A stretch of DNA of 64,000 nt, taken from NCBI GenBank assembly GCA_964476835.1, contig CAYZCE010000002.1, positions 100,652-164,651 of the forward strand, read 5' to 3'. How positions within the stretch are numbered: the stretch's first letter is position 1; each line of letters opens with the position of its first letter. This document shows, piece by piece, positions 1 through 64,000 of this stretch. Source of the stretch: an uncultured Rhodospirillaceae bacterium (GTDB taxonomy: Bacteria > Pseudomonadota > Alphaproteobacteria > Micavibrionales > UBA2020). A program made the position numbers and the translations under genes. A model generated the notes under the pieces. The model was given only the letters and a program-made list of their open reading frames with translations. It was not told the origin of the DNA and did no database searches.

Positions 1-2
1 TC

Positions 3-218
3 CGCAACCACGGCCTCATCGGCGCGATCGAGATGGAAGGCATCCCCGGCAAGCCGACCGCGCGCGCCTTCGACGCCTTCCTCAAGTGCTTCGAGAAGGG
101 CCTCCTGATCCGCACCACCGCCGACACCATCGCGCTCTCGCCGCCGCTGATCGTCTCCAAGTCGCAGATCGACGAGATCTTCGGCACGATCTCCAGCGTC
201 ATCAAATCCCTCGCATAA
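3..218 (+). CDS. Class-III (omega-amino acid / beta-alanine--pyruvate type) aminotransferase, C-terminal fragment; 5' end lies outside the window
   Basis: The frame is open from the window edge ([18 protein letters not shown]...[27 protein letters not shown]...), which is a typical C-terminus for a PLP class-III transaminase. It sits directly upstream of mmsA in a pyrimidine/beta-alanine catabolic context. Confidence 0.7.
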
Positions 219-229
219 GGAAGAAAGCC

Positions 230-1708
<1,479 letters not shown>

Positions 1709-1715
1709 AAATCAT

Positions 1716-1789
1716 TGTCACCCCGAGCGCAAGCGAGGGATCTTGAATGCCGCAACCATTGAAGATCCCTCGCTCCGCTCAGGATGACA
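1716..1789. repeat. About 74-nt imperfect palindromic (REP/MITE-like) hairpin element in the mmsA-preT spacer
   Basis: TGTCACCCCGAGCGCAAGCGAGGGATCTTGAATG...CATTGAAGATCCCTCGCTCCGCTCAGGATGACA. Both the outer and inner arms are reverse complements with few mismatches. The minus-strand readthrough gives the HPERSEGS-type peptide seen in the ORF track. Confidence 0.6.
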
Positions 1790-1804
1790 GCAAAGGATAG
1801 CACG

Positions 1805-3160
1805 ATGACAGACACCGACATTTCCGCCGGCCGCCTGAAGCCCGAGCAATACGCCGAAAACTTCAGCGACATCCTGCCCCCGCTCGACCGCAACAACGCG
1901 GTGATCGAGGCGAGCCGCTGCTATTTCTGTTACGACGCCCCCTGCATCGAGGCATGCCCGACCAGCATCGACATTCCGGTGTTCATCGGCAAGATCGCCA
2001 GCGGCAACGTCAAGGGCGCGGCGGCGACGATCTTGTCGTCCAATATCCTCGGCGGCTCCTGCGCGCGCGTCTGTCCGGTCGAGGAACTCTGCGAGGAAGC
2101 TTGCGTGCGCAACACGCAAAGCGACAAACCGGTCAAGATCGGCCAATTGCAGCGCTTCGCCACCGACCATCTGTTCTCCCGCAACGACCGCCAGATCTTC
2201 ACGCGCAAGCCAGCGACCGGCAAGAAGATCGCCGTCGTCGGCGCAGGGCCTGCGGGTTTGGCTTGCGCGCATCACGCGGCACGCGAAGGTCATGACGTCA
2301 CCATTTTCGAAGCCAAGCCCAAAGCGGGCGGCCTCAATGAATACGGTATCGCGGCCTATAAGGTCGCCAATGATTTCGCACAACGGGAAGTCGAATACAT
2401 CCTCTCCCTCGGCGGCATCAAAATCGAGTACAACAAGGCGCTCGGCAAGGACGTGACGCTGTCGCAACTGCGCAAGGACTATGACGCCGTGTTCCTCGGC
2501 ATCGGCCTGCAGGGCGTCAACGCGCTCGGCATCGAGGCCGAAGACCTCGCGGGCGTCGAGAACGCGGTCGACTACATCGCCGCGCTGCGTCAGGCGAAAG
2601 ACCTTTCGCAACTGCCCGTGCCGCGCCACGCGGTCGTCATCGGCGGCGGCAACACCGCGGTCGACGTCGCCATTCAGGTCAAGCGCCTCGGCGCGGAATA
2701 CGTTACCCTCGTCTACCGCCGCGGCGCGGACGACATGGGTGCGACGGATCATGAGCAGGAACTCGCCGCCGTCAACGGCGTGCTCATCAAGCACTGGGCG
2801 CAGCCGAAGAAGCTGATCGGCCATGCGGGTCATGTGACGGGCATGGAATTCGAATACACGCAGCTCGACCAGAGCGGCAAGCTGATGGGCACCGGCAGCA
2901 CCTTCACGCTGCCAGCCGACATGGTGTTCAAGGCCATCGGCCAGACCTTCGTCGCCGACCCGCTGAAGGAAGGCGGCCGCGAGCTGCTGCAACTGACCAA
3001 GAAAGGCCGCATCGCCGCAAACGAAGACGGCCAGACCTCGCTTGCGAACGTCTGGGCGGGCGGCGATTGCATCGAAGGACAAGACCTGACCGTCGCCGCC
3101 GTCGAGGGCGGCAAGATCGCCGCCGCGGCGATCCACAAAATGCTGAAGGGGAGCAACTGA
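1805..3160 (+). CDS. preT: NAD-dependent dihydropyrimidine dehydrogenase subunit PreT (GltD-like FAD/NAD oxidoreductase with N-terminal Fe-S clusters)
   Basis: CYFCYDAPCIEACP and CARVCPVEELCEEAC Fe-S motifs, then VAVVGAGPAGLACA and VVIGGGNTAVD dinucleotide folds. ATG 1805 has an AAGGA SD 8 nt upstream. The alternative ATG at 1784 lies inside the hairpin element. Confidence 0.85.
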   Translation: MTDTDISAGRLKPEQYAENFSDILPPLDRNNAVIEASRCYFCYDAPCIEACPTSIDIPVFIGKIASGNVKGAAATILSSNILGGSCARVCPVEELCEEACVRNTQSDKPVKIGQLQRFATDHLFSRNDRQIFTRKPATGKKIAVVGAGPAGLACAHHAAREGHDVTIFEAKPKAGGLNEYGIAAYKVANDFAQREVEYILSLGGIKIEYNKALGKDVTLSQLRKDYDAVFLGIGLQGVNALGIEAEDLAGVENAVDYIAALRQAKDLSQLPVPRHAVVIGGGNTAVDVAIQVKRLGAEYVTLVYRRGADDMGATDHEQELAAVNGVLIKHWAQPKKLIGHAGHVTGMEFEYTQLDQSGKLMGTGSTFTLPADMVFKAIGQTFVADPLKEGGRELLQLTKKGRIAANEDGQTSLANVWAGGDCIEGQDLTVAAVEGGKIAAAAIHKMLKGSN

Positions 3161-3161
3161 T

Positions 3162-4445
3162 ATGGCCGATTTAACCTGCAAGATCGCGGGCGTCACCTCG
3201 CCCAACCCGTTCTGGCTGGCCTCCGCGCCACCGACGGACAAGGAATACAACGTCGTGCGCGCCTATGAAGCGGGCTGGGGCGGCGTGGTGTGGAAGACGC
3301 TGGGCGAGGACGGCCCGCCGGTCGTCAACGTCTCGTCGCGCTACGGCTCGATCAACTACGGCGGCAACCGCATGGCGGGGCTGAACAACATCGAGCTGAT
3401 CACCGACCGCTCGCTCGACATCAACCTGACCGAGATCGCGCGCGTCAAGAAGAACTGGCCCGACCGCGCCCTCGTCGTTTCGCTGATGGTGCCGTGCGAA
3501 GAGCAAAGCTGGCAGAAAATCCTCAAGCGCGTGGAGACCACCGGCTGCGACGCGGTCGAACTCAACTTCGGCTGCCCGCACGGCATGTCGGAGCGCGGCA
3601 TGGGCTCCGCCGTCGGCCAAGTGCCGGAATATATCCAGCAAGTGACGGAATGGTGCAAGAAATACACCAAGATGCCCGTCTTCGTGAAGCTGACGCCCAA
3701 CATCACCAACATCCTGCACCCCGCGCGCGCGGCGGTGAACGGCGGCGCGGATGCGGTGTCGCTCATCAACACCATCAACTCGATCGTCGGCGTTGACCTC
3801 GACCAGATGGCGCCCTACCCCGTCGTGGACGGCGTCGGCGCGCACGGGGGCTATTGCGGCCCCGCGGTCAAGCCCATCGCGCTTTGCATGGTTGGCGAAA
3901 TCGCGCGCGACCCCGCGTGCAAGAGCATCCCCATCTCGGGCATCGGCGGCGTCACCACCTGGCGCGACGCGGCGGAGTTCATCTCGCTCGGCTCCGGCTC
4001 GGTGCAGGTCTGCACGGCGGCGATGCACCACGGCTTCAAGATCATCGAAGACTTGACCGACGGCCTTTCCAACTGGATGGACGAAAAGGGCTACAAGACG
4101 CTCGAGGACTTCCGCGGCCGTGCGGTGCCGAACTACAAGAACTGGCAAGATCTCAACATGAACTACGAGATCAAGGCGAAGATCGACCAAGACAAGTGCA
4201 TTAGCTGCGGCCTCTGCCACATCGTCTGCGAAGACACCTCGCACCAAGCCATCACCGCCGAGCGCGACGCCGACGGCAAGCGCGTCTACACCGTCGTCGA
4301 TCAGGACTGCGTCGGCTGCAACCTCTGCATGCTCGTCTGCCCCGTCGACGAGTGCATCACCATGAAGCGCACCGACAAGGACATGCCCTACCTGACCTGG
4401 CCGAAAGACCCGCGCAACGGGGCGAACATCAAGAAGCAGGCCTGA
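3162..4445 (+). CDS. preA: NAD-dependent dihydropyrimidine dehydrogenase subunit PreA (DHODH-like TIM barrel plus C-terminal 2x[4Fe-4S] ferredoxin)
   Basis: ELNFGCPHGM and GGVTTWRDAAEF dihydroorotate-dehydrogenase-like motifs. C-terminal CISCGLCHIVC and CVGCNLCMLVCP. The start is 2 nt after the preT stop. Confidence 0.9.
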   Translation: MADLTCKIAGVTSPNPFWLASAPPTDKEYNVVRAYEAGWGGVVWKTLGEDGPPVVNVSSRYGSINYGGNRMAGLNNIELITDRSLDINLTEIARVKKNWPDRALVVSLMVPCEEQSWQKILKRVETTGCDAVELNFGCPHGMSERGMGSAVGQVPEYIQQVTEWCKKYTKMPVFVKLTPNITNILHPARAAVNGGADAVSLINTINSIVGVDLDQMAPYPVVDGVGAHGGYCGPAVKPIALCMVGEIARDPACKSIPISGIGGVTTWRDAAEFISLGSGSVQVCTAAMHHGFKIIEDLTDGLSNWMDEKGYKTLEDFRGRAVPNYKNWQDLNMNYEIKAKIDQDKCISCGLCHIVCEDTSHQAITAERDADGKRVYTVVDQDCVGCNLCMLVCPVDECITMKRTDKDMPYLTWPKDPRNGANIKKQA

Positions 4446-5011
4446 TGGAAAAGCACTACGTCCCGCAGACCGGCGAGTCGATCGAATATGCGATCCGGCA
4501 GGCGAAGAAGCTGGCGGAGGGCGATGAGGACGTCCGCCTGACGTTCAACGACATCGACCTCAACATCCGCAAAGATAGCGACGAAGACGCCGTGGTCGTC
4601 GAATTCCTCGACAAGTGCCGCGAGCAGGGCGAAAAACTTGCCCAACACCATGCCATGAAGATCTCGGCCCTGATGCCGGGCCTGCCGGCCGTGATCGACG
4701 GCGGCCTGAATACGCTGGTGCCGTGGATCAAGACCTATGCGAGAAACGCCGGTGCGCCTTTCGTCGCGCGCGAAGATATCATCGACAAGCTCGGCCGCGC
4801 CGGTTACCAGCCGGGCACACCGACCTTCACCGACTGGCAGACCGACGAGAAGGAGAAACTGGGCGAACTCATCGTGCGCCGGTTCATGCTGGACCTCACC
4901 GAAGGCGAGGAAATCCATCCCATGCTGGAAAACATTGCCGACGACTATATCCGCATGCCCGACCCGCCACAGCCGGGGTCGAATAACCCGCCGCCCAAAT
5001 TCAAGCCCTGA
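4445..5011 (+). CDS. Hypothetical protein (188 aa), translationally coupled to preA, with C-terminal tail ...PPQPGSNNPPPKFKP
   Basis: The ATG overlaps the preA stop (TGATG). Codon usage looks coding throughout, it is the last gene before a strong terminator, and I recognise no family. Confidence 0.6.
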   Translation: MEKHYVPQTGESIEYAIRQAKKLAEGDEDVRLTFNDIDLNIRKDSDEDAVVVEFLDKCREQGEKLAQHHAMKISALMPGLPAVIDGGLNTLVPWIKTYARNAGAPFVAREDIIDKLGRAGYQPGTPTFTDWQTDEKEKLGELIVRRFMLDLTEGEEIHPMLENIADDYIRMPDPPQPGSNNPPPKFKP

Positions 5012-5042
5012 AAAAAGCCCCCGATGATCGGGGGCTTTTTTA

Positions 5043-5043
<1 letters not shown>
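5010..5043. terminator. Bidirectional intrinsic terminator between the convergent genes 4445-5011 and dihydropyrimidinase
   Basis: AAAAAAGCCCCCG-ATGAT-CGGGGGCTTTTTTTA: an 8-bp GC stem flanked by an A-run and a T-run. Confidence 0.85.
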
Positions 5044-6554
<1,511 letters not shown>

Positions 6555-6602
6555 CTATCCCCGGTCAAGGAGCTACGGCTCTCTCTCCAAGTAAGATAAA
6601 CC

Positions 6603-6989
6603 ATGATCGCAAGAGACAAAAAAGCGGCGCTTGAATTTTTCAGGACGCTCTTGTTCTGCCTTGCGCTGATGGCGCTGCTGCTGCGCAGCTTCATCCCCGC
6701 CGGTTTCATGCCGGAAGCGGGCAAGGCCGCGATGGTCATCTGTACCGCCAGCGGCCCTGCGACCATCGAGATTCCCGCCGGGCAAGATCCCGCCCAGCCG
6801 CGCCACGCGGGCGTCGCGCATGCGCCTTGCGTCTTCGCGCCCGGTTTTATCACAGGCACGCTGGCTGCCGCCACAGCCCTCATCGCACCTATCATCACGC
6901 CTGAACCGCCGACGATTGCGGATGAAGCTTTCGTCGTCCACCTCCTCTCCAAGCCTTATTCCTCGCAAGCGCCGCCGCGCCTTTCCTGA
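6603..6989 (+). CDS. DUF2946-like small membrane/periplasmic protein (128 aa)
   Basis: N-terminal TM helix, then conserved-looking Cys/His sites (MVICTASG, HAGVAHAPCVF). It sits upstream of an outer-membrane protein and a CopC gene, the usual context for DUF2946. The family call rests on resemblance only. Confidence 0.5.
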   Translation: MIARDKKAALEFFRTLLFCLALMALLLRSFIPAGFMPEAGKAAMVICTASGPATIEIPAGQDPAQPRHAGVAHAPCVFAPGFITGTLAAATALIAPIITPEPPTIADEAFVVHLLSKPYSSQAPPRLS

Positions 6990-7060
6990 TACCGACGCAA
7001 CCTTTGCCGCACGCGCAGATGCGCGGGCGGTTTCATCACCGTATCAAGAAAGACACCAAC

Positions 7061-7936
7061 ATGAAAAAACTGATCCTCACGACCGCGCTCGCCGCAGTCC
7101 TTTTCTCCCCCTCCCTCGCTGAAGCGCATGCCCGCGCGGGTGCGCGCGCCTTCCCGGCTACGCTGGCGGTCGACGACCCCGGCGTGTCGGACGAGCTCAA
7201 CCTGCCGCAGGTGAACTCGATGAAGGAAGACGGCGGCGGGCGCGAGACCGAATACGAATTCGGCGCGTCGAAACGTCTCACCGACACCTTCGGACTCGAA
7301 GCCGAAGGCGCGTGGGTCGACAGCGACGAGGCTGATGGCTTCGACAACTTCGGCGTGGGCGCGAAATACGTCTTCGCTACCGATGCCGCGCATGAGTTCA
7401 TCGCCTCCGCCGGCCTCGATTGGGATATCGGCGGCTCGGGCGCGTCGCGCATCGGCGAGAAGAGCAGCACGGTAACCCCGGCGTTCTACTTCGGCAAAGG
7501 CATGGGCGACCTGCCCAGCAGCATGAAGATGCTGAAACCCTTCGCCGTCACCGGCCAGCTCGGCGTGGGCATTCCCACCGACCGCCACGACGAAGACGGC
7601 GAGACGATCCCCAACACGCTCGAGTGGGGCGGCACGCTGCAATACAGCGTCCCCTACCTGCAGTCGCAAGTGAAGGACTTCGGCATTTCCGGCGTGCTGG
7701 CGACGGCGGTGCCGGTCGTCGAGTTCGCGATGGAAACGCCGCTCAATGGTCCCGAGCAGAAGACGACGGGCACCATCAACCCCGGCGTGATCTTCATGGG
7801 GCAAGGCGTGCAGTTCGGGCTTGAAGCGCAAATCCCCGCGACCAGTGCCTCGGGCGACGGCGTGGGCGTGCGCGCGCAACTGCACTTCTACCTCGACGAC
7901 CTGATGCCGACGACGTGGGGGAAGCCGGTATGGTAA
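7061..7936 (+). CDS. Putative outer-membrane beta-barrel protein (291 aa) with a Sec signal peptide
   Basis: MKKLILTTALAAVLFSPSLAEAHA signal. Alternating amphipathic strands are rich in G/D/E/F/Y. The family is not recognised beyond a generic porin/transporter-like barrel. Confidence 0.5.
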   Translation: MKKLILTTALAAVLFSPSLAEAHARAGARAFPATLAVDDPGVSDELNLPQVNSMKEDGGGRETEYEFGASKRLTDTFGLEAEGAWVDSDEADGFDNFGVGAKYVFATDAAHEFIASAGLDWDIGGSGASRIGEKSSTVTPAFYFGKGMGDLPSSMKMLKPFAVTGQLGVGIPTDRHDEDGETIPNTLEWGGTLQYSVPYLQSQVKDFGISGVLATAVPVVEFAMETPLNGPEQKTTGTINPGVIFMGQGVQFGLEAQIPATSASGDGVGVRAQLHFYLDDLMPTTWGKPVW

Positions 7937-8292
7937 AATACATCCTCGCGCTGGCGCTTTTCTTTCTCGTCGCGTCTCCCGCCTGGACCTGCCCCGTGCT
8001 GGAACGCGCCGAGCCGCGCGTGGGTGATGAAGTGAAGGTGGCGGCGAAAGCCGTCACCCTCCGCTTCTCGGGCCCCGTGATCGTGGCGCAAAGCGAACTC
8101 GCCGTCAAAGACGCGCACGGCAAGACCGTCAGCACCGGCAAGCCCTACGGCAGCGCTGCGAAAGACAATGCCGACATCGCCATCCACATCCCCACGCTTG
8201 CACCCGGCGACTACACCGTCGACTACAACGTCTTCTGCGACTGCGGATCGTACACGCCGGGGAGCTACGGATTCACAGTAACGTCGAAATAA
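7930..8292 (+). CDS. CopC-domain periplasmic copper-binding protein (120 aa)
   Basis: Signal peptide followed by ...ERAEPRVGDEV...VTLRFSGPV...APGDYTVDYNV, which is the CopC/YobA pattern. The start overlaps the stop of the upstream outer-membrane protein gene. Confidence 0.7.
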   Translation: MVKYILALALFFLVASPAWTCPVLERAEPRVGDEVKVAAKAVTLRFSGPVIVAQSELAVKDAHGKTVSTGKPYGSAAKDNADIAIHIPTLAPGDYTVDYNVFCDCGSYTPGSYGFTVTSK

Positions 8293-8300
8293 AACCCTTT

Positions 8301-8330
8301 ATTAATCAACAAATTAATAACGATATTAAT
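8301..8330. promoter_or_regulatory. Three ATTAAT hexamers phased every 12 bp in an AT-rich spacer upstream of mnmA
   Basis: ATTAAT occurs at 8301, 8313 and 8325 within a GC-rich genome. Function is unknown (UP-element or operator candidate). Confidence 0.35.
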
Positions 8331-8383
8331 GAATATATGAAAAACTGTTGCGCCAGCGGCACCGCCGGCGCTATTGTACCCGC

Positions 8384-9511
8384 ATGAACACGCTCGGCTT
8401 TGATAAAGACCCCAAGGATACTCGCGTCGTCGTCGCCATGTCGGGCGGGGTCGACAGTTCGGTCGTGGCCGCGTTGCTGCATGAGCAGGGCTATCAGGTC
8501 ATCGGCATCACGCTGCAGCTTTACGACCACGGCGAAGCCTTGAAGAAAAAGGGCGCATGCTGTGCAGGCGCGGACATCCACGACGCCAAGCGCGTGGCCG
8601 AGAAGATGGGATTCGAGCATTACGTGCTCAACTATCAAAATAAATTTCAGGACGGCGTGATCGAGGATTTCGTCGAGAGCTACCTGCGCGGCGAGACGCC
8701 GATCCCCTGCGTGCGCTGCAACCAGAACGTCAAGTTCAAGGACCTGCTGGAAACCGCGCGCGACCTCGGCGCGGACTGCATGGCGACCGGCCACTACATC
8801 CAGCGCGTCGTCAACGCAAGCGGCGGCGCAGAACTCCACCGCGCGATCGACCCGGGCAAGGACCAAAGCTATTTCCTCTTCACCACCACGCAGGAGCAGC
8901 TGGATTTCCTGCGCTTCCCGCTCGGCGGATGGACGAAGGATATAACGCGCGCGCATGCCGAGCGCCTCGGCCTCGTCGTCGCCGACAAGCCCGACAGCAT
9001 GGACATCTGCTTCGTGCCCGGCGGATCGTATGCGAAGGTCGTCGAACGCTTCCGCCCCGGCGCGCTGGCGGCAGGCGACATCGTGCATGTCGACGGCCGC
9101 GTGCTGGGCGCGCATTCCGGCATCGTCAACTACACCATCGGCCAGCGCCGCGGCATCGGCGTCGGCGGCGGGCATACCGAGAACAACGCGCCGCTCTTCG
9201 TCGTTGGCCTAAACCCCGCGCGCAATCAGGTCATCGTCGGCCCTTACGAGGCGCTGGCGCGCGACGTGCTGAAGCTCAAGGATGGCAACTGGCTCGCGGA
9301 AATTCCCGCCGAGGGGATCGCCGTCGCGGTCAAGATCCGCTCGTCGCAGGCACCGCTGCCGGCGCGCCTTTACAACGACCGCGTCGTGCTGAACGAACCC
9401 GTTTTCGGCGTCGCCAGCGGGCAGGCCTGTGTCGCTTATGTCGGCGACCGCGTGCTCGGCGGCGGCTGGATCGTCAGCGCCGAACGCCAGGAACAGGCGC
9501 AAGCCGCTTAA
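8384..9511 (+). CDS. mnmA: tRNA 2-thiouridine(34) synthase MnmA (375 aa)
   Basis: PP-loop [13 protein letters not shown], and catalytic Cys motifs ([15 protein letters not shown]). ATG 8384 is chosen over the Arg-rich upstream extension. Confidence 0.9.
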
Positions 9512-9517
9512 TCTCCC

Positions 9518-11527
9518 TTACTTCCAGAAACGCATGGCCGAGAGCGTATCGGTCTTGTCGTCCGTCCACGCCACGCCTGCATCGCCAGCGGCGGCGCTCC
9601 ATGTTGCAGGAGGCAATGCCGCAAGGGTGGCTTCATCGCGCGCCATCGCCACCCACAGCGCCGCGCCGGGGAACGGGAAGTCGCCATGCACAAGCCGCAC
9701 GCTCAGCCCCATCTCGCGCGCCGCGGCGACCAGCGGGCGGTCGAGGTCGAAATAGCGGTTGACGAGGTGGAACAGGATAATGCCGCGCGGCGTCAGGCGG
9801 TCGAGATATGTCGCGATCGCCTCGCGCGTCAGCAAATGCGTCGGCACCATGCCGGACAGGAAGGCATCCATGATGATGAGGTCGAAGCTGCCCGCATCGG
9901 GCTTCTGCATCTCCAGCCGCGCGTCGCCTTCGATGATGCGCGGCGTGCCGCAGGCGGTGAAATAGTCGAAGTCGCGCCGCGCGGATTCCGACACGGTCGG
10001 GTTAATCTCGAAGAACGTCACGTCGCGTCCCGGCGCGGCCAGGCAATCGAGAATTCCCGCGCCCAGCCCCACGACTGCGATATGCTGCGGCGCAGCTGCG
10101 GCGAGCGCATCGTTGACCACGCCGCGCGGGTCGTAATCCTTCATCGCCAGCGCGGCGCCGCCGGGCACGCGGCGCTCGAAGCCGTAGGTGCTGGCGCCGC
10201 TCTGCATCAGGCGGACGACGCCGCGCGGGCCGGTGCGGTCATAGACCTTGAGCGCACCGTAGAAATTGCGCGCATAGGCCGTATCGTGGATTTTTGAAAG
10301 ATAAGCGTCGCCGCCCAGCGCGCCCGCAAGCACCGCTACTACAAGCACACGCGCCCAGACGCGCCCCGGCACGATGAAACACGCGGCCGCCAGCAGCAGC
10401 GGGTATTCAAGGGGATGATCAAACAGCAGCGGCGCGGCGAAAGCGACGAAAGCCCCGCCGAGCGCGCCGCCCAGCGCGATCATCAAGTAAAACTCGGTCA
10501 GCCGCGATGCATCTTCCGCCGGACGCAGGGCCGCAAGCCTTGTGTGGCACGCCAGCGCCGCCGTTCCGAAGGCCAGCAAGTGCAGCGCGCACAGCCCCGC
10601 GATCACGCCGACCGGCGCCGTGTAGCTGCTGAGGAAACTGCTGTTCGGCAGCACGCCCGCATGCGGCTCCAGCACTGCCAGCACCAGCGCGGCGGCGGCG
10701 AGGAACGGCTGCAGGGCCGCGGCCCACCCATGACGCCCGTCACGCGCGAAAGCGGCGACAAACGTCAGCAGGTAAAGGCCGAGCGGCAAGACCCAAAGCA
10801 GCGGCACCGCCGCGATATCCGTCGTCATGTGCGCCGTGACCGCCAGCACCAGCGCGGAAGGAAAGAACGCGAGCGCGACCCATTCCAGCCGCCGCTTCAT
10901 GCCGATGCGCAGGGACGGTTTTGCAATCTCAACACTGCGCCCCGCCGCCGCAAGACAAAGCACAGCCAGCACGATCAGCGCCGCATAACCGGCAGTCCAT
11001 GCGGCAGCCTGAACCTTCAACCCGACATGTCCGTCGAAGAGAAAGACATAGGCAAACAGCCCGACGAAGCTGCCAAGATTGCTCGCCGCATAAAGAAAGT
11101 ACGGATCGCGCGCTTGCGCGGCGGCGAAAAGACGCTGCAAGGTCGAGGCGGAAGCCGAGAGCGCGACGAACGGCGCACCCGCCGCCACGCACAGCAACGC
11201 AAAGACCGCCTCCGGCGTCAGCGCCGCCGGTGCAGCAAGCGCGACCGGCAAGGCCGTCGCGCCAGAAACCAGCACCGCGATATAAGCTCCCGCCTGCACA
11301 CGCGGCGAAAACCGCCCGAGCAGGTACGCGAGAAAATACCCGGCCAGCAGCGCCGCCTGGAAGAACGCGAGCGCCACCACCCAGCCCGCCGGCGTGCCGC
11401 CAACCAGCGGCAGCAGCATGCGCCCGATCATCGGCTGCAGGCAAAACATCAACGCCGCGGAGAGGAACAGGGCGCCGCCGAACAAGACCGGCATCCCCAT
11501 CCCCGATTTTAAACGATTCATCCCCAT
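9518..11527 (-). CDS. Polytopic membrane protein fused to a C-terminal spermidine-synthase-like (class I methyltransferase fold) domain
   Basis: About 420 aa of repeated hydrophobic helices, then VVGLGAGILD...FFEINP...DLIIMDAF...PTHLLTREA, which is a SpeE-like pattern. The start is uncertain, with candidate ATGs at 11527, 11521 and 11497. Confidence 0.7.
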   Translation of the reverse strand: MGMNRLKSGMGMPVLFGGALFLSAALMFCLQPMIGRMLLPLVGGTPAGWVVALAFFQAALLAGYFLAYLLGRFSPRVQAGAYIAVLVSGATALPVALAAPAALTPEAVFALLCVAAGAPFVALSASASTLQRLFAAAQARDPYFLYAASNLGSFVGLFAYVFLFDGHVGLKVQAAAWTAGYAALIVLAVLCLAAAGRSVEIAKPSLRIGMKRRLEWVALAFFPSALVLAVTAHMTTDIAAVPLLWVLPLGLYLLTFVAAFARDGRHGWAAALQPFLAAAALVLAVLEPHAGVLPNSSFLSSYTAPVGVIAGLCALHLLAFGTAALACHTRLAALRPAEDASRLTEFYLMIALGGALGGAFVAFAAPLLFDHPLEYPLLLAAACFIVPGRVWARVLVVAVLAGALGGDAYLSKIHDTAYARNFYGALKVYDRTGPRGVVRLMQSGASTYGFERRVPGGAALAMKDYDPRGVVNDALAAAAPQHIAVVGLGAGILDCLAAPGRDVTFFEINPTVSESARRDFDYFTACGTPRIIEGDARLEMQKPDAGSFDLIIMDAFLSGMVPTHLLTREAIATYLDRLTPRGIILFHLVNRYFDLDRPLVAAAREMGLSVRLVHGDFPFPGAALWVAMARDEATLAALPPATWSAAAGDAGVAWTDDKTDTLSAMRFWK

Positions 11528-11652
11528 GCGCCGAGAATAACAGAAAATCCTGCCGATTCCTGCCCTTACCCGCCCCACCCCCCGCTTTTTTGAAAGAAGC
11601 TTGACAGAAAGCCCCCGGCAGGGCATAAATCCGTCTCTTAAAAAGACCGTGT

Positions 11653-11727
11653 GGCGGGGTAGCTCAGCGGTAGAGCAGAGGAATCATAATCCTTTGGTCG
11701 TAGGTTCAAATCCTATCCTCGCTACCA
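11653..11727 (+). tRNA. tRNA with CAU anticodon (Met; an Ile2-lysidine identity cannot be excluded)
   Basis: Manual cloverleaf: acceptor GGCGGGG/CCTCGCT (two G-U pairs), D arm GCTC-AGCGGTA-GAGC, anticodon loop ATCATAA, T arm GTAGG-TTCAAAT-CCTAT, encoded CCA. Confidence 0.85.
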
Positions 11728-11789
11728 CCTTTCCCTATCAAGAATAAGCGCGGACGGCTTCGACTTTCTGTCGAGGTCTCTGTTCAAGC

Positions 11790-11828
11790 AAAAAAAAGCC
11801 CGCCTCTGTGAAGAGGCGGGCTTTTTGT
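11790..11828. terminator. Bidirectional intrinsic terminator (tRNA-Met on +, DUF1566 gene on -)
   Basis: AAAAAAAAGCCCGCCTCT-GTGA-AGAGGCGGGCTTTTTG: a 10-bp stem with an A-run and a T-run. Confidence 0.85.
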
Positions 11829-11842
11829 TGGCGCGGGGGAGT

Positions 11843-12259
11843 TTAGACCAGGCGCACGAGGCGGTAGGAGACGCGGTTATTCTTGTTGAGGGCGGCGGCT
11901 TCGCCATTCCCTGCGCGGATGGAAACGCGGTCCGTATTCTCGGCGCGGATCTTGTTATGATCTTTCGTGGACGTCCCGTACCAATGGGGGAGATCGCCGG
12001 AGCCGTCCAGGCGGTTGTCCGTATCACGGATGTCCTTCAGCCCGGCGCACAGGGCGATCATGTCCTTCTCCGAAGGGATTTTCCAGTCATCGTGGCCGAA
12101 AGCCTTAAAGCTGTTCAGCTTCTTGGTTTCCTGCACGGCGCTGTTGAACGTCTGCGCCAGGGTGAGGTTCACCGGCATCGCGTAGATCTGCTTGCCGCCG
12201 GCCGTCGTGCCCGCGAAAATGGTGCCGTCCGCCATTTGCTGGCCAATCTTCTTCGTCAT
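11843..12259 (-). CDS. DUF1566-like (Lcl C-terminal domain) protein, 138 aa
   Basis: The FGHDDWKIPSEKDMIAL motif is typical of DUF1566. The gene is isolated between a terminator and an AT-rich spacer. Confidence 0.55.
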   Translation of the reverse strand: MTKKIGQQMADGTIFAGTTAGGKQIYAMPVNLTLAQTFNSAVQETKKLNSFKAFGHDDWKIPSEKDMIALCAGLKDIRDTDNRLDGSGDLPHWYGTSTKDHNKIRAENTDRVSIRAGNGEAAALNKNNRVSYRLVRLV

Positions 12260-12400
12260 GATATTGAATCCTTCCTAATAAAATGATTTTCGGGTTGTGA
12301 ATTTGTTTTTAGTATTATGGGTAATATAATCGATTCCGCGCGGATTGACAATATGAAAAATAAATTCTCATCTACCTAGATAAAATCCCTTTTATTTCAA

Positions 12401-13777
12401 TCAATTATGCCTTGTAGCGGCTAGATTCTCCGCCTCTCGCGCCTGCAGCCAGTCAATGGCGTCAGAGGTGTAGAAGAGCGCGCGGATCTGGGACATATCG
12501 GCGAAATGGCCGGGGGCGACGGCGTAACCGTCGCCGGTTTCCGCCAGCCAGCCTTTGGCGACAGCGCAGGCGAGCATGGGGCCGTAAGCGGCTTCGAGGG
12601 ATACGCCGAAACGCGCCTCGAAACGCGCGGCGCTGATGACACCGTAGTTGAGCGAGAGCAAGACCTGCTTGGCCATCAGTTCTGCGCGCGGCAGCACATA
12701 GCTGTCGCCGGCGGGCATGACTGCGCCCTCCTCGATCGCCTTCATCCACGAATTGACGCCGTGCGGCGCAAACCACCAGGTGTCGCCGACCATGCTCGAG
12801 GCGTAATTGCCCGCGCCGATATAGGGGATGTGGTCGAACAGGCGGCCTTCGAAATACGGCGACGTGCCCGTCTCGCCCGCGATGCGCGAGAAGTTCACCG
12901 AGCCATAGGCCGCATGGAATCCCGCGCGCGTCAAAAGGTCATAGGAAAGGTCGTAAAGCCGCCCGTAGGCTTCCGGCGACGGCTTATCGCGCGTGCGCTT
13001 GGTCAGCGCGCGGCCTTTGCCGCGGTAGAGGCAGTCATACGTCGTGATGCTGTCGACGCCGAGGTCGATCATCGCCTGCACACTGGTGCGCCAGTCGTCC
13101 TCGCCCTGCCCGGGCAGGCCGAAGATGATGTCGACGTTGACGCGACGGAAGCCCGCGCCGCGCATGTTGCGCACGGCCGCTTCCGTCTTGTCTTCCTGCA
13201 GGCCGCGATTGACGTCGGCGAGCGTCGTGGCGTTCACGCTCTGCACGCCCATCGACACGCGGCTGACCCCGCCATCGACCAGCGCGGCCAGGCGCGCGGG
13301 ATGCTCGGCCGCGATGCGCGGCGTCGTCTCGATGGAGAGCGGATGCGCCTGTCCTGCCCGCGCGGCGCGTTTCTTCCACGGTGCCAGCGCCGTGAGGATC
13401 TGCGCGAGGCGGTGTTCATCCAGCAGCGTCGGCGTGCCGCCGCCGATGTCGATGCCGGGCACGACCACATTTTGCGGGATCAGCGCATCGAGCCGCGCCA
13501 CTTGCGCGCACAGCAAATCGGCATAGCGGCGGTGCAGTTCAGGTGCGGTGCGCACATCGACCGCGAAGTTGCAGAAGTAGCACTTCGCCTGGCAGAACGG
13601 GACATGCAGGTAGAGCAGCATCTCGCCGCCCGCCGCGATCTCGCGCACCAGCGCTTCCGTATCCGGCGCGGCGCGGAAAAAGTCCTGGAAATACTCGCGC
13701 CGCGGCGGATATTGCAGCGTGAAATCGAGCGGGAATTCCCGCGCCAGCGCGACATGGTGTTCAGGCAATATCGTCAT
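12401..13777 (-). CDS. HemN-family radical SAM protein (oxygen-independent coproporphyrinogen-III-oxidase-like), 458 aa
   Basis: LYLHVPFCQAKCYFCNF radical-SAM CxxxCxxC motif, GGGTPT, and a HemN-type C-terminal domain. Confidence 0.8.
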   Translation of the reverse strand: MTILPEHHVALAREFPLDFTLQYPPRREYFQDFFRAAPDTEALVREIAAGGEMLLYLHVPFCQAKCYFCNFAVDVRTAPELHRRYADLLCAQVARLDALIPQNVVVPGIDIGGGTPTLLDEHRLAQILTALAPWKKRAARAGQAHPLSIETTPRIAAEHPARLAALVDGGVSRVSMGVQSVNATTLADVNRGLQEDKTEAAVRNMRGAGFRRVNVDIIFGLPGQGEDDWRTSVQAMIDLGVDSITTYDCLYRGKGRALTKRTRDKPSPEAYGRLYDLSYDLLTRAGFHAAYGSVNFSRIAGETGTSPYFEGRLFDHIPYIGAGNYASSMVGDTWWFAPHGVNSWMKAIEEGAVMPAGDSYVLPRAELMAKQVLLSLNYGVISAARFEARFGVSLEAAYGPMLACAVAKGWLAETGDGYAVAPGHFADMSQIRALFYTSDAIDWLQAREAENLAATRHN

Positions 13778-13812
13778 GAATCGAATCCATTTATACTCTT
13801 AGAGAATATAAT

Positions 13813-13833
13813 TTATGCTCAACTAGAGCATAA
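13813..13833. promoter_or_regulatory. Perfect 8-N5-8 inverted repeat TTATGCTC-AACTA-GAGCATAA, 36-56 nt upstream of the radical SAM gene
   Basis: The inverted repeat is read directly from the sequence, in an AT-rich promoter region. It is an operator candidate and the regulator is unknown. Confidence 0.4.
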
Positions 13834-13882
13834 AACAAGAAAAAGAATCCGCGCGGCACTGCCCTTTTCGCTTATACTGCGG

Positions 13883-13917
13883 CAAAAAAGAGACCCGCCG
13901 CTTACGCGACGGGTCTC
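13883..13917 (-). terminator. Orphan intrinsic terminator-like hairpin (minus orientation) inside the 278-bp AT-rich spacer
   Basis: The minus strand reads GAGACCCGTCGCGTAAGCGGCGGGTCTC followed by TTTTTT. No annotated minus-strand gene ends here. Confidence 0.45.
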
Positions 13918-14055
13918 AAGGAGATAACCACAAAGAGCATCCATCTCGCGATGAAAGCTCCATTCCATGTTGGAAAAACCGCGGAAATTTTGCAAGATAA
14001 AAAAGCAAAAAGACCAAGAAAAACAAAACGTAAGCGCAACGTAAGGTAAACGGAC

Positions 14056-14751
14056 ATGCGAATTTTACTGGTGGAAGACAACGAACGCCTCTCGGAAGCC
14101 ATCCGCGAAAGCCTCTATGCCGCGGGCTTCGAGACCGACGGCGTCGGGCGCGGCGAGGAAGCGCTGGCCGCCACGCGCGAGCAGCCCTATGACGCGATCA
14201 TCCTCGACCTCGGCCTGCCCGACATCGACGGCATGCAGGTGCTGGAAACGCTGCGCGCGCAGAAGAACGCAGTACCGGTGCTGCTGCTGACCGCGCGCGC
14301 GGCGCTGACCGACAAGATCCACGGGCTCAACAGCGGCGCCGACGACTACATGGTGAAGCCCTTCGAGGTGGACGAGCTGATCGCGCGGCTCAAGGCGCTG
14401 CTGCGCCGCCCGTCGCAGAGCACGGGCACGGAAGTGACGCTCGGCACCCTCGCCTTCGACACCGTCACGCGCGTCACGCGTATCGGCGGGCAGGCGGTCG
14501 ACCTCTCGCGCCGCGAGACGGACCTGCTGGAACAGCTGCTCTATTCCGCCGACAAGATCGTGACGAAGAAGGCGATCGAGCAGCGCATCTACAGCTACGG
14601 CGAGACCGGCTCGGCCAACTCGGTCGAGGTGCTGGTGCACCGCCTGCGCAAGAAGCTGGCCGACCACAACGCCGACATCCGCGTGCACACGCTCAAGGGC
14701 ATCGGCTACATGGCGACGACGACCGGCGGGGACGGCGATGCCGCAGAGTAA
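14056..14751 (+). CDS. OmpR-family two-component response regulator (231 aa)
   Basis: MRILLVEDN receiver domain (DAIILDLGLPDIDG, KPF) and a winged-helix C-terminus (VEVLVHRLRKKL...TLKGIGY). Confidence 0.9.
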   Translation: MRILLVEDNERLSEAIRESLYAAGFETDGVGRGEEALAATREQPYDAIILDLGLPDIDGMQVLETLRAQKNAVPVLLLTARAALTDKIHGLNSGADDYMVKPFEVDELIARLKALLRRPSQSTGTEVTLGTLAFDTVTRVTRIGGQAVDLSRRETDLLEQLLYSADKIVTKKAIEQRIYSYGETGSANSVEVLVHRLRKKLADHNADIRVHTLKGIGYMATTTGGDGDAAE

Positions 14752-16105
14752 TTCCCTCCTCTCGCGCCTGATCCTGCGCATCTCGCTGGTGGTGGCGCTG
14801 TCGATCGCGCTGCTCTCCATGCTCATCTACGCGCAGATCGACCGCACGCTGGAAACCCTGCGCGACCAGACAGTCGAGCAGCAGGCGCGCACCATCGCCG
14901 AGCGCCTGGAGCCGGGCGGCGATAACCGCGTCTTTCTCAACCTGCCCAAGGCGCTGCGCCAGTTCTACGCGCGCGCGGGCAACACGTACCAATACCTCGT
15001 GCGCGACGAATTCGGCAGCCGCATCTTCACCTCGCCGATCTCCTTCGGCGGCGCCTTCCCGCGCCCCAATGCGAAAACGGACGAGGCCGCCTTCGACTTC
15101 ACCGGCCCCAACGGGCGGCGCTTTTCCGGCTACACGATGAAGACCGAGGTCGGCGGCCACACGGTCTACGTGCAGGTCGCGCAGACGCTGGCGGGCGCGG
15201 ACATCTTCTCCGACGACATCACCGACGTCTTCCTCAGCCGCCTGATCTGGATCGGCATCCCGTTCTACGCGCTGCTGCTGCTGGTCATCACCTGGACGCT
15301 CCGGCGCGGCTTGCGCCCGCTGCAGAAGGCCGCGGACGAGGTGAGCCGCATCGACGCCACGCGCCTCGACGTGCGCATCGGCGAGGAGGACGTGCCGGCC
15401 GAGGTGGTGCCGCTGGTGCGCTCGATCAACTATTCCTTCGCGCGCCTCGAGCAGTCCATCGCCGAGCAACAGGAGATGACCGAGAACATCGCGCACGAGC
15501 TGCGCACGCCCCTCACCATCCTCAAGACGCGCATCGATACGCTGGCGCGCACCGAGCAGACGGTCAAGCTGTCGCACGACGTGGATTCGCTGATCCGCCT
15601 CGTCAACCAGATGCTCGACATGACGCGCCTCGAATACGCCGATACATTGACGAAGAAGAGCGTCGACCTCGCCGAAGTGCTGTCGCAGGCCTGCCAGGAC
15701 TTCTTCCCGCTGTTCATCCGCGCGGGGCGCGAACTGCGCGTGGCCGGCGTCGAGCGTCCGGTCATGGTGCGCGGCGACAAGGACCTGATCTACCGCGCCA
15801 TTTGCAACCTGCTCGACAACGCGCTGGCGCACAGCCCCGCGAAGACGCCGGTCGACGCGACGCTCGAAGGCGTCACCGTCCGCATCACCGACTACGGCGA
15901 GAAGATCCCCGCCGCGCGGCGCAGCGCGATCTTCGAGCGTTTCCAGCGCGGCGGCACGCAGACGGCGCGCAAGGCCGGCATGGGCGTCGGCATCGGGCTT
16001 TCCATCGTCACCAAGACGATGGAGGCGCACGGCGGCCACGCCGACCTTATTTCCAGCGCCAGCGGCGGCAATACGTTCCGCATGGTTTTTCCGCGCGCGT
16101 CGTAA
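14738..16105 (+). CDS. Sensor histidine kinase (455 aa; two TM segments, HAMP, HisKA, HATPase_c)
   Basis: H-box NIAHELRTPLT, N-box LDNALAHSP, G-boxes GMGVGIGLSIV. It overlaps the regulator gene by 14 nt. Confidence 0.85.
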   Translation: MPQSNSLLSRLILRISLVVALSIALLSMLIYAQIDRTLETLRDQTVEQQARTIAERLEPGGDNRVFLNLPKALRQFYARAGNTYQYLVRDEFGSRIFTSPISFGGAFPRPNAKTDEAAFDFTGPNGRRFSGYTMKTEVGGHTVYVQVAQTLAGADIFSDDITDVFLSRLIWIGIPFYALLLLVITWTLRRGLRPLQKAADEVSRIDATRLDVRIGEEDVPAEVVPLVRSINYSFARLEQSIAEQQEMTENIAHELRTPLTILKTRIDTLARTEQTVKLSHDVDSLIRLVNQMLDMTRLEYADTLTKKSVDLAEVLSQACQDFFPLFIRAGRELRVAGVERPVMVRGDKDLIYRAICNLLDNALAHSPAKTPVDATLEGVTVRITDYGEKIPAARRSAIFERFQRGGTQTARKAGMGVGIGLSIVTKTMEAHGGHADLISSASGGNTFRMVFPRAS

Positions 16106-16249
16106 GCCGTTCGTAAGACAAATAGTGTAAGATGAGCCCTGCCGCCGTTCCCGCACTTCGCCCGGGGATAATGGCCCGCTTTCGACGCATGCGTCGCGCG
16201 GGCGCTCTTTAAAAATAATATACACCCTGAAAAAACCGAGGAGTCGCTT

Positions 16250-17530
16250 ATGGCCCAATCCGTGCTGTTTTCCATTTTCCGTTTTCCCCGCCTGCGGCGC
16301 GCAATCTCGGGGCTCCGCCGCATTTTCGGCCACAGCGAGGCGCCGGGCGACGTCGTCGACAAGATCCGCGCACAACTGGCCTTCCGCCCGAGCGTGCCGC
16401 TGACGCTCGGCATCGAATGCGAATTCGGCCTCGTCATGCCGGGCAGCGGCGATCCGGCGCCGGTCGCGCTCGACATCGTGCGCGCCATCGGCCATCCCGC
16501 CGTGCAGCACGAGCTGTACCGCCACATGATCGAGATCACCACGGACGTCTGCAGCTCGGTGCAGCAGGCGGAGAAGGACCTGAAAGAGCGCCTCGGCCTC
16601 ATCCGCGCGCAGCTGGAAGGGCGCGGTATCGCGATCATGGGCGCGGGCAACCTGCCCGCGCTGACGCCCGAACAGGTCGAGCCGGTCGAGACCGCGCGCT
16701 ACCAGTCGCTGCGCGACCGGCGCGGCGCGCTATACGACCGCTTCACGACGTTGGGCATGCACATCCACATCGGCATGCCGGATGCTGCGGCCTGCGTGCG
16801 CTTCCACAATTTCTACATGCACCTGCTGCCGCACCTGATGGCGCTGGCGGCCAGTTCGCCTTTCGAATACGGGCGCGACACCGGCTTCGCCAGCATCCGC
16901 CCCACCGTCACGGAATCCGCGCCGATCGCCGGCCTGCCCTACCACTTCAACGACTGGCGGGGATACGAGAACCTCTGCCTCGCCATGGCGCGCGCCGGCT
17001 CGATCAGCGACCTCAAGGACCTGTGGTGGGACCTGCGCCCCTGCCCGCGCTACGGCACGCTCGAGATCCGCGTTTGCGACCAGCCGCCGACCATCGCCGA
17101 AGCCGCCGCCATCGGCGCTTTCGTGCATTGCCTCGGCCACTGGTTCGCCGAGCATCAGGGCTGGCTCGACGAGATGCCGCGCCCCAACACCTGGATCATG
17201 CGCGAGAACAAGTGGCGCGCCATGCGCTACGGGCTCGACGCCGAGATCATCGTCAACGCCCACGGCGACCGCGTGCCGATCCGCGAAGACATCCTGCGCT
17301 GGATCGAGCGCCTGCAGCCTTTCTACCGGAAATTCGGCTACCGCCCGTATCAGGCGACGCTGGCCGGCATCGTCGAGAAGGGCAACAGCGCGTCGCGCCA
17401 GCGCCGCGTGTGGCAGGCGACCGGGTCGCTCGGCGCCGTCTACGACCACTGCATCGAGGAACTGGCCGCCGGCACGCCCCTGTGGGACCGCGTCGACGCG
17501 CTGGAGAAGAAAGAAGGAGAACGCGCATGA
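16250..17530 (+). CDS. GCS2-family carboxylate-amine ligase (YbdK / glutamate-cysteine-ligase-2 type), 426 aa
   Basis: LTLGIECEFGLV, GMHIHIGMPD and the LEIRVCD motif are typical of the GCS2 family. GAGGAG SD before ATG 16250. Confidence 0.8.
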   Translation: MAQSVLFSIFRFPRLRRAISGLRRIFGHSEAPGDVVDKIRAQLAFRPSVPLTLGIECEFGLVMPGSGDPAPVALDIVRAIGHPAVQHELYRHMIEITTDVCSSVQQAEKDLKERLGLIRAQLEGRGIAIMGAGNLPALTPEQVEPVETARYQSLRDRRGALYDRFTTLGMHIHIGMPDAAACVRFHNFYMHLLPHLMALAASSPFEYGRDTGFASIRPTVTESAPIAGLPYHFNDWRGYENLCLAMARAGSISDLKDLWWDLRPCPRYGTLEIRVCDQPPTIAEAAAIGAFVHCLGHWFAEHQGWLDEMPRPNTWIMRENKWRAMRYGLDAEIIVNAHGDRVPIREDILRWIERLQPFYRKFGYRPYQATLAGIVEKGNSASRQRRVWQATGSLGAVYDHCIEELAAGTPLWDRVDALEKKEGERA

Positions 17531-18477
17531 CCCGGAAAAAGCGCATCGGCCTCGTCCTGCCGCATCGCGACCCCGCCCGCAACACGGTCGAGGGTAACGG
17601 AATCCTGCCCAATGCCGTGCGCGCGGCGCTGGTGGAGGGGCTGCGGGAAGACGCCGAGATCGTGGAATGCGACCTCTCCCGCGCGACCGTCCGCAACGGG
17701 CGCGTCTATGCGGACGGCACCTGCCTCTCCGACCTCGACCTCGTGCACTGGTACTTCATCACGCACCAGCCGGACAGCTGGCACATGACCGTCCTCGCGA
17801 CGCTCGCGCAGGCGACGCGCGTGGTGCCGGACCCGGCGGGCACGCTGCTCGGTCTCGACAAGTTCCACGCGCATACCGCGCTGCGCCTCGCCGGATTGCC
17901 GACCGCGGATTTCGCGTTGTTTCCCGCCGACGCGGTGCATGACGCGGCCGAAGAGCTGTTCAAGGATGGCGGTCCGGTGCTGCTGAAACCGCGCCTCGGC
18001 GGCTTCGGCCATGGCATCCACATGGTGAAAAGCGCGCGCGAACTGGTGGACGCCGTCGAATACACGCGCTATTTCTCGCCCACGATGCCGCAGATCTTCT
18101 GCGAGGTCTTCGCCCCCAACGACATCGCGCGCTGGATCAGCACGACGGTGATCGGCGGCGAGCTGGTCTACGGCTACCGCAAGAAGCCGGAAAAATTCGT
18201 CGACAACTGGAAAGTCTACGACGCCGACAAGATCGGCGGCGGCGTCGATTACGCCGATCCCGCCCCGGTGCGAGAGGCTGCGCTGGCCGCCGCGCGCGCA
18301 TTGGGCTGCGACATCATCGGCTTCGACTTCATTTACGCGGAGAAGGAAGGCCGCTACCTGATCGTCGACGAGAACACCTTTCCCGGCATGTATCCCACCT
18401 GCTTCGCCGCCGCGGGCGGCACATGGGAAGGGCACTTCCTGCGCATGATCCGCGCCGCGCTGCGCGGCAGCGGTTGA
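17527..18477 (+). CDS. RimK-like ATP-grasp ligase (316 aa)
   Basis: VLLKPRLGGFGHGIHMV and IIGFDFIYAEKEGRYLIVDENTFPGM ATP-grasp motifs. The ATG overlaps the GCS2 stop (ATGA). The 686-aa ORF-track entry is an out-of-frame upstream extension. Confidence 0.8.
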   Translation: MTRKKRIGLVLPHRDPARNTVEGNGILPNAVRAALVEGLREDAEIVECDLSRATVRNGRVYADGTCLSDLDLVHWYFITHQPDSWHMTVLATLAQATRVVPDPAGTLLGLDKFHAHTALRLAGLPTADFALFPADAVHDAAEELFKDGGPVLLKPRLGGFGHGIHMVKSARELVDAVEYTRYFSPTMPQIFCEVFAPNDIARWISTTVIGGELVYGYRKKPEKFVDNWKVYDADKIGGGVDYADPAPVREAALAAARALGCDIIGFDFIYAEKEGRYLIVDENTFPGMYPTCFAAAGGTWEGHFLRMIRAALRGSG

Positions 18478-18544
18478 AGCGGGCCTTCCCTCCGCGCGCG
18501 GAGCCTGCTAACATGGCTGCAGGCTACAACCGGGAGGGACGCGC

Positions 18545-19009
18545 ATGATCATCGACCGCAAACGCCGCAGGCTGATCGACGGGGTCGCATTGCTGGCACT
18601 GGCCGCCGTGTTCCTCTGGTTCCCCACCGCATTGAAAAAGCCGCGCGAGGCCTATCACCAGGTCTTGGTCGCGACCGCGCAGATGACCGAGAAGGACCCC
18701 TTCCGCGGCGCGCAGATATTGGTGCTCAAGCATAACAGCTATGGCGCGATGGGCGTGGTGATCAACCGCGCGCACGACGGCGGGCCGATCAAGAAAAAGA
18801 AGGATGTCACCTTCTACGACATCGCCAAGGCGCCGGCCGGCGCGGTGCCGATGCCGGAGCTGGGCATCGCCTACAAGATCGACGCGGACGACAAGACGGG
18901 CATCGTCTACCGCGGCCGCGCCGAATGGGCGCCCGGGCAGCTCGACCGCGAGTTGGCGAACGGCGCGTGGACGATCATCCCCGCCGACAAGACGATGGTG
19001 TTGAAGTAA
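18545..19009 (+). CDS. YqgE/AlgH (UPF0301)-like protein with an N-terminal TM anchor (154 aa)
   Basis: GAQILVLKHNSYGAMGVVINRA and YRGRAEWAPGQLDRELANGAW resemble the AlgH family. There is an N-terminal hydrophobic helix. Confidence 0.55.
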   Translation: MIIDRKRRRLIDGVALLALAAVFLWFPTALKKPREAYHQVLVATAQMTEKDPFRGAQILVLKHNSYGAMGVVINRAHDGGPIKKKKDVTFYDIAKAPAGAVPMPELGIAYKIDADDKTGIVYRGRAEWAPGQLDRELANGAWTIIPADKTMVLK

Positions 19010-19015
19010 GACACC

Positions 19016-20131
19016 TTACGGCTTCGGTCCCTGGATCGTGCCGACCTTGAAGAGCAGCTTCACCTGCGCCTTGGCGTATTCATCCTTCATGCGGTCGACA
19101 AGGTCATGCACGCTCGGCGTGTCATGGATGCTGCCGACGCCCTGGCCGGCCGACCAGACCTTGTTCCAGCTGGCGGCTTCCTTCTCGACGGCCTTGCCGA
19201 TGAGCTTCGACTTCAGCTTGGCGGCTGCCTTCTTGAAATGCTTGCTGAGCAGCTTCTGGCCGGTTTGGTTGACAGCGGCGACGATCTTGCTCCACGTGCT
19301 CGGCTTGCCCGGCGACATCTTGCCGGTGTTGGGGCCCGCCTTGCGCAGGTCCTCGATGTTGTAGCCCGCTTCGGCGAGGCTCTTGTCGATGAAGTTCGCC
19401 GGTACGCCGCTGATCACGGAGGTGTAGACGAGGTCGGCGGCTGCGGCGTCGACGATCATCTTCTTGTGTTCGGGGTTGGCGCCCGCTTCGACGGTGCTGA
19501 TAAAGCGCGTACCCATGTAGGCGAAATCGGCGCCCATCGCTTGCGCGGCAAGGATGTCGCCGCCCGAAGTCATCGCGCCGGAAAGGATGAGGAGGCCGTC
19601 GTAGAACGAGCGGATCTCGTCGATCAGCGCGATCGGGTTCATGGTGCCCGCGTGGCCGCCGGCGCCCGCTGCGACCGCGATGATGCCGTCGACGCCCGCC
19701 GCGATCGCCTTCTTGGCGTGTTCGGCATTGGTGACGTCGTGCAGCACGATGCCGCCGTAGGAATGGATCGCGTCGATGACGTCCTGCTTGAGGCCGAGCG
19801 AGGTGATGACGACCGGCACCTTGTGCTTGACGAAGAGCGCGACGTCGGCCGGGCAGCGCGGGTGCTGCAGGATCAGGTTGACCGCATAGGGCGCGATGGT
19901 CTTGCCCGGGTTTTGCGCGCGTAAGTCGTCGACGCCTTTGTTCATCTCGACCAGCCACTTTTCAAGTTCTTCCGAAGTGCGCTGGTTGAGCGCGGGGAAG
20001 CTGCCGACGACGCCTTCCGCGCACGCGGCCAGCGCCAGCGTCGGGTTCGAGACAAGGAACATCGGCGCCATGATGAGAGGCAGGTCGGTCTTCGATTTCA
20101 GGGTCTGGGCGGGAGTCGACATGGGTTTCAT
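19016..20131 (-). CDS. Nitronate monooxygenase / NAD(P)H-dependent flavin oxidoreductase (371 aa)
   Basis: NMO (2-nitropropane dioxygenase) pattern: PLIMAPMFLVS, GAGGHAG, GADFAYMGTRF. Confidence 0.8.
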   Translation of the reverse strand: MKPMSTPAQTLKSKTDLPLIMAPMFLVSNPTLALAACAEGVVGSFPALNQRTSEELEKWLVEMNKGVDDLRAQNPGKTIAPYAVNLILQHPRCPADVALFVKHKVPVVITSLGLKQDVIDAIHSYGGIVLHDVTNAEHAKKAIAAGVDGIIAVAAGAGGHAGTMNPIALIDEIRSFYDGLLILSGAMTSGGDILAAQAMGADFAYMGTRFISTVEAGANPEHKKMIVDAAAADLVYTSVISGVPANFIDKSLAEAGYNIEDLRKAGPNTGKMSPGKPSTWSKIVAAVNQTGQKLLSKHFKKAAAKLKSKLIGKAVEKEAASWNKVWSAGQGVGSIHDTPSVHDLVDRMKDEYAKAQVKLLFKVGTIQGPKP

Positions 20132-20144
20132 TCCTTCTGTCTGT

Positions 20145-20573
20145 TTAAAGGGCTTTGCGCATTTTGACGTGCGGGATGGAGAGGGAGTCGTAGATACCGC
20201 CTTCGGCCGCGTAACCGAGCTTCTCGTAGAAGCCGGCGGCCGCGAGGCGTGCGCTCATTTCGATGGACTGTGCACCGAGGCCGCGCGCGTGGGCTTCGGC
20301 ATAAGAAACCAGACCGCGCCCGAGGCCGCGTTGCTGCTGTTCCGTATCGACGCACATCTGGCGCAGCTTGAGGGTTTGCGCAGGACACGGCTCGAGCATC
20401 AGGGAGGCGACGGGAGATCCGTCCTTGAATGCCGCGAAGATCAGCACGCCGGGCTGGAGGGTGCGGTCCTCGGCCGTCAGCGTCAGGCCGAGCGGACGAC
20501 GCAAGACGCGCTCACGCAGGTCATCGACCTGCGCGTGCTGAGGGCTGCCATGCTGAACAATCGTATATTCCAT
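20145..20573 (-). CDS. GNAT-family N-acetyltransferase (142 aa)
   Basis: Motif A QQQRGLGRGLV and the FYEKLGY tail. Confidence 0.8.
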   Translation of the reverse strand: MEYTIVQHGSPQHAQVDDLRERVLRRPLGLTLTAEDRTLQPGVLIFAAFKDGSPVASLMLEPCPAQTLKLRQMCVDTEQQQRGLGRGLVSYAEAHARGLGAQSIEMSARLAAAGFYEKLGYAAEGGIYDSLSIPHVKMRKAL

Positions 20574-20630
20574 TGCCGCTTAATTTATATGGTAAAAAGA
20601 GAAAAGGCAAGCTCGAAAAACCGTTTTATA

Positions 20631-21443
20631 TCAAGGCCATTTTGCTTCCGGCGGCAGGGACATCAGGATCGCTTCAGGATTCCCGCCGGTCTTGAGGCCG
20701 AACTGGGTGCCACGGTCGTAGAGCAGGTTGAACTCGGCGTAGCGGCCGCGGCGGACGAGTTGATGCTCGCGCTGCTCGGGCGTCCATGGCTTTTGCATGT
20801 GGCGGCGGACGATCCTGGGGTAGATGTCGAGGAAGGCGCGGCCGACATCTTGCGTGAAGGCGAAGTCCTTTTCGGGAGATCCGCTCTCGAGGTAATCATA
20901 GAAAATCCCGCCCACACCGCGCGCCTCGCCGCGATGCGGCAGGAAGAAATATTCGTCGCACCACTTCTTGAATTTGGGGTAATAGGTCGCGTCCGTCTTG
21001 TCGCAGGCGGCCTTGAAAGCGGCGTGGAAATCGGCGGTGTCTTCGTCGTTGGCGACCATCGGCGTCAGGTCGGCGCCGCCGCCGAACCATGCCTTGGACG
21101 TGACGATGTGGCGCGTGTTCATGTGCACCGCCGGCACCAGCGGGGAGCGCATGTGCGCGACGAGGCTGATGCCGGTCGCGAAGAAATTGCCGTCGCCCGC
21201 CGCGCCGGGGATCTGCTTGCGGAATTCTTCCGAGAACTGGCCGGAGACGGTCGAGACGTTGACGCCGACCTTCTCGAACACGTGACCCCGCATGACCGAC
21301 ATCACGCCGCCCCCGCCGCCCTCGCGCGTCCAGGCCTTGCGCTCGAATGTGGCGGCGCTGCCCATGTCGGATTCTATCGCCTCAAACGCCGCGCAGATCT
21401 GGTCGCGCAGGGAGATGAACCAGCTTTCCGCTTTTTCTTTCAT
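20631..21443 (-). CDS. hemF: Oxygen-dependent coproporphyrinogen-III oxidase (270 aa)
   Basis: [41 protein letters not shown] and [10 protein letters not shown] are HemF signature stretches. The start is taken at MKEKAESW. Confidence 0.9.
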
Positions 21444-21498
21444 GTGAGCCTCCTTGAATGGGCGATACCCTAGCACAGGGCAACCCCCGGCGCTTGAT

Positions 21499-21954
21499 TT
21501 AAGTCATGCCCGGAAAGCGGCCAACCTGTCGCAGCGCCTCGCCCAACACCAGCGTCGCGGCGACGGCCACGTTGAGCGAGCGCATCCCCGCCGCCATTGG
21601 GATGGTCACCGCCGCCTCGCAGGCATCGCGCACCGCGTCCGGCACCCCGGCGCTTTCGCGACCGGCGAGCAGGATGTCCGTGGATTCAAAGCGGAAATCG
21701 AGGAACGGCACCGCCGCCTTGGTCGACATCAGCACCAGCCTTCCCGGCTTCTGCGCCCGGAAGGCGTCCCAGCTGGCGTGGCGGGTGAGGTCGAGGCTGT
21801 CGATATAGTCCATCCCCGCCCGTTTCAGGCTTTTGTCAGAAAGCGGGAAGCCGCATGGCTCGATGATATCCATCCCCACCCCGAGGCAGGCGCAGAGCCG
21901 CATGAGGGTGCCGGTGTTCTGGGGGATGTCGGGCTGATAGAGGGCGAGGCGCAT
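21499..21954 (-). CDS. trmL: SpoU-family tRNA (cytidine/uridine-34 2'-O)-methyltransferase TrmL (151 aa)
   Basis: [46 protein letters not shown]. Confidence 0.85.
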
Positions 21955-22081
21955 TCTACATAATCCTCCGCGATTTTTGGCGCGGTCTCCATGTGTTCTC
22001 TTTTATTTTCTGTGGCTTGAGCGTACTATCTTCCGTCGAACAGTGTCGACTGTTTTCCACCTCGAGAGAAAGATTCAAAAT

Positions 22082-22615
22082 ATGGATTCAACGACGAAAA
22101 AGGGCGGCACGCGCCGCGATTTCCTGTACCTGACGGCAGGCGCGATGGGCGCGGTCGGCGCAGGCTCCGCTTTGTGGCCATTCGTGGACAGCATGAACCC
22201 CGCCGCCGACACGCTGGCGCTGGCGACCGCGGAAGTCGACATCAGCAAGGTCGAGGTCGGCTCCGCCATCACCGCCGTCTGGCGCGGCGCGCCGGTCTTC
22301 ATCCGCCACCGCACCGCGGACGAGATCGCGCAAGCGCGCGCCGTCAGCATGGACGAGCTGCGCGACCCGCAAACCGACGAACAACGCACCAAGAAGCCCG
22401 AATGGCTGATCGTCAAGGGCGTCTGCACGCATCTCGGCTGCATCCCGCTCGGCACCAAGCCCGGCCAGCCGCGCGGCGATTTCGGCGGCTGGTTCTGCCC
22501 CTGCCACGGCTCGCACTACGACACCGCCGGCCGCATCCGCAAGGGACCGGCGCCCAAGAACCTGCTCGTCCCCGCTTATGAATTCGTGACCGACACGCTC
22601 GTTCGCATCGGCTAA
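22082..22615 (+). CDS. petA: Ubiquinol-cytochrome c reductase Rieske iron-sulfur subunit (177 aa)
   Basis: Tat-like TRRDFLY, and Rieske boxes CTHLGC and CPCHGSHYD. Confidence 0.95.
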
Positions 22616-22633
22616 TTTAGAGGAATAAACGCA

Positions 22634-23887
22634 ATGGCTGCTTCCAAGGAAAAATTCGACAACCAGGTCGTGCAGTGGATCAACGACCGCCTGCCGATCT
22701 TCTCGATGATGAACAACGAGTACGGCAAGTTCCCGACCCCGAAGAACTTCAACTACTTCTGGAACTTCGGCGCGATCGCGATGGCCATGCTGGGCATCAT
22801 GATCCTCTCGGGCATCTTCATGGCAATGAACTACGCGCCCAACTCCGGCCTCGCCTTCTCGAGCATCGAGCGCACCATGCGCGACGTCAACTACGGCTGG
22901 CTGCTGCGCTACATCCACATGAACGGCGCGTCTTTCTTCTTCGTCGCCGTCTACGTGCACATCTTCCGCGGCCTCTACTACGGATCGTATAAAAAGCCGC
23001 GCGAGCTGGTGTGGATCTTCGGCGTCGTCATCATGCTGCTGATGATGGCCACCGCCTTCATGGGCTACGCGCTGCCGTGGTCGCAGATGTCGGGCTGGGG
23101 CGTGACCGTCATCACCTCGCTCTTCTCCGCGATCCCGCTGGTGGGCGACAGCCTCGTCACCTGGCTGTGGGGCGGCTTCTCGGTCGACAACCCGACGCTC
23201 AACCGCTTCTTCGCGCTGCACTTCCTGCTGCCGTTCGTGATCTGCGCGGTCGTGTTCGTGCACGTCTGGGCGCTGCACGTGACCGGGTCCAACAACCCGA
23301 CCGGCGTCGAGCCGAAGTCGGAGAAGGACACCATCCCCTTCCACCCCTACTACACCACCAAGGACAGCTTCGGCACCGTTGTGTTCTTCATCGCGTTTGC
23401 GGCAGTCGTGTTCTTCGCGCCGCTCGCGCTGACCGAACCCGACCACTTCAAGATGTTCGACCCGATGCAGACGCCGCCGCACATCGTGCCGGAATGGTAC
23501 TTCCTGCCGTTCTACGCGATCCTGCGCGCCTTCACGCTCGACATCTCGATCCCCTTCACGCACATCATCCTGCTGCCGGCAAAGCTGCAGGGCGTCATCG
23601 CGATGTTCGGCTCGATCATCCTCTTGATGTTCCTGCCGTGGCTTGACACCTCGCCAGTGCGCTCCGCGCGCTACCGCCCGGTCTACAGGAAGTGCATGTA
23701 CGCGCTGGTCGTCGCGATGGTGATGCTCGGCTACGCCGGCGCCAAGCCGCCGGAAGGCCCCGCCGTCTGGCTCGGCCGCATCGGCACGCTGTATTACTTC
23801 CTGCACTTCCTGGTGCTGGTTCCCTACCTGGGCAAAAAGGAAAAGACCCTGCCCCTGCCCAAGAGCATTTCCGAGGAGAACGCCTGA
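22634..23887 (+). CDS. petB: Cytochrome b (417 aa)
   Basis: [31 protein letters not shown]. Confidence 0.95.
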
Positions 23888-24639
23888 TGAAAAACCAAGC
23901 ATTGATCGCAGGCCTGCTCCTGACGCTCACCGCCGCACCGGCGCTGGCGAACGAAGAGGCGCTGCCGCACCAGAACTGGCCACACCAAGGCGTCTTCGGC
24001 ACCTATGACCGCGCAGCGCTGCAACGCGGCTTCCAGGTGTATAAGGAGGTCTGCGCGGCCTGCCACGCGATGCACTTCCTGTCGTACCGTGACCTGACCG
24101 CGCTCGGCTACACGGCCGACGAAGTCAAGGCCATTGCGGCCGAGAACACCGTCACCGACGGCCCCAACGACGACGGCGAGATGTTCGACCGTCCCGCCCT
24201 GCCGTCCGACCGCTTCCACTCACCGTTCAAGAACGACAAGGCCGCACGCGCCTCCAACGGCGGCGCGCTGCCGCCCGACCTCTCGCTGATCGTCAAGGCG
24301 CGCGAAGGCGGCGAAGACTACGTCTACGGCATCCTCACCGGCTTCGAGGACGCGCCCGCGGGCTTCGCGCTGCAACCCGGCATGAACTACAACAAGGTCT
24401 TCGCCGGCCACCAGATCGCGATGCCCAAGCCGCTGAACGACGGCCAGGTTTCCTATGCCGACGGCACCGCCAACACGACCGCGCAAGAAGCGCGCGACGT
24501 CGTCGAGTTCCTCGCATGGGCGGGCGAGCCGCACATGGAGCAGCGCAAGCAGATGGGCTTCAAGGTCATCCTGTTCCTGATCGCCTTCGCCGGCATCATG
24601 TACAACGCCAAGAAAAAACTGTGGTCGAAACTGAAATAA
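23887..24639 (+). CDS. petC: Cytochrome c1 (250 aa)
   Basis: Signal peptide, CAACHAM heme motif, GGALPPDLS, C-terminal TM anchor. The start overlaps the petB stop (TGATG). Confidence 0.9.
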   Translation: MKNQALIAGLLLTLTAAPALANEEALPHQNWPHQGVFGTYDRAALQRGFQVYKEVCAACHAMHFLSYRDLTALGYTADEVKAIAAENTVTDGPNDDGEMFDRPALPSDRFHSPFKNDKAARASNGGALPPDLSLIVKAREGGEDYVYGILTGFEDAPAGFALQPGMNYNKVFAGHQIAMPKPLNDGQVSYADGTANTTAQEARDVVEFLAWAGEPHMEQRKQMGFKVILFLIAFAGIMYNAKKKLWSKLK

Positions 24640-24640
24640 G

Positions 24641-26350
24641 ATGAGCGGAACCGAGATCCTGATACAGATCGCAGGCGGCGTGTGCCTGCTGCTCTGGGGC
24701 GTGCAGATGGTGTCCCAAGGCCTGAACAGGGCCTTCGGCACGATGCTGCGCCGCTTCATCTCGAACTCGACCAACAACAGCTTCAAGGCCTTCGGCGTCG
24801 GCATCTTCGTCACCGCCATCCTGCAAAGCTCGACCGCCACCTCGATGATCGTCAGCTCGTTCGCGGCGCGCAGCGTCATCACCGTCTCGGCGGCGCTGGC
24901 CGTCATGCTCGGCGCCGACGTCGGCACCACGCTGGCGGCGCAGTTCATGTCGCTGAACCTGTCGTGGATGGCGCCGGCCCTCATCATCACGGGCTATATC
25001 GTCGCCAAGTCGTTCGCCGACAGCCCGTACAAGCACGTCGGCCGCGCGCTGGTCGGCATCGCGCTCGCCCTGCTCTCGCTCAAGCTGATCTCGGGCGCGG
25101 CGGAGCCTCTCAAGCATTCCGACGCGCTGCGCGCGCTGGTCGAGCCCCTCGGCACCCAGCCGATCCTCGCGATCCTCGTCTCCGCGCTGCTGACCTGGAT
25201 GGTGCACTCCAGCCTCGGCATGGTGCTTTTGTATATGAGCTTCGTCGGTTCGGGCACCGTGCCGGTCGAACTCGGCCTCTACCTCGTGCTCGGCGCCAAC
25301 CTGGGCGGCGTGATCGCGCCCGTCGTCATGACGATGCGCGACAACCCCGCCGGCCGCCGCGTGCCGCTCGGCAACCTGCTGACGCGCGCCGTCGGCGTGG
25401 CGCTGGTCGTGCCGTTCATGGCGCACGTCATCCTGCCCGCGATCGAGAGCGTGCACCCCGACCCCGCGCGCATGCTCATCAACTTCCATACCGCCTTCAA
25501 CGTGGTGCTCGCCATGGTCTTCCTGCCCTTCGCCAAGCCGCTGACGCGGGTGAGCGAAGCCGTGCTGCCCGACCGTCCGCGCGAGGAGGATGAACTCCTG
25601 CCGCGCTACCTCGACCCCGCCGCCGTCTCCAACCCGCCCGCGGCGCTCGCCTGCGTGGTGCGCGAGACGCTGCGCGTCTGCGATATCGTGCAGCGCATGC
25701 TGCGCGACACGCTGGAATCCTTCCGCGTCAACAACCCGCGCCTCGTGCAGGCGATCCGCGAGAAGGAAACCATCGTCGATAGCCTTTATGAGTCGATCAA
25801 GATCTACCTCGCCCGCGTCGGCGTGCAGGAGCTGAGCCCGGAAGAGAGCCGCCGCTACATGCAGATCCTGACCTTCTCGACCAACCTCGAGCATGTCGGC
25901 GACATCATCGACAAGAGCCTGATGGAAATGGCGATGAAGAAGATCCGCAACCAGGACAATTTCTCCCGCCAGGGCTTCGCCGAGATCGCCGAGCTGCACG
26001 GCCTCGTCATGGAGAGCCTGCAGGTGGCCCAGAACGTCTTCATGACCGGCGACGTCGGCATGGCGCGCAAGCTGTTCCAGGGCAAGGCCGTCCTGCGCAC
26101 ACACGAGATCGACGCCGCCGAAAGCCACTTCAAGCGCCTCAGCGAAGGCATCGCCGAGACCATCGCGACCTCGAGCCTGCACCTCGACATCCTGCGCGAC
26201 CTGCGCCGCATCAACAGCTACATCTCGCTGATCGCCTACCCGATCCTCGAGGCCGCCGACGCCTTCAACCCGCACCTCAAGGCCGCGCCGGTGCGCGAGA
26301 AACTGCTGCCCGCCGCACCCGCCGAATCCCCGCTGCCGGAGAAATACTGA
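24641..26350 (+). CDS. Na/Pi-cotransporter II-related family protein with a C-terminal PhoU-like domain (569 aa)
   Basis: Duplicated QSSTATS / GANLGG-type cotransporter repeats, and C-terminal PhoU-like helices. It starts 1 nt after the petC stop. Confidence 0.8.
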   Translation: MSGTEILIQIAGGVCLLLWGVQMVSQGLNRAFGTMLRRFISNSTNNSFKAFGVGIFVTAILQSSTATSMIVSSFAARSVITVSAALAVMLGADVGTTLAAQFMSLNLSWMAPALIITGYIVAKSFADSPYKHVGRALVGIALALLSLKLISGAAEPLKHSDALRALVEPLGTQPILAILVSALLTWMVHSSLGMVLLYMSFVGSGTVPVELGLYLVLGANLGGVIAPVVMTMRDNPAGRRVPLGNLLTRAVGVALVVPFMAHVILPAIESVHPDPARMLINFHTAFNVVLAMVFLPFAKPLTRVSEAVLPDRPREEDELLPRYLDPAAVSNPPAALACVVRETLRVCDIVQRMLRDTLESFRVNNPRLVQAIREKETIVDSLYESIKIYLARVGVQELSPEESRRYMQILTFSTNLEHVGDIIDKSLMEMAMKKIRNQDNFSRQGFAEIAELHGLVMESLQVAQNVFMTGDVGMARKLFQGKAVLRTHEIDAAESHFKRLSEGIAETIATSSLHLDILRDLRRINSYISLIAYPILEAADAFNPHLKAAPVREKLLPAAPAESPLPEKY

Positions 26351-26913
26351 TGGCTCCGGCCCAGCCGAAACTCCTGCCGCCGGCGCCGCAACCGACGCAG
26401 GCGGAAATCGACATGTTCGTCGCCGCCACGCGCGACAACCGCATCGCCGAAGTGGCCGCAACGCTCAACCGTTTCGGCACAGCCATCATCGACAAGCGCG
26501 CCACCGACAAGGACACCGCACTGAGCTGGGCGGCGTGGCTCGGATATGAAGAGATGACCAAGATGCTGCTGGACCGCGGCGCCGACATCAACCTGGGCGA
26601 GCGCGAAGGCCGCACGCCGCTCCATTGCGCGGCGCAGACCAACCGCCCGAAGATCGCCGAAATCCTGATCGAACGCGGCGCGCGCCTCGATATTCGCGAC
26701 GACAGGGGCCGCACGCCGCTCCAGGTCGCCGAAGAATTCAAGCGCACCGCCATCATCGCAGCCATCCGCGCGCGCGAAGCCGCGCTTGAGCGCCGGAAGC
26801 AAGAACGGCTCCGGCAGGAAGAGGAAGCCCGGCAGGCCGTGCGGCGCGATGCCCTCCTGAAAGCCGCAAAACCCCGGCACAAACCCTTCAAGAACAAGCC
26901 GCCGAAGCCATGA
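26350..26913 (+). CDS. Ankyrin-repeat protein, paralogue 1 of 4 (187 aa); C-terminal tail PFKNKPPKP
   Basis: ANK repeats (DTALSWAAWLGYEEMTKMLLDRGADIN, GRTPLHCAAQTNRPKIAEILIERGARLD, GRTPLQVAEE). N-terminal motif QPTQAEIDMFVAA. The ATG overlaps the upstream stop (TGATG). Confidence 0.85.
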   Translation: MAPAQPKLLPPAPQPTQAEIDMFVAATRDNRIAEVAATLNRFGTAIIDKRATDKDTALSWAAWLGYEEMTKMLLDRGADINLGEREGRTPLHCAAQTNRPKIAEILIERGARLDIRDDRGRTPLQVAEEFKRTAIIAAIRAREAALERRKQERLRQEEEARQAVRRDALLKAAKPRHKPFKNKPPKP

Positions 26914-27446
26914 GCACCCAGCCCACGCAAAGCGACATCAACGCCTTCTGCACCGCCGCGCAACGCGGACAGCTTGTGGACGTGGCTGAGTTCCTGGCCA
27001 CGTTCGGCGACGCCATCGTCAACGGCATCGACAATGTCAGGAATACCGCCCTGACCTGGGCGGTGTGGAACAACCATAGGGCCGTCGTCGAGCTGCTGCT
27101 GGCCAACGGCGCGGACGTCAACCTGCCGGAAGCCTCCGGCTATACGCCGCTGCACTGCGCGGTGCAGGCGAACAAGCCGGAACTCGCCGAACTGCTGCTT
27201 GCCCACGACGCAGACATCGACAAGCGCGACAACAACAACCGCACGGCGCTGATGTTCGCCGAACAGCTCCATCGCGACGCCGTCGCCGCCGTGCTCCGCA
27301 TCCGCCCGGGCGAGCTGGAACGCCAGAAGCGCGAAAAAGAGGAGCAGGCGCGCAAGCTCGAGGAATTCAAGCAGGCGCAGATGGACAAGCTGAAGAACGC
27401 GAAGCCGAAAGGTCCCGGCTTCAAGAACAAGCCGCCGCACCCATGA
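26910..27446 (+). CDS. Ankyrin-repeat protein, paralogue 2 of 4 (178 aa); C-terminal tail GFKNKPPHP
   Basis: NTALTWAVWNNHRAVVELLLANGADVN and GYTPLHCAVQANKPELAELLLAHDADID. N-terminal motif QPTQSDINAFCTAA. ATGA overlap with paralogue 1. Confidence 0.85.
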   Translation: MSTQPTQSDINAFCTAAQRGQLVDVAEFLATFGDAIVNGIDNVRNTALTWAVWNNHRAVVELLLANGADVNLPEASGYTPLHCAVQANKPELAELLLAHDADIDKRDNNNRTALMFAEQLHRDAVAAVLRIRPGELERQKREKEEQARKLEEFKQAQMDKLKNAKPKGPGFKNKPPHP

Positions 27447-28033
27447 CCGCCCAGCCCGCATCGCCGAAACCGCAGCCGACGCAGGAAGACATCAACACCT
27501 TCTGCCTCGCCGCACGCGACAACAAGATCGCCGAGATCGCCAAGGCCATCGCCGCTTTCGGGGCCGGCATCGTCAACATGCCCGACTATCTCGGCGACAC
27601 CGCCCTCAGCTGGGCCGTGTGGGGCGCGCATATGCCATTGATGGCCTTGCTGCTCGACAACGGCGCCGACATCGACCAGCCCGAGCGCGCCGGCCAGGCG
27701 CCGCTGCACTGCGTATCGCAGGCCGTCAAGCTCAGCGATATCGAGCGGGCCCTGGTCGTCAACCTGTTGCTGGAACGCGGCGCGAGCCTCGACCCCGTCG
27801 ACCACAACGGACGCACGCCGCTGGCGCTCGCCGAGCATAACAAGTGCAAAGTCGTCGCCGACCTTCTCCGCGCGCATCAGGAGACGTTGCGCCGCCAAGC
27901 GGAAGAGGCTTGCCGGAAAGAGATGGAGCGCGCGCAAAAGGAAGACGCCGAACGGCTGGCCCGCCTGCAGTCCGTTCGCGATGCCGCGCCGCAAAAATCG
28001 CCGTTCAAGAAGAACAAGCCGCCGAAGCCATGA
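27443..28033 (+). CDS. Ankyrin-repeat protein, paralogue 3 of 4 (196 aa); C-terminal tail PFKKNKPPKP
   Basis: DTALSWAVWGAHMPLMALLLDNGADID, GQAPLHCVSQ, GRTPLALAEH. N-terminal motif QPTQEDINTFCLAA. ATGA overlap with paralogue 2. Confidence 0.85.
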   Translation: MTAQPASPKPQPTQEDINTFCLAARDNKIAEIAKAIAAFGAGIVNMPDYLGDTALSWAVWGAHMPLMALLLDNGADIDQPERAGQAPLHCVSQAVKLSDIERALVVNLLLERGASLDPVDHNGRTPLALAEHNKCKVVADLLRAHQETLRRQAEEACRKEMERAQKEDAERLARLQSVRDAAPQKSPFKKNKPPKP

Positions 28034-28581
28034 GCATCCCGCAGCCCGTCACGTCCAAGCAGCCGACGCAGGAAGACATCGACTTTTTCTGCGAAGCAGC
28101 GTTCTACGGCGAATGCGCGAAGATGGCGGAGCTGCTTGCCGAATTCGGCGGCGCGATCGTGAATGCGCGCGACAAGACCGGCGACACCGCGTTCAGCTGG
28201 GCCGTCTGGCTCGGCTTTGAAGACATGTTCGACCTGCTGCTCCGAAACGGCGCCGATATCGACCTTGCCGAAAGCACGGGGCGCACGCCGCTGCATTGCG
28301 CGATACAGTCCAACTATCCCCACCTCGTCCGCCGCCTGCTGGATCTCGGCGCGGATGCCGGCACCCCGGACGCTGACGGACTGACGCCCCTGCAAGTCGC
28401 CGAGAAGTTCAAGCGCAAGGACATCGTCGCCATCCTCGGCGCGCACGCAGCCGGGCAACAGCGCCTGAAGGAAGAAGCCGTGCATCGGGAAGAAACCGCG
28501 CGGCAGAACCGCCTCGAATCCCTGCAACAAGCCGCGCCGCGCGCCGCGCCCTTCAAGAAGAACAAGCAGCCCCGCCCATGA
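28030..28581 (+). CDS. Ankyrin-repeat protein, paralogue 4 of 4 (183 aa); C-terminal tail PFKKNKQPRP
   Basis: DTAFSWAVWLGFEDMFDLLLRNGADID, GRTPLHCAIQSNYPHLVRRLLDLGADAG, GLTPLQVAEK. N-terminal motif QPTQEDIDFFCEAA. ATGA overlap with paralogue 3. The ORF-track start at 27844 is an upstream extension. Confidence 0.85.
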   Translation: MSIPQPVTSKQPTQEDIDFFCEAAFYGECAKMAELLAEFGGAIVNARDKTGDTAFSWAVWLGFEDMFDLLLRNGADIDLAESTGRTPLHCAIQSNYPHLVRRLLDLGADAGTPDADGLTPLQVAEKFKRKDIVAILGAHAAGQQRLKEEAVHREETARQNRLESLQQAAPRAAPFKKNKQPRP

Positions 28582-29087
28582 GCACCATCCGCCGCGCCAC
28601 GATTGCCGACCTCGACGCGCTCCATGCCATCGCGCGCGACATGCGCGCGCACCACGAGCCGGGGTATTTCGAGCGCTGCCTCGCCGAAATAGCCAGCGGC
28701 AAGCGCGACGTGCTGATGATGATCGGCGATGACGGAAGCGCCGCGGGCTACGTACAGATGATCTGGCAGCCACTCTACGCGCCGTTCCGCCGCCTCGGCA
28801 TCCCCGAGATACAGGACCTCAACGTCGTGCCCGCCGCGCGGCGGCAAGGCTTCGGCGCGCAGCTGGTCGCGGCATGCGAACGTATGGCGCAAGAACGCGG
28901 ACACACATCCGTAGGCATCGGCGTCGGCCTGCACGCCGCTTTCGGCGCGGCGCAGCGCCTTTACGTGCGCGCGGGCTACATACCCGACGGCGCAGGCGTC
29001 GCCTACGACGACGACGGCGTCACCGCGCACGACGTGCGACCGATCGACGACCTGCTCACGCTCAAGCTTGTCAAGGACCTCGCTTAA
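28578..29087 (+). CDS. GNAT-family N-acetyltransferase (169 aa), last gene of the pet/ank string
   Basis: Motif A VVPAARRQGFGAQLV and the LYVRAGY tail. ATGA overlap with ank paralogue 4. Confidence 0.8.
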   Translation: MSTIRRATIADLDALHAIARDMRAHHEPGYFERCLAEIASGKRDVLMMIGDDGSAAGYVQMIWQPLYAPFRRLGIPEIQDLNVVPAARRQGFGAQLVAACERMAQERGHTSVGIGVGLHAAFGAAQRLYVRAGYIPDGAGVAYDDDGVTAHDVRPIDDLLTLKLVKDLA

Positions 29088-29159
29088 GCGATATTTAACG
29101 TCTCCTGTATGACGCTGGAAGAGTCCGGCGGGAACGATATACACAAAGGGAGTGACTGC

Positions 29160-29387
29160 ATGAAGAGAACCGTACTATTTCCGCGCCGCCTGTGCGAAAC
29201 GCTGTCGGGGAACCTCGCCTATACCGTCGGCCGCCTTGCCTTCCGTCCCGGCCGACCGATGCTGGTCGAGCATGTCGGCGGCATCTATCTCGAACACGAC
29301 CTGATGGGATCGGTCATCACGCCCGGCTACAGCGATGAATACGCGATCGTCCACGTCGGCATCGAAGATACCAACGGCTTAAGATAG
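29160..29387 (+). CDS. Hypothetical small protein (75 aa)
   Basis: ATG 29160 is preceded by a GGGAG SD. No family recognised. The ORF-track alternative start is 29109. Confidence 0.35.
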   Translation: MKRTVLFPRRLCETLSGNLAYTVGRLAFRPGRPMLVEHVGGIYLEHDLMGSVITPGYSDEYAIVHVGIEDTNGLR

Positions 29388-29421
29388 ATGTCCCGCGCGA
29401 GAGGGCTTCGGAAGGCATGAC

Positions 29422-30126
29422 ATGAGATTGACGCCGGACATCATCCTCGAGGCCTATCGCGCGGGCCTGTTCCCGATGGCGGCGGCGCGACACGGCGCGG
29501 AGCTCCGCTGGTACGACCCCGATCCGCGCGGCGTGCTGCCCATCGGGGGCATGCATGTGCCGCGTCGGCTGCAGCAGACGATCCGCCGTAAACCCTACAC
29601 CATCACGTTCGACCGCGACTTCGCCGGCGTCATCCGCGGTTGCGCCGAGACGCGCGACGACACTTGGATCAACGACGAGATCATCGCGCTTTATACAGCC
29701 TTGCACGCCCAAGGCCACGCCCATAGCGTCGAGGCATGGCGCGGCGGTGAACTGGTCGGCGGCGTCTACGGCATCGCGATCGGTTCGGCGTTTTTCGGGG
29801 AGAGCATGTTCTCGATCGCGACGGACGCGAGCAAGATCGCCCTCGTCTACCTTGTGGCCAAATTATGGCGGCGCAGCTTCACCTTGTTCGACACGCAGTT
29901 CATCAACCCGCATCTGCTGCAGTTCGGCGCGCACGAAATTGCGCGCAGCGATTATCACCGACGCCTGACGGCGGCGGTTCAGTCTTCGGGGTTGTCGAGC
30001 GTGGGCTGGGGCTTGTCGTCGTCCGCGCCGGCATCGTCGGGCGCGGCGGCGGGCGTCTTCTCGGTCGAGAATTCCTGCGACGGCGAGGTCGCACTGTTCT
30101 TGCAGTCGATCACCCACACATCATAG
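29422..30126 (+). CDS. aat: Leucyl/phenylalanyl-tRNA--protein transferase (234 aa, with an unusual ~48-aa Ser/Gly/Ala-rich C-terminal extension)
   Basis: AYRAGLFPM, WYDPDPRGVLP, GGVYGIAIGSAFFGESMF, FDTQF.NPHL..FGA..I.R..Y. Confidence 0.9.
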   Translation: MRLTPDIILEAYRAGLFPMAAARHGAELRWYDPDPRGVLPIGGMHVPRRLQQTIRRKPYTITFDRDFAGVIRGCAETRDDTWINDEIIALYTALHAQGHAHSVEAWRGGELVGGVYGIAIGSAFFGESMFSIATDASKIALVYLVAKLWRRSFTLFDTQFINPHLLQFGAHEIARSDYHRRLTAAVQSSGLSSVGWGLSSSAPASSGAAAGVFSVENSCDGEVALFLQSITHTS

Positions 30127-30467
30127 ATCGGGTGGTCCATCGCCGACATCGCGGGGTTGGAAGCGAACATCCAGCCGCTAAACACCCAGCGCGATTCCGT
30201 ATCCTGCGACTTGCGTTCCCAGATTTGCAGGAAGGCGGCGCTTTCCGGCTTCTCGGTCGCGGCGGCCTTGCGGCAGGCGCGCGCCTTGATATAGAGGCTG
30301 TCGCCGAACTTCACCGTCTTGTCGACCGGCACTTCGAAGGTGCCGGTGCGCGCCGAGACCTTGTCGATGGTGCGCAAGACGACGACGCCCATGTCATTCA
30401 TCTGCGCCGCGCGCGCCGGCAACGCCAGCACCAGCAGCATCAGGGAGAGAAGGGCGAAACGCGTCAT
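29979..30467 (-). CDS. DUF2155-domain periplasmic protein (162 aa) with an acidic low-complexity C-terminal tail
   Basis: Signal peptide MTRFALLSLMLLVLALPARA, then LRTIDKVSARTGTFEVPVDKTVKFG and AAFLQIW, typical of DUF2155. It sits downstream of mlaD. Confidence 0.7.
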   Translation of the reverse strand: MTRFALLSLMLLVLALPARAAQMNDMGVVVLRTIDKVSARTGTFEVPVDKTVKFGDSLYIKARACRKAAATEKPESAAFLQIWERKSQDTESRWVFSGWMFASNPAMSAMDHPIYDVWVIDCKNSATSPSQEFSTEKTPAAAPDDAGADDDKPQPTLDNPED

Positions 30468-30468
30468 C

Positions 30469-30951
30469 TTACGATTTCTTGCCGGCCGGCTTCTTGCCGT
30501 CATCCTTGTCCTTGGTCAGGCTGAAGATGACTTGACCGAGCAGCTGCTCAAGGCCGGGGGTGGACTGGGTGAACTCGATCTGGTCGCCGGGCGCGAGGAG
30601 CTGATCGTCGGAACCCGGCTCGAGCGACATGAACTTGCCGTCGAGGAGCCCTGCGCTCGCGATCACCGCGGCGGTGTCCTTCGGCAGCTTGACGCCGTCG
30701 TTGATGTTCATGCGCACGATGGCGCGGTAATTGTTGGGGTCGAGCTTGAAGTCGACGACCTGGCCGACCTTGACGCCGCTGACGCGCACCGGCGCGCCGG
30801 CATCGAGGCCGTCGATCTTGCTGAAAGCCGCCGAGATGACGTAACCCGATGTCGGGTGGATGTCGGTCGTGCGGTAGAAGAACAGCAGGAAGCCTGCCGC
30901 CACGAGCAGCACCACGGCGCCAAGGATGGTTTCAACGAGATTCTTCTGCAT
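30469..30951 (-). CDS. mlaD: Outer-membrane lipid asymmetry maintenance protein MlaD (MCE domain, 160 aa)
   Basis: N-terminal TM helix plus MCE domain (F..IDGL..GAPVRVSGVKVGQV, GLLDGKFMSLEPG). Confidence 0.85.
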   Translation of the reverse strand: MQKNLVETILGAVVLLVAAGFLLFFYRTTDIHPTSGYVISAAFSKIDGLDAGAPVRVSGVKVGQVVDFKLDPNNYRAIVRMNINDGVKLPKDTAAVIASAGLLDGKFMSLEPGSDDQLLAPGDQIEFTQSTPGLEQLLGQVIFSLTKDKDDGKKPAGKKS

Positions 30952-30969
30952 AGGAGTACCCTTCTGGTG

Positions 30970-31353
30970 TTATTTCGGCGGCTGCCACGCGACGTAGTCG
31001 CCGGTCGCGGCGGCGCGCAGCTTGCCCTTGAGCGACGGCGGCGCATAAGCCGCGTCGGTGCCGGTCAGGTTGTTCTGGTGCGGCTTGATCCAAGCCTTGC
31101 GGTTCGAATTGACCTCGGCGGGAACATCGTCGGTCTGGCGGTGCAGCCAGCCGTGCCACTCGGCCGGCACCTGCCCGCCCTCGGTCTTGTTGGCGTACAT
31201 CACCCAGCGGCGCTCATGCGTCGTGCCCTTGCGCGGCTTGCCGCGATAGTACTTGTTGCCGGCCGCGTCCGCGCCCACATAGCTGCCCTTGAGCGCCGTG
31301 TGCAGCAGCATCTGGACGGTCGAAAGCGTTCCGAATATGGAAAGTTTAGTCAT
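30970..31353 (-). CDS. NDUFA12-like NADH:ubiquinone oxidoreductase subunit family protein (127 aa)
   Basis: GADAAGNKYY...RRWV.Y......VPAEWHGWLH is the NDUFA12/B17.2 pattern common in alphaproteobacteria. Confidence 0.85.
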   Translation of the reverse strand: MTKLSIFGTLSTVQMLLHTALKGSYVGADAAGNKYYRGKPRKGTTHERRWVMYANKTEGGQVPAEWHGWLHRQTDDVPAEVNSNRKAWIKPHQNNLTGTDAAYAPPSLKGKLRAAATGDYVAWQPPK

Positions 31354-31446
31354 GAGAACCTTTTAGAATCTGGTCACCCAAATATGCGCGCCTGCCTGAA
31401 AAGCGCAACGGTTTTTTGGCTGAATCTGGGATAAATATGGCAAAAA

Positions 31447-32418
<972 letters not shown>

Positions 32419-32461
32419 AGTGTTTCACTTTGCGGGACGGTGGCGTTATACTTGGCCTATC

Positions 32462-32926
32462 ATGCCTGCTTCCACCGAACATTACGATATCAAAATCCTC
32501 AAAGACGGCACGTGGCTATACCAAGGCACGCCGATCGGGCGACATAATCTCGTCAAGCTTTTCGCCAGCGTGCTGCGGCGCGAAGCGGACGGGCGCTTCT
32601 GGCTGGTCACACCGTACGAACGCGGCACCATCGAGGTCGAGGATGCGCCGTTTGCCGCTGTCGAGCTGAAGGCGGAGGATGGCGCGCTGTCGTTCCGCAC
32701 CAATATCGACGACTGGGTGACGGCGGGCAACGAACATCCGCTGCGCGTCGAATTCTCCGACAGCGGCGAACCTTCGCCCTATATCCTCGTGCGCGATGGG
32801 CTGGAAGCACGGCTGACGCGTGCGGTCTACTACGAACTCGTCAAGCTTGCCGTCCCGGATGCCCATCAGCAGAATGTCTTCGGCGTCTGGAGCCGCGACA
32901 CGTTTTTCGCAGTAGGCCGCGCATGA
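32462..32926 (+). CDS. DUF1285-domain protein (154 aa)
   Basis: I..DGTW.YQGTPI.R..LVKLFASVL and the conserved position next to the Nudix/CCA genes. Confidence 0.7.
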   Translation: MPASTEHYDIKILKDGTWLYQGTPIGRHNLVKLFASVLRREADGRFWLVTPYERGTIEVEDAPFAAVELKAEDGALSFRTNIDDWVTAGNEHPLRVEFSDSGEPSPYILVRDGLEARLTRAVYYELVKLAVPDAHQQNVFGVWSRDTFFAVGRA

Positions 32927-33519
32927 CGCTGGAAGCCGACATCCGCCGCAAGCTGGCCGCCTACGCGCCGCAGGAACGCGGCGACCATGCGCTCAATCCC
33001 GACCTGCTGCGCGACGGGCCCTACCGCCGCGCCGCCGTGCTGGTGCCGTTGGTGCGCCGCGCCGAGGGACTCACCGTCCTCTTCACCCAGCGCACCGCAC
33101 ACTTGAAATCGCACGGGGGACAAGTCAGCTTCCCCGGCGGCGGCGCCGACGGCGACGAAACACCCATGGCCACCGCACTGCGCGAGGCAGAGGAAGAGAT
33201 CGGGTTATTGCCGCGCAACGTCACAGTGCTCGGCGCGCTCGACCGCTACCTCACGCGCAGCAGCTATGCGGTGACACCGGTCGTCGGCCTTGTCGATGCG
33301 CCGGAAAAATGGAATCCGCACAGCTTCGAGGTCGAGACGGTTTTTGAAGTGCCTCTCGCCGATATCCTCAAGCCCGGCGCGCTCAAGCCGGAAAATGCGG
33401 AGTTGGAAGGCAAGACGCGCCGCTTCTATGTGCTCAACTGGCACAACTGGCGCATCTGGGGCGCAACGGCAGGCATGCTGCACAACCTTGTGGAAGTGAT
33501 TACCGATGAGCAGCTTTAA
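32923..33519 (+). CDS. Nudix hydrolase, CoA pyrophosphatase type (198 aa)
   Basis: Nudix box GGQVSFPGGGADGDETPMATALREAEEEIGL, preceded by the RAAVLVPL pattern. ATGA overlap with the upstream gene. Confidence 0.8.
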   Translation: MTLEADIRRKLAAYAPQERGDHALNPDLLRDGPYRRAAVLVPLVRRAEGLTVLFTQRTAHLKSHGGQVSFPGGGADGDETPMATALREAEEEIGLLPRNVTVLGALDRYLTRSSYAVTPVVGLVDAPEKWNPHSFEVETVFEVPLADILKPGALKPENAELEGKTRRFYVLNWHNWRIWGATAGMLHNLVEVITDEQL

Positions 33520-34699
33520 TGGCAAGATCAGCCTGCAGGCATGGATGGTGACGCCCGAAACGCGCAAGGTCATGGACGCGCTCGGCAATGCGCGTTTTGT
33601 CGGCGGCTGCGTGCGCGACGCGTTGGCCAACCGCCGCGTGGTGGACATCGACATCGCCACGCCGCTGACGCCGCAGGACGTCATCGCGCGCCTGACCGCG
33701 CATCAGATCAAGTACGCCGAGACCGGCATCAAGCACGGCACCGTCACCGCCATCGTCGACGGACATCCGTTCGAGATCACCACGCTGCGCCGCGACGTCG
33801 AAACCTTCGGCCGCCACGCCGAAGTCGCCTTCACCGACAGCTGGGAAGAAGACGCCAGCCGCCGGGACTTCACCGTCAACGCGATGTCGTGCACGATCGA
33901 CGGCAACGTCTTCGACCCCTTCGGCGGCATCGAGGACCTGCGCCAGGGCCGCATCCGCTTCGTCGGCGACGCTGGCACGCGCATCGCGGAAGACGTATTG
34001 CGCATTTTGCGTTTCTTCCGCTTCACCGCCTATTTCGGGCGCGGGGAGCCGGATGCCGAAGCCCTCGCCGCCTGCACGCAGGCGGCCGCAAAGATCACCA
34101 CCCTCTCGCATGAACGGCTGCGGAAGGAAACGCTCAAGCTGCTTGATTCCGATAACAGTGCCGGCGTATGGGCGCTGATGATAAAATCCGGCGTGGCTGC
34201 GCAATACCTGCCGCACGCAACGGATGTTTCCGCATTGGAAAAACTGGTCGCGCTCGAGATCGCGCATCACAGTCACGGCCCCGACACCGCACTGCGCCGC
34301 CTCGCCGCCCTTGGCGGCGCAGGCGCGACGGACTCTTTGCGCCTCTCCAACGCCGAAGCCGCGCGGCTTGCGACGATGACCGCGGCAGCGCCGGCGCTGG
34401 CAAGCGAAAAAGACATCCGCCGCGCCGTCTACCGCCTCGGCAACGACATGACGCGCAGCCTGATGCTGCTGCACGCCGCACGGCATGGCACGGAATCAAA
34501 TTTCTCGCATCTCTTCGAAATCGCCTCGTCCTTCCGCAGCCCCCGCTTCCCGCTGCAAGGCCAAGACGTGCTCGCCCGCGGCCACGCCCCCGGCCCGGAC
34601 GTCGGCCGCCTGCTGCACGCCGTCGAAGAGTGGTGGATCGCGCAAGACTTCGCGCCCACCCGCGTCGAATGCCTCGACAAGCTCGGCGGCCTTAAATAA
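33506..34699 (+). CDS. cca: CCA-adding tRNA nucleotidyltransferase / poly(A) polymerase family protein (397 aa)
   Basis: VGGCVRDAL......DIDIAT, TLRRD and RDFTVNAM head-domain motifs. Confidence 0.85.
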   Translation: MSSFNGKISLQAWMVTPETRKVMDALGNARFVGGCVRDALANRRVVDIDIATPLTPQDVIARLTAHQIKYAETGIKHGTVTAIVDGHPFEITTLRRDVETFGRHAEVAFTDSWEEDASRRDFTVNAMSCTIDGNVFDPFGGIEDLRQGRIRFVGDAGTRIAEDVLRILRFFRFTAYFGRGEPDAEALAACTQAAAKITTLSHERLRKETLKLLDSDNSAGVWALMIKSGVAAQYLPHATDVSALEKLVALEIAHHSHGPDTALRRLAALGGAGATDSLRLSNAEAARLATMTAAAPALASEKDIRRAVYRLGNDMTRSLMLLHAARHGTESNFSHLFEIASSFRSPRFPLQGQDVLARGHAPGPDVGRLLHAVEEWWIAQDFAPTRVECLDKLGGLK

Positions 34700-35252
34700 G
34701 CGGATATTCTTCCAGCACCTCGTACCGCAGCGGCGGGCTGTCGAGGTGGCTACGAAACAGCGTGACGTTTTCCACGCGGAACGGCGCGGACGCGAACAGG
34801 TTATGCTGCGCGATGAAGACGCCAGCTTCCGCATCTTGTTCTGGCTTCAGTCGCGCCAGCGTCACATGCGGCGTGAATTTGCGATGCTCGAACGGTAGTC
34901 CGTAGGACTCCAATGCGCGGTCGACCTTCGATTTCAATGCATGCAGCGGCGCATTCTCGGCAACGCCCATCCAGAGGTGATGCAACCCATGCCCGCCGGA
35001 GAAATAACCGGCGCCCGTCAACGCAAGGTCGAAAGCCCTCGCGTGCAGGCCTGCCAAGGCCTCATCAAGGTCGCGCAACTGCCCCGCATCCAGCCCGCCG
35101 AGAAACGCGAGCGTAATGTGCAAATCCGCGGGATCGGTGCGCTTCACCGTGTGCGACAAGCCTTCCTGCATCAGCGCCAACTGCGCGCGCAGCGCAGGCG
35201 GCAGCGCCAACCCGACGAAAACCCTGAAATCGCTGCTTTTTCCGGCTGCCAT
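34692..35252 (-). CDS. thpR: RNA 2',3'-cyclic phosphodiesterase (2H phosphoesterase, LigT/ThpR), 186 aa
   Basis: Two H-x-T-x motifs (LHITLAFLG, PHVTLARL). Confidence 0.8.
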   Translation of the reverse strand: MAAGKSSDFRVFVGLALPPALRAQLALMQEGLSHTVKRTDPADLHITLAFLGGLDAGQLRDLDEALAGLHARAFDLALTGAGYFSGGHGLHHLWMGVAENAPLHALKSKVDRALESYGLPFEHRKFTPHVTLARLKPEQDAEAGVFIAQHNLFASAPFRVENVTLFRSHLDSPPLRYEVLEEYPLI

Positions 35253-35341
35253 AATGCGACCCCCGTTTTTATTACCCTTCGCGCCTCTCTGTTATATAAT
35301 GGAAGTATAGGTTTCTCACAACACACCGGAAGGAAAACACC

Positions 35342-36058
35342 ATGTCCGATATGTATCAAAGACCCAACGCCGGCTATGCCGCCTCCCCCGCGGTCGATGC
35401 GGGCCTGCAGGCCTACATGCACGGCATTTACAACAACATGACGCTGGGCCTCGCCATCACCGGCCTCGTCGCTTTCGGCGTCGCCGCGATCCCGGCCCTG
35501 TTCTCCGCCATCTTCGGCACGCCGCTGATGTGGGTCGCGATGCTGGCACCGCTGGCCTTCCTGTGGTTCGGCTTCACGCCCGCGCGCATCGCCAACATGC
35601 CGTCGGACAAGGTGCGCCTGACATTCCTGTTCTTCTCGGCCATCATGGGCGTGTCGATGGCGACGATCTTCGTCGTCTTCACCGGCGCGAGCATCGCGCG
35701 CGTCTTCTTCATCACCGCCGCTACCTTCGCCGCGACCAGCCTCTACGGCTATACGACGAAGCGCGACCTCTCCGGCATGGGCAGCTTTCTGTTCATGGGC
35801 CTGATGGGCATCGTGATCGCGTCGCTGGTCAACCTGTTCCTCGGCTCGGCGATGGTGCAGTTCGTGGTATCGGTGCTCGGCGTGCTGGTCTTCACCGGCC
35901 TGACCGCCTGGGACACCCAGCGCCTGCGCGACATGTACGCCGTCGGCCAGAGCGAGGCCAATGCCAAAATGGCCGTGCTCGGCGCCCTGAGCCTCTACCT
36001 GAACTTCATCAACCTCTTCCAGATGCTGCTCCAGTTCATGGGCCAGCGCCGGAATTAA
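35342..36058 (+). CDS. BAX inhibitor-1 / YccA family membrane protein (238 aa)
   Basis: Seven hydrophobic segments, YGYTTKRDLS and FTGLTAWDTQRL motifs. Confidence 0.85.
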   Translation: MSDMYQRPNAGYAASPAVDAGLQAYMHGIYNNMTLGLAITGLVAFGVAAIPALFSAIFGTPLMWVAMLAPLAFLWFGFTPARIANMPSDKVRLTFLFFSAIMGVSMATIFVVFTGASIARVFFITAATFAATSLYGYTTKRDLSGMGSFLFMGLMGIVIASLVNLFLGSAMVQFVVSVLGVLVFTGLTAWDTQRLRDMYAVGQSEANAKMAVLGALSLYLNFINLFQMLLQFMGQRRN

Positions 36059-36092
36059 CCAGGCCTTTCAACCGCTTAAAATAAGCTTGAAA

Positions 36093-36134
36093 AGAGAACG
36101 AGAGAGAACTATGTTCTCTCTCGTTCTTATTATT
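36093..36134 (+). terminator. Strong intrinsic terminator after the BI-1 gene
   Basis: AGAGAACGAGAGAGAAC-TAT-GTTCTCTCTCGTTCT followed by a T-rich tail: a perfect stem of about 15 bp. Confidence 0.8.
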
Positions 36135-36136
36135 AA

Positions 36137-36212
<76 letters not shown>

Positions 36213-36363
36213 GCCTTCACCATTGTAGAATTTATAAAGTGAGGGCCGCCGCGCCGTAGCTTTAGCGAAGGCGGACTGGTCACGTTGCAAGCATGCTTCG
36301 GCTTGACAAGCCAGCCCAGACATGTGATCGACGGACTTTCCGCACCACCGACTTTCAACTTAC

Positions 36364-37446
36364 TCACTTATCACTCTTCCGCAGTGCATCGAAAAATCCG
36401 ATGCTGCCGTCGGTGTTGCGCGTGAAGGCTTTGCCGAAGGCGTTTTGGAAGATGCTGAAGAAGGCGGACCAGCCGTCTTCCTTCGGAGAGTCTAGGTTTC
36501 CCGCGATCGGGATGCGCAGGGCGAACTGGTCTTTCGGATGGTTCTTGAAGACGGCGATGAAGGCGGCGGCGATGCCGGACCACATGGCGTCGAATATATT
36601 ATCCCGGGAATTGGGCGGCTCCACGGCGACGTTGAGCGCGAGGAACTTGATATATCCCGTCAGGCGTCCGTCGGCGGCGGCCAGCTCGGAGAAAACGCCT
36701 GCTTTGCCGCTGGCGAATTCCACGCCGGCGCTGGCTTGCGTGAAGTCGTTGAAGGCGGGCAGCGCAGCGTCGGTCAGCTTGACGTCGAGGTCGAAGTCGA
36801 GCACGGGCTTGACGATATTCATGCGCCCTTTCGCCTCCAGCCTGCCCTGGCCGATCGACACGCCAGATACTTGCAGGTCCGAGGGGAGCGCCGTTTCACG
36901 ATCCTCGGTGTTGCGCAGGTTGGTCACGCTGCCCTTGATGTCGGCCACATAAATATTCACCGCCGGCTTCGCGACCGGATCGCGGTAGGCAACCTTGCCG
37001 CCCGCGACCGTGATGCGGTTGATGTCGAAGGGGGAGAGCGAATCGACAAAGCCGCCCCAGTCGCTGCCGCGCCCCGTCTGCTGCCGCGCGAAGTTGATGT
37101 CGACATCGTAAAACGCCACTTCGGCGACGATGCGTCCGTGCCAGAGCGCGGGCCATTCGACGGAGAGATCGGTCGTCTTGGCCGCGACGAAAGGTTCGCG
37201 GATCCCGCCCTTGATCTTATAGATGTTGAGGCCGTGAATTTGGTACGCGCCGCGCCAGAGGGCGATATCGATATCCGCAACCGAGCCGCCGTACCCGTTC
37301 AGCCGCGCCAACTGCGCGTTCACGTAGTCTTTCACCCAAAACGGCAGGTACAGCCGCGCCCCGATGAGCGCGATCGCGCACATCGCCGTCAGGGCGATGA
37401 AAGCCTTGGATAACCTTTGTCTGGCAGGGCTTTTTCTGGGCGACAT
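36364..37446 (-). CDS. DUF748-domain (AsmA-like) membrane-anchored protein (360 aa)
   Basis: N-terminal TM helix, then the pattern ...DIALWRGAYQIHGLNIYK...VDINF..., typical of DUF748. Confidence 0.65.
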   Translation of the reverse strand: MSPRKSPARQRLSKAFIALTAMCAIALIGARLYLPFWVKDYVNAQLARLNGYGGSVADIDIALWRGAYQIHGLNIYKIKGGIREPFVAAKTTDLSVEWPALWHGRIVAEVAFYDVDINFARQQTGRGSDWGGFVDSLSPFDINRITVAGGKVAYRDPVAKPAVNIYVADIKGSVTNLRNTEDRETALPSDLQVSGVSIGQGRLEAKGRMNIVKPVLDFDLDVKLTDAALPAFNDFTQASAGVEFASGKAGVFSELAAADGRLTGYIKFLALNVAVEPPNSRDNIFDAMWSGIAAAFIAVFKNHPKDQFALRIPIAGNLDSPKEDGWSAFFSIFQNAFGKAFTRNTDGSIGFFDALRKSDK

Positions 37447-37509
37447 GACTTTTCCTCGGAAGGCTGCGTCATGCCAACGCCCGAGGAGGGTTTATAGTTT
37501 CCAGCGCCT

Positions 37510-40500
37510 TTAGAAATTGCCTGTCACGCGAATGACGCCGGCATGGGCGCTGAAGTCTTCCTTGCGCTCGTAGTCGTAAGCGGCGGAGACCGTCAGGTCA
37601 GCGGCGTCGAGATAGGAAAGCCCCACGCCCGCGTTGACCGTGCCGCGTGCGGGTGACGCGCCTTCGACCGCGAAGGAAGCGCCGCCGCCGGTGAAGCCGG
37701 CGGTCGTCTGCATCCTGTCACCGATCAGGTCGTAGCGGTAGCCGGCGTGCACGGACGGCTGCCAGAGGGTGCCGTCGGACTTGATGTCCCAGCGCGCTGT
37801 CGCGGTGGCGCCCAGCTCGGCCTTGTCGAGGCTCTCGCCCCTGACGGTCAGGCCTGCGCCGCCCGCACCGGTTTCGGTATAGCCCGCCGGTGCGTAGTGC
37901 ATGTAGTCGGCGATGACCGCCGGCGTCAGCACAGCGCCGAAGGCGGCGTCCGTCTTGTACGCACGGCCTGCTTCGGCACGCGCCCAGTACTGGTTGGCAT
38001 GTGTATCGCCATAGGCCGACACGCCCGGCGCGCCGACGTTGCGGCGGGTCGTGCTGATGTCGTTATAGCTATACGCCACAAGGCCGCGCAGGTAGGTCGC
38101 CGCGTCGAAATCCATTTCGCCGTAGAGCGAGGCCTGGTAGCTGTCGATGGTGGAGGACGTCTGGTTGACATTCTTCGCATCCACGTCGGTGTTGCCGTAG
38201 CTGAGCGCAAATCCGGCATAACCGTCCGCGGAACGTCCGCTGTTGTCCGCGCCGATCACCGCGCCGTAGGTGCGCGCGCGGTAGCCGTCGGTCGCGCCGC
38301 CGCCGTCGCTGCGCGCGTCTTGCTTGGCGTATTGGCCGAAGCCCTGCACCCAGGCGCGCTGGCCATGGCTGCCCGAACCCGCCGACAGGCCCGACGCGCC
38401 CGCATCCGCCATCATCACCGGCGCATGCGCGTTGATGAGCTGGAAGGTGCTGTTGGCGACATCGGTGATGCCCGTCAGGATGCCTTCGCCCGTATCCGGC
38501 AGGACGGACGCCAGTGCCGCGTTGACGCCTGCCGCCGTGCCCGCGCCGTTGACCGCGGCTTGCGCCGCCTGCAGGTTTGCATCGTTGGTGGAAAGGCCCA
38601 TCAGCACGTCGCCGGCCGCGGCGTTATTGCGGTTGCTCGCGGTGTCGGCGACGGTATGCGCCTGCGCGACCTCGATGAAGAGGTCGCTGGCATCTGTCGG
38701 CGCCGCGGCCACGGTGCCGTTGAAATACGTGAAGTCCCACAGGTACGAATTGTCCTGGATCGCCGTCGGTGTCGCGCCTGGCCCGCCGGTGATGCTGGCC
38801 GCATCGACGATCTTGAACTGCGCGCCGTCCGTCGGCGCCGTGCTGCCGACCGCGACGGTCAGCGTCGTGTCGGTCAGGTCAAGCGCGCCCGCCGTGACAA
38901 GCGCGCCCGCCGCCGCGCCGGAGACGCCGAAGGTGAAGGTGTTGGTCAGGCTGCCCGTGACCGTGGCGGCGGTCAGCGTGTCGCCCGCGCCGATTTTCGC
39001 AGTGCCGTCATTGGTGAAGACGAAGGCCGCCGCATCATGGCCGTGCGTGTCGAAGGAAATGCCGGCGTCGATCTCGATCGTGCCGACATCGATGTCGCCG
39101 CCCGCCGAGAAGTTCTTGGCGACTTCGACCGTCGAGTAGTTCTGCGTCGGGTCGTCGTCGACGATGTCGCCGGTGACGGCGCCGCCGTTCAGGACAAGAC
39201 GCGCCGTGTCGGTCAGTCCCGTGAAGCTGACCGCCGTGCCGTCCGTGCCGGTAATGGAGCCGCCCGCATTATTGAAGATGACGACCGGGGCCGCCGCGTT
39301 CACGGCAAGGCCGACCACGCCGGCGATCGTGCCATTGTTGACGATGCCGTCCGCGCTGCCGTCGCCGATGGCGGCGCCGTCGACCAGCAGCGCCGTATCG
39401 CCGGCCGAGACGATCCTGCCGTTGTTGATGAGGTTGCCGCCGATCACGCCGCCCGTGCCGATGGATACCTGTCCGTCCAGCAGGCCGTTGTTCGTCAGGT
39501 CGTTGGTGACGGTGCCGCCGGCATGGAGGTCGATGCTGTGCAAGTCGCCGGACATGGTGCCGTCGTTTTCAAGGCTGTCGATGGTGCCGCCGAAAGCCAT
39601 CGACAGGCCGGACAGGCCGCCGAAGATGCTGGCGCCCTTCGCGTTCACCAGCCCGTGGCCGGCGGCGAGCGACGAGCCGCTGGCCAGCACGATGCCCGAG
39701 CCGTTGCCGCCGCTGATCGACCCTTCGTTGATGATGTCGCCCGCGATCGGCGCGCCGACCGAGGTCAGGTTGAGGCCGTTGGTGCCGCCTTCGATGGCGC
39801 CGCTGTTGTGGATGTTGCCCGTGATGGTCGAGCCCGCAGAGACCTGCACGCCGTCGCCCGTGCCGCCGATGATCTGGCCTGCGTTTTCAAGCGGTCCGCC
39901 GAGCGTCGAGGTGTTGGTGATCAGGAGGCCGGTGACGCCGCCTTCGATCGTGCCTTTCTTGGTGTTGGTGAGGCCGTCGCGGACGTTGCCGTTCTCGCCC
40001 ATGCGGATGCCGTTGTCGGCGGTGCCGCCGATGGTGCCGCTGTTGTAGATCATCCCCTTGATGCTGGTGCCGCCGCTCGGGCTGGTCAGGTAAAGGCCGG
40101 TGGCAGAGCCGCTGAGGGTGCCGGAGTTGATGAAGTCGCCGTCGATATAGCCGCTGTTGTTGGTGATGACGGCGCTGCCGGCGGTCGCGGTGATCGTGCC
40201 CTTGTTGTTGACGTCGCCGGTGAAGGTGCTGCCGTTGGTGACGATCAGGCCGGCGGTGGTGCCGGTGATCGCGTCCGTGTTGGAAAGACCGCCCGTCAGG
40301 TCGGAGCCGTTGGTGACCTCGATGCCGCTGCCGGCGGTCGCCGTCACCGTGCCGCCGTTGGAGATGCCGCCTGCCAGCGTGCTGGCGTTGGTGAGCGAGA
40401 TGCCCGCCGTCGCGCCCGTCACCGAACCGGTGTTGGAAATGCCGCCGTTGATGATGCCCGTCCCCGACTCGATTCCGTAGGTGGTGCCGGCGATGGAACC

Positions 40501-40755
40501 ATGCGACGTGATGGAGCCTACCGTGACGGTATCCACGAAGACGCCCTGCGTGCCGCCGGAGATGTCGCCGCTCTTCTTGACGATCAGGTTATTGCCCGCG
40601 CCCAGCAAGACCGGTCCCGTCACCGTGGCGCTCACCGTCGTATCCGCGGCTTGCGCGGCAGGCATCAAGGCCAGGAGGCCGATGACGGCGGTGGTGGAAA
40701 CCAGGATCTTCTTGGAGGACATCGACAACATGTAAAGAGCGCTCCTTTTTTTCAT
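37510..40755 (-). CDS. Autotransporter (type Va) with a long Gly/Thr/Asn-rich beta-helical passenger and a C-terminal beta-barrel (1081 aa)
   Basis: Signal peptide ...LLALMPAAQA. Dozens of degenerate G-x-I-x-G/N-x-G-T-I repeats. The C-terminal barrel ends ...AHAGVIRVTGNF (terminal Phe). Confidence 0.85.
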   Translation of the reverse strand: MKKRSALYMLSMSSKKILVSTTAVIGLLALMPAAQAADTTVSATVTGPVLLGAGNNLIVKKSGDISGGTQGVFVDTVTVGSITSHGSIAGTTYGIESGTGIINGGISNTGSVTGATAGISLTNASTLAGGISNGGTVTATAGSGIEVTNGSDLTGGLSNTDAITGTTAGLIVTNGSTFTGDVNNKGTITATAGSAVITNNSGYIDGDFINSGTLSGSATGLYLTSPSGGTSIKGMIYNSGTIGGTADNGIRMGENGNVRDGLTNTKKGTIEGGVTGLLITNTSTLGGPLENAGQIIGGTGDGVQVSAGSTITGNIHNSGAIEGGTNGLNLTSVGAPIAGDIINEGSISGGNGSGIVLASGSSLAAGHGLVNAKGASIFGGLSGLSMAFGGTIDSLENDGTMSGDLHSIDLHAGGTVTNDLTNNGLLDGQVSIGTGGVIGGNLINNGRIVSAGDTALLVDGAAIGDGSADGIVNNGTIAGVVGLAVNAAAPVVIFNNAGGSITGTDGTAVSFTGLTDTARLVLNGGAVTGDIVDDDPTQNYSTVEVAKNFSAGGDIDVGTIEIDAGISFDTHGHDAAAFVFTNDGTAKIGAGDTLTAATVTGSLTNTFTFGVSGAAAGALVTAGALDLTDTTLTVAVGSTAPTDGAQFKIVDAASITGGPGATPTAIQDNSYLWDFTYFNGTVAAAPTDASDLFIEVAQAHTVADTASNRNNAAAGDVLMGLSTNDANLQAAQAAVNGAGTAAGVNAALASVLPDTGEGILTGITDVANSTFQLINAHAPVMMADAGASGLSAGSGSHGQRAWVQGFGQYAKQDARSDGGGATDGYRARTYGAVIGADNSGRSADGYAGFALSYGNTDVDAKNVNQTSSTIDSYQASLYGEMDFDAATYLRGLVAYSYNDISTTRRNVGAPGVSAYGDTHANQYWARAEAGRAYKTDAAFGAVLTPAVIADYMHYAPAGYTETGAGGAGLTVRGESLDKAELGATATARWDIKSDGTLWQPSVHAGYRYDLIGDRMQTTAGFTGGGASFAVEGASPARGTVNAGVGLSYLDAADLTVSAAYDYERKEDFSAHAGVIRVTGNF

Positions 40756-40891
40756 CGCGACAAACTCCCGGCAGTCTAGCAGGAAGCCGGCGGGCATTGT
40801 CAATCAAACGCGATGCAGCAACGCCTTTTGATGGTTGCTGACGGCTTGCTTACGGGGAAATACGTCAAAGATTTTCTATATCGAAAAACCC

Positions 40892-42592
40892 TTAGCCGCT
40901 GTTCGCCACGCGGCGGATGACGCCGTTGAGCTGGTCGACGTCCTGCGCGGCTTTTTGCATGGTGTTGGAAATGTCCTTGGTCACCACGCTCTGCTCCTCG
41001 ATCGCCGAGGCGACGGCGTTGACGGACATGCTGACGGAATCGGTCGCCTGCTTGATGGAGAGCGATGCTTCCGCCGCCTGCGTCGACATCTGCTGCAGGA
41101 TGGTGATCTTGGCGGAGATGTCTTCCGTCGCCTTGCTGACCTGGTTGGCGAGGTTCTTGACTTCCGACGCCACGACGGCGAAGCCCTTGCCTGCCTCGCC
41201 CGCACGCGCCGCCTCGATGGTGGCGTTGAGCGCGAGCAGGTTGACCTGCCCCGCGATGTCGTCGACCAGATGCACGACCGACTGCATGGAGACCGTGGTG
41301 CTGCGCAGCGAATCCATCAGGTCGTTGGCGACCTTGATCTTCTGCGCGATGTCGCTGACCGACGTGTTGGAGTTCTGCATGTTGTGGCCGATCTCGCCGA
41401 TGGCCGCGGTCAGTTCTTCCGCCGCGGCGGCGATGGAGGAGACGCTTTCGCGCATGCCTTCGGTCAGCCGCGCCGATTCCACGCGCGCCGACATCTGCGA
41501 GGTGATGTCGGTCGCGTACTTGACGACCTTGAACGGCTTGCCGTTCATGTCGAGGATGGGGTTGTAGGAGGCGACGATCCACACCTCGCGCCCGCCCTTG
41601 GCCATGCGCCTGAATTCGCCGGCCTGGAACAGCCCCTTGTTCAGCTTCGCCCAGAATTCCTTGTATTCCGCACTGCGCGCGTATTCTTCATCCGCAAAGA
41701 GGCTGTGATGGCGCCCTTGAATCTCCCCGAGGCTGTAGCCGAGGGTGTTGAGGAAGTTCTGGTTCGCATCGATGATGGTGCCGTCGAGGTTGAAGTGGAT
41801 CACGGCCTGCGATTTGCCGATCGCGTCGATCTGGCCTTCGTAGTCGGCGTTCTTGAGCTTCTGGCCGGTGATATCGGTTGCGTACTTGACGACCTTGAAG
41901 GGCTTGCCGTTCATGTCGAAGATGGGGTTGTAGGACGCGAGGATCCACACTTCCTTGCCGTTCTTGCCCTGGCGCTTGTACTCGCCGGCCTGGAACTGCC
42001 CCTTGTTGAGGTTTGTCCAGAATTCCTTGTACGCGGCGCTCTGCGCGTAATCGGGCGCGGCGAACATGCTGTGATGCTGCCCCTGGATTTCCTCGAGGCT
42101 GTAGCCCATGACGTCGAGGAAGTTGAGGTTGGCGTTGATGACGGTGCCGTCGAGGTTGAAGTGGATGACGGCCTGCGAGCGGCCGATCGCGTCGATCTGG
42201 CCTTCGTGGTCGGCGGTCTTCAATTTCTGGTCGGTGATGTCGGTCGCGTACTTGACGACGAAGGCGACCTTGCCCGTACTGTCGATCACGGGATTGTAGG
42301 AAGCCTCGATCCACACTTCCTTGCCGCCTTTGGCGAAGCGCTTGTATTGCGCGACGCTGTGCTGGCCCTTGCGCAGGCTTGCCCAGAAGCCCTGATACTC
42401 CGGCGATCCCGCATAGCCCGGATCGACGAAAGTCGAATGGTGGCGGCCCTTGATCTCGTCGAGCGCGTACCCCATCACCGAAAGGAAGTTCTTGTTCGCG
42501 TCGATGATCTTGCCTTCCGGCGTGAAGCGGATGACGGCGTGCGACTTGTCGAGCGCGTGAAGTTCCGACGTGCTGTCGTTCTTGAAAAACAT
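40892..42592 (-). CDS. Soluble methyl-accepting chemotaxis protein with three tandem PAS domains (566 aa)
   Basis: Three ~122-aa PAS units (...[20 protein letters not shown].......EFW..L.KG....[32 protein letters not shown]), then the MCP signalling domain ([31 protein letters not shown]). There is no TM segment. Confidence 0.85.
41500..42592 (-). repeat. Three in-frame ~366-bp tandem units (the PAS-coding repeats) inside the MCP gene
   Basis: The string GGTGAT(G/A)TCGGT(C/T)GCGTACTTGACGAC recurs near 41501, 41866 and 42231, which gives a period of about 366 bp. Confidence 0.7.
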
Positions 42593-42712
42593 CTCGATTT
42601 TCTCCCCCTTGAAAAAAACAAACCAACCCGCATCAAGTCTGTCAGAACGGATGCGGACGTCAATTCGTTTTTTGCCGTACGCATGTGTGCGGACACACGA
42701 TCGCACTCACGC

Positions 42713-42753
42713 AAAAAAAAAAAGAGCCGTCCGGCTCATGGTCCGGACGGCTC
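42713..42753 (-). terminator. Intrinsic terminator of the PRC-barrel gene
   Basis: The minus strand reads GAGCCGTCCGG-ACCATGA-CCGGACGGCTC followed by T11. Confidence 0.85.
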
Positions 42754-42771
42754 AGTCGTCGTGGGGAACGC

Positions 42772-43527
42772 TCATTTCTTGTCGACAGATTTCTTGAACT
42801 GCTTGAACAGCGCGGATTGGTGCGCGGTCAGCTTGAAGTCGACATCGTCGCCGTCCTTCACGGTCTCGACGTCGTCATAGTCGACGGCCGCATAGTCGCC
42901 GCCCATGCCGAGCTTCTTATTGAAGCCGATGATGAGGCGCGTCGCTTCGTCGCTGCGGAAGTAGATGTTCTCGACGGAAGCGACCTTGTCGTTGTCGCTG
43001 TCAACCACGTCCGACTTCAGGAGCTCCTTGACGCTCAGACTGCCCGACGGGATGACGGCGGCCTTCTTCCAGTCCTTCTGGTCGTAGGAGAAGTCGGCAG
43101 CGTGGTCGACCATGTATTCGGAGAGGCGCATGACGACCGTGCCGTCGGCCTCCTGCTTCACGACGTCATTATAGTCGAAAGCGGCCACTTTCTTGCCGAT
43201 GCCGAGGAATCCGCCGTCGGAGACGACGACGAGGATCGCCGTGCCGTCGCTGTCGACGATGATGTCTTTCAGTTTTGCGACCTTATGGCCGGCAGTATTG
43301 ACGACCGTCTGGCCGATCAGGCCTTCGGCCGTGCTGTTGCGCTTGATCAGCACAGGCTCCAGCGTCTTTTCGCCGAGGAAGAAAGCCTTGATGTCGCGCA
43401 TCACGTGCACCTTATGCGCAGGCGCGTTGCCCGTGCCGGAAACGGCCTTTAACGATTGGTTCGCGAGCGCGGGGCTGGTGATCAGGATCGTCAGGGCGAC
43501 GACAGCCGTCATTGTTTGCATCTTCAT
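42772..43527 (-). CDS. Secreted protein with two PRC-barrel-like domains (251 aa)
   Basis: Signal peptide ...ILITSPALA. Two units of the pattern L.G..V.....KV..L.D(I/V)...D....L.(V/I) (LIGQTVVNTAGHKVAKLKDIIVD; LLKSDVVDSDNDKVASVENIYF). AAGGAG SD 7 nt before ATG 43527. Confidence 0.6.
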   Translation of the reverse strand: MKMQTMTAVVALTILITSPALANQSLKAVSGTGNAPAHKVHVMRDIKAFFLGEKTLEPVLIKRNSTAEGLIGQTVVNTAGHKVAKLKDIIVDSDGTAILVVVSDGGFLGIGKKVAAFDYNDVVKQEADGTVVMRLSEYMVDHAADFSYDQKDWKKAAVIPSGSLSVKELLKSDVVDSDNDKVASVENIYFRSDEATRLIIGFNKKLGMGGDYAAVDYDDVETVKDGDDVDFKLTAHQSALFKQFKKSVDKK

Positions 43528-43665
43528 TGTCATTCTCCTTTTTTTGCGGGGTTTTCATCAGAACTCTCCGCTACAAACACCCGGGCGCGGAAATGCGTTC
43601 CATGCGGAACCATCATGCCCGCCGGGCGTTCGCTTGATGAAGCCACACAACAAAGGAGAATCGTC

Positions 43666-43833
43666 ATGAGCCCGCAACAACCGACTTATAATCCCGACAA
43701 GCCCAATCCGGATATCAAGACGAATCCGGACCGTAAGGTGGATCCCGCCCAACAGCCCGACGACCCGGACAATCAGGAAGAACCTGGCACGCCCGACGAG
43801 GACACGGGCGACGCCGAAACGGACGCGGAATAA
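43666..43833 (+). CDS. Small acidic, Pro-rich, probably disordered protein (55 aa)
   Basis: AAGGAG SD 7 nt upstream and its own terminator downstream. The sequence is MSPQQPTYNPDKPNPDIKTNPDRKVDP... with three NPD-x-K units and an acidic tail. Confidence 0.55.
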   Translation: MSPQQPTYNPDKPNPDIKTNPDRKVDPAQQPDDPDNQEEPGTPDEDTGDAETDAE

Positions 43834-43857
43834 CCGCTATTATATAGCGGCTTATGG

Positions 43858-43891
43858 AAGAATGGGCCCTTCACGGGGTCCATTCTTTTTT
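43858..43891 (+). terminator. Intrinsic terminator after the 55-aa gene
   Basis: AAGAATGGGCCC-TTCAC-GGGGTCCATTCTTTTTT. It is preceded by a second small hairpin, CCGCTAT-TAT-ATAGCGG (43834-43850). Confidence 0.7.
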
Positions 43892-43964
43892 ATGCGCGGA
43901 ACCGCCCGCCGCCCCGGGCGTTGGTTGTAAAGAGTTCCCATTTCAAGCAAACAGGAGGCCCGTC

Positions 43965-44507
43965 ATGAAGTACCTGATCGCCGTTCTGGCGTTTTTCGCC
44001 TTTCTCGCGCAGGCGCACGCCATAACGCCGGAAGAACAGAAATCCGAGATCCAGAACATGGCCGCGAGCGCGCTCGAGAAGCTTTACGCCGCGCAGCCCG
44101 GCACCAAAGAAAAGGTCGCCGACGCCGTCGGCTATGCGGTTTTTTCCAGCCCCGACGGCCACGGCATCGCCCGCAACAATCGCAGCAAGCAGGAAACCTA
44201 TATGTGGATGAATTCCTTCTTCGGCGTGAAGGCCGAGGACGTCAAGGTCATCCTCGTCTTCCGCGAGCCCGGCGCGTACCGCAACTTCGTGCGCACGGGG
44301 CTTGACCTCACAGGACAAGTCGACGACCCCGCGCCCAACGGCACGCAGGACGTCGTGATGGGCGTCACGGCCTACCAGCTGACGCAAAGCGGCCTCATCA
44401 AGCCCGCCTTGCTGAAAGGCACGCGCTATACGCGCGACGAGGGCCTCAGCCCGTCCAAGCCCGTGGCCGGCGCCAAAGTCATCTCGCGAAGCGGTCGATA
44501 TAATTGA
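43965..44507 (+). CDS. Hypothetical secreted protein (180 aa)
   Basis: AGGAGG SD and signal peptide MKYLIAVLAFFAFLAQAHA. The resemblance to SYLF/Ysc84-type lipid-binding domains is weak, so the family is not called. Confidence 0.5.
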   Translation: MKYLIAVLAFFAFLAQAHAITPEEQKSEIQNMAASALEKLYAAQPGTKEKVADAVGYAVFSSPDGHGIARNNRSKQETYMWMNSFFGVKAEDVKVILVFREPGAYRNFVRTGLDLTGQVDDPAPNGTQDVVMGVTAYQLTQSGLIKPALLKGTRYTRDEGLSPSKPVAGAKVISRSGRYN

Positions 44508-44540
44508 CCACGAGAGTAACGCGCATTAGACTGTCTGCCG

Positions 44541-45122
44541 ATGACAGAAGCAGACGTTGAAACCTTCGCGCAGTACATTCGGCAGGCCAATTTCCGGCCG
44601 AGGGAACATATGGATGTCCTCGCCGCCGACGATGTCATGCCGGTACTGACCGCCGATTGGGCCTGCTACACAAAAAGCGCGGACCGTGCCGACTTCAACA
44701 GGCTCGCGAGCATCCTTGCCGCATACCCCCGAGGATTCCACGTCTATACGCTGCCTCTAGAAGACGGCACGCTGGCGCCTGTCGGCTATACGGGACAGTA
44801 TCCGATCAGCGAAAGCGCCTTCCACATGTTACACGACCGGCCGCATGAGATCACGAGCCGGGGCTTCATGTTACCCGAGGCGGGATCGCCCTATATCTAC
44901 CTGTTCAACTACAGCATCATCCCTTCGTTGCGCGGCACGGCCTTCAGCCGGCAACTGGTCAAGAATTATGCCGCTGAAATCGCGCGGCTGGACGCGAAAG
45001 GCCTGGCAGCCGTCACCGTTTCAGAGGACGGCGCGCGCGTGGCGCAGAAGTTCGGGCTGTCATATCGCGGCGACATGACGCACGACGGCGTCAAAGAAGG
45101 CGTTTACGCTGCGTATTTATAA
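44541..45122 (+). CDS. Hypothetical protein with a GNAT-like C-terminal half (193 aa)
   Basis: IYLFNYSIIPSLRGTAFSRQLV...GLAAVTVSEDGARVAQKFGL resembles GNAT motif A/B. The RBS is weak. Confidence 0.45.
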   Translation: MTEADVETFAQYIRQANFRPREHMDVLAADDVMPVLTADWACYTKSADRADFNRLASILAAYPRGFHVYTLPLEDGTLAPVGYTGQYPISESAFHMLHDRPHEITSRGFMLPEAGSPYIYLFNYSIIPSLRGTAFSRQLVKNYAAEIARLDAKGLAAVTVSEDGARVAQKFGLSYRGDMTHDGVKEGVYAAYL

Positions 45123-46280
45123 CTCATCCCAATCATAGGCGAGCACCGAGGCAAGATCCGGCCTGTCGGTCAGCAGCATGACGAGACGGTCGAAGCCCAT
45201 CGCCATGCCCGCGCCCGACGGGAACCCTTCGCGCATCGCGGCGAGATAGGCGGCATCGGTCTCGACCTCATCCTTGCCAATATGGCGGCGGCGTGCGTTC
45301 TGGAGCTTGAACGTCTCCTCCTGCCGCACCGCGTCGGTGAGCGAGGGAAAGCCGTCGCTCAGCTCGATCCCGGCGATGAAGAGTTCGCTGCGCTCGACGA
45401 AACGGCCTTGCGCGTCTTCGCGCGCCGACGACGTCTGGAAGCGCGGCCATTCGCGGATGAAGACGGGCTTGCCGAAACCGAGGCTTTCCTGCAGCCAGTC
45501 CATCAGCAAGCTGAAGAGATGCGGCGCGTCCGTGTCGTCAATCCCGCTCGACTGGATGCCGGCGGCGCGGATCGCCTTGAGGAACGAAGGCGCGGTGAAA
45601 TCGTCGAGCATCACGCCGGTCGCGCGGCGTACGGCTTCGCCCACCGTCAGACGGTCGAAGGGCGCTGACAGGTCGACGGCATGCCCTTGGTAGGTGAGCG
45701 AACCCGCGCCGTGTGCGCGGCGGATCATCTCTTCCATGTCATGCTCGATATCTTCCAGCGTGCCGCCAACGCGCGCCCATTCCAGCATGGTGAATTCGGG
45801 GTTGCGGTAGCGCCCGGTATCGCCGGCGCGGAAATTCTGCGTCAGCGTATAGCAGCGGTCGAAGCCGCCGATTTCCATGCGCTTGATCTGGTACTCGGTC
45901 GAGGTGACGAGATAGCGGTCGCCGACGCGGAACGAGTCGATCTCCGCGTCCGGCGTGGCGCCGCGCACCAGCAGCGGCATGTCGATCTCGATGAAATCCT
46001 CTCCGTGCAGGTAATCACGCACGGCACGCTTGATCTCGTGACGGCGGCGCAGCGCATCGAAGCGCGTGCGGCCCTGTGCGTCCGGATTACGCCAGCGCAA
46101 GACGTCGCCGCCGAGGCCGCCCGTGCAGAGCTTACGCCCGGCCGCGCCGTCGCGCATCTCGTAAACGTCGCCCGACGCGGGCAGGTCGCCCGTCCATTCC
46201 AGCGTGTGATATTGCGCGGCCGAAAGCAGCGTCACCTTGCGTCCGTTGACGTCCACCACGCGACCGGTCGATTGTTTCAT
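45117..46280 (-). CDS. EpmA/GenX/PoxA-family class-II lysyl-tRNA-synthetase paralogue with an extra ~75-aa N-terminal domain (387 aa)
   Basis: Class-II motifs FIEIDMPLLV, FRAGDTGRYRNPEFTMLEW and GAGMAMGFDRLVMLL. ERSELFIAGIELSDGF..LTD parallels E. coli EpmA [26 protein letters not shown] SD, and the ATG overlaps the upstream HDAC stop (ATGA). Confidence 0.75.
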   Translation of the reverse strand: MKQSTGRVVDVNGRKVTLLSAAQYHTLEWTGDLPASGDVYEMRDGAAGRKLCTGGLGGDVLRWRNPDAQGRTRFDALRRRHEIKRAVRDYLHGEDFIEIDMPLLVRGATPDAEIDSFRVGDRYLVTSTEYQIKRMEIGGFDRCYTLTQNFRAGDTGRYRNPEFTMLEWARVGGTLEDIEHDMEEMIRRAHGAGSLTYQGHAVDLSAPFDRLTVGEAVRRATGVMLDDFTAPSFLKAIRAAGIQSSGIDDTDAPHLFSLLMDWLQESLGFGKPVFIREWPRFQTSSAREDAQGRFVERSELFIAGIELSDGFPSLTDAVRQEETFKLQNARRRHIGKDEVETDAAYLAAMREGFPSGAGMAMGFDRLVMLLTDRPDLASVLAYDWDEL

Positions 46281-47200
46281 GGTTGGCTCCTGTTCATCAT
46301 ACGTTCGAGGCAAGCGACGACGGATTCCGCCAACGCCGCCGTATTATACCCGCCTTCCAGCACTGCGACCAGCTTGCCGCCGCAATGGCGGTCGGCGATG
46401 TCGAGGATCATGTCCATCAGCGCGGCGTAGTCTTGCGTCGTCCAGCCGAGTGCGCCGAGAGGGTCTTTTTCATGCGCGTCGAAACCGGCGGAAACAATCA
46501 CCAGTTCCGGCGCGAAGGCGTCGAGGCGCGGCATGACGATGTCAGCCATTGCCGTGCGCGCCGCAACCCCGCCGCTGCCCCCCGCCAGCGGCACGTTGAC
46601 GATATTGGCGTGCGCGCCGCGTTCTTCCGCCACCCCGGTAAAGGGATAAAGCGGCGACTGGTGCAGCGAGGCGAAGAAGATCCCCGCCTCGTTCCACGCG
46701 ATATCCTGCGTGCCGTCGCCGTGGTGCACGTCGAAATCGACGATGGCAACACGCGACAGTCCCGTGCGCTTCAATGCGGCCAATGCGCCGATCGCCGCAT
46801 TGTTGAACAGGCAGAAGCCGCCCGCCTTCGCGCGATGGGCGTGGTGGCCCGGCGGGCGCACCGCGCAAAAGGCGTTCGCCGCGCGCCCCGCCAGCACGTC
46901 GTCGACCGCCGTCAGTACCGCGCCCGCAGCGTCGAGCGCAGCGTCGCGGGAACCGGGCGAGACGAGCGTGTCGTCATCGACGAAATTGAATCCGGCGTCG
47001 GGGATCAGGCTGCAAATCGCGTCAACATGCGTGGGATCGTGAGCGAGGAGAAGGTCGTCGCGCGTCGCGCGCACCGTTTCCGCCCGCTGCACGCCGGACG
47101 GCAGGCTGCGCAGGACCGCCGCGAGCCGTTCGGGCGATTCCGGGTGCCCGTCGTTCGTCCGGTGGCCGGCACAAGCGGGCGGAGAAAAGAAAAAGGTCAT
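46277..47200 (-). CDS. Histone-deacetylase-family (arginase fold) Zn amidohydrolase (307 aa)
   Basis: HPE.PERL, RPPGHHA, DFDVHHGDGTQ, SAGFDAH..DPLG. Confidence 0.85.
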   Translation of the reverse strand: MTFFFSPPACAGHRTNDGHPESPERLAAVLRSLPSGVQRAETVRATRDDLLLAHDPTHVDAICSLIPDAGFNFVDDDTLVSPGSRDAALDAAGAVLTAVDDVLAGRAANAFCAVRPPGHHAHRAKAGGFCLFNNAAIGALAALKRTGLSRVAIVDFDVHHGDGTQDIAWNEAGIFFASLHQSPLYPFTGVAEERGAHANIVNVPLAGGSGGVAARTAMADIVMPRLDAFAPELVIVSAGFDAHEKDPLGALGWTTQDYAALMDMILDIADRHCGGKLVAVLEGGYNTAALAESVVACLERMMNRSQP

Positions 47201-47245
47201 GCCATTACCATACTAGAAGCCGCGCGTCGCGGCAACAGGCGGCCG

Positions 47246-48535
47246 CTACTCCCAGAACTCTTCCCTGTCGGGGATGCGCGTGAAGGCGATCTTGGTGCCG
47301 CTGAAGGCGCGGCCTTGCTGCGCCGTCATGCCGAGGAGGACAGTGTCCTTGCCGTATTTGCGGTTCAGCTGGTCGATGGCGGCCGAGATCTTCTCGTTGC
47401 GCGCACGCTGGCGGTTTTCGGCAGCGGGCTTGAGCGCGTCGAAGAGGTCTGGCTGCACGTTCGCGCGCTGCGTCTCGACAAGATGGTGCAGCACGATATT
47501 GACCTTCTTGATGCGCGCAGCCCCGCTTTCCCGCACCAGTTCGCGCCACGCGGCGTCGAGCATCTCCATGAAAGTGAAGCTGTCCTGCGACGGCGTGCAG
47601 CGCGCCTCGAGGCCGAGGCGCGGGCCGTTCTCCAGCCTGTACGACAGCGAGAAACCGCCCGCATAATATTCCATGCGGCGCAGGCGCGCGGCGGCTTTCA
47701 TGGTCAGGCGGCGGGCGATGTCGTAGGCGGCCTGCGGCGGCCGCATCTCGGGCGCCAGCACGTGGCTGTGGCCGACGCTGCCGCGTTCGGTCTCCTGATC
47801 CGGCAGGTCGTAGCCGCGCAGATAGTACCACATCTTCTCGCCCCAGATGCTGCCCCATATGGCGCGCAGGTGCTTGGGGCTGAGCGCCAGAAGGCCTTGC
47901 ATGTCGCGGATTCCCGCGCGGTTCAGGCGTTGCTCCATGTTTGGGCCGATGCCCGGCAGGTCGCGCAGCTTCAATGCCATCAGCCGCGTAGATACGTCAT
48001 CGGGCATAAGGACGGTGAAACCGTCCGGCTTCTGCATGTCGGTCGCGACCTTGGCGAGATACTTGCTCGTCGCCACGCCGATCGAGCAGCGCACATAGGC
48101 GCCGATGTTCGCCGCGATCCCCGCCTTGATCGCGCGGGCGATTTCCGCCGTGCGCGCAGCCGTCATCTCGTTCTTCATCAGCTTGCACGCCATCTCGTCG
48201 ATCGAGCAGACGCGCGTCACGGGGATATGGCGGTCGATCTCGTCGAGGATGCGCTCGTGGAATTCAACATAGTGGTCGTGACGCCCCAGCACGCAGACAA
48301 GGTCCGGGCACAGCTTCTTCGCCTCCCACACCGGCGTGCCGGTGCGGATGCCGAAAGCCTTCGCTTCGTAACTCGCGGCGATGGCGCAGGTCGACTCCGT
48401 CTCGACCGGGATGACCGCGACCGGCCGGCCGCGCAGGCGCGGATCGAGTTGCTGCTCCACGCTCGCAAAGTACGAGTTGAAGTCGATATAGAGCCACTGC
48501 AAATGCCGCGGCAACGGTAAAGAGGCAAAAGTCAT
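47246..48535 (-). CDS. Y-family DNA polymerase (DinB/ImpB-type), 429 aa
   Basis: WLYIDFNSYFASVEQ, SIDEMAC and the LRDLPGIGP helix-hairpin-helix motif. Confidence 0.85.
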   Translation of the reverse strand: MTFASLPLPRHLQWLYIDFNSYFASVEQQLDPRLRGRPVAVIPVETESTCAIAASYEAKAFGIRTGTPVWEAKKLCPDLVCVLGRHDHYVEFHERILDEIDRHIPVTRVCSIDEMACKLMKNEMTAARTAEIARAIKAGIAANIGAYVRCSIGVATSKYLAKVATDMQKPDGFTVLMPDDVSTRLMALKLRDLPGIGPNMEQRLNRAGIRDMQGLLALSPKHLRAIWGSIWGEKMWYYLRGYDLPDQETERGSVGHSHVLAPEMRPPQAAYDIARRLTMKAAARLRRMEYYAGGFSLSYRLENGPRLGLEARCTPSQDSFTFMEMLDAAWRELVRESGAARIKKVNIVLHHLVETQRANVQPDLFDALKPAAENRQRARNEKISAAIDQLNRKYGKDTVLLGMTAQQGRAFSGTKIAFTRIPDREEFWE

Positions 48536-48554
48536 GGGAATCGGATCCCTGTTT

Positions 48555-48569
48555 GTTCCTATTTTGTTC
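48555..48569. promoter_or_regulatory. Alphaproteobacterial LexA (SOS) box GTTC-N7-GTTC, 20-34 nt upstream of the Y-family polymerase start
   Basis: GTTCctattttGTTC is read directly (GAAC-N7-GAAC in gene orientation). It matches the direct-repeat SOS box described for alphaproteobacteria. Confidence 0.7.
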
Positions 48570-48725
48570 TAGATAAGGACAAGAGTCAAGCACGTCAGGA
48601 TGGCCCCGGCGACGGCTATTGACGCCGCCGGCTTTCCTCCATACAATCCTCGATTGCATGATGAGTATTTCACAACTTTAAGTGGATAGCCGTCACGGCA
48701 AAAAAGGGGAATGGGGGTTCTCTCA

Positions 48726-50093
48726 ATGTCTGGAAACGCTGCAATAGAAGACCGCCTGGGTTTTCTTGAAATAGACGCCGACACGCGCGAATCGCTGCAG
48801 GACTTCCTGCCGCTGATCGACAAGGCGCTGCCCGAGGTGCTCAGGGAATTCTACAGCCACCTCGCCCTGCACCCGCAACTCATCAACATGTTCGGCACGG
48901 GCGAGCGCCGCCAGGCCGCCATCGCGCATGCGGCCGATGCGCAGACGCGTCACTGGCGCAACCTGTTCTCGGGGCGCTTCGATGCCTCCTACATGGCCTC
49001 GGTGCGCACGATCGGATTGACGCACAGCCGCATCGGCCTCGACCCGCGCTGGTATATCGGCGGCTATGCCTTCACGCTGAGCCGCATCTGGCGCATCATC
49101 TCGTTTGCGCACGGCAATTTCCTGCACCCCGCCGCCGCGCAGGACAAGACGGCGCGCATGATGCGCGCGGTCAACCAGGCCGTCATGCTCGACATGGACC
49201 TCGCCATCTCCATCTACATGGAAGAAAACAAGAAGACCTACGACCAGAAACTCGAAAAGCTGGCCGGGGAGTTCGAAAGCTCGGTCAAGGCCGTGGTCGA
49301 CACCGTCACCGCTTCCGCCGGAGCCATGCAACACAGCGCGCATGCGCTGTCGCAGATCGTCTCGGAGACGCAGCACCAGACCGAGATCGTCGCCGCCGCG
49401 ACCGAAGAGGCCGAGGCCAACGTTCAAGCCGTCGCATCCGCCACCGAGCAGCTGACCGCCTCGAGCGGCGAGATCGGCCGCCAGGTCGAGCAATCCTCGA
49501 AAACCGCGCAGCAGGCGGTCGACGGCGCCAGCCGCGCCAGCGACACCGTCGGCAGCCTCGCGCAGGCGGCGCAGAAGATCGGCGACGTCGTGCAGCTGAT
49601 CCAGCAGATCGCAGGGCAAACCAACCTGCTCGCGCTGAACGCCACCATCGAGGCCGCGCGCGCAGGCGAAGCCGGCAAGGGCTTCGCCGTCGTGGCCAAC
49701 GAGGTCAAGTCGCTCGCCAACCAGACGGCCAAGGCGACCGAGGACATCGCCCAGCAGATCTCCGGCGTGCAGAACGCGACGACGCAGACCGTCGGCGCGA
49801 TCAAGAACATCGAGGGCACCATCGGCGAGATCAGCCACATCGCCACCTCCATCGCCTCCGCCGTGGAGCAGCAAACGGCGGCGACCGGCGAGATCTCGCG
49901 CAACATCCAGCAGACCGCCACCGGCGCGACCGAGATATCCGGTAGCATCGGCAAGGTCGCCTCCTCGGCTTCGCGAACGGGCGAAACAGCCAAACAGGTT
50001 CTCGACGCCTCTGGCCACCTCTCTGAACAAGCATCAAGATTGCGCGGCGAAGTCGAGCGTTTCCTCGGCTCGTTGCGCGGAAAGGCAGCGTAA
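48726..50093 (+). CDS. Globin-coupled sensor / methyl-accepting chemotaxis protein (HemAT-like), 455 aa
   Basis: The N-terminal sensor-globin pattern has a proximal-His motif THSRIGL and WYIGGY. C-terminal MCP domain [31 protein letters not shown]. The alternative start is 48711. Confidence 0.8.
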
Positions 50094-50098
50094 ACACC

Positions 50099-50482
50099 AT
50101 GGCCATCACACCCGCCACCATGCGCGTCCTGATCGTCGACGATTACAAGACGATGCTGACGATCATCCGCAACCTGCTCAAGCAGATCGGCTTCAGCGAC
50201 ATCGACGAGGCCACCGACGGCGGCGCGGCGCTCGGCCTGATCGGGCAGAAACCTTACGACCTCGTCATCTCCGACTGGAACATGGAGCCGATGACCGGGC
50301 TCGACCTGCTCAAGGCCGTGCGCGAAAAAGGCAACAAGGTGCCCTTCATCATGGTCACCGCCGAGAGCAAGGTGGAGAACGTCGTCGCCGCCAAGCAGGC
50401 GGGCGTCAACAACTACATCGTCAAGCCGTTCAACGCCGACACGCTGAAGGCCAAGCTGGTCGCGACGCTGGGGCAGTTCTGA
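50099..50482 (+). CDS. cheY: Chemotaxis response regulator CheY (127 aa)
   Basis: VLIVDD, DLVISDWNMEPMTG, VKPF. Confidence 0.9.
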   Translation: MAITPATMRVLIVDDYKTMLTIIRNLLKQIGFSDIDEATDGGAALGLIGQKPYDLVISDWNMEPMTGLDLLKAVREKGNKVPFIMVTAESKVENVVAAKQAGVNNYIVKPFNADTLKAKLVATLGQF

Positions 50483-50483
50483 C

Positions 50484-51062
50484 ATGGACAAGGTTTACAA
50501 GCGCGACCAGGTCGTCGAGATCGTCAACGCCGTGCTCGACCGCGTCCATGCGCCGGAACACGCGGTGCTCGGCCGCGAACTGGCGGGCTTGCGCGACACC
50601 ATCCTGCAGTTCCTCAACCAATTGAGCGCCTCGCGACCCGACGACATCAGCCGCACGCATACGCCGAGCGCGCGGGACGAGCTGGAAGCCGTCGTCACCG
50701 CGACCGAGCAGGCCACCGTCACTATCATGGAATCCTGCGAGAAGATCCTCGAGACCATGAAGGCCGCGCCCGCCGCCGTCGCGCGCGACGTCGAGGCCTG
50801 CGCGGTGCGCATCTTCGAGGCCTGCACCTTCCAGGACATCACCGGCCAGCGCATCCGCAAGGTGACCGACAACCTGCACCAGATCGACGCCAAGATCGTC
50901 TCGATCCTCGCCGCCCTCGGCGGGCCCTCGGCCGAAGTGCCGAGCGACGGCGACCTCCAGCGCGCCTCCACCCTGCTGAACGGCCCCGCCCTGCCGCAAC
51001 AGGCCGTCACGCAGGACGAGATCGACATGTTGCTCGCCGCATTCGACAACGCCAACGCATAG
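50484..51062 (+). CDS. cheZ: CheZ-like CheY-P phosphatase (192 aa)
   Basis: The FQDITGQRIRKV catalytic Gln motif characteristic of CheZ, plus its position between cheY and cheA. Confidence 0.7.
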   Translation: MDKVYKRDQVVEIVNAVLDRVHAPEHAVLGRELAGLRDTILQFLNQLSASRPDDISRTHTPSARDELEAVVTATEQATVTIMESCEKILETMKAAPAAVARDVEACAVRIFEACTFQDITGQRIRKVTDNLHQIDAKIVSILAALGGPSAEVPSDGDLQRASTLLNGPALPQQAVTQDEIDMLLAAFDNANA

Positions 51063-51071
51063 GAGGGCTGC

Positions 51072-53147
51072 ATGGACGACGTTCTGGCCGAATTCCTCAC
51101 CGAAACCGGGGAAAGCCTCGGCGAGCTCGACACCGACCTCGTGCATCTCGAGCGAAATCCGGACGACCGCGCCCTGCTCTCCAAGATCTTCCGCGTCATG
51201 CATACGATCAAGGGCACCAGCGGATTCCTGAACCTGCCGCGCCTCGGCGCCGTCGCGCACCATGCGGAAGACCTGCTCGGCCTGTTCCGCGACGGCAAGC
51301 TGCCGGTCACGGCGGCGTCCGTCTCGCTGATCCTTGAATCGCTCGACCGTATCAAGTCGATCCTCGCCAAGCTGGAGGGCGAAGGACAGGAGCCAGCAGG
51401 CGACGACAGTGCCCTGATCGAACGCCTGACTGCCGCCGCCAGCGGCAATACCGCCGCCCTGCCCGCCGAAGAACCTGCGGAAAAAGCCGATGAGGCCGCC
51501 ACCACCGTCGCATCTGGCGTCGCCGCGCAATCCCTGCGCGTCAGCGTCGACGTGCTCGAAAACCTGATGACGCTGGTGAGCGAGCTTGTGCTGACGCGCA
51601 ACCAGATCCTGCAGGTGGCGCGCACGCAGAAAGACAACGGCATGGGCAGCTCCCTGCAGCGCCTCAACCATATCGTCTCCGACCTGCAGGACGGCGTGAT
51701 GAAGACGCGCATGCAGCCGGTCGGCAGCGCGTGGTCGAAACTGCCGCGCATCGTGCGCGACATCGCCAGCGATCTCGGCAAGAAGATCGAGCTGGAGATG
51801 CTCGGGCAGGAAACCGAGCTGGACCGCCAGGTGCTCGAGATGATCCGCGACCCGCTCACCCACATGGTCCGCAACTCCGCCGACCACGGCATCGAAAAGC
51901 CGGAAGACCGCCGCGCGGCGGGCAAGCCCGACAGCGGCCGCATCCGCCTCAATTCGTATCACGAGGGCGGGCATATCATCATCGAGATCTCCGACGACGG
52001 GCGCGGGCTGCAACTGGCCAAGATCCGCCAGAAGATCCTCGATAACCGCCTTGCGACCGAAGCCGAGCTGGCCGCAATGACGGGACAGCAGGTGCAGCAA
52101 TATATCTTCCACGCCGGTTTCTCGACGGCGGAGGCGGTCACCGCCATCTCCGGCCGCGGCGTCGGCATGGACGTCGTGCGTTCCAACATCGAGAAGATCG
52201 GCGGCGCCATCGAGATGCGCGCCGTCGAAGGGCGCGGCACCACCTTCACCATCAAGATCCCGCTGACGCTGGCCATCGTCTCCGCGCTCATCGTCGGGGT
52301 CGACAGCGAGCGCTTCGCCATCCCGCAGCTCGACGTGACGGAACTCGTCATGCTGACGCCGGGCGGGCCGAACCGCATCGAGACCATCAACGGCGCACCG
52401 GTCTTCCGCCTGCGCGAACGGGTGCTGCCGCTGATCTCGCTGCAATCGCTGCTCGGCCTGCCCGCGCGCGCCGACGCGGGCGTGCGCTACCTTGCCATCA
52501 TCAGCGCGGCGACGCGCAGCTTCGGCCTCATCGTCGACCAGGTCTTCGATACCGAGGAAATCGTGGTCAAGCCCGTCGGAAGCCTGCTGCACGGGCAGGC
52601 AGTATTCTCCGGCAACACGATCCTCGGCGACGGTCAGGTCATCATGATCCTCGATTCCGCCGGTATCTTGCGCGCCTCCGGCATCACCGACGGCGCGCAT
52701 ATCCACCACGACCGCGCGGCCGATGCGGCGGAAAACGCAAACGCCGGCGACGAAATCCCGCTATTGCTTTTCACCGCCGGCGACGCGCAACTCAAGGCGG
52801 TGCCGCTGCAGCATGTCGCACGGCTCGAGGAAATCAACATCGACGACATCGAGCGCGCCGGCGGCCGCCGCGTCGTGCAATACGGCGACAAGCTGATGCC
52901 CGTCTACCTGTGCGACGCCGGCATGGAGCTGCCCGCCGCCGGCAAACGCCCCGTCATCGTCTTCAAGGCGCAGGACGGACAGGCCGGCCTGCTGGTCGAC
53001 CGCATCCTCGACATCACTACCCACCGCGGCGACTACCAGATCCGCGAAGATGGCAGGGGCGATCTGGAAGGCAGCGCCATCGTGCGCGGCGAAGTCACCG
53101 ACATCGTCAACCTCGCCTCCGCGCGCTTCAGGGACGCAACGCCATGA
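51072..53147 (+). CDS. cheA: Chemotaxis histidine kinase CheA (691 aa)
   Basis: Hpt HTIKGTSG, HATPase motifs (DPLTHMVRNSADHGIE, DDGRGL, GRGVGMDVV), C-terminal CheW-like domain. AGGAGGG SD. Confidence 0.95.
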   Translation: MDDVLAEFLTETGESLGELDTDLVHLERNPDDRALLSKIFRVMHTIKGTSGFLNLPRLGAVAHHAEDLLGLFRDGKLPVTAASVSLILESLDRIKSILAKLEGEGQEPAGDDSALIERLTAAASGNTAALPAEEPAEKADEAATTVASGVAAQSLRVSVDVLENLMTLVSELVLTRNQILQVARTQKDNGMGSSLQRLNHIVSDLQDGVMKTRMQPVGSAWSKLPRIVRDIASDLGKKIELEMLGQETELDRQVLEMIRDPLTHMVRNSADHGIEKPEDRRAAGKPDSGRIRLNSYHEGGHIIIEISDDGRGLQLAKIRQKILDNRLATEAELAAMTGQQVQQYIFHAGFSTAEAVTAISGRGVGMDVVRSNIEKIGGAIEMRAVEGRGTTFTIKIPLTLAIVSALIVGVDSERFAIPQLDVTELVMLTPGGPNRIETINGAPVFRLRERVLPLISLQSLLGLPARADAGVRYLAIISAATRSFGLIVDQVFDTEEIVVKPVGSLLHGQAVFSGNTILGDGQVIMILDSAGILRASGITDGAHIHHDRAADAAENANAGDEIPLLLFTAGDAQLKAVPLQHVARLEEINIDDIERAGGRRVVQYGDKLMPVYLCDAGMELPAAGKRPVIVFKAQDGQAGLLVDRILDITTHRGDYQIREDGRGDLEGSAIVRGEVTDIVNLASARFRDATP

Positions 53148-53593
53148 CCCAATCCCTTCCCGCTTCCGAGCAGTTCCTTTCCTTCACGCTAGCTGGGCAA
53201 ATGTTCGGCGTGCCGATCCTGCAGGTCAACGACGTGCTCGGCCCTCACAAGATCACCCGCGCCCCGCTCGCGCCGCCCGCCGTCGCCGGCGTCATGAACC
53301 TGCGCGGACGCATCGTCACCGCCATCGACGTGCGCAAATGCCTCGGCCAGCCGGCGCGCACGGCGGACGAAAGCCACATGGGCGTCGTCATCGATTCCAA
53401 AGGCGAGCTGTTCAGCCTGATGATCGACAAGGTCGGCGACGTGCTCTCGCTGGCACCGGACACTTTCGAGGCCGTGCCGGCGACGCTCGACGCCACGTGG
53501 CGCGGCGTGTCGTCGGGCATCCACAAGCTCAAGGACAGCATCCTCCTCGTGCTCGACGTCGGGCAGCTGCTGCGGCTGGCGGGCAACCGCTAG
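53144..53593 (+). CDS. cheW: Chemotaxis coupling protein CheW (149 aa)
   Basis: FLSFTLAGQMFGVPILQVNDV and GVMNLRGRIV. ATGA overlap with cheA. Confidence 0.9.
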   Translation: MTQSLPASEQFLSFTLAGQMFGVPILQVNDVLGPHKITRAPLAPPAVAGVMNLRGRIVTAIDVRKCLGQPARTADESHMGVVIDSKGELFSLMIDKVGDVLSLAPDTFEAVPATLDATWRGVSSGIHKLKDSILLVLDVGQLLRLAGNR

Positions 53594-54640
53594 ATGACGG
53601 CGCCCGTCCGCGTCCTGATCGTCGACGACTCCGCCGTGATCCGCACCGTCATCACGCGCACCCTGACGACCGAGCCGGACATGGCCGTCGTCGGCACCGC
53701 GCCGAACGGTGAGGCTGGCGTGAAAAGCATCCAGCGGCTCGACCCCGACATCGTCGTCCTCGACATCGAGATGCCGGTGATGGACGGCCTGACGGCCCTG
53801 CCGCTGATCCTGAAAGAAAAGCCGGGCGTGAAGGTGCTGATCTGCTCGACGCTGTCGGCGCGCGGGGCGGACATCAGCGTGCGCGCGCTGGAGCTCGGCG
53901 CGGCGGAATGCCTGCTCAAGCCCGGCAGCAGCGCCATCGTCACCGCCGACAGCTTCCGTGCCGAGCTGCTGCGCGTCATCCGCGCGCTCGCCGGCCGCCG
54001 CGCTGGCGCGGCGCAGAAAGCCACTGGAAAATTCACGCTGCGCCCGGCCGTCGCCGCGCCGCCGCCACGCATCGTCGCCATCGGCAGCTCGACCGGCGGG
54101 CCGAAGGCGCTGATGGACGTCATGCCCGGCCTGAAAGGCCTCAATGTGCCCATCATCGTCACGCAGCACATGCCCGCCACCTTCACCGCCATGCTCGCGC
54201 AGCATATCGCCGAGCGCAGCGGCATCCCGAGCCATGAAGCGACGGAAGGCATGACGGTGCGCCCCGGCTGCGTCTACGTCGCGCCGGGCGGCCGCCACAT
54301 GACGCTGAAGCGCGGCGCGGGCGACCCCGTCATCGCGCTTACCGACGAGCCGCCCGAGAATTTCTGCCGCCCCTCGGTCAACCCGATGCTGCGCAGCCTG
54401 ATCCCGATCTACGGCAACCGCATCATGACGGTCATGCTCACCGGCATGGGCATCGACGGGTCGCAGGCCGCGGCCGATGTCGTCGCCGCCGGCGGCCGCG
54501 TCATCGCGCAGGACGAGGCCACTTCCGTCGTCTGGGGCATGCCGGGCGCGGTGGCCATGGCAGGGCTCTGCTCCGCCGTGCTGCCCGCGGAGAAAATTTC
54601 CGACGCCGTCAAGGCCGCGCTGGCAGGGAGACCGCTATGA
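53594..54640 (+). CDS. cheB: Chemotaxis methylesterase/deamidase CheB (348 aa)
   Basis: Receiver VLIVDDS...DIEMP, and esterase IGSSTGGP, TQHMP, GMGIDG. Confidence 0.95.
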   Translation: MTAPVRVLIVDDSAVIRTVITRTLTTEPDMAVVGTAPNGEAGVKSIQRLDPDIVVLDIEMPVMDGLTALPLILKEKPGVKVLICSTLSARGADISVRALELGAAECLLKPGSSAIVTADSFRAELLRVIRALAGRRAGAAQKATGKFTLRPAVAAPPPRIVAIGSSTGGPKALMDVMPGLKGLNVPIIVTQHMPATFTAMLAQHIAERSGIPSHEATEGMTVRPGCVYVAPGGRHMTLKRGAGDPVIALTDEPPENFCRPSVNPMLRSLIPIYGNRIMTVMLTGMGIDGSQAAADVVAAGGRVIAQDEATSVVWGMPGAVAMAGLCSAVLPAEKISDAVKAALAGRPL

Positions 54641-55458
54641 CCATGTCACCGGACGAATTTACTTTCTTCCAGGCCTGGATCCACAAGAAGACCGGCGTGG
54701 CGTTCCAGAACGACAAGACCTACTTGTTGGAATCGCGCCTGTCGCCGGTGCTCAAGACGCATGGCATTGCCCATTTGGCCGCACTGTCGCATGCCTTGCG
54801 GAACGCGCCGGATTCCGAGCTGGCGCAGCAGGTGATCGACGTGCTGACGACGCACGAGACGATGTTCTTCCGCGACCCCAAGCTGTTCGACTATTTCCGC
54901 ACCGCGATCCTGCCCGAGCTGGGCGGCAAGCGGAACAACCAGTTGCGGATCTGGTCGTCGGCCTGCGCGACGGGGCAGGAGCCTTATTCCATCGCTCTCG
55001 CCTTGCACGAAACGCTGCCGCGCCCGGCGGACTGGCGCATCGAGATCGTCGCGACCGACATTTCCACCGCCGCGCTCGACAAGGCGCGCAGCGGGGAATA
55101 CACGCCGTTCGAGGTGCAGCGCGGCCTGCCGCCACATATGGTCGAAAAGCACTTTGCGCCCGCCGGCCGGAACTGGAAGATCAAGGACAACATCCGCGAG
55201 CGCGTGCGCTTCCAGATCTTCAACCTGCTCGACCAGATGGACCATTTCGGTACATTTGATGCCGTGTTCTGCCGCAACGTCATGATCTACTTCAATGAAG
55301 AGACGAAGAAGAAGGTGCTGACCAACCTCGTCAATCGCCTGCCGCAGGGCGGCTACCTGATGGTCGGTGCGACCGAGACGGTGCTGGGCCTCTGCCCGAA
55401 CCTCAAGGCACATCCGCAATGCCCGGGGCTTTACAGCCGCTTTGACGCAGCAGCCTGA
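54637..55458 (+). CDS. cheR: Chemotaxis methyltransferase CheR (273 aa)
   Basis: ETMFFRD, IWSSACATGQEPYS, FCRNVMIYF. ATGA overlap with cheB. Confidence 0.95.
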   Translation: MTMSPDEFTFFQAWIHKKTGVAFQNDKTYLLESRLSPVLKTHGIAHLAALSHALRNAPDSELAQQVIDVLTTHETMFFRDPKLFDYFRTAILPELGGKRNNQLRIWSSACATGQEPYSIALALHETLPRPADWRIEIVATDISTAALDKARSGEYTPFEVQRGLPPHMVEKHFAPAGRNWKIKDNIRERVRFQIFNLLDQMDHFGTFDAVFCRNVMIYFNEETKKKVLTNLVNRLPQGGYLMVGATETVLGLCPNLKAHPQCPGLYSRFDAAA

Positions 55459-56460
55459 TCAATCGTACGTCAGGTCGTGCGCCTTGCCGTGGAAGATGCG
55501 GTAGGCGATGAACGTATATCCGATCAGCAGCGGCAGCACGACGAGCGCGCCGACAAGGATGATCATCAGCGATTCCGGCGCGCTCGCCGCATCGACGATC
55601 TTGAGCTGGTCGGGGACGATATAAGGGTAGAAGCTGTAGGCCAGCCCGATAAAGCAGAGGATAAAGACGCCGACCGTCGCCGCGAAGGGCACCCAGACGC
55701 GGCCCGCTTTCGGCTGCACGCTGAGGCTGCGGAAGAGCACGATCAACAGCGCCAGCGTCAACAAGGGAATGGGCGCAAGCATGAAAACGGCGGGCGTCGA
55801 GAACCACTTCTCGAAGATGCGGGAACTGACAAGCGGCGTGGCGAGCGAGATCAGCGCGATCCCCTGCACCGTCGCCCCGAGCGACATCATCCCCCATCGC
55901 GCGGCTTTTTTCTGCAGCGCGCCTTCGGTTTTCATGAGCAGCCAGCCGGAAGCGATCAGGCAATAACCTGCCACAACCGAGACGCCTGAGAGCAGCGAGA
56001 ATGCAATCGCGCCCAATCGCGCGTCGAAGCCGAGGATGTAGGAGCCGAGCATATACCCTTGCGAAAACGCCGCCAGCAGCGAGCCGAAGATGAAGGCATT
56101 GTTCCAGGCGCGGCGGTGCGCATCTTTCGCCTTGGCGCGGAAGTCGAAAGCGACCCCGCGCAGGATCAATCCCGCCAGCATCACGGCGACAGGCAGGTAA
56201 AGGTGCGTCAGGATGATGCCGTGCGCAGCAGGAAACGCGACCAGAAGCAGGCCGACGCCGAGCACCAGCCACGTCTCGTTCGCATCCCAGAAGGGGCCGA
56301 TGGAGCCGATCATGCGGTCTTGCTCGTCCGGCTCCGCCGCGCGCATCAGCACGCCGACGCCGAGATCGTAGCCGTCGAGCACCGCGTAAATCAGCATGGC
56401 CAAGCCCATCAGGCCGGCGAAAACCAGCGGCAGCCACTGCCCGTTCGCGAAGATTTCCAT
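55459..56460 (-). CDS. cydB: Cytochrome bd-type ubiquinol oxidase subunit II (333 aa)
   Basis: LDGYDLGVG and WDANETWLV motifs. It lies directly downstream of cydA. Confidence 0.9.
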   Translation of the reverse strand: MEIFANGQWLPLVFAGLMGLAMLIYAVLDGYDLGVGVLMRAAEPDEQDRMIGSIGPFWDANETWLVLGVGLLLVAFPAAHGIILTHLYLPVAVMLAGLILRGVAFDFRAKAKDAHRRAWNNAFIFGSLLAAFSQGYMLGSYILGFDARLGAIAFSLLSGVSVVAGYCLIASGWLLMKTEGALQKKAARWGMMSLGATVQGIALISLATPLVSSRIFEKWFSTPAVFMLAPIPLLTLALLIVLFRSLSVQPKAGRVWVPFAATVGVFILCFIGLAYSFYPYIVPDQLKIVDAASAPESLMIILVGALVVLPLLIGYTFIAYRIFHGKAHDLTYD

Positions 56461-56470
56461 GGGCGTCTCC

Positions 56471-57772
56471 TTATTTTGCAGCCTTGCGGGCCATGTGGAA
56501 CAACGTGCCGATAAATGCGGTCAGCAGCACGGCGTACAGCGCCAGGTACATCGTCAGGCTGAAACCGATGGAAGACGCGGGCACCTTGGATGCCGCATCG
56601 ACCGTCTTGAGCACGCCGGTCACCAGCCACGGCTGGCGGCCGATCTCGGTCACGTACCAGCCGGCGAGCGTCGCCGCCCAGCCGGAGAACGCCATCGGCA
56701 CCAGAAGCGCGCTCAGCACACCCGGCAGCGCACGCCCGCGCCATAAGTATAAAGCGGCAGACCACGCCGCGAACAGCATCAGGAATCCGACGCCGACCAT
56801 GATGCGGAAACCGAAGAACAGCGGCGCCACCGGCGGATGGTTGTCGGCGAAGGCGTCGATGCCCTTAAGTTCGCCGTCGCGCGCGTGGGTGAGGACGACG
56901 CTGGCCATTTGCGGCAGCTCGACGGCGTAATCGTTGCTTTGCGTCTTGGCGTTCGGCACGGCGAAGAGCACCAGCGGCGCGCCGGCCTGCGTCTTCCACA
57001 GCGCTTCCATCGCCGCGATCTTCTGCGGCTGGTGGTGCAGCGTGTTCAGGCCGTGCAGGTCACCCATGAAGATTTGCAACGGGATCAGCACGGCTGCTGC
57101 GAAGACGCCGCATTTGAGCGCGGCCGCCACTGCCGCCGTCCGGTCGCCGTGGCGCCAGCGCCATGCCGAGATTCCGGCGATCAGGAAAGAGGCCGTCAGA
57201 CCGGAAGCCAGTAGCATATGCGTCAGTCGGTAAGGGAAAGACGGGTTGAAGATGATGCGGAACCAGCTGGTCGCATGCGCGACGCCGCCATGCATCTCGA
57301 AGCCGTCGGGCGTCTGCATCCAGCTGTTGAGCGCCAGGATCCAGAACGCCGAGGCCGTGGTGCCGAAGGCGACGAGGAACGTCGCCAGCGTATGCACCTT
57401 CGCGGGCACGCGGCGGAAGCCGAACAGCATGATGCCGAGGAACGTCGCTTCCAGAAAGAACGCGGTCAGCACCTCATAAGCCAGCAGCGGCCCTGCGATA
57501 TTGCCGACCGTCAGCATGTAACCCGGCCAGTTGGTGCCGAACTGAAACGACATGGTCACGCCGCTGACGATGCCGAGCGCGAAGCACAGCGCGAAAACCT
57601 TCGTCCAGAAAAAATAGGCGTCCATCCACTTGTTGTCGCCTGTCGCCGCAAAGCGCGACTTGAAGAACAACAGGAACCAGCCGAGCGCGATGGTGATGCT
57701 GGGAAACAAAATGTGGAACGAAATATTTGCCGCGAACTGGATGCGCGCCAACAGGGCGGGGTCGAGAGCCAT
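56471..57772 (-). CDS. cydA: Cytochrome bd-type ubiquinol oxidase subunit I (433 aa; short form, so probably the short-Q-loop / CIO-like type)
   Basis: LARIQFA...FHILF, the GDLHG region, GWYVTEIGRQPW. The short-form inference rests on length only. Confidence 0.9.
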   Translation of the reverse strand: MALDPALLARIQFAANISFHILFPSITIALGWFLLFFKSRFAATGDNKWMDAYFFWTKVFALCFALGIVSGVTMSFQFGTNWPGYMLTVGNIAGPLLAYEVLTAFFLEATFLGIMLFGFRRVPAKVHTLATFLVAFGTTASAFWILALNSWMQTPDGFEMHGGVAHATSWFRIIFNPSFPYRLTHMLLASGLTASFLIAGISAWRWRHGDRTAAVAAALKCGVFAAAVLIPLQIFMGDLHGLNTLHHQPQKIAAMEALWKTQAGAPLVLFAVPNAKTQSNDYAVELPQMASVVLTHARDGELKGIDAFADNHPPVAPLFFGFRIMVGVGFLMLFAAWSAALYLWRGRALPGVLSALLVPMAFSGWAATLAGWYVTEIGRQPWLVTGVLKTVDAASKVPASSIGFSLTMYLALYAVLLTAFIGTLFHMARKAAK

Positions 57773-57857
57773 GACTTACTCCTCCATCAGGGCGCCACCA
57801 TACCCTATATATAAGGCATTGAAAAGATTGAAATATAGAGGAGTTTTTTAGTCCTGT

Positions 57858-59267
57858 TTACGTCACCGGAGAGCCGCCGAGCGCGACGAAAAGACGCGCC
57901 GTATCAAGGTACTGGCGGCCCTGCGCCTCGGTCAGGCCGAGGCGCGCGTGGCCGAGCAGGCGCTGCGCGTCCTGCACTTGCAGCAGGCTGATGTTGCCGG
58001 CCTCGTAACTTTTGCGCGCCAAGTCGAGCGAAGAACGCGCAGTCTCGACGGCGCGGCGGTGCGCGGCGACGTCTTCCGCATCATGCGTCAATGCGGAGAG
58101 GGAATCCGCCACCTGCCCGAAGGCATTGAGGATCGTCTGCTGGTAGACGGCCAGCGCCTGTTTGTAGTTGTGCTCCACTGCGCGCTTTTCAGCGGAGAGC
58201 GTGTCGTTCATGACCGGCATGGTGGCGTTGGCGGCGATGGCCCAGGCCGTAGCCGCGCTCTTGAAGAGGCCGGCGGGCGTCAGTGCTTCCTGCATCACGT
58301 TGGCGCTCAAGGTCAGGCTTGGATAGAGGTTGGCCTCGGCGACGCCGATCGCGGCGGAGGCCGCGTGCAGGTTGGCCTCGGCGGCGAGGATGTCGGGACG
58401 GCTGCGCGCCAGTTCCGACGGCAGGCGCAGCGGAATCTCCTTCGGCAACGCGAAGGCGTCGAGCTTGAAGGGCGGCGCGGCTTCGTCGGCGGGCGCATGG
58501 CTGGTCAGCACGGCGAGGGAGTGGCGCGCGACGCTCATCCTTTGCTTGAGCGGCGGCAGCAGCGTGGTGTCGCTGTCAAGCTGGCTTTGCGCGGCGAGGA
58601 TATCCACCTTGGTGCCCGCACCGGCGGCGTAGGACTTGCGCGTGAGGTCCAGCGTCTTGCGGTCGTCGGAGATGATGCTTTCGACCGCGGCAATGCCGGC
58701 CTTGGCGGTGGCGATGTCCACCGCGGCGGCAACAACGTTGCCGGTCAGCGAGACATAGGCGGCGTCCAGCTGGCGCGCGCTATAGTCGGCGAAGGCCTGA
58801 CGCTGCTCCACGCGACGCTTGCCGCCGCCGAAGATGTCGGGCGTCCAGCTGGCCGAGGCGCCGACCTCATAAGCCGTGAACGGCGGGATCGCGAAGTCGG
58901 AAGGACCGAACATCGCCGCGCCGTATTTCTGGCGCGGCACCGCGGCGGCCAGCGCGACTTGCGGCTGCAACGTGCCCTCTTCCGCCCGCACGGCTTCTTG
59001 GGCCGCGGCCAGCGACTCTTGTGCGGCAACAATGCCGGGATTGTGGTCGATGGCGGTTGCGATGGCATCGTCGAGCGGCGCGGAGGCGAAGAGACGCCAC
59101 CATTCGCGCTGCAATTGCTTGCCGACGGCGACGCGCTGACCGTGCGGCAGGGCTTCATCGGCGGCAAGGTAGGAGGCCGTCTTGGGCGCTTCCGGCGGCG
59201 TGAAATCAGGACCGCGCGTGCAGGCGGCCAAGGCGATCAGAAGAGCGAGGGCGGAAATTCTTTTCAT
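57858..59267 (-). CDS. NodT-family efflux outer-membrane lipoprotein (469 aa)
   Basis: Lipobox LIALAAC, duplicated OEP (TolC-like) repeats, GGAG SD 7 nt before ATG 59267. Confidence 0.85.
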   Translation of the reverse strand: MKRISALALLIALAACTRGPDFTPPEAPKTASYLAADEALPHGQRVAVGKQLQREWWRLFASAPLDDAIATAIDHNPGIVAAQESLAAAQEAVRAEEGTLQPQVALAAAVPRQKYGAAMFGPSDFAIPPFTAYEVGASASWTPDIFGGGKRRVEQRQAFADYSARQLDAAYVSLTGNVVAAAVDIATAKAGIAAVESIISDDRKTLDLTRKSYAAGAGTKVDILAAQSQLDSDTTLLPPLKQRMSVARHSLAVLTSHAPADEAAPPFKLDAFALPKEIPLRLPSELARSRPDILAAEANLHAASAAIGVAEANLYPSLTLSANVMQEALTPAGLFKSAATAWAIAANATMPVMNDTLSAEKRAVEHNYKQALAVYQQTILNAFGQVADSLSALTHDAEDVAAHRRAVETARSSLDLARKSYEAGNISLLQVQDAQRLLGHARLGLTEAQGRQYLDTARLFVALGGSPVT

Positions 59268-59271
59268 GACA

Positions 59272-60876
59272 CTACTCCAAAATCGCATGTTCGTCGGGGG
59301 CGGACTTACGCTTCGGCTGGCGCAAGAGAAGCAGAAGCGGTATGACGCAAATCGTGATCACCATCATCAGCTTGTAATCGTTGAGGTAGGCGATCTCCGC
59401 CGCCTGCCGCGTCAGCATGCCGTTGATCGCCGCCAAACCTTGCGCCGACCCAGGATCAAGATGTAGCGCGGCATAGGCCGGAGCGTCAAGGTTATAGGGA
59501 GTGATGCGCTCGGCCAGATGGGCATGCAAAACTTGCGTCTTCTGGGTCAACAGGAACTGGACGACTGAAATGCCGATGGCGCTGCCGATATTGCGCAGCA
59601 GGTTGAAGAAAGCCGTGCCTTCGTTGCGCAGCTCGGTCGGCAGCGTGGCAAAGGCAAGCGTCGAGAGCGGCACATAGGACAGCCCGATGCCGAAGCCCTG
59701 CAGCAGGCCACTGACGACGATCGGCGTCGTGTCCATCTGCAGGTTGAAGTTGCTCATCTTCCAAAGCGAGAAGGCGGTGAGCGAGAGCCCGACCGCCATG
59801 ATCTTGCGCGCATCCACCCGGCCGAGCAGGCGCCCAACCAGCCACATCGCCATCATCGTCCCCGCCCCGCGCGGCGCGGTGACGAGGCCGGTAAGCACGA
59901 CGGGGTATTGCATCTCGTTCTGCAGCATCGGCGGGATCAGCGCGAGCGTCGCGAACAGCACGACGCCGATCAGGAAGATGAAGATGTTGGAGGCCAGGAA
60001 GTTGCGGTCGCGGAACAAGGCCGGGCTCAGGAACGGCGCGGGATGCGTCAACGTGTGCACGATAAAGAGATAGAAGGCGATGGCCGCGAGGGAAGCCTCG
60101 ACGACGACCTCCGGCGAGGTGAACCAGTCTTTTAATTCCCCACGGTCGAGCATCAGCTGCATCGCACCGAGGCCGAGGCTGAGCGTCGCGAAGCCGAAGA
60201 AGTCGAACTTGCCGAGTCGTTTCAGCGTATCCGGCATCGAGGCGGAGAGGCCAAGGAAGGCGAGGATGCCGATCGGCACGTTGATATAGAAGACCCAACG
60301 CCAGCTGTAATTCTCGGTCAGCCAGCCGCCGAGCGCGGGACCGAGGATCGGCCCCATCGTCACGCCCATGCCCCAGATCGCCATGGCGCGGCCGTGGTTT
60401 TCGGGCGGGTTGATGTCGAACATCACGGCCTGCGACAAAGGCACCAGCGCCGCGCCGGAAATGCCCTGCAGCAGGCGGAACAATACGATTTCCGGCAGGC
60501 TGGTCGCCATGCCGCAGAGCGCGGAGGCCATCGTGAACCCCGCGATCGAGAGCAAAAACACCTTCTTGCGCCCGAACCGCCCCGCCAGCCAGCCGGTCAG
60601 CGGGATCATGATCGCGGAGGCGATGATATAGGATGTGAGCACCCAGCTCATCTGGTCTTGTGTGCCGGAAAGCGTGCCCTGCATCTTGGGCAGCGCGACG
60701 TTGGCGATGGTGGAATCGATGGCCTGCATGATCGTCGCGGCCATGACGGAAACGGTAATCAGCGCGTGGTTGAGCGGCGGCTCGTCCACATGCTCCTGCG
60801 GCGGCGGCGGTATGGCCGCGCCGATGCCGGCTTCTTCGGCAACTTCTTCGATGACGTCCGGCGATCCGGCGGTCAT
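59272..60876 (-). CDS. emrB: DHA2 (EmrB/QacA) family MFS drug efflux transporter, 14-TMS type (534 aa)
   Basis: DSTIANVALP, W..T.Y, GWLAGRFGRKK, LQG..GA. Confidence 0.85.
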   Translation of the reverse strand: MTAGSPDVIEEVAEEAGIGAAIPPPPQEHVDEPPLNHALITVSVMAATIMQAIDSTIANVALPKMQGTLSGTQDQMSWVLTSYIIASAIMIPLTGWLAGRFGRKKVFLLSIAGFTMASALCGMATSLPEIVLFRLLQGISGAALVPLSQAVMFDINPPENHGRAMAIWGMGVTMGPILGPALGGWLTENYSWRWVFYINVPIGILAFLGLSASMPDTLKRLGKFDFFGFATLSLGLGAMQLMLDRGELKDWFTSPEVVVEASLAAIAFYLFIVHTLTHPAPFLSPALFRDRNFLASNIFIFLIGVVLFATLALIPPMLQNEMQYPVVLTGLVTAPRGAGTMMAMWLVGRLLGRVDARKIMAVGLSLTAFSLWKMSNFNLQMDTTPIVVSGLLQGFGIGLSYVPLSTLAFATLPTELRNEGTAFFNLLRNIGSAIGISVVQFLLTQKTQVLHAHLAERITPYNLDAPAYAALHLDPGSAQGLAAINGMLTRQAAEIAYLNDYKLMMVITICVIPLLLLLRQPKRKSAPDEHAILE

Positions 60877-60877
60877 G

Positions 60878-61927
60878 TTACAGCACGCCTCCGCGTTCCA
60901 TCCGCGTCTTGCCGGTGTCGACATCGACAAGCGCGCTCAAGCCCGCATGCATGGCAACGCCGGCGTCGGCGTTATCGAGGCTGATGCGCACCGGCAGGCG
61001 CTGCACGACCTTGACCCAGTTGCCCGTCGCGTTCTCCGGCGGCAGCAGCGAGAAGCTGGAACCCGTGCCCGCGCCGAGGCTTTCGACCTTGCCTTTGAAG
61101 ACGCGGCCCGGATAGGTGTCGATGCGGATCGAGGCTTCCTGCCCCGCCTGCATATGCGTCAACTCGGTTTCCTTGAAGTTCGCCTCGACCCACACGTCGG
61201 TCGCGGAGACGATGGCGAAGACCGGCGTGGCCGCCTTGATATAGTTGCCGACCTGCAGCTGCTCCACGCGCGCGGCGATGCCGTCGGCGGGCGCGGTGAC
61301 GATGGTATACGAAAGCTCCAGCTGCACCTTGTCAAGCGCAGCCTGCGCCTGACGGACGGACGGATGCGCGTCGATATCGGCGTCAGGATCGTCGCCGAGG
61401 GAGATGCGCACGTTCTCGCGCCCCTGCTCGGCGCTTGCGAGCTGCTGTTTCGCCTGGTCAAGCGCATGTTGCGCCTTGTCGAGCTGGGATTGCGACGAGA
61501 TGCCTTGCGCCGCCAGCTTTTTCTGGCGGTCGACATCGGTCTGGGTATAGGTGAGCGTGTCGGTCGCCGCCTTCACGTCGGCGGCGCGCTGCAGATAGGT
61601 CGCCTTGAGCGCGGCGATGCGCAGGCGCGCGTCGGCCAGCTTGGCCTTGGCGTCTTCGACGGCGATGGCATAGTCGCGGTCGTCGAGCCTGAACAGCACA
61701 TCGCCCTTCTTGACGGGCTGGTTGTCGTGCACGTCGATCTCGGTCACGCGCCCCGCGATATTGGCGCTGATGTCGGTGCGCGCCGCCTGCATGTAGGCGT
61801 CGTCGGTCGACATGTAGCGGCCGCCGGTCAGGTAGAAATACCCGCCCACGACGAGGAACACGAGGGGGCCCAGGACCAGAAGGATGCGGCGGAGCGGCTG
61901 CAGGCCGCTTTTCTTTTCGTTTTTCAT
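60878..61927 (-). CDS. emrA: HlyD/EmrA-family membrane fusion protein (349 aa)
   Basis: N-terminal TM helix, a lipoyl-like hairpin (V.ANI.G.V.EI.V.DNQ.VKKGDVLF.LD), a coiled coil and a beta-barrel. Confidence 0.85.
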   Translation of the reverse strand: MKNEKKSGLQPLRRILLVLGPLVFLVVGGYFYLTGGRYMSTDDAYMQAARTDISANIAGRVTEIDVHDNQPVKKGDVLFRLDDRDYAIAVEDAKAKLADARLRIAALKATYLQRAADVKAATDTLTYTQTDVDRQKKLAAQGISSQSQLDKAQHALDQAKQQLASAEQGRENVRISLGDDPDADIDAHPSVRQAQAALDKVQLELSYTIVTAPADGIAARVEQLQVGNYIKAATPVFAIVSATDVWVEANFKETELTHMQAGQEASIRIDTYPGRVFKGKVESLGAGTGSSFSLLPPENATGNWVKVVQRLPVRISLDNADAGVAMHAGLSALVDVDTGKTRMERGGVL

Positions 61928-61969
61928 GCGGTTTTCTCCATATTTCCAGTATAGCCTTTTCCCGCTTCT

Positions 61970-61982
61970 GTGATAATATCAC
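61970..61982. promoter_or_regulatory. Perfect palindrome GTGATA-A-TATCAC in the divergent emrA/LysR promoter region
   Basis: Read directly, centred 40 nt upstream of the LysR ATG. It is a candidate LysR-type operator. Confidence 0.4.
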
Positions 61983-62016
61983 ATAATATTAATATACTAT
62001 TCGTCATGGTCGAATA

Positions 62017-62916
62017 ATGCGCGGAACTGAATTCGCCGAACTGCACGCCTTCCTCGCCGTCGCCGAGCGCCGGAGCTTCGCGCGCGCGGCGGAGGCGCTC
62101 AACCTCGCGCCCTCGACGCTCAGCCAGACCATCCGCGCGCTGGAAAAGCGCCTCGACATCCGCCTGCTCAACCGCACGACGCGCAGCGTGTCGCTGACTG
62201 ACGCTGGCGAGAAACTGTACGCCCGCCTGCGCCCCGCCTTCGGCGAAGTTTACGGCGCCGTCGAGGCGACGCGCGACCTGCGCGACAAGCCGGCGGGCAT
62301 CTTGCGCCTCAGCGTCTCAACCATCCCGGCGCACATGATCCTGGCACCGTTGCTCGGCGATTTCCGCGCGGCCTATCCCGACATCACGCTCGACATCGAG
62401 ATCGACGACGCCGGCGGCGACCTCGCCAGCGGCCGCTTTGACGCCGGCATCCGCTACGGCCGCCGCATCGCGCCGCATATGAAGCTGGTCAAGGTCAGCA
62501 ACGAGGCGCGCATCATCGCCGTCGCCGCGCCATCGTATATCAAGGCGCACGGCGCGCCGAAGACGCCCGACGAGTTGCAGAACCACAACTGCATCCGCTA
62601 CCGCATCGCGCCGCAGGAAATCATCGCCTGGGGCTTCGAGAAGAACAAGAAGGCGATCGAGATCGAGGTCAACGGGGGCCTCATCGTCAACAGCCCCGCG
62701 CTGATCGTCGCCGCCGCGCGCGCCGGCGCCGGCATCGGCTACACCATCGAGGAATACGTCGCCGAGGACATCCGCAAGGACACGCTGGTGCCGCTGCTGT
62801 CTGACTGGTCGCCGGTGCAGCACAGCTATTATCTTTACCATGCGAGCAACCCGCGCCTGCCGGCGCCGCTCAAGGTCTTTATCGAGTTCATCCAGTCCCG
62901 CCGGAGGGTCAAGTAA
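62017..62916 (+). CDS. LysR-family transcriptional regulator (299 aa)
   Basis: N-terminal wHTH (FLAVAERRSFARAAEALNLAPSTLSQTIRALE) and a LysR substrate-binding domain. It is divergent from the efflux operon. Confidence 0.9.
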   Translation: MRGTEFAELHAFLAVAERRSFARAAEALNLAPSTLSQTIRALEKRLDIRLLNRTTRSVSLTDAGEKLYARLRPAFGEVYGAVEATRDLRDKPAGILRLSVSTIPAHMILAPLLGDFRAAYPDITLDIEIDDAGGDLASGRFDAGIRYGRRIAPHMKLVKVSNEARIIAVAAPSYIKAHGAPKTPDELQNHNCIRYRIAPQEIIAWGFEKNKKAIEIEVNGGLIVNSPALIVAAARAGAGIGYTIEEYVAEDIRKDTLVPLLSDWSPVQHSYYLYHASNPRLPAPLKVFIEFIQSRRRVK

Positions 62917-64000
62917 TGTCCAAGCGCGGCGTCGTCCTGACGCTCTTCCTTGCCGTGATCAATGCCTATATCGCGTTCTGCATCCTGCGCCGCTGGCCGC
63001 AGGCGGCGGGAATGTGGGGCATCGCGCCGCTGTTCTTTTTGCTGCAACTGCTCGCGCCGATGGGTATGCGGAACTTCCTGCCGCACCTGCGCCTTGCCGC
63101 GCCAAGATGGGCGATGGCGGTCAACTGGGTGTCCTATTCGGCGCTCGGGCTGATGACGATCCTGATGATGTATTGCTTCGTCGCGGATATCGTGCAGTTC
63201 ATCCTCTTCGTCTTCTCGCCGGAAGACATAGATGTGCCGGTGCTGGTCGCGCTTGGCGCGGCCACGTCCCTCACGGTGCTCGCAGGCCTGCGCCATGTGA
63301 TCGGCGGGCCGCAGTTGAAGCGGGTCGATGTTCCTCTCGACAACCTGCCCGCGGCGCTTGACGGCTTCACCATCGCGCAAGTTTCCGACTTGCACCTCGG
63401 CGAAACCTTAGGCGCGGGATATGCGCGGCGCGTGGTCGAGAAGGTCAACAGCGCCAAGCCCGACCTGATCGCGCTGACCGGGGATTTCATGGACGGTACC
63501 GCCCGCAATCTCGCACCCGATGTCGCGCCGCTCAAGGGACTGCACGCGCCGCGCGGCGTCTTCTACATCACCGGCAACCACGAATATTACTGGGGCGCGC
63601 TGGACTGGATCGAGACGTTCCGCCGGCTCGGCGCGCAACCGCTCATCAACGAGCATGTCGTCATCGGCCACAACGGCGCGGCCTTCGTGCTGGCGGGCGT
63701 CACCGACTATGTCATGGGGCGCATGATACCGGGACATGCGTCAAACCCGCATAAGGCCGCCGCGCAGGCGCCGGAGGGGCTGGTCAAGATCCTACTCGCG
63801 CACCAGCCGGGCAGCCGGGTGGAGGCAGAAAAGGCGGGCTTCGCGCTGCAGCTCTCAGGCCATACGCACGGCGGGCAATACTTCCCCTTCACGCAGATGA
63901 TCCGCTTCTTCCACCGCTATTACAAGGGGCTGAACCGCTACAAGGGCATGTGGCTCTATATCAACACCGGCACCGGTTACTGGGGCCCGCCGTTCAAGAC
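62916..64000 (+). CDS. Membrane-anchored calcineurin-like metallophosphoesterase, 3' end outside the window
   Basis: Translated by hand because it is absent from the ORF track (no stop in the window): MSKRGVVLTLFLAV..., then DLHLG, GDFMDG, GNHEYY, GHTHGGQ. The ATG overlaps the LysR stop (TAATG). Confidence 0.8.
   Translation, partial: MSKRGVVLTLFLAVINAYIAFCILRRWPQAAGMWGIAPLFFLLQLLAPMGMRNFLPHLRLAAPRWAMAVNWVSYSALGLMTILMMYCFVADIVQFILFVFSPEDIDVPVLVALGAATSLTVLAGLRHVIGGPQLKRVDVPLDNLPAALDGFTIAQVSDLHLGETLGAGYARRVVEKVNSAKPDLIALTGDFMDGTARNLAPDVAPLKGLHAPRGVFYITGNHEYYWGALDWIETFRRLGAQPLINEHVVIGHNGAAFVLAGVTDYVMGRMIPGHASNPHKAAAQAPEGLVKILLAHQPGSRVEAEKAGFALQLSGHTHGGQYFPFTQMIRFFHRYYKGLNRYKGMWLYINTGTGYWGPPFK

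Follow-up and report, generated by a model that had tools for sequence, protein, structure and literature searches.

Bd3460 of Bdellovibrio is a periplasmic ankyrin-repeat (ANK) protein whose gene lies beside those of its endopeptidase partners. According to its published account (PMC4686830), Bd3460 neutralises the predator's own DD-endopeptidases. The same fold is found in short natural and designed ankyrin-repeat proteins (DARPins; PDB 4GPM, 5ENQ_E and 2RFM), in which four helix–loop–helix repeats are stacked with N- and C-caps, and ANK is a classic effector domain of intracellular bacteria, as in the Dot/Icm Anks of Legionella and Coxiella, Anaplasma AnkA and the Orientia Anks. Here, we analysed a stretch of 64,000 nucleotides from an uncultured Rhodospirillaceae bacterium (the window), in which four tandem genes, ank1–ank4, encode small ANK proteins. 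The features of the locus are as follows.

21977..24639, + strand: petA, petB and petC (Rieske protein, cytochrome b and cytochrome c1; ORFs, names from sequence reading)
24641..26350, + strand: Na/Pi cotransporter with a C-terminal PhoU-like domain (NCBIfam)
26350..26913, + strand: ank1, 187 aa (Pfam, AlphaFold2, Foldseek, charge analysis); disordered Pro/Gln N-terminus 1–16, four ANK repeats 17 to ~145, long helix 133–173, basic tail 174–187 (PRHKPFKNKPPKP, net +5)
26886..26924, + strand: junction repeat spanning tail codons, CCATGA and the next N-terminus (repeat search family D3, 69–90% identity)
26910..27446, + strand: ank2, 178 aa, architecture as ank1; tail PKGPGFKNKPPHP
27419–27457, + strand: junction repeat, further copy (family D3)
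27443..28033, + strand: ank3, 196 aa, architecture as ank1 plus a 6-residue insertion in repeat 3; tail PQKSPFKKNKPPKP
28006–28044, + strand: junction repeat, further copy (family D3)
28030..28581, + strand: ank4, 183 aa, architecture as ank1; tail PRAAPFKKNKQPRP
28554–28592, + strand: junction repeat, further copy (family D3)
28578..29087, + strand: GNAT-family acetyltransferase, 169 aa (Pfam Acetyltransf_1, E-value 2.3e-9)

The ank array is part of a tightly packed petA–petB–petC/Na-Pi cotransporter/ank1–4/GNAT string. The cytochrome b stop and c1 start overlap (TGATG, 23885–23889), and the c1 ORF ends one base ahead of the next start; the family scan covered only this one of the three respiratory ORFs and returned a sub-threshold di-heme cytochrome c peroxidase model alone (20 bits against a cut-off of 150). 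The Na/Pi cotransporter is recognized by TIGR00704 (225.6 bits, cut-off 210) and NF037997 (152.9 bits), with its PhoU region at residues 404–532, and its stop shares one nucleotide with the ank1 start (TGATG). The GNAT gene, ATGA-coupled to ank4, closes the string; its NCBIfam matches are all weak (AAC(6'), PhnO and RimI). No promoter-like site was found on the + strand from 21500 to 29067 and no terminator-like stem-loop on that strand from 22118 to 30075; the eight stem-loops of this kind found in the region are no excess over the 7.2 expected in shuffled sequence.

The four consecutive + strand genes of 187, 178, 196 and 183 aa reported by the first-pass annotation coincide exactly with ORFs, all of them intact, and the shared motifs that it listed (QPTQ-x-[DE]-I-[DN]-x-F-[CV]-x-A-A and G[RYQ][TA]PLHC) as well as the C-termini PFKNKPPKP, GFKNKPPHP, PFKKNKPPKP and PFKKNKQPRP were all recovered. 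The ank4 start is an internal ATG within a 245-aa GTG ORF, and three Logan assemblies, independent of one another, contain the identical ank4 protein and array. GC content by codon position is that of normal coding sequence (GC3 0.82–0.87, GC2 0.39–0.49), and overall composition and codon usage are native. The ank1 start is preceded by GGAG 9 nt upstream of its ATG. Each successive ank gene pair overlaps at ATGA, a feature that the first-pass annotation does not mention, and inspection of all four junction repeats revealed no Shine–Dalgarno motif, which implies coupling by termination–reinitiation. The start context of the GNAT gene, CCATGAGCACC, matches that of ank2.

Pfam Ank, Ank_2, Ank_4 and Ank_5 pass their gathering thresholds in the ank proteins (E-values 1e-9 to 1e-21), and the Pfam, NCBIfam and PADLOC scans returned no characterised family other than Ank, in line with the earlier failure to place these proteins beyond the fold. 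In the AlphaFold2 monomer model of ank1 (pLDDT 90.6), ANK helix pairs are formed by residues 17–47, 57–75, 90–108 and 123 onward. The N-terminal motif, formerly read as a separately selected element, is the start of this fold rather than an independent signal: it comprises an S/T-x-x-E/D helix capping box and the first helix of the N-terminal ANK cap, and because it opens a capping repeat, the proteins contain four ANK repeats and not the three initially counted. Foldseek matches the model to DARPins with an rmsd of ~1.7 Å over ~125 residues and 27–36% identity. Identity at DARPin-type surface positions is 26%, as against 47% at framework positions (permutation p = 0.011); of the 14 sequences, 13 share W63 and 12 share D55. 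The canonical target-binding positions have diverged among the copies, and one Asp/Trp patch in repeat 2 is retained. All but one of the four heads are acidic (net –6 to –9). Consistent with the first-pass annotation, no transmembrane or signal-peptide-like segment was detected in the four proteins (maximum Kyte–Doolittle 19-residue mean ≤1.35), and they are probably cytoplasmic.

The Glu/Arg/Lys/Gln-rich segment had been described as helical or coiled-coil. Its helical character is borne out by the AlphaFold2 model, in which it forms a single unbroken helix (133–173) continuing the last ANK helix; a coiled coil was rejected since the best heptad a/d hydrophobic occupancy is only 0.20–0.30, leaving no heptad core. 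With 37–57% charged and ≤18% hydrophobic residues and 3–10 i/i+4 opposite-charge pairs, the ~40-residue segment resembles an ER/K single helix. The last 14 residues are disordered, as judged by low pLDDT. The tails carry a net charge of +3 to +5, four or five Pro and one Phe, their sole hydrophobic residue.

The window paralogues are pairwise 45–48% identical with 46 invariant columns, and have accumulated ~1 substitution per site with no long identical tracts, as expected of the old, diverged array proposed earlier. NG86 dN/dS between copies is 0.56–0.92, with dS depressed by a GC3 of ~0.85, and fits relaxed constraint as well as diversification. Ten further members, with the elements in the same order, occur in alphaproteobacterial MAGs and short metagenome contigs. 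The common layout, seen in about ten uncultured alphaproteobacterial genomes, consists of the capping motif, TALxWAAW, the charged helix, L-x-x-LKK-x-x-P and the basic tail; just ahead of the tail, P175 is invariant and L170 nearly so. The family is real but rare, and uncharacterised, in uncultured Alphaproteobacteria. The members from other genomes hold both the capping motif and the basic tail, and so are not the orthologues lacking both that the first-pass annotation had named as evidence against its finding. Most relatives have one family gene per locus, with a second, diverged ANK gene at two loci, and every one of 500 NJ bootstraps recovers the window copies as a clade; the four genes are a lineage-specific expansion. 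The label of one related MAG, Micavibrio, is that of a predatory genus.

Our best guess, which we hold tentatively, is that the ank proteins are cytoplasmic adaptors, produced together in stoichiometric amounts and anchored electrostatically through their tails. The four-repeat head would bind a target protein, possibly a different one for each paralogue, and the charged single α-helix would act as a rigid spacer. The Pro/Lys tail with its one aromatic residue may attach electrostatically to a polyanionic surface, for which the inner face of the cytoplasmic membrane, itself acidic, is the likeliest candidate; the anchored tail and helix would then keep the head a few nanometres off that surface. 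Furthermore, the four ank genes and the GNAT gene would be translated by termination–reinitiation at CCATGA within the petABC/Na-Pi cotransporter transcription unit, and such coupling would yield the four heads in fixed proportion, which could gather different partners at one place. A membrane-protein neighbour is present here in the form of the co-directional Na/Pi cotransporter, overlapping with ank1; elsewhere, a Kef-type Na/H exchanger (L008, L010 and L016) or an ABC transporter (L004) lies nearby. These transporter neighbours in other genomes are mostly convergent, and therefore not co-transcribed with the family gene, and the neighbourhoods are otherwise unconserved among related loci. 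A membrane anchor is also disfavoured by the tail's single hydrophobic residue and several Pro. Pro/Lys-rich C-terminal tails also occur on 10 of 92 non-ANK proteins of the related MAGs, including soluble and housekeeping enzymes; the tail may thus be a compositional tendency of the whole lineage that serves no specific target.

A rather unlikely alternative is that the four proteins assemble into a hetero-oligomer or chain, in which the Pro/Lys tail of one docks in the Asp/Trp patch of a sister's acidic head and coupled translation equalises the amounts. The opposite charges of heads (–6 to –9) and tails (+3 to +5), the ATGA coupling of all four genes, the conservation of the W63/D55 surface patch alongside the tail across the family and the rigid helix, which precludes binding in cis, are consistent with such docking. 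However, the single family gene per locus of most relatives means that hetero-oligomerisation is not the ancestral function. In addition, the tail is unbound in the monomer model, and AlphaFold2 prediction of a single-chain A1–A2 concatenate, run with no alignment, gave pLDDT below 50 for both tails and a pTM of 0.37, a weak negative.

We likewise consider it improbable that the tail binds a polyanion other than the membrane (polyphosphate, nucleic acid or the ribosome), with a role in phosphate or nucleoid physiology. The Na/Pi cotransporter that overlaps the array and runs in the same direction bears a PhoU-like domain, a Pfam-matched GDPD phosphodiesterase adjoins the family member in L011, and ORFs that look GDPD-like on sequence reading lie 2 kb upstream in L005 and L007. 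In L010, the gene comes after lon, an HU-like gene and tRNA-Val (lon and HU named from their translations). The tails also recall histone-H1-like Lys/Pro/Ala tails, such as that of AlgP. Nevertheless, these associations are few and loose, with GDPD and HU not sharing an operon with the family gene, the ank proteins contain no nucleic-acid-binding or polyphosphate-binding domain, and the argument is purely one of composition.

The conserved gene ends could instead reflect constraint on the DNA (stop/start overlap, reinitiation context or gene conversion), the tail itself being functionless, which we regard as quite improbable. Tail codons and the first codons of the next gene form a contiguous conserved 39-nt junction, even where the next gene is the unrelated GNAT; CCA invariably encodes the terminal Pro, as the CCATGA overlap needs; and identity at third positions is 0.87 (tail) and 0.91 (capping motif), compared with ~0.7 in the background. 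Most of this synonymous identity is, however, accounted for by strong codon bias (GC3 0.85), long identical tracts are absent, and in relatives with no coupled gene downstream the capping motif persists and L-x-x-LKK-x-x-P is still followed by a basic tail.

Secretion through a VirB/D4-type or other system, with the tail as export signal and the heads acting on a host or prey, whether eukaryotic or bacterial, was suggested by the first-pass annotation but finds no support here and is, in our judgement, likewise quite improbable. The C-terminal 25 residues contain 6–10 H/R/K at a net charge of +4 to +8, the highest in the window, and satisfy the published charge and basicity criteria for alphaproteobacterial type IV effectors (PMC3814349); related MAG loci are also ANK-rich, with up to four ANK genes per 20 kb, and one such MAG bears the name of a predatory genus. 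Yet 16 of 57 other window proteins satisfy the same criteria, and housekeeping enzymes bear similar tails. The basic residues of the tail are Lys, whereas the Agrobacterium signal reportedly uses Arg. The genes are translationally coupled in a respiratory/transport operon with native GC content and codon usage, and NCBIfam T4SS-Ank equivalogs score ≤53 bits against cut-offs of 450–1400. As first stated, no secretion machinery of this kind accompanies the array: T4SS, T4CP and T1SS genes are absent from the window ORFs scanned and from the annotated flanks of related loci; the sole secretion gene seen among all of these is an autotransporter.

Finally, an immunity or antitoxin-like inhibitor array directed against the coupled GNAT or toxins encoded elsewhere is the least probable reading: ANK immunity proteins such as Bd3460 exist, immunity arrays typically comprise small, diverged paralogues in tandem whose binding surfaces vary and a toxin-sized GNAT is ATGA-coupled downstream, but no adjacent toxin domain or RHH/DUF1778 antitoxin is present, the GNAT matches generic acetyltransferase models only, is null in PADLOC and is not seen among annotated neighbours of other members, and the conserved helix and tail are left unaccounted for.

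The adaptor role that we favour resembles that of Bd3460, likewise a small ANK protein from a bacterium, which serves as a stoichiometric binder inside the cell that makes it (PMC4686830), although the ank proteins have neither a signal peptide nor an enzyme partner of that kind. They share with the ANK effectors a hydrophilic, positive C-terminus and no Sec signal, but are much smaller (178–196 aa), score far under every NCBIfam effector equivalog, carry no effector domain such as F-box or FIC, and are encoded in a housekeeping operon of native composition with no secretion system nearby. By analogy only with the CaaX box of Legionella AnkB, eukaryotic TIMAP/MYPT3 and MARCKS, a short C-terminal element next to an ANK head could attach to an acidic membrane; the MARCKS effector domain ends in the FKKNK found in ank3 and ank4, while the ank tails differ in having no CaaX box and one aromatic residue only. 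As in the ER/K single α-helix spacers of myosin VI/X and caldesmon, the ank helix is long, E/R/K/Q-rich and paired at i/i+4 with no hydrophobic seam, but it is shorter (27–34 residues past the ANK cap) and less regular, with ank4 37% charged. The DARPins are distinct in that the outer helix of the ank C-cap extends into the 40-residue charged helix and then the basic Pro/Lys tail, and that ank repeat 2 reads TALxWAAW as compared with TPLHLAA; nonetheless, variation among the ank proteins concentrates where the DARPin surface positions are randomised.

The four ankyrin (ANK) paralogues, ank1 to ank4, lie within a compact string of genes on the plus strand:

21977-24639, plus strand, petA-petB-petC (bc1 genes)
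24641-26350, plus strand, Na/Pi cotransporter with a PhoU-like domain
26350-26913, plus strand, ank1 (187 aa)
26910-27446, plus strand, ank2 (178 aa)
27443-28033, plus strand, ank3 (196 aa)
28030-28581, plus strand, ank4 (183 aa)
28578-29087, plus strand, GNAT acetyltransferase

The first three ank genes appear as plus-strand entries in the ORF list, and ank4 begins at an internal ATG (28030) within a 245-aa GTG-initiated ORF at 27844-28581. The codon-position GC of the four genes is coding-like for a window of 64% GC (GC3 0.82-0.87, GC2 0.39-0.49), and the long antisense ORFs across the region are the usual shadows of high-GC DNA. All four proteins match the Pfam models Ank, Ank_2, Ank_4 and Ank_5 above gathering thresholds (E-values 1e-9 to 1e-21), scoring 38-68 bits for Ank (PF00023, cut-off 21.1) and 45-78 bits for Ank_2 (PF12796, cut-off 27.3), and align end to end with 45-48% identity and 46 invariant columns. 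The first-pass annotation had described four paralogues of one architecture, an old array rather than a recent duplication, with neither a transmembrane segment nor a signal peptide. Our analysis agrees on each point: all four ORFs and every quoted motif are present, no 19-residue Kyte-Doolittle mean exceeds 1.35 in any of the proteins, so that transmembrane segments and signal-peptide cores are absent, and the copies differ by about 1 substitution per site. This divergence, together with the lack of any repeat longer than 39 nt at >=90% identity, rules out recent duplication or gene conversion. A family HMM detected no copy beyond ank1-4 in the 64 kb, and the identical four-gene array is found in three independent assemblies (SRR8931239, SRR8931241 and SRR8931242).

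The ank1/2, ank2/3, ank3/4 and ank4/GNAT junctions are all formed by an ATGA overlap, always as CCATGA, and none of the four contains a Shine-Dalgarno motif. The only ank gene with such a motif is ank1 (GGAG, 9 nt upstream of the ATG), whose start codon overlaps the stop codon of the cotransporter gene as TGATG. The last five cistrons, ank1-4 and GNAT, would thus be translated by termination-reinitiation. Further upstream, a single base separates the end of the cytochrome c1 gene from the cotransporter start, and the stop codon of cytochrome b overlaps the start of c1. No promoter-like site occurs on the plus strand at 21500-29067, promoter-like matches being located only past the GNAT gene; terminator-like stem-loops in the region do not exceed their frequency in shuffled sequence and are absent from the plus strand at 22118-30075. 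On the simplest reading of these signals, petA, petB, petC, the cotransporter, ank1-4 and GNAT would constitute one transcription unit. Across 21977-29087 the gaps or overlaps measure 0-4 nt from petB onward, and a Na/Pi cotransporter, four ANK proteins and a GNAT enzyme are unusual company for a pet operon.

The AlphaFold2 model of the ank1 protein, built on an eight-sequence family alignment (mean pLDDT 90.6), comprises the following elements:

residues 1-16, disordered
residues 17-28 and 32-47, helix pair 1, the N-terminal capping repeat
residues 57-64 and 67-75, helix pair 2
residues 90-96 and 100-108, helix pair 3
residues 123-129 and 133-173, helix pair 4, its outer helix being one continuous 40-residue helix
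residues 174-187, disordered tail

In this model the number of ANK repeats is four, N-terminal cap included, and not three as had been counted from the sequence. The conserved N-terminal motif, QPTQ-x-[DE]-I-[DN]-x-F-[CV]-x-A-A, is modelled as the beginning of the ANK fold: P-T-Q-x-[DE] forms a Ser/Thr-x-x-Glu/Asp helix capping box, and I-[DN]-x-F-C-x-A-A forms the first helix of the cap. Positions of the DARPin target-binding surface are 26% identical among ank1-4, compared with 47% for the framework (permutation p = 0.011). W63 is identical in 13/14 sequences and D55 in 12/14. Taken together, these values fit a shared docking feature with diverged specificities. The NG86 dN/dS ratios between copies (0.56-0.92) are inflated and unreliable, because codon bias depresses dS.

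The long helix that follows the last repeat is 37-57% charged (0.50-0.57 in ank1-3 versus 0.37 in ank4) and at most 18% hydrophobic, with 3-10 opposite-charge pairs at i/i+4. In the best heptad register, LIVMFY residues occupy only 0.20-0.30 of the a/d positions; this low occupancy and the few hydrophobic residues rule out a coiled coil, and the modelled helix looks like an ER/K-type single helix. Of the earlier description of this segment as helical or coiled-coil, the helical part therefore stands (residues 133-173 of the model) and the coiled coil does not. The tail, the last ~14 residues, carries a net charge of +3 to +5, four to five prolines and one phenylalanine, and the ANK heads of ank2-4 are acidic (-6 to -9). 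Elsewhere in the window, the minus strand encodes an EpmA/GenX-like class II lysyl-tRNA-synthetase paralogue, whose score of 215 bits falls short of the equivalog cut-off (287). Its gene has an overlap with one of the histone-deacetylase family and adjoins a DinB-type polymerase gene, the group lying at 45117-46313, 46277-47200 and 47246-48535; EF-P modification could be relevant to translating the PP-containing tails.

We tentatively favor, as a possible rather than a probable account, a model in which the family members are cytoplasmic adaptors, each with a diversified ANK head, a rigid charged helix and a polybasic tail with one aromatic residue that would anchor electrostatically to a polyanionic surface. 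The inner membrane would be the first candidate for this surface because of the transporter and respiratory operon and the membrane-protein neighbors, with polyphosphate and nucleic acid as alternatives, and through coupled translation the four heads and the GNAT enzyme would be produced at a fixed ratio. The architecture, the coupling signals, the distribution and expansion of the family and the divergence of the head surface are what the analysis shows; the location, the anchoring, the targets and any role of the GNAT enzyme are what we infer here. A less likely alternative, made attractive by the coupling of the genes and the charge complementarity between heads and tails, is a hetero-oligomer assembled by docking of tails into grooves. 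Such an assembly cannot be ancestral, however, because most relatives are single copies, and in a no-alignment AlphaFold2 prediction of the A1-A2 concatenate both tails had pLDDT <50, a weak negative.

The architecture is shared by relatives in other genomes. A scan of genome collections recovered members in several alphaproteobacterial MAGs with a GC content of 56-60%, one labelled Micavibrio and one labelled Patescibacteria. Word-index protein searches, with a single protein or a 13-sequence alignment, added P0166, P0194 and P0261, and these together with P0163 were the only true members among matches that were otherwise mostly generic ANK proteins. A profile of the N-terminal part alone recovered just one partial member; a four-sequence profile against 1.84 billion representatives matched giant multi-ANK proteins in such numbers that it was uninformative about the family; a metagenome scan yielded one extra locus, redundant because identical to locus L010, and a viral scan none. 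The window proteins are singletons at 90% identity, and the family is rare. All members share the same order of elements, namely a Pro-rich disordered N-terminus, the capping box with FCxAAK, TAL[ST]WAAW in repeat 2, two further repeats, a charged helix of 27-35 residues, L-x-x-L-K-K-x-x-P and a basic tail, which in relatives reads PPKLKF, PPKIKGF, PNFKLKK, APKIRLGPRP or PSLKKNPRPPK. The concern that orthologues might lack the N-terminal motif and the tail is thereby answered: relatives retain both, and both elements are therefore under protein-level selection. Constraint on the gene ends at the DNA level is probably part of the reason why the tails are nearly identical within the array, where the junction repeat D3, an obligatory CCA before TGA and a third-position identity of 0.87-0.91 point to it, but it cannot account for the tails of relatives without a coupled downstream gene. 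Most loci contain a single family gene, and ank1-4 form a clade in 500/500 neighbor-joining bootstraps, with distances of ~1 substitution per site and an unresolved internal order. The four-gene array is thus an old, lineage-specific expansion.

The neighbors of family genes vary between genomes, which rules out conserved synteny as a clue to function. In the loci of relatives, they include:

L008, L010 and L016, convergent, Kef-type Na/H exchanger
L015, convergent, large unannotated gene
L004, convergent, ABC transporter (L006 has a homologous ORF)
L005, downstream, alpha/beta hydrolase
L011, adjoining the family member, GDPD (Pfam-matched)
L005 and L007, upstream, GDPD-like ORFs (so named from their sequence)
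L014, aldose epimerase and EF-hand protein

In L007 (7902-7977) and L010 (7865-7939), the family gene is preceded at a distance of 13-17 nt by a gene for tRNA-Val(TAC), which in L010 comes after ORFs resembling clpX, lon and an HU gene. In L005 (7369-7444) the tRNA gene sits one gene farther away on the upstream side, and the start of L015 also translates like a tRNA. The tRNA-Val-adjacent site could be the ancestral location of the family gene, and co-transcription with the tRNA is possible. The same apparent frameshift interrupts the family gene in two assemblies, at L010 7953-8488 and L016 1335-1870, where frame 1 ends in KKERTMVCPSCCGARPN and the expected tail, AELKKRTPPRLKF, lies in another frame; an assembly error, a pseudogene or a single sample behind both assemblies could explain it. 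Although labelled Patescibacteria, the MAG with the frameshifted gene looks alphaproteobacterial in gene content. Furthermore, overlapping (ATGA, GTGA or 1-nt) arrays of two to three small ANK proteins occur at L014 2375-4211, L004 1615-2696 and L006 7462-8528. Each of these proteins has a helix at its C-terminus followed by a basic tail, and all are only remote relatives of the window family. The second array of L014 consists of three overlapping genes with the ends LRLKPAKLNKRAR, LKRISFKQRMAQ and LRPLALRKLA, and in L004 and L006 the family member is paired with a diverged ANK protein whose last residues are PKP or PEP.

Pro-rich basic C-terminal tails are also found on 10/92 non-ANK proteins of the related MAG loci. 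Their frequency among internal 10-mers is 0.9% (binomial p ~1e-8), a null that exaggerates the significance because disorder and basic residues are in general commoner at C-termini than inside proteins. The carriers in these loci include a proline iminopeptidase (named by reading), the GDPD-like ORFs of L005 and L007 and an acyl-CoA dehydrogenase/oxidase-family protein of L014. Tail-bearing ORFs in the window and elsewhere are as follows:

window 4445-5011, plus strand, 188-aa unknown protein ending in PPPKFKP
window 19016-20131, minus strand, nitronate monooxygenase ending in GPKP
L016 3670-4674, minus strand, tail-bearing ORF
L005 5169-5840, 7465-7980 and 9944-11017, tail-bearing ORFs
L007 12921-13739, tail-bearing ORF
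L014 17031-18929, tail-bearing ORF
L011 8248-8976, tail-bearing ORF

Besides PPPKFKP and GPKP, the tails on these unrelated proteins, a GDPD among them, include KPPQP, TAPKP, PKGPQP, KQPKP, APKPPKAA and KKFKP. Tails of this composition thus extend beyond the ANK family, and Pro/Lys tails may be a lineage-wide C-terminal feature. In addition, a non-ANK protein with no Pfam or NCBIfam match (L007 10968-11438 and L005 11026-11583) has a C-terminus of the ANK-family type, with a charged helix (KKMKAENRAKERERKK), a proline and alternating hydrophobic and basic residues (PVKPMKTIRIKPKE or IQIKPRE), which suggests that the C-terminal module may be portable. A broader reading, which we consider improbable, is that a short charged helix, a proline and a hydrophobic/basic alternation or Pro-x-Pro end form a portable localization or sorting tag on many unrelated proteins of the lineage, with the coupled ANK arrays as its most elaborate cargo or adaptors. 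Its carriers would be GDPD, proline iminopeptidase, the acyl-CoA dehydrogenase/oxidase-family protein, nitronate monooxygenase and unknown proteins, and two ANK arrays in other genomes, diverged from the window family, carry such tails too.

The first-pass annotation had offered, as a purely inferential hypothesis, that the basic tail is an export or recognition signal like the basic C-termini of VirB/D4-type substrates. The ANK domain type and the C-terminal charge would agree with VirB/D4 (type IVA) or Dot/Icm effectors, and beyond these two features this reading, which we consider unlikely, has no positive support. The S4TE criteria for alphaproteobacteria call for >=3 H/R/K and a charge of >= +2 in the last 25 residues (PMC3814349). 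The corresponding segments of ank1-4 far exceed these values, with 6-10 basic residues and a charge of +4 to +8, but 16/57 other window proteins pass as well, so that the charge test is not discriminating, and the tail composition is not ANK-specific. The best NCBIfam T4SS_Ank (Dot/Icm Ank) equivalog reaches 53 bits against cut-offs of 450-1400, in the ANK region only, so that homology to a known effector family is not supported. T4SS or coupling-protein genes are absent among the window ORFs scanned and in the annotated flanks of related loci, in line with the earlier remark that the window lacks secretion machinery, except that one autotransporter is present as the sole secretion-related gene among the ORFs scanned. 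The other scanned ORFs are housekeeping genes plus a chemotaxis receptor gene, and from the ORF list we take further genes of the window to be cytochrome bd and efflux genes. Pfam assigns 37510-40803 (minus strand) to the autotransporter (1097 aa) and 40892-42706 (minus strand) to a triple-PAS chemoreceptor, and a putative che gene cluster, by the look of its ORFs, spans 48711-55458 on the plus strand; these suggest a motile lifestyle, with no evident link to the ANK genes. A 702-aa ORF at 9518-11626 (minus strand) has no Pfam match, and its sole NCBIfam match is to a spermidine-synthase-like C-terminal region (fused MFS/SpdSyn family). Three further candidates were rejected: an ANK immunity protein of a toxin or predation system (Bd3460-like, or for a polymorphic toxin), since the neighbors are a Na/Pi cotransporter and a generic GNAT and a signal peptide is absent; a GNAT-toxin/antitoxin pair of the TacAT or AtaRT type, since the upstream genes encode ANK proteins and not an RHH/DUF1778 antitoxin; and known anti-phage defence, as similarity in PADLOC was limited to the ANK region, with PDC-M72A and a generic Ankyrin model, and the partners had no match. 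The GNAT itself matches only generic acetyltransferase models in Pfam and NCBIfam and nothing in PADLOC.

Of the two conserved elements, the capping motif is thus modelled as the start of the fold, and the tail may in part be a habit of the whole lineage; the inferred effector role is unsupported. That a quarter of ordinary window proteins pass the charge test cautions against reading an ANK domain with a basic C-terminus as a secreted effector. To our knowledge, almost nothing is known of what bacterial ankyrin proteins do in the cytoplasm except in pathogens, and a compact, conserved design that joins a binding head to a basic tail through a rigid charged spacer, in four coupled copies within a respiratory and transport operon, offers a tractable case. 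If the tail does act as an anchor or tag, it would represent a targeting device of a new kind, in a lineage of alphaproteobacteria that has been little studied; if it is neither, the locus is an ordinary lineage-specific ANK expansion.

As the first-pass annotation had anticipated, the proteins belong to no characterized family beyond the ANK fold in Pfam, NCBIfam, PADLOC or the literature searched, which contains no description of them or of the sequencing runs with the array. The combination of ANK domain, single helix and basic tail, its restriction to one uncultured alphaproteobacterial lineage and the four-fold coupled expansion within a pet operon are likewise not described in these sources. 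By comparison, the fold itself is ordinary. A Foldseek search of the PDB aligns the model with DARPins and other short ANK proteins at an rmsd of ~1.7 A across ~125 residues; ANK chains, from DARPins or other proteins, account for nearly all of the best 50 matches (E-value ~1e-7, most rmsd values 1.4-2.4 A), and the PDB sequence search agrees in returning DARPin-type matches only. The first cap helix of the ank proteins is the counterpart of the LLEAAxxG that opens most ANK domains.
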